From sequence record SRR20825006_2064: a stretch of DNA of 20,000 nucleotides. One strand, given 5' to 3'. The first letter of the stretch is position 1, and every line of letters starts with the position of its first letter. Below, piece after piece: positions 1-20,000 of the stretch. Below the pieces are notes generated by a model. It was not told the origin of the DNA. It searched no databases and saw only the letters and a program-made list of their open reading frames with translations. Position numbers and translations under genes: made by a program.

Positions 1-817
1 GTGAGGTGATGGCAAGTGCGTCTCTGGCGGATTGTTCAGATGCGTGGGCGAGGTCGATAATAATCTGCAACTCATCAAGGCGGCGGACAACCTGTTTGCC
101 AAAGTCTGTAAGCCCGGCCTTGCTGACACCGTGAAGTGAGCCGCCAAGCTCATTGTCAAAAAAGTGGGTCAGGCCAACCATGCGAAAACCTGCGGCATAC
201 ATTTTGTCTACATTAGCGATGTTACCCTCAAGCGGGTGTGCACCTTCGGTTCCCAAAAGGGCAGCGACAGGTTGCGGTACGGAACTTGTTTCGCGCGCCT
301 CGAGGAAGTCCTGAAGCTCTGACTGGGTGCGAACCCACATTAAACCACCCTCGGATTTCTTGATGAAACTATCCAGCTTTTCGGCCTGATAGAGCGCACG
401 TGCCAGAAGGCTGCTGTGTGTATCACTGGGCCAGCCCTGAAGGTATGAGACGAGCGTGATGTTGTCGCTGTTAGCCTCATTGGCGTGCACGTTCATGTTG
501 CGCGGTGTTTTTGTGACCGTGGTGAACATCTGCAGGGCCATGTTGCCGTCTCTTAGGCGCGGCAGGTCTACGTGCCCCCGGTCAGCGCGGTCAAGAAGGC
601 TGCGGTTCCAAAGCAGGGTATCGGCATGCCAGTCCATGATGCGGAGTGAGCCATGAAGTTCTGCTGCTTCGTCGCTAATGCTGAACGGGCGATTATCGAC
701 GATTTTGTTGAGCTGGCGCTCCAGGATGCCGGGCCCGAAGGTGCGGGCCGCAATATAAAGCACACCAGCAAGGATGGCAGTGCCCGCCAGAAACTTTAGC
801 AATCTGTTTTTCATCAT
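1..817 (-). CDS. Membrane dipeptidase, peptidase family M19 (renal dipeptidase-like), 3'-truncated by the window edge
   Basis: Translated by hand because it is absent from the ORF track (no stop in window). ATG at 817 is preceded by GGGGAGAAC. Sequence MMKNRLLKFLAGTAILAGVLYIAARTFGP (N-terminal TM/signal), then M19 motifs DWHADTLLW, HVDLPRLRDGN, LLGTEGAHPL and GFRMVGLTHFFDN. Confidence 0.92.
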   Translation of the reverse strand, partial: MMKNRLLKFLAGTAILAGVLYIAARTFGPGILERQLNKIVDNRPFSISDEAAELHGSLRIMDWHADTLLWNRSLLDRADRGHVDLPRLRDGNMALQMFTTVTKTPRNMNVHANEANSDNITLVSYLQGWPSDTHSSLLARALYQAEKLDSFIKKSEGGLMWVRTQSELQDFLEARETSSVPQPVAALLGTEGAHPLEGNIANVDKMYAAGFRMVGLTHFFDNELGGSLHGVSKAGLTDFGKQVVRRLDELQIIIDLAHASEQSARDALAITS

Positions 818-921
818 GTTCTCCCCGACCCCAAGTGAATTAGCCTTATGTGAAGTGGGCGTAAAATTGGATTTGTCCAGCCCTGTGCCGAGAAAGGTAC
901 TTTGTGGTCATGCCGCGCCAT

Positions 922-951
922 AAAAAAAGGGGCGCTGATCAAGGCGCCCCT
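922..951 (-). terminator. Rho-independent terminator of the blaI-M56 operon
   Basis: Minus strand reads AGGGGCGC-CTTGATCA-GCGCCCCT-TTTTTTA, about 24 nt after the M56 stop codon. Confidence 0.85.
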
Positions 952-974
952 CAAGAGAGTGTTTGGAAACTTGT

Positions 975-3797
975 CTAGATATTTGTGCCGTCCACTTTTG
1001 CGGGCTCAACCGTTGGGGCTGGTGCCGGTGTTGGGGCAGGACGCGGTGCTGAAGATGGGCCGCGCCTGCCACGCCGTGTATCGGGGTGATACTTGCCGGA
1101 CGCTAGTGCAGACACGCGCTCTCGTTCATATTTGGAATCAATGCCTTCAATGGCGCTGAAAAGGGCCTTATTGAGGTCTTTGTTGTCTTCCGGCATCAAG
1201 TAACGCAGGGCAAGCAGGGTTTCTGCCTTTTCATAGTCGCTATCGATTGCGGCGGTGGCATCAATAATTTCGCGCCAGGACTTGCTGCTCATTTTGCCGT
1301 AGGACGCGATCATCAGGATGGCCTGACGCCGCTCATAGTCGCTGTCGATCTGGTGCAGCGTTTCAACCAGCGTTTCCGTCGCGTCTTCAGATTCCTTGAT
1401 CTGCTCAACAAAGCTTCCGATGAACAAACGGAGTTCATAGTCGCTCTCAATGCGCTCCTTTGCGATTTTAGCCAGGCTCTTAATGTTCTTTTTGCTCAGC
1501 TTTTTCTCATGAATGATGGAGCTGAGAAGCAGTCGTTGCTCGTAGTCGCTCTCGATCCGCTCGGCGACCTCAAGCAGATCTTCCATCATGTCGCTATCGA
1601 GCTCGGAGCCCACCACGAAGGGAGTGAGCAGCAGGCGGATCTCATAGTCGCTTTCCATATTTTTCGCGAGGTCGATCAACACGCCCATGGTCTTCTTATT
1701 AACACCGAATTTTTCAAAATAAGGCGTCAGAAGAAGCCGAAGCTCATAATCGCTTTCGATTGACTTCGCGGCCTCAAGCACCACTGGCATAACCTTGGGT
1801 GAAAGGTTCTGTTCCATCATCATGGTGGTGAGGGCAAGCCGGGTCTCATAGTCGCTTTCCATCTGCGCGAGCCGCTCAACAAGCTTGAGCTGTTCTTTGT
1901 CGCTCAGTTTGGCTTCATGCATCAGGTGTGTTGCATAGATGCGGGTGACATAGTCGCTTTCAAGCTCGTCAATTTCTTTGATGACACCTTTGACACCATC
2001 CGCCTTGAGGATGCGTTTCACGCGCTGTGGTGCATTCAGGCCGGTTTCGCGAATAAGGGTGAGCAGGGTTTCTGCCACCCATTCCTGACCCTCGGTATCG
2101 AGCGCGGTTTTGTCACCGTCTACCCAGTAGGTGGTCTCGATTTTGCCGTCTTCACTCTCAAAACGAACACGGCGACGTGGTCCCTTGCCTTTGGTTTCAA
2201 GTTCGAGCTCACCACCGTCATCAACTTCGGCGACATAACGTTCGTCAGCGGTCAGTTCAAAGTTGCCATCCCATTCTGCTTTGATCGTATGGCCATTTTC
2301 TGTCCAGACCATGTTGCCGGTCATGTGCCCATCATCACGGGATGAGATGCTCACGCTGCGGCTATCGCCCTTGCGGTGCCCGCGCTTTTTGCCGTCATCG
2401 CTCACGAAGGTAAAGTTATCGCCGTCTAACTCGAGCGTGCCTTGAACGTTGGAAAGGCCCATTTCACGCATTGCGATATTGGTCTTGAATGGAGCCTCAG
2501 GCTCGTTCATGTCCATTGCCCAGTCGTCGGAAAGACTTGTCTCCGGGTTCAGGGCTTCGGCAAACTCGATGCTTGGCAAGCCAAGGGCGAGTACCACCAT
2601 CCCGGCGGTCAGGCCGGATTTGGCGAAGACGCCCGCGTTTTTAAAGGGCAGGCGTTCAGCACCAATCAGGCGCTCCACCCGCGTTTTCAGCATGGATTTA
2701 TTTCCTGCCATTGCTAATCCCCATTGTATCTGTCGGTTTTCTTGTATTTTTGTCGCGCAGGTAAAGAGAGCTGTGGCAACGGCTCTTGCGTCCGCTAGCT
2801 GCCGGGCAGCCCATTCGTCCGCGGCCAGTTCCGCGATATCTGTCAGCCGCCGGCGCGCAAGCATGAACATCGGCTGAAAGAAAAAGAGACGAGAAAGAAG
2901 TTGAAGCGCCATCAGCATGATCGGGTCGCGGCGCAACATGTGGCCAACCTCGTGTGCGAGAAGGCTTTTAAGTTCTTCGTGTGGTAGGTCGTCAAACGCC
3001 CAGTTTGGCAGGCATATCTCGCGCCGGGGCAGGCATATCGGACTTTTGATGTCTGATGATCGGCTGAGGTATGGCACATGCCGGATATCAACTTCTGCGC
3101 AGATTTCGCGCAGTGTTTGGTTGGCCTTATGTTCGGCCGGCACACGTGTGCGGCTGCCAAGGTCTTTTACGGCCAACCGGTATGCGAGCCCGAGCATGGC
3201 AATCGCGGCGAAAGCGATGAAACCCCATGCCAATGTGGCCAGTTGTTTGGTGCTTAGGTCCGCAACAGCATCAATCCAGCTTGTTGTATAGTAGTTCTCG
3301 CTGTCGCCCTCGGGGCTGTCGGTCTCGGGCATGGATATCTCGTGACCGGTGGCCGTTTCGGCCATGGTTTTAGTGCTGCTTGATGCTGTTGCGGACCTGA
3401 AGGTGCGACCATCTGATCCTCGAAGTTCAAGGGCTGGCGCTGAGGTGTCATCTACCTTGATGGCCTGCATTGGAATATCATTGTCGGGCACAAAGGCTTT
3501 GCCCGCTTCCCGCTTTGGTGCAAGGCCCTTCAATGGGCGGCCATCGTCAAAGCTTTGCACAATTTCTGCTGCGCGCGTGTGTTCAATTGTGATGGGGCCG
3601 GAGAGCCAGTCTCCGATCGGCAACAGGGCCGCGAACGAACCCGCGATAGCAAGCTTCCAGGCCAGTTCCGCCAGATCAGGTGTATTGATCAGCCGAATTT
3701 TCTCAAACACCCAGACAGCGCCCATCATAACGGTGCTGGCGACCATGAATTTCGCGAAGAGAGAGAGGAATGGCAGGTCTGAAATGAGATCAAACAT
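975..3797 (-). CDS. BlaR1/MecR1-type M56 metallopeptidase signal transducer with a non-PBP C-terminal repeat domain
   Basis: N-terminal TM helices, SPICL, zincin motif LAHEVGHMLRRD (nt ~2940-2954), FFFQP, ELAADEWA, LKTRVERL, then a further TM. Its start overlaps the stop of the blaI-family gene (TGATG). Confidence 0.93.
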   Translation of the reverse strand: MFDLISDLPFLSLFAKFMVASTVMMGAVWVFEKIRLINTPDLAELAWKLAIAGSFAALLPIGDWLSGPITIEHTRAAEIVQSFDDGRPLKGLAPKREAGKAFVPDNDIPMQAIKVDDTSAPALELRGSDGRTFRSATASSSTKTMAETATGHEISMPETDSPEGDSENYYTTSWIDAVADLSTKQLATLAWGFIAFAAIAMLGLAYRLAVKDLGSRTRVPAEHKANQTLREICAEVDIRHVPYLSRSSDIKSPICLPRREICLPNWAFDDLPHEELKSLLAHEVGHMLRRDPIMLMALQLLSRLFFFQPMFMLARRRLTDIAELAADEWAARQLADARAVATALFTCATKIQENRQIQWGLAMAGNKSMLKTRVERLIGAERLPFKNAGVFAKSGLTAGMVVLALGLPSIEFAEALNPETSLSDDWAMDMNEPEAPFKTNIAMREMGLSNVQGTLELDGDNFTFVSDDGKKRGHRKGDSRSVSISSRDDGHMTGNMVWTENGHTIKAEWDGNFELTADERYVAEVDDGGELELETKGKGPRRRVRFESEDGKIETTYWVDGDKTALDTEGQEWVAETLLTLIRETGLNAPQRVKRILKADGVKGVIKEIDELESDYVTRIYATHLMHEAKLSDKEQLKLVERLAQMESDYETRLALTTMMMEQNLSPKVMPVVLEAAKSIESDYELRLLLTPYFEKFGVNKKTMGVLIDLAKNMESDYEIRLLLTPFVVGSELDSDMMEDLLEVAERIESDYEQRLLLSSIIHEKKLSKKNIKSLAKIAKERIESDYELRLFIGSFVEQIKESEDATETLVETLHQIDSDYERRQAILMIASYGKMSSKSWREIIDATAAIDSDYEKAETLLALRYLMPEDNKDLNKALFSAIEGIDSKYERERVSALASGKYHPDTRRGRRGPSSAPRPAPTPAPAPTVEPAKVDGTNI
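1100..1975 (-). repeat. Nine in-frame tandem ~34-aa helical repeats with consensus [IM][ED]SDYExR.LL inside the M56 CDS
   Basis: The plus-strand motif CATAGTCGCT or a variant occurs at 1232, 1334, 1436, 1541, 1643, 1745, 1847 and 1949, with a diverged copy (SKYE) at 1127. Spacing is 102 nt, twice 105 nt. Confidence 0.92.
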
Positions 3798-4168
3798 CAG
3801 TTTTGCTCCTTCTCGAGAAGCGCTTCAACATCCTTGAGGTCGCCTTGATCAAAATCACCTTCCCGTACCAGATGTGCGAGCAGGGCTTTGCTGTCTCCCT
3901 TGAAAAGGGTGGAGACAAGGGATGATACCATCGAGCGTTTTACGTCACGTTCGTCAATTTCGGCCTTGTAGATGCGCTCACGTCCGCGGGTTTCCGATGA
4001 CAGCACACCTTTTTTCTCAAGCCGGGACAACACTGTGCCAACGGTCGTATGAGCCAGGGAAAGCGCTTCCAGTGCGTGCTGCACATCTTTTGCGGAGCCT
4101 TCGCCAAGTTGCCACAGAACCTGGACGATTTGATATTGCTGATCGCTGAGTTTGATATTGCCTGCCAT
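3797..4168 (-). CDS. BlaI/MecI/CopY family transcriptional repressor
   Basis: 123 aa winged helix: LSDQQYQIVQVLW, LAHTTVGTVLSRLEKKG, GRERIY, LFKGDSKALLAHLV. Translationally coupled to the M56 gene. Confidence 0.95.
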   Translation of the reverse strand: MAGNIKLSDQQYQIVQVLWQLGEGSAKDVQHALEALSLAHTTVGTVLSRLEKKGVLSSETRGRERIYKAEIDERDVKRSMVSSLVSTLFKGDSKALLAHLVREGDFDQGDLKDVEALLEKEQN

Positions 4169-4184
4169 CGATTTAAGCCTTTTC

Positions 4185-4200
4185 TACTACATGTGTAGAA
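4185..4200. promoter_or_regulatory. BlaI-type operator 1 (TACA-TG-TGTA)
   Basis: TACTACATGTGTAGAA contains the BlaI/MecI/CopY core TACA-N2-TGTA, 17-32 nt upstream of the blaI ATG. Confidence 0.88.
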
Positions 4201-4202
4201 GT

Positions 4203-4231
4203 GATTTACTACAGCTGTAGTAGGGCGTCAA
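4203..4231 (-). promoter_or_regulatory. Putative sigma70 promoter of the blaI-M56 operon
   Basis: Minus strand TTGACG-N17-TAAATC. Operator 2 occupies the spacer. Confidence 0.55.
4207..4222. promoter_or_regulatory. BlaI-type operator 2 (perfect 16-bp palindrome)
   Basis: TACTACAGCTGTAGTA. Its centre lies 22 bp from the centre of operator 1. Confidence 0.9.
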
Positions 4232-4365
4232 ATATTTTTTGAGTTCTGGCTGCATTCTGCGACGAGCTGTGCTGTCCATGAGTTAGTGTGCAGGTTCGGT
4301 TTGCAAAACGAGATATTTTCAATAAGGTGTTGCGCGACCGAGTGGGAAACGAGCGGGGGAGCTTC

Positions 4366-5574
4366 GTGACTCTAGATGTGCCGACTTTAATTGCCGCAAC
4401 AACCTTGATGTTTGTGCTGGCATCGTTTGCCTTGACTGCGCACTGGCTTGCCAATTTGGGCACCCCTGGCCTGCGTTCTGCGGCGGCGGGTGTGGCGGCG
4501 GCAACGGTGGGCAGCTATCTGCTAATACCGGGTGAAAACGCCCCTACCGCCATCACTATTGTTGCGGGGGAACTGCTGATTCTGATCGGCCATACTTGGG
4601 TGTGGCTCGGGATAGCGGCTTTCTGGAACTCGCGCTCCAGAGTCATCGCCTATGCGGCGGCGGCGATTATGGTGCTGGCTGCTGTAACGCTTGGCTCTCA
4701 TGCAGTTGAAGGCGGTAGTGCAGCCGCTCGTGGCTCTATGCTTTCCGTCTACATCACGGTCTTCTCCTTCTGTACGGTAGCAACTCTGATCCGCGCGCTT
4801 GGTGGCCGGCGTGCTTTCTATAAGGGCATTATCAAGCGGACGTCGGTGGGTGCTGCGATTGCGGCGGCGGTTTTTGCAGCCCACGGGCTCTTTCACCTTT
4901 ATCGCTCCTACGAATGGCGGCAGTTCCGACCGGATGTGAACTATTTTGAAGGGTTGCCAATTTCGGTCTGGACGCAGGTTGAGGCGATGATCTTTGTGCT
5001 TCTTCTGGCGCTTGTTGTCATCATCATGACGGCGGAGCGACTTCAGAACGAGTTGAAGATACAGGCGATGATGGACCCGCTTACCCAGGCGCTCAGCCGC
5101 CGTGCATTCATGACCGTGATCAAGACCGTTGTGGCGCGCTCGCGCCGGTTATCTGAGCCGGTATCGCTCATCATGATTGATATTGACCGCTTCAAGCGTA
5201 TCAACCTGCGCCATGGACATATGGTTGGCGATACGGTCCTTAGTCAATTCGGCGAGCGGGTGATGGAAGGCAGGCGGGCGCAAGATGTTTTCTGCCGCTT
5301 TGGTGGTGAAGAATTTGTACTTTTGTTACCCGGCACGGCTGAAGACGGCGCACAACTGGTGGCAGAGCGTGTGCGGCAGTCAATTACCGGTACGCCGTTT
5401 ATCTGCGGGGAGAAGCAAGCCTCCCTTACGCTCAGTATTGGTGTGATGACAGCAAGAGGGGACGACCTCTTGTCTGATGGTATGCTTGATTCTGCCTATA
5501 AAGCACTGAAACAGGCGCAGAAAAAGGGCACAAACTTTATCGTCTCAATAGGGGCTGCACCGCCCGCCGCATAA
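4366..5574 (+). CDS. Membrane-anchored GGDEF-domain protein (diguanylate cyclase family)
   Basis: About 7 N-terminal TM segments, then DPLTQALSRR, IDIDRFKRIN..HGHMVGD, RAQD I-site and RFGGEEF. GTG at 4366 (MTLDVPTL, GGGGGAG RBS) is preferred over the ORF-track start at 4288. Confidence 0.9.
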   Translation: MTLDVPTLIAATTLMFVLASFALTAHWLANLGTPGLRSAAAGVAAATVGSYLLIPGENAPTAITIVAGELLILIGHTWVWLGIAAFWNSRSRVIAYAAAAIMVLAAVTLGSHAVEGGSAAARGSMLSVYITVFSFCTVATLIRALGGRRAFYKGIIKRTSVGAAIAAAVFAAHGLFHLYRSYEWRQFRPDVNYFEGLPISVWTQVEAMIFVLLLALVVIIMTAERLQNELKIQAMMDPLTQALSRRAFMTVIKTVVARSRRLSEPVSLIMIDIDRFKRINLRHGHMVGDTVLSQFGERVMEGRRAQDVFCRFGGEEFVLLLPGTAEDGAQLVAERVRQSITGTPFICGEKQASLTLSIGVMTARGDDLLSDGMLDSAYKALKQAQKKGTNFIVSIGAAPPAA

Positions 5575-5681
5575 GTATCCTATCTATTATGAAATTATCA
5601 AATTTGTTCCGCAGTGTGCAGAGGGCGATGGGAGATGCGCGCGTACAAGGGGTATAGCGCAACCCTTCTGCAAGCGAGACG

Positions 5682-7166
5682 ATGATGAGACACCAAAACG
5701 GACGGAAAATTATAAAATTAGCCCTGGCGGCCGCTGTTTTTGGTGCAGGAATTTGGTACTTTACAGGCATTGAAAGCAGTAGCGAAGCTGCCATCGGGCA
5801 GTATGTTACCAAGCCCGCCGTAGTGGGCACAATCCAGCGCAGTGTGTCCGCTAGTGGCTCTGTCAGGCCCCTGATAACCGTTGATATCGGTTCACAGCTT
5901 TCCGGGCAGGTTGCGGAAATGCTTGCTGACTATAATGATGAAGTGGCCGAAGGCCAGCTCCTGGCTCGCATTGACCCCCAAACATTTGCGACAAGGGTAA
6001 AACAGGCAGAGGCTGAACTGGCGGTATCGCGTGCTCAAGTAACAGTACAACAAGCCTCGATCACACGGGCCAAGGCTCAGCTTCGCGAAGCGGAACGTAC
6101 CCTCGCACGGCAAAAGGATCTTGAGAAGCGTGGCAATGTCTCGATCAGCGCCCTTGAGGCGTCTGAGACAGCCTACACAACAACACAGGCAGATCTGGTC
6201 AGTGCGGAAGCACAGCTTGAAAATGCAAATGCTACCGTGGTTCAGCGCGAAGCTGCCCTTGACCAAGCACGTATCGATCTGGCGCGCACGGAAATCCGTT
6301 CCCCCATCAAAGGCACGGTGATCGCCCGTAGCGTGGATGTAGGGCAGACGGTGGCGGCAAGCCTTCAGGCCCCTGTGTTGTTTCAACTGGCGCAAGACCT
6401 TTCCGAAATTCAGGTGGAGGCCAGTGTGGACGAAGCAGATATCGGCACTGTGCGATCCGGGAACCGGGTGGTTTTTGGTGTGGATGCGTTTCCCGACCGC
6501 AGTTTTGACGGTGTGGTAAAACAGGTTCGCCTTGCTCCATTGGAGGAGGCCAATGTGGTGACCTATACCGTAGTTATTTCAGCCAGTAATACAGACCGCG
6601 CGTTGCTGCCAGGTATGACAGCGAATGTGGAGATATTTACAGGTGAAAAGGACAATGTACTGCGGGTCGCGAATGAGGCGTTGCGGTATCGCCCCAGCAA
6701 TCCGCCTGCTGACGTGGCCGAGGCGAGCTCAAGCCGAGGTGGTGGGCAGTTTATTGACCGATTTAGAGCCGAACTGGATCTGAGTGATGCGCAGGCCGAT
6801 GCGCTACGCACAGAGTTTGCAAAACTGCGGGCGCAAAGTGGCGCTGGTCGCAGCGGGGGTATGGGGATGGCGTCGACGGCGGGCAACGGCACAAACGATC
6901 GTCAGCAAGCACGGCAGCGCATGGAAGCCATGCTGGACAAGACTCTGAAAAATATCCTCAATGATGAGCAGTGGCGGCGTTATGAAGAAGGGAAGGCTGC
7001 CCGCTTCGATGTTCGCCGTGCACAGCTATGGGTGCTGGGACATGATGGAAAGCTCAAGCAGACGTCTGTATTGTTGGGATTGTCTGACGATGCAAATACC
7101 GAAATTATCCGTGGTCTGGAGGACGGCGCGCAGGTCGTGGTTCGGGAAGAAAGGCCAAGAGGATGA
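5682..7166 (+). CDS. MacA-like periplasmic adaptor (membrane fusion protein) of an ABC exporter
   Basis: N-terminal TM, VDIGSQLSGQV, coiled-coil hairpin, EIRSPIKGTVI, GQTVAASLQAPVLF, VDEADIG, LLPGMTANV, GLSDD. Confidence 0.92.
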   Translation: MMRHQNGRKIIKLALAAAVFGAGIWYFTGIESSSEAAIGQYVTKPAVVGTIQRSVSASGSVRPLITVDIGSQLSGQVAEMLADYNDEVAEGQLLARIDPQTFATRVKQAEAELAVSRAQVTVQQASITRAKAQLREAERTLARQKDLEKRGNVSISALEASETAYTTTQADLVSAEAQLENANATVVQREAALDQARIDLARTEIRSPIKGTVIARSVDVGQTVAASLQAPVLFQLAQDLSEIQVEASVDEADIGTVRSGNRVVFGVDAFPDRSFDGVVKQVRLAPLEEANVVTYTVVISASNTDRALLPGMTANVEIFTGEKDNVLRVANEALRYRPSNPPADVAEASSSRGGGQFIDRFRAELDLSDAQADALRTEFAKLRAQSGAGRSGGMGMASTAGNGTNDRQQARQRMEAMLDKTLKNILNDEQWRRYEEGKAARFDVRRAQLWVLGHDGKLKQTSVLLGLSDDANTEIIRGLEDGAQVVVREERPRG

Positions 7167-7873
7167 CGAATATTACGCCCGTCATTGAAGCCAAAGAACT
7201 TTACCGTCATTACCATCAGGGTAGCCAGGTGGTGAAAGCATTGGACGGCGTGGATGTGACCATTATGCCCGGTGAATTTGTGGCGGTGATGGGGCCGTCG
7301 GGCTCCGGCAAGTCGACTTTCATGAATATTTGCGGCGCACTCGACCAGCCAACCTCGGGTATGGTGAAAGTGGCAGGGAGGGATTTGTCTGCCCTGTCAC
7401 GCGATGAGTTGGCAAACCTTAGAAATGAAGTCATCGGTTTTGTATTCCAGCAGTTCAACCTGCTTCCGCGTACGAGCGCGCTTCAGAACACCATGCTGCC
7501 ACTTCGTTATGCAGGTATCCGTGGTCAGGAGGCGATTGATCGCTGTCGGCAGGCGCTTGAACGGGTGGACCTAGGCTCGCGCATGGACCATCACCCCAAT
7601 GAGCTTTCTGGTGGACAACAACAACGTGTGGCGATTGCCCGCGCACTGGTGACAAAACCTGCGCTGATTTTTGCCGATGAACCTACAGGTGCGCTTGATA
7701 GCGCGACATCTGTTGAAGTTTTGAAGCTTTTTCAACAGCTGAATGCAAACGGAATGACCATCGTGATGGTAACTCATGACGCCGATGTAGCCGCTTATGC
7801 CGGCCGCTGCCTGTATTTTAAGGATGGCCATATCGTACGGGATACGCTTGAGGAAGAGAGGGTGGCATCATGA
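7163..7873 (+). CDS. MacB/LolD-type ABC transporter ATP-binding protein
   Basis: Walker [44 protein letters not shown] and VTHD. ATGA overlap with the upstream gene. Confidence 0.96.
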
Positions 7874-9102
7874 CACTGCTTGCCACATTTATGATTGCTA
7901 TTGAGGCGTTGCGGCTCAACGCGTTGCGTACTGCTCTGGCTATGCTTGGTATTATCATCGGTGTTGCAGCGGTCATCACTATGGCCTCAATTTCCACTGG
8001 CGCATCAAAACGGGTGGAAGAGCATATCTCAAGTCTGGGTACCAATCTTTTGATAGCGCGACCGGGCTCCAACCGTTCTGGCGGAAGGCGCGGCGGTGCG
8101 GGCACGAGCGAATCCTTCAGTGAAAAGGACGTGACAGCAATCAGAAACAATGTGGCTGACATCGCCGCAATATCTGGTGTGGTTAACGCCTCTGGTGCGG
8201 TTGTTTACGGCAATAACAACTGGCAAACCGGCGTGCAGGGAGTACATGCGGATTTTCATATTGTGCGGGCTTGGGAGGTTGCCAGTGGTGTTCCGCTCAC
8301 CAACGAGGATGTCAGCCGCAAAACCAAGGTTGCGGTCATTGGCCAAACTGTAGCGGAAGAACTATTCGGCAGCCAGTCCCCGCTTGGAGAGCGTATCCGC
8401 ATCAAAAACATCCCCTTTGAAGTGATTGGCGTTTTGGCTGAAAAGGGCCAGTCAGGCATGGGACGTGATCAGGACGACACAATTCTTGTGCCTATTTCAA
8501 CTGCCCGTACCCGGCTTGTGGGGCGGGAAGGGTCGGTGGCTGAACCGGTGCAGATGATGTATATTTCCGTACGCGAGGGCGCGGATATGGCACTCGTGCA
8601 GGAGGACGTCGAGACGCTTTTGATGCAGCGGCGTAAAGTGAAACCCGGTGCTCAGGCAAATTTTGACGTACGCAATATGTCCGAATTTATCGAGGCACGC
8701 ACAGCCACTCAAAAAACCATGGGCATGTTGCTGGCTACCTCTGCTGCCATTTCCCTCGTGGTTGGCGGTATTGGTATTATGAATATCATGCTGGTGTCAG
8801 TGACGGAGCGCACCCGTGAAATTGGTTTGCGCATGGCCGTGGGCGCACGCGGGCGGGATATCCTGATCCAGTTTCTGGTGGAGGCGATAACGCTTTGTCT
8901 GGTTGGCGGCATGATTGGGCTGGCCGTCGGAGCAGGGTGCTCAGGCCTGGTGGCGCATTATGCGGACTGGCCGGTGTTGATGGACCCTGTGTATATAGCA
9001 CTTGCGCTAGCAGGTTCCGCAACTGTCGGGCTATTCTTCGGATTTTATCCTGCGCGGCGTGCATCACGCCTTAATCCGATAGACGCATTACGGTACGAAT
9101 AG
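7870..9102 (+). CDS. MacB-type ABC transporter permease (MacB_PCD + FtsX)
   Basis: RTALAMLGIIIGVAAVI, ISLVVGGIGIMNIMLVSVTERTREIGLRMAVGA, FGFYPARRASRLNPIDALRYE. Confidence 0.96.
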   Translation: MTLLATFMIAIEALRLNALRTALAMLGIIIGVAAVITMASISTGASKRVEEHISSLGTNLLIARPGSNRSGGRRGGAGTSESFSEKDVTAIRNNVADIAAISGVVNASGAVVYGNNNWQTGVQGVHADFHIVRAWEVASGVPLTNEDVSRKTKVAVIGQTVAEELFGSQSPLGERIRIKNIPFEVIGVLAEKGQSGMGRDQDDTILVPISTARTRLVGREGSVAEPVQMMYISVREGADMALVQEDVETLLMQRRKVKPGAQANFDVRNMSEFIEARTATQKTMGMLLATSAAISLVVGGIGIMNIMLVSVTERTREIGLRMAVGARGRDILIQFLVEAITLCLVGGMIGLAVGAGCSGLVAHYADWPVLMDPVYIALALAGSATVGLFFGFYPARRASRLNPIDALRYE

Positions 9103-9117
9103 AAATACAGCTCTCAT

Positions 9118-9153
9118 AAAAAGCCCACCTCCATTACTGTGGGGATGGGCTTT
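9118..9153. terminator. Probable bidirectional terminator between the convergent permease and fabH genes
   Basis: AAAAAGCCCA-cctccattactgtgggga-TGGGCTTT: inverted arms flanked by A and T runs. Confidence 0.7.
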
Positions 9154-9176
9154 CTGTGTCTGTCTGGTCTATTCGC

Positions 9177-10307
9177 TTAGAGCTTCTCTACCATCAAGCT
9201 GCCGATGGAATAGCCCGCGCCGAAGGAGCAGATGATGCCCTTGTCGCCAGCCTTGAGGTCGTCCCGATGTTTGTGGAAGGCAACAACCGAGCCTGCGCCC
9301 GCTGTGTTGCCATATTCGTCCAGCACGGTTGGAGCTTCAGATGCACTAGGCTCACGTCCTAGAAGCTTCTTGGCGGCATACATATTCATGTTGATGTTGG
9401 CCTGGTGCAGCCACATGCGGCTCAGGTCTTCAACCTTGAGGCCATCGCCTTCAAGCTGGCTTGAGATAAAGCCCGTTACGAGCGGCAGCAGTTCCTTGAA
9501 TACCTTGCGGCCTTCCTGCACGAAGAACATGTCGTCGCGCAGCATGCTGTCGTCATCAAGGCGGGTCATTGGGCCATAATGAGAGCGAATATTGCTGGAG
9601 AACTGGGTTTCCGCTTTGGTGCCAGTGACTTTCCAGAGATCCTTGCCTTTTGCGATATCAGCGCGCTCCAGCACGACGGCTGTGGCGATATCGCCGAAAA
9701 TGAAGTGGCTGTCCCGGTCCCGGAAGTTGACCATGGTAGAGAAGATCTCCGGATTGACCATGAGGATACGGTCTGCAGTACCACATTTGATGGCATTCAC
9801 GGCTGCAATCAGGCCATAGGTAGCGCTTGAGCAACCCATGACCATATCAAGCGCTGAGCCGGACGTGCCAAGGTGATGCTGCACTTCAATGCCGATGGCA
9901 GGGAAGTAGCGCTGTAAAACGGCGGCAGAACAAATAATCTGGTCAATCTCGTCCGCGCTGACGCCCGCTTGCGCCATGGCTTCCTTGCCAGCTTCAATTG
10001 CCATATGGGCCTGGAAACAGGCATGGTCCTGGTCGCCGTGTCCGCCCTCAGGCATTTTGGACATCATGCGGTCAAGGTCCATCACGCCTTTAACGTCCAC
10101 AAGGTGACGCGCTTTGATGCCCGACGCTTTCTCGATAAACTCGGCACTGGAATGCTGCTTTGGAGGCAGGAGGCCTGCGTCAATGTCCGCCTTATGGTGG
10201 GCGTTATACTGGTCAACATATTCGTTGAATGTTTTTACCAGCTCTTCGTTTGTAATTCGGTTAGGCGGTACATAAAGACCCGTTCCCGAAATAACTACAT
10301 CGACCAT
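9177..10307 (-). CDS. Beta-ketoacyl-ACP synthase III (FabH family, PA3286-like subgroup)
   Basis: Cys-His-Asn triad in MGCSSATYG, WLHQAN and YGNTAG. Also VISGTGLY..ITNEELV, FIEKASGIKAR, DRDSHFIFGD and CSFGAGYS. ATG at 10307 (MVDVVISG) with GAGG upstream is preferred over 10415. Confidence 0.93.
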   Translation of the reverse strand: MVDVVISGTGLYVPPNRITNEELVKTFNEYVDQYNAHHKADIDAGLLPPKQHSSAEFIEKASGIKARHLVDVKGVMDLDRMMSKMPEGGHGDQDHACFQAHMAIEAGKEAMAQAGVSADEIDQIICSAAVLQRYFPAIGIEVQHHLGTSGSALDMVMGCSSATYGLIAAVNAIKCGTADRILMVNPEIFSTMVNFRDRDSHFIFGDIATAVVLERADIAKGKDLWKVTGTKAETQFSSNIRSHYGPMTRLDDDSMLRDDMFFVQEGRKVFKELLPLVTGFISSQLEGDGLKVEDLSRMWLHQANINMNMYAAKKLLGREPSASEAPTVLDEYGNTAGAGSVVAFHKHRDDLKAGDKGIICSFGAGYSIGSLMVEKL

Positions 10308-10492
10308 GCCAAACTTTTCCTCAATTCCGATACCGACAGCAGGCTCGAATATGACGGGCCTGTTACAATGGGGGCTCAGATATACTGCCTTTTTTCCCAT
10401 CCGCCAACCAATCATTGGCGGAATATCTGCTATGCAAAAAATGGCTTAGTTTTCTGTAGGATGCCTTAAATCGCTGTGCTAACTCTCAGGCT

Positions 10493-11227
10493 ATGTCGAT
10501 CTGGGGAAAAATAATTGGTGGCACGGCAGGGCTTGCTATTGGTGGGCCCTTGGGGGCTTTGCTTGGTCTTGCCGCTGGCGCAGCGCTTGATGCGGGCGTT
10601 GATGCAGGTAGCCGCACTAGCGATGCAACCCGCCATGTAACCTTCACGATTGGTGTGATCGCGCTTGCTGCCAAAATGGCGAAAGCAGACGGACAGGTCA
10701 CTCGGGAAGAAGTGGATGCCTTCAAGCAGGTTTTCCGCGTGCCTCCTGAGGAAATGCGTAACGTAGGGCGCGTTTTTGACATGGCCCGCCAGCATACTGC
10801 AGGCTTTGACGCTTATGCTAAACAGATTGCCGACCTGATGCGAGGCAACAAAACGGTGCTTGATGATCTTCTGGAAGCGTTGTTTTTTATCGCAAAAGCA
10901 GACGGCGAGGTTCATCCCAATGAGCTCGACTATATTCGCGCTGTTGCACAAATTTTTGGATACTCGAAGCAGGAAATTGCCTCGCTGGTACATCGCCATG
11001 TTGGGGCCGACCCCAATTGCCCTTATGGTGTCCTTGGTGTTGACCCCAAGATCGGGGATCAGGAACTGAAATCACACTACCGCAAGCTTGTGCGGGAAAC
11101 CCATCCAGACCGTTTGATTGCAGAAGGGGTGCCCAACGATTTTATCGCTGTGGCGACCCGGCGCGCGGCGGAGATCAACGCCGCATATGATCAAATCGTG
11201 GCAGAGCGGAAGAGGGTTAACGCATGA
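10493..11227 (+). CDS. djlA: DjlA-like co-chaperone (N-terminal TM/Gly zipper, TerB-like domain, C-terminal J domain)
   Basis: MSIWGKIIGG..GGPLGALLG, ALAAKMAKADG, IAKADG, PYGVLG, YRKLVRETHPD (HPD motif), INAAYD. Confidence 0.88.
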   Translation: MSIWGKIIGGTAGLAIGGPLGALLGLAAGAALDAGVDAGSRTSDATRHVTFTIGVIALAAKMAKADGQVTREEVDAFKQVFRVPPEEMRNVGRVFDMARQHTAGFDAYAKQIADLMRGNKTVLDDLLEALFFIAKADGEVHPNELDYIRAVAQIFGYSKQEIASLVHRHVGADPNCPYGVLGVDPKIGDQELKSHYRKLVRETHPDRLIAEGVPNDFIAVATRRAAEINAAYDQIVAERKRVNA

Positions 11228-12120
11228 AGCTGCTAGATATCCTTCTGGTCATCCTTATCGCGGTTGTTTGGGGCGTTAATTTTGTCGCGGTCAAATATGC
11301 GGTGGCGGACCTGTCGCCCATGGTGGCCAACTGTGTACGGTTCATCGCGGTTGTTATCGTTCTTATGCCGTTTCTCCGTATTGTACCGGGCCGGATGGCG
11401 GATTTGGCGCTGGCGGCGGTAGTTCTTGGTGTTGTTCACTTCGGCGCGGTTTTCTGGGCGATGGAGCTATCAGACGGTGTTGGTTCTGTTGCTATCGCTT
11501 CCCAGCTCAACGTTCCCTTTTCCACAATTCTTGCGGTGGTTATTCTGCGCGAAACCGTTGGCTGGAAACGGGTCGCCGGTATAGCGCTTAGTTTCCTGGG
11601 GGTGCTCGCACTGGGGCTTGACCCAACCGTGTTCGACTATTGGGAAGGTTTGCTGATGATGACCTTCGCGGCGCTCATGTATTCGGTTTCTGCCATATTG
11701 ATGCGACGGCTTAAGGATGTGCGCGCGGTGACCACACAGGCCTGGGTTGGTGTAGCGGGAGTTATTGGGTCAGCTATACTCTCGTTTCTCTTCGAAGACG
11801 GCCAGGTCGAGATGGTCAAAAACGCTGGCCTGATGGCATGGCTTGGGGTGCTTTATAGCGGGATCGGATCGTCTGTTATCGGACATGGCGGCGCCAATTA
11901 TCTGCTAAGAAAATACGAAGTTTCCGTCGTGTCCCCTTATTTCTTGATGACACCTGTTGCAGCTGTGCTTGCGGGTATCTGGATCATGAATGAGGAATTT
12001 ACCTGGCGCATGGCACTCGGCGGTGCGTTGACGCTTCTCGGTGTGCTGATTGTGACACTGCGTAACAACGCGCGGTCAACCAAAGTAGCAGAGATCGGGG
12101 AGGACCGCGCGGCGGTCTAG
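11224..12120 (+). CDS. DMT/EamA family transporter
   Basis: About 10 TM helices, VWGVNFVAVK, QLNVPFSTILAVVILRE, VVSPYFLMTPV. ATGA overlap with djlA. Confidence 0.93.
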   Translation: MKLLDILLVILIAVVWGVNFVAVKYAVADLSPMVANCVRFIAVVIVLMPFLRIVPGRMADLALAAVVLGVVHFGAVFWAMELSDGVGSVAIASQLNVPFSTILAVVILRETVGWKRVAGIALSFLGVLALGLDPTVFDYWEGLLMMTFAALMYSVSAILMRRLKDVRAVTTQAWVGVAGVIGSAILSFLFEDGQVEMVKNAGLMAWLGVLYSGIGSSVIGHGGANYLLRKYEVSVVSPYFLMTPVAAVLAGIWIMNEEFTWRMALGGALTLLGVLIVTLRNNARSTKVAEIGEDRAAV

Positions 12121-12126
12121 CAGTTG

Positions 12127-12873
12127 ATGAAGGATGCTATCCATACCCCGTCCCCCAACTGGAATGAGCGCCCCGGCGGCACCTGTATTGATACTGTTGT
12201 TATTCACTACACCGGCATGCAAAGCGGCGAAGCAGCGCTTCGGCGGCTTTGTGACCCTAAAGCAGAGGTGTCTGCACATTATCTGATTGAAGAGGACGGG
12301 CGCCTTTTCCAACTGGTGGATGAAGAGAAGCGGGCATGGCACGCAGGCGTTTCAAGCTGGCGGGGACAGGATAATATAAACCATAATTCTATCGGGATTG
12401 AGCTGGTTAATCCGGGGCATGAGTTTGGCTATCGCCCGTTTCCAGAGCCACAGATTGAGCGTTTGATATCGCTTCTGTCTCATCTCAAATCATGCTATAA
12501 TATAACAGTAAATGGTTTTGTTGGTCATAGTGATATCGCGCCGGGCCGCAAGCTGGACCCAGGTCCGCTTTTCCCGTGGAAAAAGCTTGCGGAGAACGGT
12601 TTTGGGCTGTGGCCAAGGTGCGACGGGAAGAATTCGAGCAAGGTGATGATGCATGGTCAAGAAAATGTCCCAAAAAGCGACTATGTCATCAAGCTTAACA
12701 AACAATTAGGTATCGTTGGATATCATTTAGGTGACATTCAGAGTTTCAACGCCACGCATCAGTCTGTAGTTCGTGCCTTCCAGGCGCATTGGCGGCCTGA
12801 GACCGTATCCGGCCTTGTTGATATTGGCACCGTCATGGTGCTTGAAGATATCGCAGGGCAGATACGCCAATAG
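12127..12873 (+). CDS. N-acetylmuramoyl-L-alanine amidase (Amidase_2, AmpD/AmiD-like) with C-terminal PG-binding-like region
   Basis: SPNWNER, VIHYT, VSAHYLI, RAWHAGVSSW, SIGIELVN, GHSDIAPGRKLDPG, RAFQAHWRP..VSG..D. Confidence 0.95.
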   Translation: MKDAIHTPSPNWNERPGGTCIDTVVIHYTGMQSGEAALRRLCDPKAEVSAHYLIEEDGRLFQLVDEEKRAWHAGVSSWRGQDNINHNSIGIELVNPGHEFGYRPFPEPQIERLISLLSHLKSCYNITVNGFVGHSDIAPGRKLDPGPLFPWKKLAENGFGLWPRCDGKNSSKVMMHGQENVPKSDYVIKLNKQLGIVGYHLGDIQSFNATHQSVVRAFQAHWRPETVSGLVDIGTVMVLEDIAGQIRQ

Positions 12874-12883
12874 GGGAAAGTAT

Positions 12884-14089
12884 ATGAAAACGTTGCTTCT
12901 TTCGACCGCTCTGACAGTGTTTGCGAGCCCGGTTTTTGCACAAAGCCCGACCGTCGGGACCGAGCACCGACCCAACGAGCATACTGTCGCCTGCCTTGAG
13001 GCACCGACACGGGACTGTGCGTTTACGGCTGCGTTACAGACGGTTATTAACGAAGAGTTTGGTATTGAGCGCGCGAAGGTTCTTATTGGTGTTGCCCGGT
13101 CAATGATCGACACAGGGCAGATAGACCAAGCGAAGCAGACGTTGATGCTGGCGCTTGATGAAGCTCGTTCTGTACGTTTGACGCTGGTAACGCAGGAAAA
13201 GATTACGGAAATTGCGCCTCTTATGGCTCGTGCCGGTGATGTGGCAGCAGGTCTCGCACTTGTGGAAGAATTGCAGAACGAATCGATTAAAGACACAACG
13301 CTGACCGAAATCGCTGAAGAGGCTATCAAATCTGGCCAGTTGGCGGATGCCCGGGTGGCGCTTGCGCAAGTGTCCAACCGCTCCAAAGCGTTTTGGCGAG
13401 AGCTTAGCCTTTTATCCCGCGCACCGCGGGCTGCACTGGCTGCAGTGAACCTCAAAGATCTGGAGGTGGGCGTTCGTGCGTTGGAGCGGATAGATCAACA
13501 GTATCGTGGACTTGTGCAGTTGGCAGTTGTCGCTGACAGAAAAGGTGATGCAGCAGAACGGAATGGCTATCTCACGGAAGCTGACGAAATGTTTTCCGGC
13601 GTCATTGGCATTGGAACCCGTGCTGACGTAACCGCTCAACGGGTACGGACAATGTATGACGCAGGCATGGACCCGGCGTTTGTTCGTACCAGCTATGACC
13701 TCGCTATCCTGCACGGAGACCGCTTGCGCGAAGAAGCTTCTCAGGCGGACTTTGCCTCCAAGATTGGTGCGGTAGAAGCAGGGATCGGCTATCTGGATGC
13801 TGCGCTTGACCGGCTCTCTACCTTCAAACAAGTAGACGCCAAGGCGACATACCTCTCCTCCCTCCGTACCACCAGCGGTCAAGAGGAACTGGCTGGCCAG
13901 TTCCGTGACGTTCTCAGCGAAGTTGGACAGGTTCAGGGCGCGTATGAGCGCGATATCGTGCGCCTGTCCCTTCTTGAGGGTGCGCTGGGTAATGCAGACA
14001 TTAATCTGGCTCGTAACATCGTGCGCACGATTGAGGATGATGATAACCAGGCCTTGGCTCTGGCGCTCATGGCGCCGTTGCTCGATTAG
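12884..14089 (+). CDS. Secreted hypothetical protein, all-alpha with TPR/HEAT-like repeats
   Basis: ATG at 12884 follows GGGGAAAG. Signal peptide MKTLLLSTALTVFASPVFA-Q, a Cys pair (CLEAPTRDC), and recurrent 'L..IA...A..G....A' helices. Confidence 0.8.
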   Translation: MKTLLLSTALTVFASPVFAQSPTVGTEHRPNEHTVACLEAPTRDCAFTAALQTVINEEFGIERAKVLIGVARSMIDTGQIDQAKQTLMLALDEARSVRLTLVTQEKITEIAPLMARAGDVAAGLALVEELQNESIKDTTLTEIAEEAIKSGQLADARVALAQVSNRSKAFWRELSLLSRAPRAALAAVNLKDLEVGVRALERIDQQYRGLVQLAVVADRKGDAAERNGYLTEADEMFSGVIGIGTRADVTAQRVRTMYDAGMDPAFVRTSYDLAILHGDRLREEASQADFASKIGAVEAGIGYLDAALDRLSTFKQVDAKATYLSSLRTTSGQEELAGQFRDVLSEVGQVQGAYERDIVRLSLLEGALGNADINLARNIVRTIEDDDNQALALALMAPLLD

Positions 14090-14110
14090 GCTAGACTTCA
14101 CACCTGAAAT

Positions 14111-14140
14111 GAAAGGCTGGCGCATTTGCCAGCCTTTTTA
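14111..14140. terminator. Bidirectional terminator between convergent genes
   Basis: AAAGGCTGGC-gcattt-GCCAGCCTTT followed by TTA. Confidence 0.85.
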
Positions 14141-14144
14141 TGGT

Positions 14145-17100
14145 TTATCCCTCTTGGGCCGCCGCGTCTGCCCGTGCTTTGGCCGAACCTTCGCCAGGAG
14201 CGGTGACTGCCCTGCGGCGGGTAAGCCACAGGAAAGCCGCTGGCGCGTAGTAGAAGCTCACAATCATCGAGAGGAAAGCGCCACCGGCCATTGCCACGGC
14301 AAACGGTGGCCAGAAGGCGCCACCCGCCAGAATGAGCGGGGTGAAGCCCCCAACTGTTGTGATGGTGGTGGAAACAATATGGCGGCCGGTTTTCATCACT
14401 CCTTCAACCACTGCATCTTCGTTGCCCGCACGCGCCTTAGGCATGCCGCGAAGCTCAGACAGGATAACGATAGCCGCGTTGATGGCGAGGCCGACAAGCC
14501 CCATCAGGCCAAAGATCACCACAAAGCTGAGCGGATACCCAAAAAACCACAGGGAGAATAGCCCGAGCCCTGCCGCTTGAACGGCCGCTGCAAAGGTAAC
14601 GAAAGCCATGCGGAAGCTATTGAACGTAAGCACGATGGCCAGCAGCATCAGCACGAGCAACAGGCCGACGGTGCCAAACAGTTGACCAACCGCCTCATTG
14701 CGCTCTTCGCTTTCGCCGCCAAACTCTACCTTATAGCCGGGTGGGATTTGAAGGTCAGCTTTATCAAGCTCACGCAGCATGGCCTGGAAGGCCACTTCCG
14801 GCAGTACGTCAAAGTCCAGATACGCCATTACCTTGTTCATGCGCACGCTGTTGTAATGCTCGATCGTGCCGACCTTCGTGGACAGTTTGACGTCGGCGAC
14901 GGCCGAGACCGGTATATCAGAGAAGGACCGGTCTTGCTCCCGCCCTGAATTTGGTGCGAGCAGGCTCATGTTGGCGATGGAGTTGGTATCCTGCCAGTTT
15001 GCGCGGTCAGCGATCACTTTAACGGGCACCTGCTGGGTTTCTTCAATCACATAGGTGGCCGTAATGCCTGTGGTAAGCGCTTGCAGTTGGCTCTCAACCT
15101 GCTTGAGCGTCAGGCCGGTGACAGACACGTCGTCCTCCCGGGCTTCAACCGTTACCATCGGCCTGCCAGCCTTAAGGGTCATGCGCGTGATGGTCACGTT
15201 TGGCAGCCTGCTTAAAATGGCTCGTATATCTTCGCCGATGCGCTCAAGGGTGGCGAGATCAGGGCCGAGTACACGCACTTCAATAGGGGCTGAGATAGGC
15301 GGCCCGGTACCAAACTCGCGCACAAGCACAATCGCTTCTGGAAGCGTCTCGGTTAGCTCCGCTTGCAGACGGGGGATCATGTCCGGAATCTGGTTGAAGT
15401 GCTCAACAGTGACCACACCAACACCTGCGTTCACGAGGCCGTCGGTCTGAGCAATCATGGCATAATAGAATTTTGCAGGCCGGGTACCAATAAACCAGTG
15501 GGAGCTTTGGATGGCATCCTCCCTCTCAAGCCGCTTTTGCACCATCTCAACCGCTTTTTGAGTTTCCTCAATGGCGGTTTGTGCGGGCATATAAAGCTCG
15601 ATACGGAACTGGTTACGGTCACTGGTCGGGAAAAACTGTTCTGTCAGCTGCCCTGCAAGCACAAAGCCAAGAACGGGGATGGTGGTTGCCACGACCATTG
15701 AGCGGATCGGATAGCGAACCGACCACTGAAGGCTTTTCTTGAAACGGCTTGAAAGCCATTCGGCGTCTACACCGTCACGCCACCACACTCGCTTGATATG
15801 AGCAGCAGGGTCGCCACCCGGCGCACGGCCTTCAACCACCCGCCCCGCAACCGCCGAGATGATTGTGAAGGCAATGACGTAAGACGCGATCAGGGACGCA
15901 ATCACTGCAGCCGGAACACCTAGGAGGAAGTCACCGGCATTGCCGGGCATCAGCACAAGCGGCATGAAGGCAATGATGGTTGTCATGGTTGAACCAAGAA
16001 GAGGCAGCCATAGTTTACGAACAGTTCGCGCCACAGCGACGGACCGGCGAACGCCCTGAAGGCGTAGCTGTTGAATTTCATCTGTTATAACGATGGCGTT
16101 GTCCACCATGATGCCCAGCGCCACGATAAGCCCGGTTACCAATACCTGCTGAATGCGGAGGCCCATCATATGGGTCATGGCGAGGGCCGCTAAGATCGTG
16201 AGCGGCAGGATGGAGGCAGATACAAGCGATGCACGCCAGCCAAGCGATATCAGGAGCACGACAAGCACCACAAGCGCACCCTCGGCCAGATTGCCCATCA
16301 GGCCATGCAGGCGTTCGTCAGCGTAATCACTTTGGTCAAAAATTCGGTCCAGATGCACGGAGGAAGGCAGTGTGCCCCGCATTTCTTCCATGATGCTGCC
16401 AACCTGGGCTGACCAGGCATCAACCCTGCTGTCCTCGAACATGCGCACCGCAATCACCACACCGTAGTGACCGTCAAGGTAGGCCAGCTTGCTTGGGGGG
16501 TCGTCAAAGCCGCGTTCAATGACAGCAACGTCACCAAGCCTCAGGCTCGCGCCGCTTTCATCAAGCCCCAGCGGAATGCGCCGAATACGGGCAAGGTTAT
16601 CAATTGCGCCGGAAACCTGCACCACCATGCGGTTTTCACCGTTTGATACAACGCCGGCTGCACCGCGTGCATCTGAACCCTGAATGCGGGCTGCGACATC
16701 TGCCATGGTAAGGCCATAGGCTGCCAGTTCCGCGTCATCTACCGCGACGCGGATTTCTTCCTGCGGCAAGCCTATAATGTCCACGAAGTCCGTACCGGCT
16801 AGGTTGCGGATTTTGCTTTCGATCTCACGGGCATGACGACCAAGGATAGCATAGTTGATCGGGGTGTCTGCGTGCCATGTCAGTGACAGGATCGCGGAGT
16901 GTGCATAGATGCGTGTGTCAGAGAAATCTGGTGCACTGGAACCTGCCGGCAGGTCTGTTACCTCAGACACTTTGTCACGCAGCCGGGCGGTAATGGGCTT
17001 CGCATCATCCACGCGGTCTTCAAGCTCAATGGTAATGAGCGATACACCGGGGTTGGATACGCTTCGTACCGTTTTAACTTCAGGCACTTCGCGTATCTTG

Positions 17101-17300
17101 CCTTCAAGTTTTTCGGTGATCTCGGCTTCTACCCGCTCGGCGTCAGCACCGGGGTATAGCGTGGTAACCTGAACGATCCGGCTTTCCATATGCGGATCTT
17201 CAAGCTTGGGCATGTTGAAGAAACTGTTGAACCCCGCAATAACGATGAGAAGCAGGATGAGCCAGACCACGCGCGGGTGGTTATAAAGGGAGCCTTGCAT
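14145..17300 (-). CDS. RND efflux transporter permease (AcrB/AcrD/AcrF family)
   Basis: 1051 aa. MPKLEDP, YPGADAERVE..ITEKLE, GIMVDNAIV, STMTTIIAFMPL, QFFPTSDR, FGGESEE, RHIVSTTITT, FWPPFAVAMAGG. Confidence 0.95.
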   Translation of the reverse strand: MQGSLYNHPRVVWLILLLIVIAGFNSFFNMPKLEDPHMESRIVQVTTLYPGADAERVEAEITEKLEGKIREVPEVKTVRSVSNPGVSLITIELEDRVDDAKPITARLRDKVSEVTDLPAGSSAPDFSDTRIYAHSAILSLTWHADTPINYAILGRHAREIESKIRNLAGTDFVDIIGLPQEEIRVAVDDAELAAYGLTMADVAARIQGSDARGAAGVVSNGENRMVVQVSGAIDNLARIRRIPLGLDESGASLRLGDVAVIERGFDDPPSKLAYLDGHYGVVIAVRMFEDSRVDAWSAQVGSIMEEMRGTLPSSVHLDRIFDQSDYADERLHGLMGNLAEGALVVLVVLLISLGWRASLVSASILPLTILAALAMTHMMGLRIQQVLVTGLIVALGIMVDNAIVITDEIQQLRLQGVRRSVAVARTVRKLWLPLLGSTMTTIIAFMPLVLMPGNAGDFLLGVPAAVIASLIASYVIAFTIISAVAGRVVEGRAPGGDPAAHIKRVWWRDGVDAEWLSSRFKKSLQWSVRYPIRSMVVATTIPVLGFVLAGQLTEQFFPTSDRNQFRIELYMPAQTAIEETQKAVEMVQKRLEREDAIQSSHWFIGTRPAKFYYAMIAQTDGLVNAGVGVVTVEHFNQIPDMIPRLQAELTETLPEAIVLVREFGTGPPISAPIEVRVLGPDLATLERIGEDIRAILSRLPNVTITRMTLKAGRPMVTVEAREDDVSVTGLTLKQVESQLQALTTGITATYVIEETQQVPVKVIADRANWQDTNSIANMSLLAPNSGREQDRSFSDIPVSAVADVKLSTKVGTIEHYNSVRMNKVMAYLDFDVLPEVAFQAMLRELDKADLQIPPGYKVEFGGESEERNEAVGQLFGTVGLLLVLMLLAIVLTFNSFRMAFVTFAAAVQAAGLGLFSLWFFGYPLSFVVIFGLMGLVGLAINAAIVILSELRGMPKARAGNEDAVVEGVMKTGRHIVSTTITTVGGFTPLILAGGAFWPPFAVAMAGGAFLSMIVSFYYAPAAFLWLTRRRAVTAPGEGSAKARADAAAQEG

Positions 17301-17311
17301 CTATGCCTCCC

Positions 17312-18442
17312 TTATCGCTGTGCGGCGAGGGGTTGCCCCGGCAACAGCGTTACACGTTGGTCGGGTGCCAAGCGCTCCACGCCGTCAGTAATAATGCGGT
17401 CACCGTTCGAGATCGTGCCGGTCACAAACACCCGGTTGGTGTCTGTGTATAGCACCTGCACGTTTTCAAAACGTACGTGAGGGCCTTCCCCGCCATCGAT
17501 TACCTTGTAAACACGCCACAGGCCGCGAACATCGGAGGAAAGTGCCCGGATAGGCAGCCATGCGCCGGTGCTGTTCTGCCAGTCACTGACAACAGCGGTG
17601 ACAAGCTCGCCTCGTGACGCTGCGTTCGCTGGCAGGTTGAAGGTAACCATCATTGTGCGGGTTTGGCCCTCAATCGAGGGGACAATCGCCCGGACGGTGG
17701 CACCTTCAATCATTTGACGCCTGCCGCCGCGTAGTTCCACCGGTGCGCCGCCGGCCATGGCAGCCGCATACTCAGGGGGCATACCGATATGAGCTTCCAT
17801 ATGGCTGTCTTCCGATAGCTCGAGGAGTGTTTTCCCGGCACTGACTACAACACCTTCATCCAGCATCCGTGAGGTGATCACGCCTGAAAACGGCGCTTTG
17901 ATGGATGCTTTATCGATATCAACATCAAGGGCGGCCACAGTGGCTTCAAGCCGTTTGAACCGTGCGCGAAGGCTGATGGCGTTGGCTTCTGCCTCGTCAA
18001 GGCGCTGGGCCGAAGCATGGCCTTGTTTGAATGTCTCTTGCGCACGCTTGAACGTACGTTCCGCGAGGTCAAGCGAGGCCGCTACCTCGTCTTTCTCAGC
18101 CAGAAGCTGCGCGCGCTGCGCCTGTAGCCGTGCGGTATCCAGTTCAGCAAGAACGTCACCCGTTTTGACCGTGCTGCCGAGGTCAACATTGATCTTTGCA
18201 ACGGTGCCGCCCAGCTCAAAAGCCATGGCGCTGACACGACCAGGGACCGCGCGGCCGGTAAAGGTACGCCGTGCGCGGTAGCCCTCCTCAATGGTAACTT
18301 CCACCGTGCGTACTGGCAGGGCACGGCTCAAGCCGCTATCTGCGGTGTTTTGAGCGGGCGAGCGCACCGCAACCATGGTGGCAATCACCCCGGCGACGGC
18401 CAGAAAACCGATCAGTTTATATGCTTGTGTCCTTTGAATCAT
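17312..18442 (-). CDS. RND efflux periplasmic adaptor subunit
   Basis: N-terminal TM, AFELGGTV, GDVLAELDT, coiled coil, IKAPFSGVI, GDRIITDG. Lies directly upstream of the RND permease. Confidence 0.93.
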   Translation of the reverse strand: MIQRTQAYKLIGFLAVAGVIATMVAVRSPAQNTADSGLSRALPVRTVEVTIEEGYRARRTFTGRAVPGRVSAMAFELGGTVAKINVDLGSTVKTGDVLAELDTARLQAQRAQLLAEKDEVAASLDLAERTFKRAQETFKQGHASAQRLDEAEANAISLRARFKRLEATVAALDVDIDKASIKAPFSGVITSRMLDEGVVVSAGKTLLELSEDSHMEAHIGMPPEYAAAMAGGAPVELRGGRRQMIEGATVRAIVPSIEGQTRTMMVTFNLPANAASRGELVTAVVSDWQNSTGAWLPIRALSSDVRGLWRVYKVIDGGEGPHVRFENVQVLYTDTNRVFVTGTISNGDRIITDGVERLAPDQRVTLLPGQPLAAQR

Positions 18443-18508
18443 CGTGTCGTCCTGCTGTTGTGGCTCGAGCCTGGCCTTTGGCCTTTTTGTTCCAGCACGC
18501 TTATATAA

Positions 18509-18529
18509 TAAACTGGACCGTCCAGTCCA
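18509..18529. promoter_or_regulatory. Putative TetR operator near the adaptor promoter
   Basis: TAAACTGGACCGTCCAGTCCA contains the palindrome ACTGGAC-C-GTCCAGT and also TGGAC-N6-GTCCA. Confidence 0.7.
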
Positions 18530-18613
18530 TAAAATAATTTATAAGATTCCGTAGGGTAATTTCGACAATTTACACTTGATGTATTGCATATAGTGTGGTG
18601 GCATTGGTATTTG

Positions 18614-18629
18614 TAGACCCAGTAGTCTA
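18614..18629. promoter_or_regulatory. Putative second TetR operator near the tetR promoter
   Basis: TAGAC-CCAGTA-GTCTA has the same TRGAC-N6-GTCYA geometry as the first site. Confidence 0.6.
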
Positions 18630-18727
18630 AAAAATAACTGTGGCGGAGCTTCAGGTTTGCAACCTGACCCATTAAAGGGTATGGAGTGCGCCACCAATAG
18701 CAACAAATGCTCTGAAGAGGCTTGCCA

Positions 18728-19402
18728 GTGTCAGAAACGGTCCCCATCCGGCAAATCACGGTTCCATCCCCTCAAGGCGATGATGACCGCCCGTCACGTG
18801 GGCGTCCGCGCGATATTGAAAAGAACAACGCGATCGTGGAAGCCGCGAGCCTGCTGTTTCTTGAGCAGGGCTTTGACGGCACGAGCATGGATGAAGTTGC
18901 GAAGCGGGCAGGTGTTTCCAAGCAAACCGTCTACAGTCATTTCGCAGGGAAAGAGCAGTTATTTTCCCACGTGATTAAAGTGACGATCGAGGAATATTAT
19001 CCTGATGCAGCGCTCGCGACGGTGGAGCATCACACGCTGGAAACCGACCTTCTGGCTGTTGCTGAGACCTATGTGCGGCTGTTGATGAGTGATAAGGCCA
19101 TTGGCATGCACCGTGTGCTTGTGGCGGCCGCGCCCAAGGGGCCAGAATTTGCGCAGATGTTCTGGCAGGCGGGCCCCGAGGAGATGACCATTAAGCTGTG
19201 TGAGTTTTTGCAAAGCTGGGTTGATAAGGGCGAGCTTGCGATCACAGACCTTGAAAAAGCTGGCGGACGTTTCATCACGCTTCTTAAGGGCAAGCTGCAC
19301 TTTTCGCTTGAGATTGGCCTGATCAGTAGCGTTTCTGAGCAGGAATTGAAAGACCAGGCCCGCGACGCGGTTGACTGTTTCCTTAAGATTTACCGCGCGT
19401 AG
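18728..19402 (+). CDS. TetR/AcrR family transcriptional regulator
   Basis: RGRPRD..K..AIVEAASLLFLEQGFDGTSMDEVAKRAGVSKQTVYSHFAGKEQLF. GTG at 18728 fits the GAGG RBS spacing (ORF track start is 18722). Divergent from the RND operon. Confidence 0.95.
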   Translation: MSETVPIRQITVPSPQGDDDRPSRGRPRDIEKNNAIVEAASLLFLEQGFDGTSMDEVAKRAGVSKQTVYSHFAGKEQLFSHVIKVTIEEYYPDAALATVEHHTLETDLLAVAETYVRLLMSDKAIGMHRVLVAAAPKGPEFAQMFWQAGPEEMTIKLCEFLQSWVDKGELAITDLEKAGGRFITLLKGKLHFSLEIGLISSVSEQELKDQARDAVDCFLKIYRA

Positions 19403-19425
19403 TATCGCATCCTACGGGCAACAAC

Positions 19426-19455
19426 AAAAAAAGCCGCCTGAGTTGGGCGGCTTTT
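19426..19455. terminator. Bidirectional terminator between tetR and the lipoprotein gene
   Basis: AAAAAAAGCCGCC-tgagttg-GGCGGCTTTT. Confidence 0.88.
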
Positions 19456-19482
19456 GCATTTCTGGTTGGCAGAAGGTCAGGC

Positions 19483-19704
19483 TTAGTCAGAGCCGTCCGT
19501 CGATTCCATATTATCGCCCTTGAGCGCTTCGTTCATATAACGCGCGTTGCTTTTGTCACCTTCAAGGGTGTTGGGCAGGTTTTTGACCTGTGTTTCTGTG
19601 GCGGGGCCCAAAGTCTTGTCAAATATGATCTCGTCGCCTTTGCCTTCGAAAATGCCGCATGCGGAGAGCGACACCAGCGCCGCGATCAGGAGTATCTTTT
19701 TCAT
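19483..19704 (-). CDS. Small hypothetical lipoprotein (73 aa)
   Basis: MKKILLIAALVSLSAC carries an LSAC lipobox. GAGG RBS upstream and a terminator downstream. Confidence 0.82.
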   Translation of the reverse strand: MKKILLIAALVSLSACGIFEGKGDEIIFDKTLGPATETQVKNLPNTLEGDKSNARYMNEALKGDNMESTDGSD

Positions 19705-19790
19705 TTTTCTATCCTCGGCCTTCAGGCCAATAGTGGGTACTAACTCATTGCGCGGGACTTTGCCCTAAAATCTGGCGCACTTCAACAGGC

Positions 19791-19820
19791 TTGACGCATC
19801 TTGCGCGCTATGCTCTTAGG
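19791..19820 (+). promoter_or_regulatory. Putative rnpB promoter
   Basis: TTGACG lies about 35 nt upstream of the predicted RNA 5' end. The -10 element is ambiguous (GCTATGCT or TCTTAG). Confidence 0.4.
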
Positions 19821-19826
19821 AGGGCG

Positions 19827-20000
19827 GCAGATGGCTGGATGGCCGCCGCCTTGGGCTTCAGGCGCGAGGGGGAGGAAAGTCCGGGCTCCACGAAAACACG
19901 GTGCCGGTTAATGGCCGGCGAGGGCGACCTCAGGGAAAGTGCCACAGAAAGCAAACCGCCATATACGTATGGTAAGGATGAAAGGGTGCGGTAAGAGCGC
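19827..20000 (+). ncRNA. rnpB: RNase P RNA, bacterial class A, 5' part (truncated by the window edge)
   Basis: Universal motifs GAGGAAAGTCCGGGCTCC, AGGGAAAGTGCCACAGAAA, GCAAACCGCC, GGTAAGG.TGAAAGGGTGCGGTAAGAGCGC. The 5' end is approximate. Confidence 0.98.

What the first reader, a model, noticed from the sequence alone, without database searches (positions are those of the whole stretch)
975..4231. BlaI-M56 one-component proteolytic signalling system with a non-beta-lactam sensor of nine 34-aa 'SDYE' repeats
Seen in sequence: an intact blaI-family repressor, two TACA-N2-TGTA operators, and a translationally coupled 940-aa M56 protease with an HEVGH zinc motif. After the last TM the protein continues as a low-complexity linker, a beta-rich segment, nine tandem helical repeats and a Pro/Ala tail. 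Established: in BlaR1/MecR1 this position holds a class-D-like penicillin-binding domain with SxxK/SxN/KTG motifs, and ligand binding leads to repressor inactivation. Inference: a ~300-aa alpha-solenoid replaces that sensor, so the system probably detects a macromolecule or envelope state (peptide, protein, glycan) rather than a beta-lactam. No beta-lactamase gene is adjacent. I know of no characterised member with this architecture, although uncharacterised homologues probably exist.
Basis: partly seen in the sequence, partly recalled or inferred. Interest (0 to 1): 0.75.

Follow-up and report, generated by a model that had tools for sequence, protein, structure and literature searches.

The report
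BlaR-like protease with helical-repeat sensor
A marine bacterium carries a BlaI repressor and BlaR-type membrane protease pair whose outward-facing sensor is not a penicillin-binding domain but an unnamed, widespread beta-domain plus helical-repeat module, so it probably senses something other than beta-lactams, and what that is remains unknown.

Summary
Window 975-4231 (minus strand) carries a 123-aa BlaI-family repressor. Behind it lies a 940-aa M56 gluzincin that overlaps it by one base. Two CTACAnnTGTAG palindromes sit on the blaI promoter, and a terminator follows the operon. The window comes from a Kordiimonas MAG chromosome.

After the last membrane helix comes an acidic linker, then a nine-strand beta domain, then nine 34/35-aa two-helix repeats and a Pro/Ala tail. 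AlphaFold2 models this region at pLDDT 92.6. Foldseek finds only generic alpha-solenoids for the repeats and nothing significant for the beta domain. No PBP motif or fold is present.

The Ser of each SDYE motif lies one residue before the second helix of its repeat, which fits a helix-capping role.

The module is not rare. A profile of it finds 4,060 cluster representatives. Most of those checked are fused to M56, and some stand alone behind signal-peptide-like N-termini. No Pfam family covers it.

A 2026 paper already shows that most M56 proteins lack the beta-lactam-binding domain, so the concept is known. This particular sensor module is undescribed.

The signal and the regulon are unknown. 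A divergent diguanylate cyclase gene is only a candidate target. I rate this a new variant of a known kind, of moderate interest.

The parts
4226..4231 (-). -35-like box TTGACG of the blaI promoter
   Evidence: Read from the sequence. TTG is invariant and TTGAC is present in 9 of 12 aligned Kordiimonadales intergenic regions. The consensus promoter scan did not call it, so the promoter assignment is inference.
4209..4220 (.). Operator 1, palindrome CTACAGCTGTAG. It ends the 17-nt spacer (4209-4225) between the -35-like box and a -10-like TAAATC (4203-4208).
   Evidence: An operator pair is conserved upstream of blaI: two perfect TACAnnTGTA sites in 24 of 29 loci.
4187..4198 (.). Operator 2, palindrome CTACACATGTAG, centred 22 bp from operator 1 and just downstream of the -10-like box
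   Evidence: It is nearly invariant in the 12-sequence alignment.
3797..4168 (-). blaI-family winged-helix repressor, 123 aa, with no cysteine
   Evidence: PF03965 at E 6.5e-27, 94.6 bits. Sequence matches in the PDB: MecI 1okr at E 2.7e-8 and BlaI 1sd4 at E 4.2e-7. CopY_TcrY scores 72.7 bits, below its 121.95 cutoff.
975..3797 (-). M56 membrane metalloprotease with a periplasmic sensor, 940 aa (coordinates include the stop codon)
3249..3614 (-). Extracytoplasmic loop between TM2 and TM3 (aa 62-183, 122 aa, net charge -10). It is the positional counterpart of BlaR1 loop EL1.
   Evidence: Hydropathy and charge counts. BlaR1 EL1 comprises residues 56-96 (PMC9834060, passages). Its first ~30 residues are conserved among Kordiimonadales.
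2550..3248 (-). TM3, cytoplasmic gluzincin domain and TM4 (aa 184-416). HEVGH lies at aa 282-286 (window 2940-2954) and ELAAD at aa 323-327 (window 2817-2831).
   Evidence: Pfam M56 covers aa 184-376. H282, E283, H286, R289, D291, E323 and D327 are invariant in 118 aligned sequences. The H-to-E spacing is 41 residues, as in BlaR1 H201 to E242.
2364..2549 (-). Acidic linker after TM4 (aa 417-478)
   Evidence: Composition: aa 417-470 has net charge -9. No Pfam match. Not modelled, apart from aa 471-478, which have low pLDDT.
2103..2363 (-). All-beta domain of nine strands (aa ~479-565)
   Evidence: AlphaFold2 models with block pLDDT 84-98 in this stretch. Foldseek against the PDB gave 0 matches at E<=1e-3.
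1995..2096 (-). Junction helices between the beta domain and the repeats (aa 568-601)
   Evidence: DSSP of the models. G601 is present in at least 90% of 118 aligned sequences.
1071..1994 (-). Nine 34/35-aa helix-turn-helix repeats with the S-D-Y-E box (aa 602-909)
   Evidence: The Ser of each box is the residue before helix B in all nine repeats.
978..1070 (-). Basic, Pro/Ala-rich C-terminal tail (aa 910-940)
   Evidence: Sequence. 8 Pro in 35 residues, aa 906-940. Not conserved in distant relatives.
927..952 (-). Intrinsic-terminator-like hairpin (9 pairs, 7 G-C) followed by a T run, 23 nt after the M56 stop codon
4288..5574 (+). Divergent membrane diguanylate cyclase (GGEEF plus an RxxD I-site). 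A candidate target of the repressor, not shown to be one.
   Evidence: PF00990 at E 2.7e-34. Motifs. A neighbour in 23 of 29 loci, but within a generally syntenic block.

Best explanation
This is a two-gene, autoregulated BlaI/BlaR-type proteolytic signalling operon of a Kordiimonas (marine alphaproteobacterium).

Proposed mechanism:
1. The BlaI-like dimer binds two CTACAnnTGTAG palindromes. One ends the spacer of its own promoter and the other lies just downstream of the -10-like box. This represses blaI-M56.
2. The M56 protein is an inner-membrane gluzincin whose HExxH...ExxxD site faces the cytoplasm.
3. Its C-terminal ~520 residues face the periplasm. They form an acidic linker, a nine-strand beta domain, a nine-repeat alpha-solenoid and a Pro/Ala tail.
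4. An unknown periplasmic cue is read by this module. The cue is not a beta-lactam acylating an active-site serine. It is more likely a macromolecular or envelope-associated ligand.
5. By analogy with BlaR1, the change is passed across the membrane, possibly through the enlarged TM2-TM3 loop. It activates the protease, which cleaves the repressor and derepresses the operon and any other operator-bearing genes.

The conserved S-D-Y-E box is best read as a helix N-capping or inter-repeat structural motif. Ligand specificity would then lie in more variable surface residues or in the beta domain.

What is shown here: gene anatomy, motifs, the predicted fold, family size and operator conservation. 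What is inferred: topology, signalling, cleavage of the repressor, and the nature of the cue.
For: - Family assignments.
- Catalytic motif: H282, E283, H286, E323 and D327 are invariant in 118 aligned sequences. The H-to-E spacing of 41 equals that of BlaR1.
- The segment QWGLAMAG aligns with the BlaR1 autocleavage loop. It is conserved enough to have served as a search pattern.
- Operators: 2 found against 0.07 expected. Two perfect sites lie upstream of blaI in 24 of 29 loci. They are the main conserved elements of the intergenic region, together with the -35-like box.
- A terminator follows the M56 gene.
- Topology: flanking K+R counts are TM1 0/2, TM3 0/3 and TM4 4/0.
- 12 of 20 short stand-alone relatives on contigs of 14.8 kb or longer start with a hydrophobic, signal-like segment (examples).
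- Fold: pLDDT 92.6 and pTM 0.84; pLDDT 91.7.
- No PBP appears among the printed Foldseek rows. No SxN or KTG motif is present.
- The module is tied to M56. 112 of the 120 listed hits carry PF05569. 91 of 115 new top profile hits carry HExxH.
- BlaR1 cleaves BlaI directly (PMC9834060).
- 96% of M56 proteins lie within five genes of a BlaI (PMC13492132).
Against: - No experiment exists for any member of this sub-family.
- No inducer is known for the studied non-canonical systems. Efforts to find one for CenIR were unsuccessful (PMC13492132; section heading seen in the outline).
- The position aligned to the BlaI/MecI scissile bond Asn101-Phe102 reads His99-Leu100 here. Cleavage at that site is therefore not assured.
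- No target gene other than the operon itself carries an operator in the window or in the 29 loci.
- An EL1-to-sensor contact could not be examined. No full-length model was obtained.
Confidence: 0.6

Rival explanations
1. The module is not a ligand receptor. It is a periplasmic scaffold, tether or ruler, for example one that reaches the peptidoglycan or outer membrane through the Pro/Ala tail, or one that mediates oligomerisation. On this view the protease responds to mechanical or envelope-integrity changes, or acts constitutively or on other substrates.
For: Structural matches are only to generic scaffolding solenoids, including a periplasmic flagellar-motor scaffold at rank 19. The most conserved residues sit at a helix N-cap, which fits a structural role. 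Repeat number varies from about 4 to 13, as expected for a length-tunable scaffold. Stand-alone secreted forms exist.
Against: The beta domain and the junction are as conserved as the repeats. The module is fused to a signalling protease in most of the cases checked. The tail is not conserved in distant relatives.
Confidence: 0.17
2. The repeats bind cations or metals through the repeated Ser/Asp/Tyr/Glu side chains, so the system is an ion or metal sensor.
For: S, D, Y and E are 95%, 99%, 86% and 93% conserved over 1,332 repeat units, with the caveat that the units were anchored on a loose form of the motif. The whole module is acidic: net charge -15 in the repeats and -9 in the beta domain. 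The repressor's best NCBIfam match is CopY/TcrY.
Against: The CopY score is below its cutoff, and the repressor has no cysteine at all. The Ser lies exactly at the N-cap, and S-x-x-E is the classical helix capping box (recalled knowledge; positions). No metal-binding family matched.
Confidence: 0.08
3. The system still serves cell-wall or beta-lactam stress, sensing peptidoglycan fragments or damage indirectly rather than the drug itself.
For: A membrane-anchored M19 dipeptidase lies downstream in 17 of 29 loci. The C. difficile non-canonical system CenIR controls cell-envelope genes (PMC13492132, abstract). An AmpD-like amidase gene lies 8 kb away.
Against: A terminator separates M56 from the M19 gene. 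No operator precedes the M19 gene. No beta-lactamase or PBP gene is in the window. The synteny extends to unrelated genes.
Confidence: 0.08

Closest known systems
Staphylococcus aureus BlaR1/BlaI and MecR1/MecI (PDB 8exp, 1xa7, 1sd4, 1okr)
   Same: Repressor gene followed by an M56 gene. TACA/TGTA palindromic operators on its own promoter. HExxH...ExxxD gluzincin site with identical 41-residue spacing. The extracytoplasmic sensor follows the last TM. A loop between TM2 and TM3 faces outward.
   Different: The sensor is a beta domain plus a nine-repeat alpha-solenoid, not a class-D-like penicillin-binding domain. The loop is 122 aa against about 40. There is no adjacent beta-lactamase or PBP2a gene. 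The NCBIfam blaR1_generic score is 39 against a cutoff of 400. Residues at the aligned BlaI cleavage site differ (His-Leu against Asn-Phe).
Clostridioides difficile CenIR (Kurtz et al. 2026, PMC13492132)
   Same: A BlaIR-family pair whose sensor lacks the transpeptidase domain. The signal is unknown.
   Different: The CenR C-terminal part is short and predicted to be disordered. Here it is about 520 aa and confidently folded. CenIR is from a Gram-positive host, and its regulon has been determined experimentally.
Mycobacterial BlaIR (Rv1845c/Rv1846c; PDB 2g9w for the repressor) and Pseudomonas aeruginosa PvmSR (bioRxiv 10.64898/2026.08.03.742534)
   Same: Atypical BlaIR pairs that do not control beta-lactam resistance (preprint passages read).
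   Different: Those M56 proteins lack a sensor domain altogether. This one has a large one.
M56 proteins with TonB_C, Plug, M23 or other C-terminal domains (architectures listed by Kurtz et al. 2026)
   Same: The same principle: an M56 transducer carrying a swapped extracytoplasmic domain.
   Different: The module here matches none of those Pfam families. It falls in that paper's 'no identifiable domain' class.
Pfam DUF4476 (PF14771), uncharacterised
   Same: Weak matches to the repeats of three relatives: P0227 at 25.3 bits, P0210 at 21.7 and P0134 at 21.6. An Atlas lead points the same way.
   Different: The window protein does not match it even at E<=10. Only 2 of 121 short relatives match. 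The family has no known function.

Membership tests
BlaR1/MecR1 beta-lactam sensor-transducer (strict sense) | Peptidase M56 domain with HExxH...ExxxD | tested here: met
   PF05569 at 66.1 bits against a cutoff of 31. HEVGH at aa 282-286 and ELAAD at aa 323-327, invariant in 118 aligned sequences.
BlaR1/MecR1 beta-lactam sensor-transducer (strict sense) | C-terminal penicillin-binding (transpeptidase-like) domain with SxxK, SxN and KTG | tested here: not met
   No PF00905 or other Pfam match in aa 420-940. No SxN or K[ST]G motif. The predicted fold is a beta domain plus an alpha-solenoid, with no PBP among the printed Foldseek rows.
BlaR1/MecR1 beta-lactam sensor-transducer (strict sense) | NCBIfam blaR1_generic or sensor_BlaR1 score at or above the curated cutoff | tested here: not met
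   39.2 bits against 400, and 22.5 bits against 1200.
BlaR1/MecR1 beta-lactam sensor-transducer (strict sense) | Linked beta-lactamase or low-affinity PBP gene under the same operators | tested here: not met
   None found among the window ORFs scanned. The operators occur only at the blaI promoter.
BlaIR family in the broad sense (M56 protease plus BlaI-like repressor) | M56 gene adjacent to a PF03965 repressor gene | tested here: met
   The two genes overlap by 1 nt. The pairing is present in all 29 related loci.
BlaIR family in the broad sense (M56 protease plus BlaI-like repressor) | Signal-dependent cleavage of the repressor by the M56 protease | not testable with these tools
   Needs a western blot or reporter assay. 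The aligned scissile position reads His99-Leu100.
BlaIR family in the broad sense (M56 protease plus BlaI-like repressor) | N-out, C-out topology with a cytoplasmic active site | tested here: inconclusive
   Hydropathy and positive-inside counts agree with this topology, and stand-alone relatives carry signal-like N-termini. No dedicated topology predictor or experiment was available.
BlaI/MecI/CopY repressors (PF03965) | Winged-helix Penicillinase_R domain | tested here: met
   94.6 bits against a cutoff of 22.6. Matches to MecI and BlaI structures.
CopY/TcrY copper repressors | Equivalog score, and a C-terminal Cys-rich metal site | tested here: not met
   72.7 bits against 121.95. The protein has no cysteine. 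That the Cys motif defines the family is recalled knowledge.
DUF4476 (PF14771) | Pfam gathering score | tested here: not met
   No match for the window protein at E<=10. Only 2 of 121 short relatives match.
TPR / HEAT / ARM repeat families | Sequence match to a repeat profile at the curated cutoff | tested here: not met
   HEAT_2 scores 15.8-17.3 bits against 27.7. Fold-level likeness is to generic alpha-solenoids only, with TM <= 0.35.

The most novel reading that the evidence does not exclude
The beta-domain plus SDYE-repeat module is a previously unrecognised, phylum-spanning extracytoplasmic receptor. It would read a repeating polymer (a glycan, a peptide or an envelope polymer) with one register per repeat. 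In Kordiimonadales its BlaI/M56 output would switch on the divergently transcribed diguanylate cyclase, linking an outside polymer cue to c-di-GMP by regulated proteolysis of a repressor.
Probability: 0.12. Interest if true: 0.75.

Novelty: new variant of a known kind. Interest (0 to 1): 0.5.

Why it matters
BlaIR systems are still annotated and thought of as beta-lactam resistance switches. Recent work shows that most of them sense something else, and almost no alternative sensor domain has been defined.

This locus gives a clear example of such a domain:
- It is large and confidently folded.
- It has thousands of relatives in named taxa including Alphaproteobacteria, Zixibacteria, Gemmatimonadota, Thermoanaerobaculia and Planctomycetes. 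Atlas leads point also to Bacteroidota and Acidobacteriota.
- No Pfam family covers it, and it has no solved structure.

Naming the module would do three things. It would correct many 'BlaR1' annotations. It would supply a tractable target for ligand discovery, because cultured Kordiimonas type strains carry the operon. It would allow a test of whether the BlaR1 loop-displacement mechanism generalises to non-enzymatic sensor domains.

Tried and rejected
**Family and structure searches**
- Pfam, NCBIfam and PADLOC on the C-terminal region gave nothing at threshold.
- Sequence search of the PDB with aa 420-940 found only a designed repeat protein, at E 0.0027.
- DUF4476 kinship was followed up and judged marginal: 2 of 121 short relatives, plus one M56 relative.
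- Foldseek on the beta domain gave no match at E<=1e-3. The weak CapZ, p32, Aster and lipocalin rows (TM <= 0.36) were rejected as meaningless.
- The module was not found on plasmids: tblastn against PLSDB gave no match.

**Operators, targets and RNA**
- A further operator was sought in the window with up to 2 mismatches. Only chance-level sites inside genes turned up.
- The divergent GGDEF gene as a regulon member could be neither shown nor excluded. The conserved blocks of the intergenic region are the blaI -35-like box and the two operators. 9 of 22 orthologues lack a GG[DE]EF motif. The neighbourhood is syntenic as a whole.
- Rfam found no riboswitch near the operon.

**Steps that could not be made**
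Gene neighbourhoods of the distant relatives (Zixibacteria, Gemmatimonadota and others) therefore stayed unchecked.
- Supplementary tables of Kurtz et al. 2026 were not seen. They may list architectures relevant here.

**Literature searches**
- 'SDYE' + repeat + periplasmic: 0 papers.
- Kordiimonas + BlaR: 1 paper, on taxonomy.
- DUF4476: 2 papers, both on eukaryotic cilia.
- M56/BlaR + c-di-GMP: nothing relevant among the 5 papers listed.

Full report
**1. What is in the sequence**

On the minus strand the window holds a 123-aa ORF (3797..4168) and a 940-aa ORF (975..3797).
- The two ORFs share one base, in a TGATG stop/start overlap. An AAGGAG ribosome-binding site lies 9 nt before the second start.
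- The small protein is a Penicillinase_R winged-helix repressor (PF03965, E 6.5e-27).
- Its closest solved relatives by sequence are MecI (E 2.7e-8) and BlaI (E 4.2e-7).
- It scores best in NCBIfam against CopY/TcrY, but below the cutoff (72.7 against 121.95 bits), and it has no cysteine. It is therefore not a CopY-type copper repressor.
- The large protein matches Peptidase_M56 over aa 184-376 (E 4e-18). It aligns with S. aureus BlaR1 (8exp) over aa 244-374.
- H282, E283, H286, R289, D291, E323 and D327 are invariant in a 118-sequence alignment.
- The H282-to-E323 spacing is 41 residues. That equals BlaR1 H201ExxH to E242xxxD (PMC9834060, passages read).

**2. Promoter and operators**

- TACAnnTGTA occurs exactly twice in 20 kb, both times upstream of blaI. 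Chance expectation is 0.07, and 0 of 200 shuffles gave two or more.
- Each site is a 12-bp palindrome. Allowing two mismatches adds only chance-level sites inside genes.
- My reading of the sequence is as follows: TTGACG at 4226-4231; then a 17-nt spacer whose last 12 bases are operator 1 (4209-4220); then a -10-like TAAATC (4203-4208); then operator 2 (4187-4198).
- The consensus promoter scan did not call this promoter, so this layout is inference.
- Two perfect sites lie upstream of blaI in 24 of 29 related loci. Three more loci have one perfect and one degenerate site.
- In an alignment of 12 intergenic regions, the -35-like box and the two operators are the main conserved blocks apart from the start codon.
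- A strong terminator-like hairpin (9 pairs, 7 G-C, then a T run) follows the M56 stop codon.
- The unit is therefore a two-gene operon that very probably represses itself.

**3. Topology**

- Hydropathy gives membrane segments at about aa 10-31, 43-61, 184-211 and 388-416, plus a hydrophobic stretch at 293-313 next to the active site.
- K+R counts in the 15 residues on either side are 0/2 for TM1, 0/3 for TM3 and 4/0 for TM4.
- This puts the N-terminus, the 122-aa TM2-TM3 loop and the C-terminal 524 residues outside, and the protease inside, as in BlaR1.
- Independent support comes from relatives of the C-terminal module that stand alone and begin with signal-peptide-like segments: examples, and 12 of 20 short forms on contigs of 14.8 kb or longer.
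- No dedicated topology predictor was available.

**4. The C-terminal module**

- Nothing in Pfam, NCBIfam or PADLOC matches aa 420-940 at threshold.
- The region holds no SxN and no K[ST]G motif.
- AlphaFold2 on aa 480-905, with a 30-sequence alignment, gave mean pLDDT 92.6 and pTM 0.84. The model has nine beta strands (aa ~481-564) followed by 20 helices.
- A second model of aa 471-612 gave pLDDT 91.7 with the same strands.
- The nine repeats (S[DK]Y at aa 614 to 888, period 34/35) are two-helix units.
- In all nine, the Ser is the residue immediately before the second helix.
- S-x-x-E is the classical helix 'capping box' (recalled knowledge). The motif is therefore most simply a structural cap and inter-repeat contact. 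I could not see coordinates, so I cannot say where the Asp and Tyr side chains point.
- Foldseek against the PDB returned only generic alpha-solenoids: designed repeat proteins, armadillo, HEAT, TPR and Puf. The best E-value was 2e-4 and TM scores were 0.35 or lower.
- For the beta domain Foldseek returned no match at E<=1e-3; the best was 0.023.
- No PBP or beta-lactamase fold appears in the printed rows.
- The repeats are old. Mean pairwise identity is 26%, and no tandem repeat of that period is seen in the DNA.

**5. How common it is**

- A word-indexed search with aa 420-940 gave 441 hits at E<=1e-3 among 8,000 scored candidates. 112 of the 120 listed carry PF05569.
- A profile of the module alone (501 positions; M56 columns excluded, checked) was searched against 1.84 billion cluster representatives. 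It found 4,060 proteins at E<=1e-3 and 1,817 at E<=1e-30.
- Of 115 new top hits, 91 carry HExxH. The other 24 are fragments or stand-alone forms.
- A search among shorter proteins gave 198 more hits, none with a precomputed Pfam domain among the 120 listed.
- Source names include Kordiimonas species, Zixibacteria, Gemmatimonadota, Thermoanaerobaculia and Planctomycetes.
- Atlas leads point to Bacteroidota and Acidobacteriota.
- Across the 120 proteins of the first search (query included), 705 of 795 motif spacings are exactly 34. Repeat counts range from about 4 to 13.
- In 1,332 repeat units from 235 proteins the box reads S 95%, D 99%, Y 86% and E 93%. The caveat is that units were anchored on a loose form of the motif.
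- Distant members alternate two sub-types, SDYEkAELL and SDYEtRRVL.
- DUF4476 weakly matches three relatives but only 2 of 121 short forms. It does not match the window protein.

**6. Context and possible targets**

- The window is part of a Kordiimonas MAG chromosome (L001, 100% identity).
- Upstream and divergent from blaI lies a membrane diguanylate cyclase with GGEEF and an RxxD I-site. It shares the 119-bp intergenic region that holds the operators.
- A homologue lies next to blaI in 23 of 29 loci. An M19 dipeptidase lies downstream in 17 of 29.
- Three points count against a functional link:
  - All 29 loci appear to belong to one alphaproteobacterial order, or near it.
  - The whole block FabH-like / GGDEF / blaI / M56 / M19 / MAPEG or DUF188 is syntenic.
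  - 9 of 22 orthologues examined lack a GG[DE]EF motif.
- I treat the cyclase as a candidate target only.
- No beta-lactamase gene was found in the window.

**7. Comparison with what is known**

- Kurtz et al. 2026 (PMC13492132; passages, abstract) grouped about 15,000 M56 proteins into 254 architectures.
- They found the transpeptidase domain in only about 6% of them.
- The commonest class was M56 followed by a C-terminal region with no identifiable domain.
- A BlaI-like gene lay within five genes in about 96%.
- CenR of C. difficile, the mycobacterial BlaR and P. aeruginosa PvmS (preprint passages) are the studied non-canonical cases. All have short, disordered or absent sensor domains.
- The present protein belongs to the 'no identifiable domain' class. 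Its C-terminal region, however, is a large and confidently folded module that recurs widely.
- I found no paper describing that module.
- It works like BlaR1, by inference. It is a member of the broad BlaIR family. It is not a BlaR1/MecR1 beta-lactam sensor in the strict sense.

**8. Verdict**

The ligand inference is untested, and the concept is already in print. What is new is the definition of this sensor module. I rate it a new variant of a known kind, with interest 0.5.

Noticed in passing
window 19827-20000 (+): The 5' half of a bacterial RNase P class A RNA (141 bits, model positions 1-176 of 367), cut off by the end of the window.
   Followed up: no
window 5682-9102 (+): A MacA/MacB-like efflux set: an HlyD-family adaptor, an ABC ATPase and a MacB_PCD/FtsX permease. 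It lies between the GGDEF gene and the FabH-like gene. Only L003 and L004 share it. In most other loci the FabH-like gene directly abuts the GGDEF gene.
   Followed up: partly
window 2-817 (-), continuing in L001 10981-12162: An M19 'membrane dipeptidase' with a hydrophobic N-terminal segment, downstream of the operon in 17 of 29 loci. A terminator separates it from the M56 gene, and no operator precedes it.
   Followed up: partly
loci L014, L016, L017, L019, L021-L025 (GGDEF orthologues): The divergent GGDEF-domain neighbours in these nine loci lack a recognisable GG[DE]EF motif, and those scanned give weaker Pfam scores. They may be degenerate, non-catalytic domains.
   Followed up: partly
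window aa 704-737 of the M56 protein (about 1587-1688); L026 8001-11909: Repeat number changes within the order. The window protein and its five closest relatives have nine repeats. Most other Kordiimonadales appear to lack one unit. The L026 ORF is 1,302 aa and has extra units.
   Followed up: partly
relatives P0070, P0080, P0097, P0116 and other distant members: In Gemmatimonadota, Zixibacteria and unnamed metagenome members (P0080, P0097, P0116) the repeats alternate two sub-types (SDYE-K-A-E-L-L and SDYE-T-R-R-V-L). This suggests a 68-aa super-repeat.
   Followed up: no
L029 3535-6963: A Robiginitomaculum locus pairs a shorter, different M56 protein and a BlaI with a PF00144 serine beta-lactamase-like gene. 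A PilZ-domain gene lies nearby. This is a separate BlaIR sub-type picked up by the M56 patterns.
   Followed up: no
window 10493-12873 (+) and 14145-19402: Other genes in the window: a TerB-DnaJ fusion, an EamA transporter, an AmpD-like Amidase_2, a 438-aa ORF with no Pfam match (12773-14089), an RND pump with its adaptor, and a TetR regulator.
   Followed up: no
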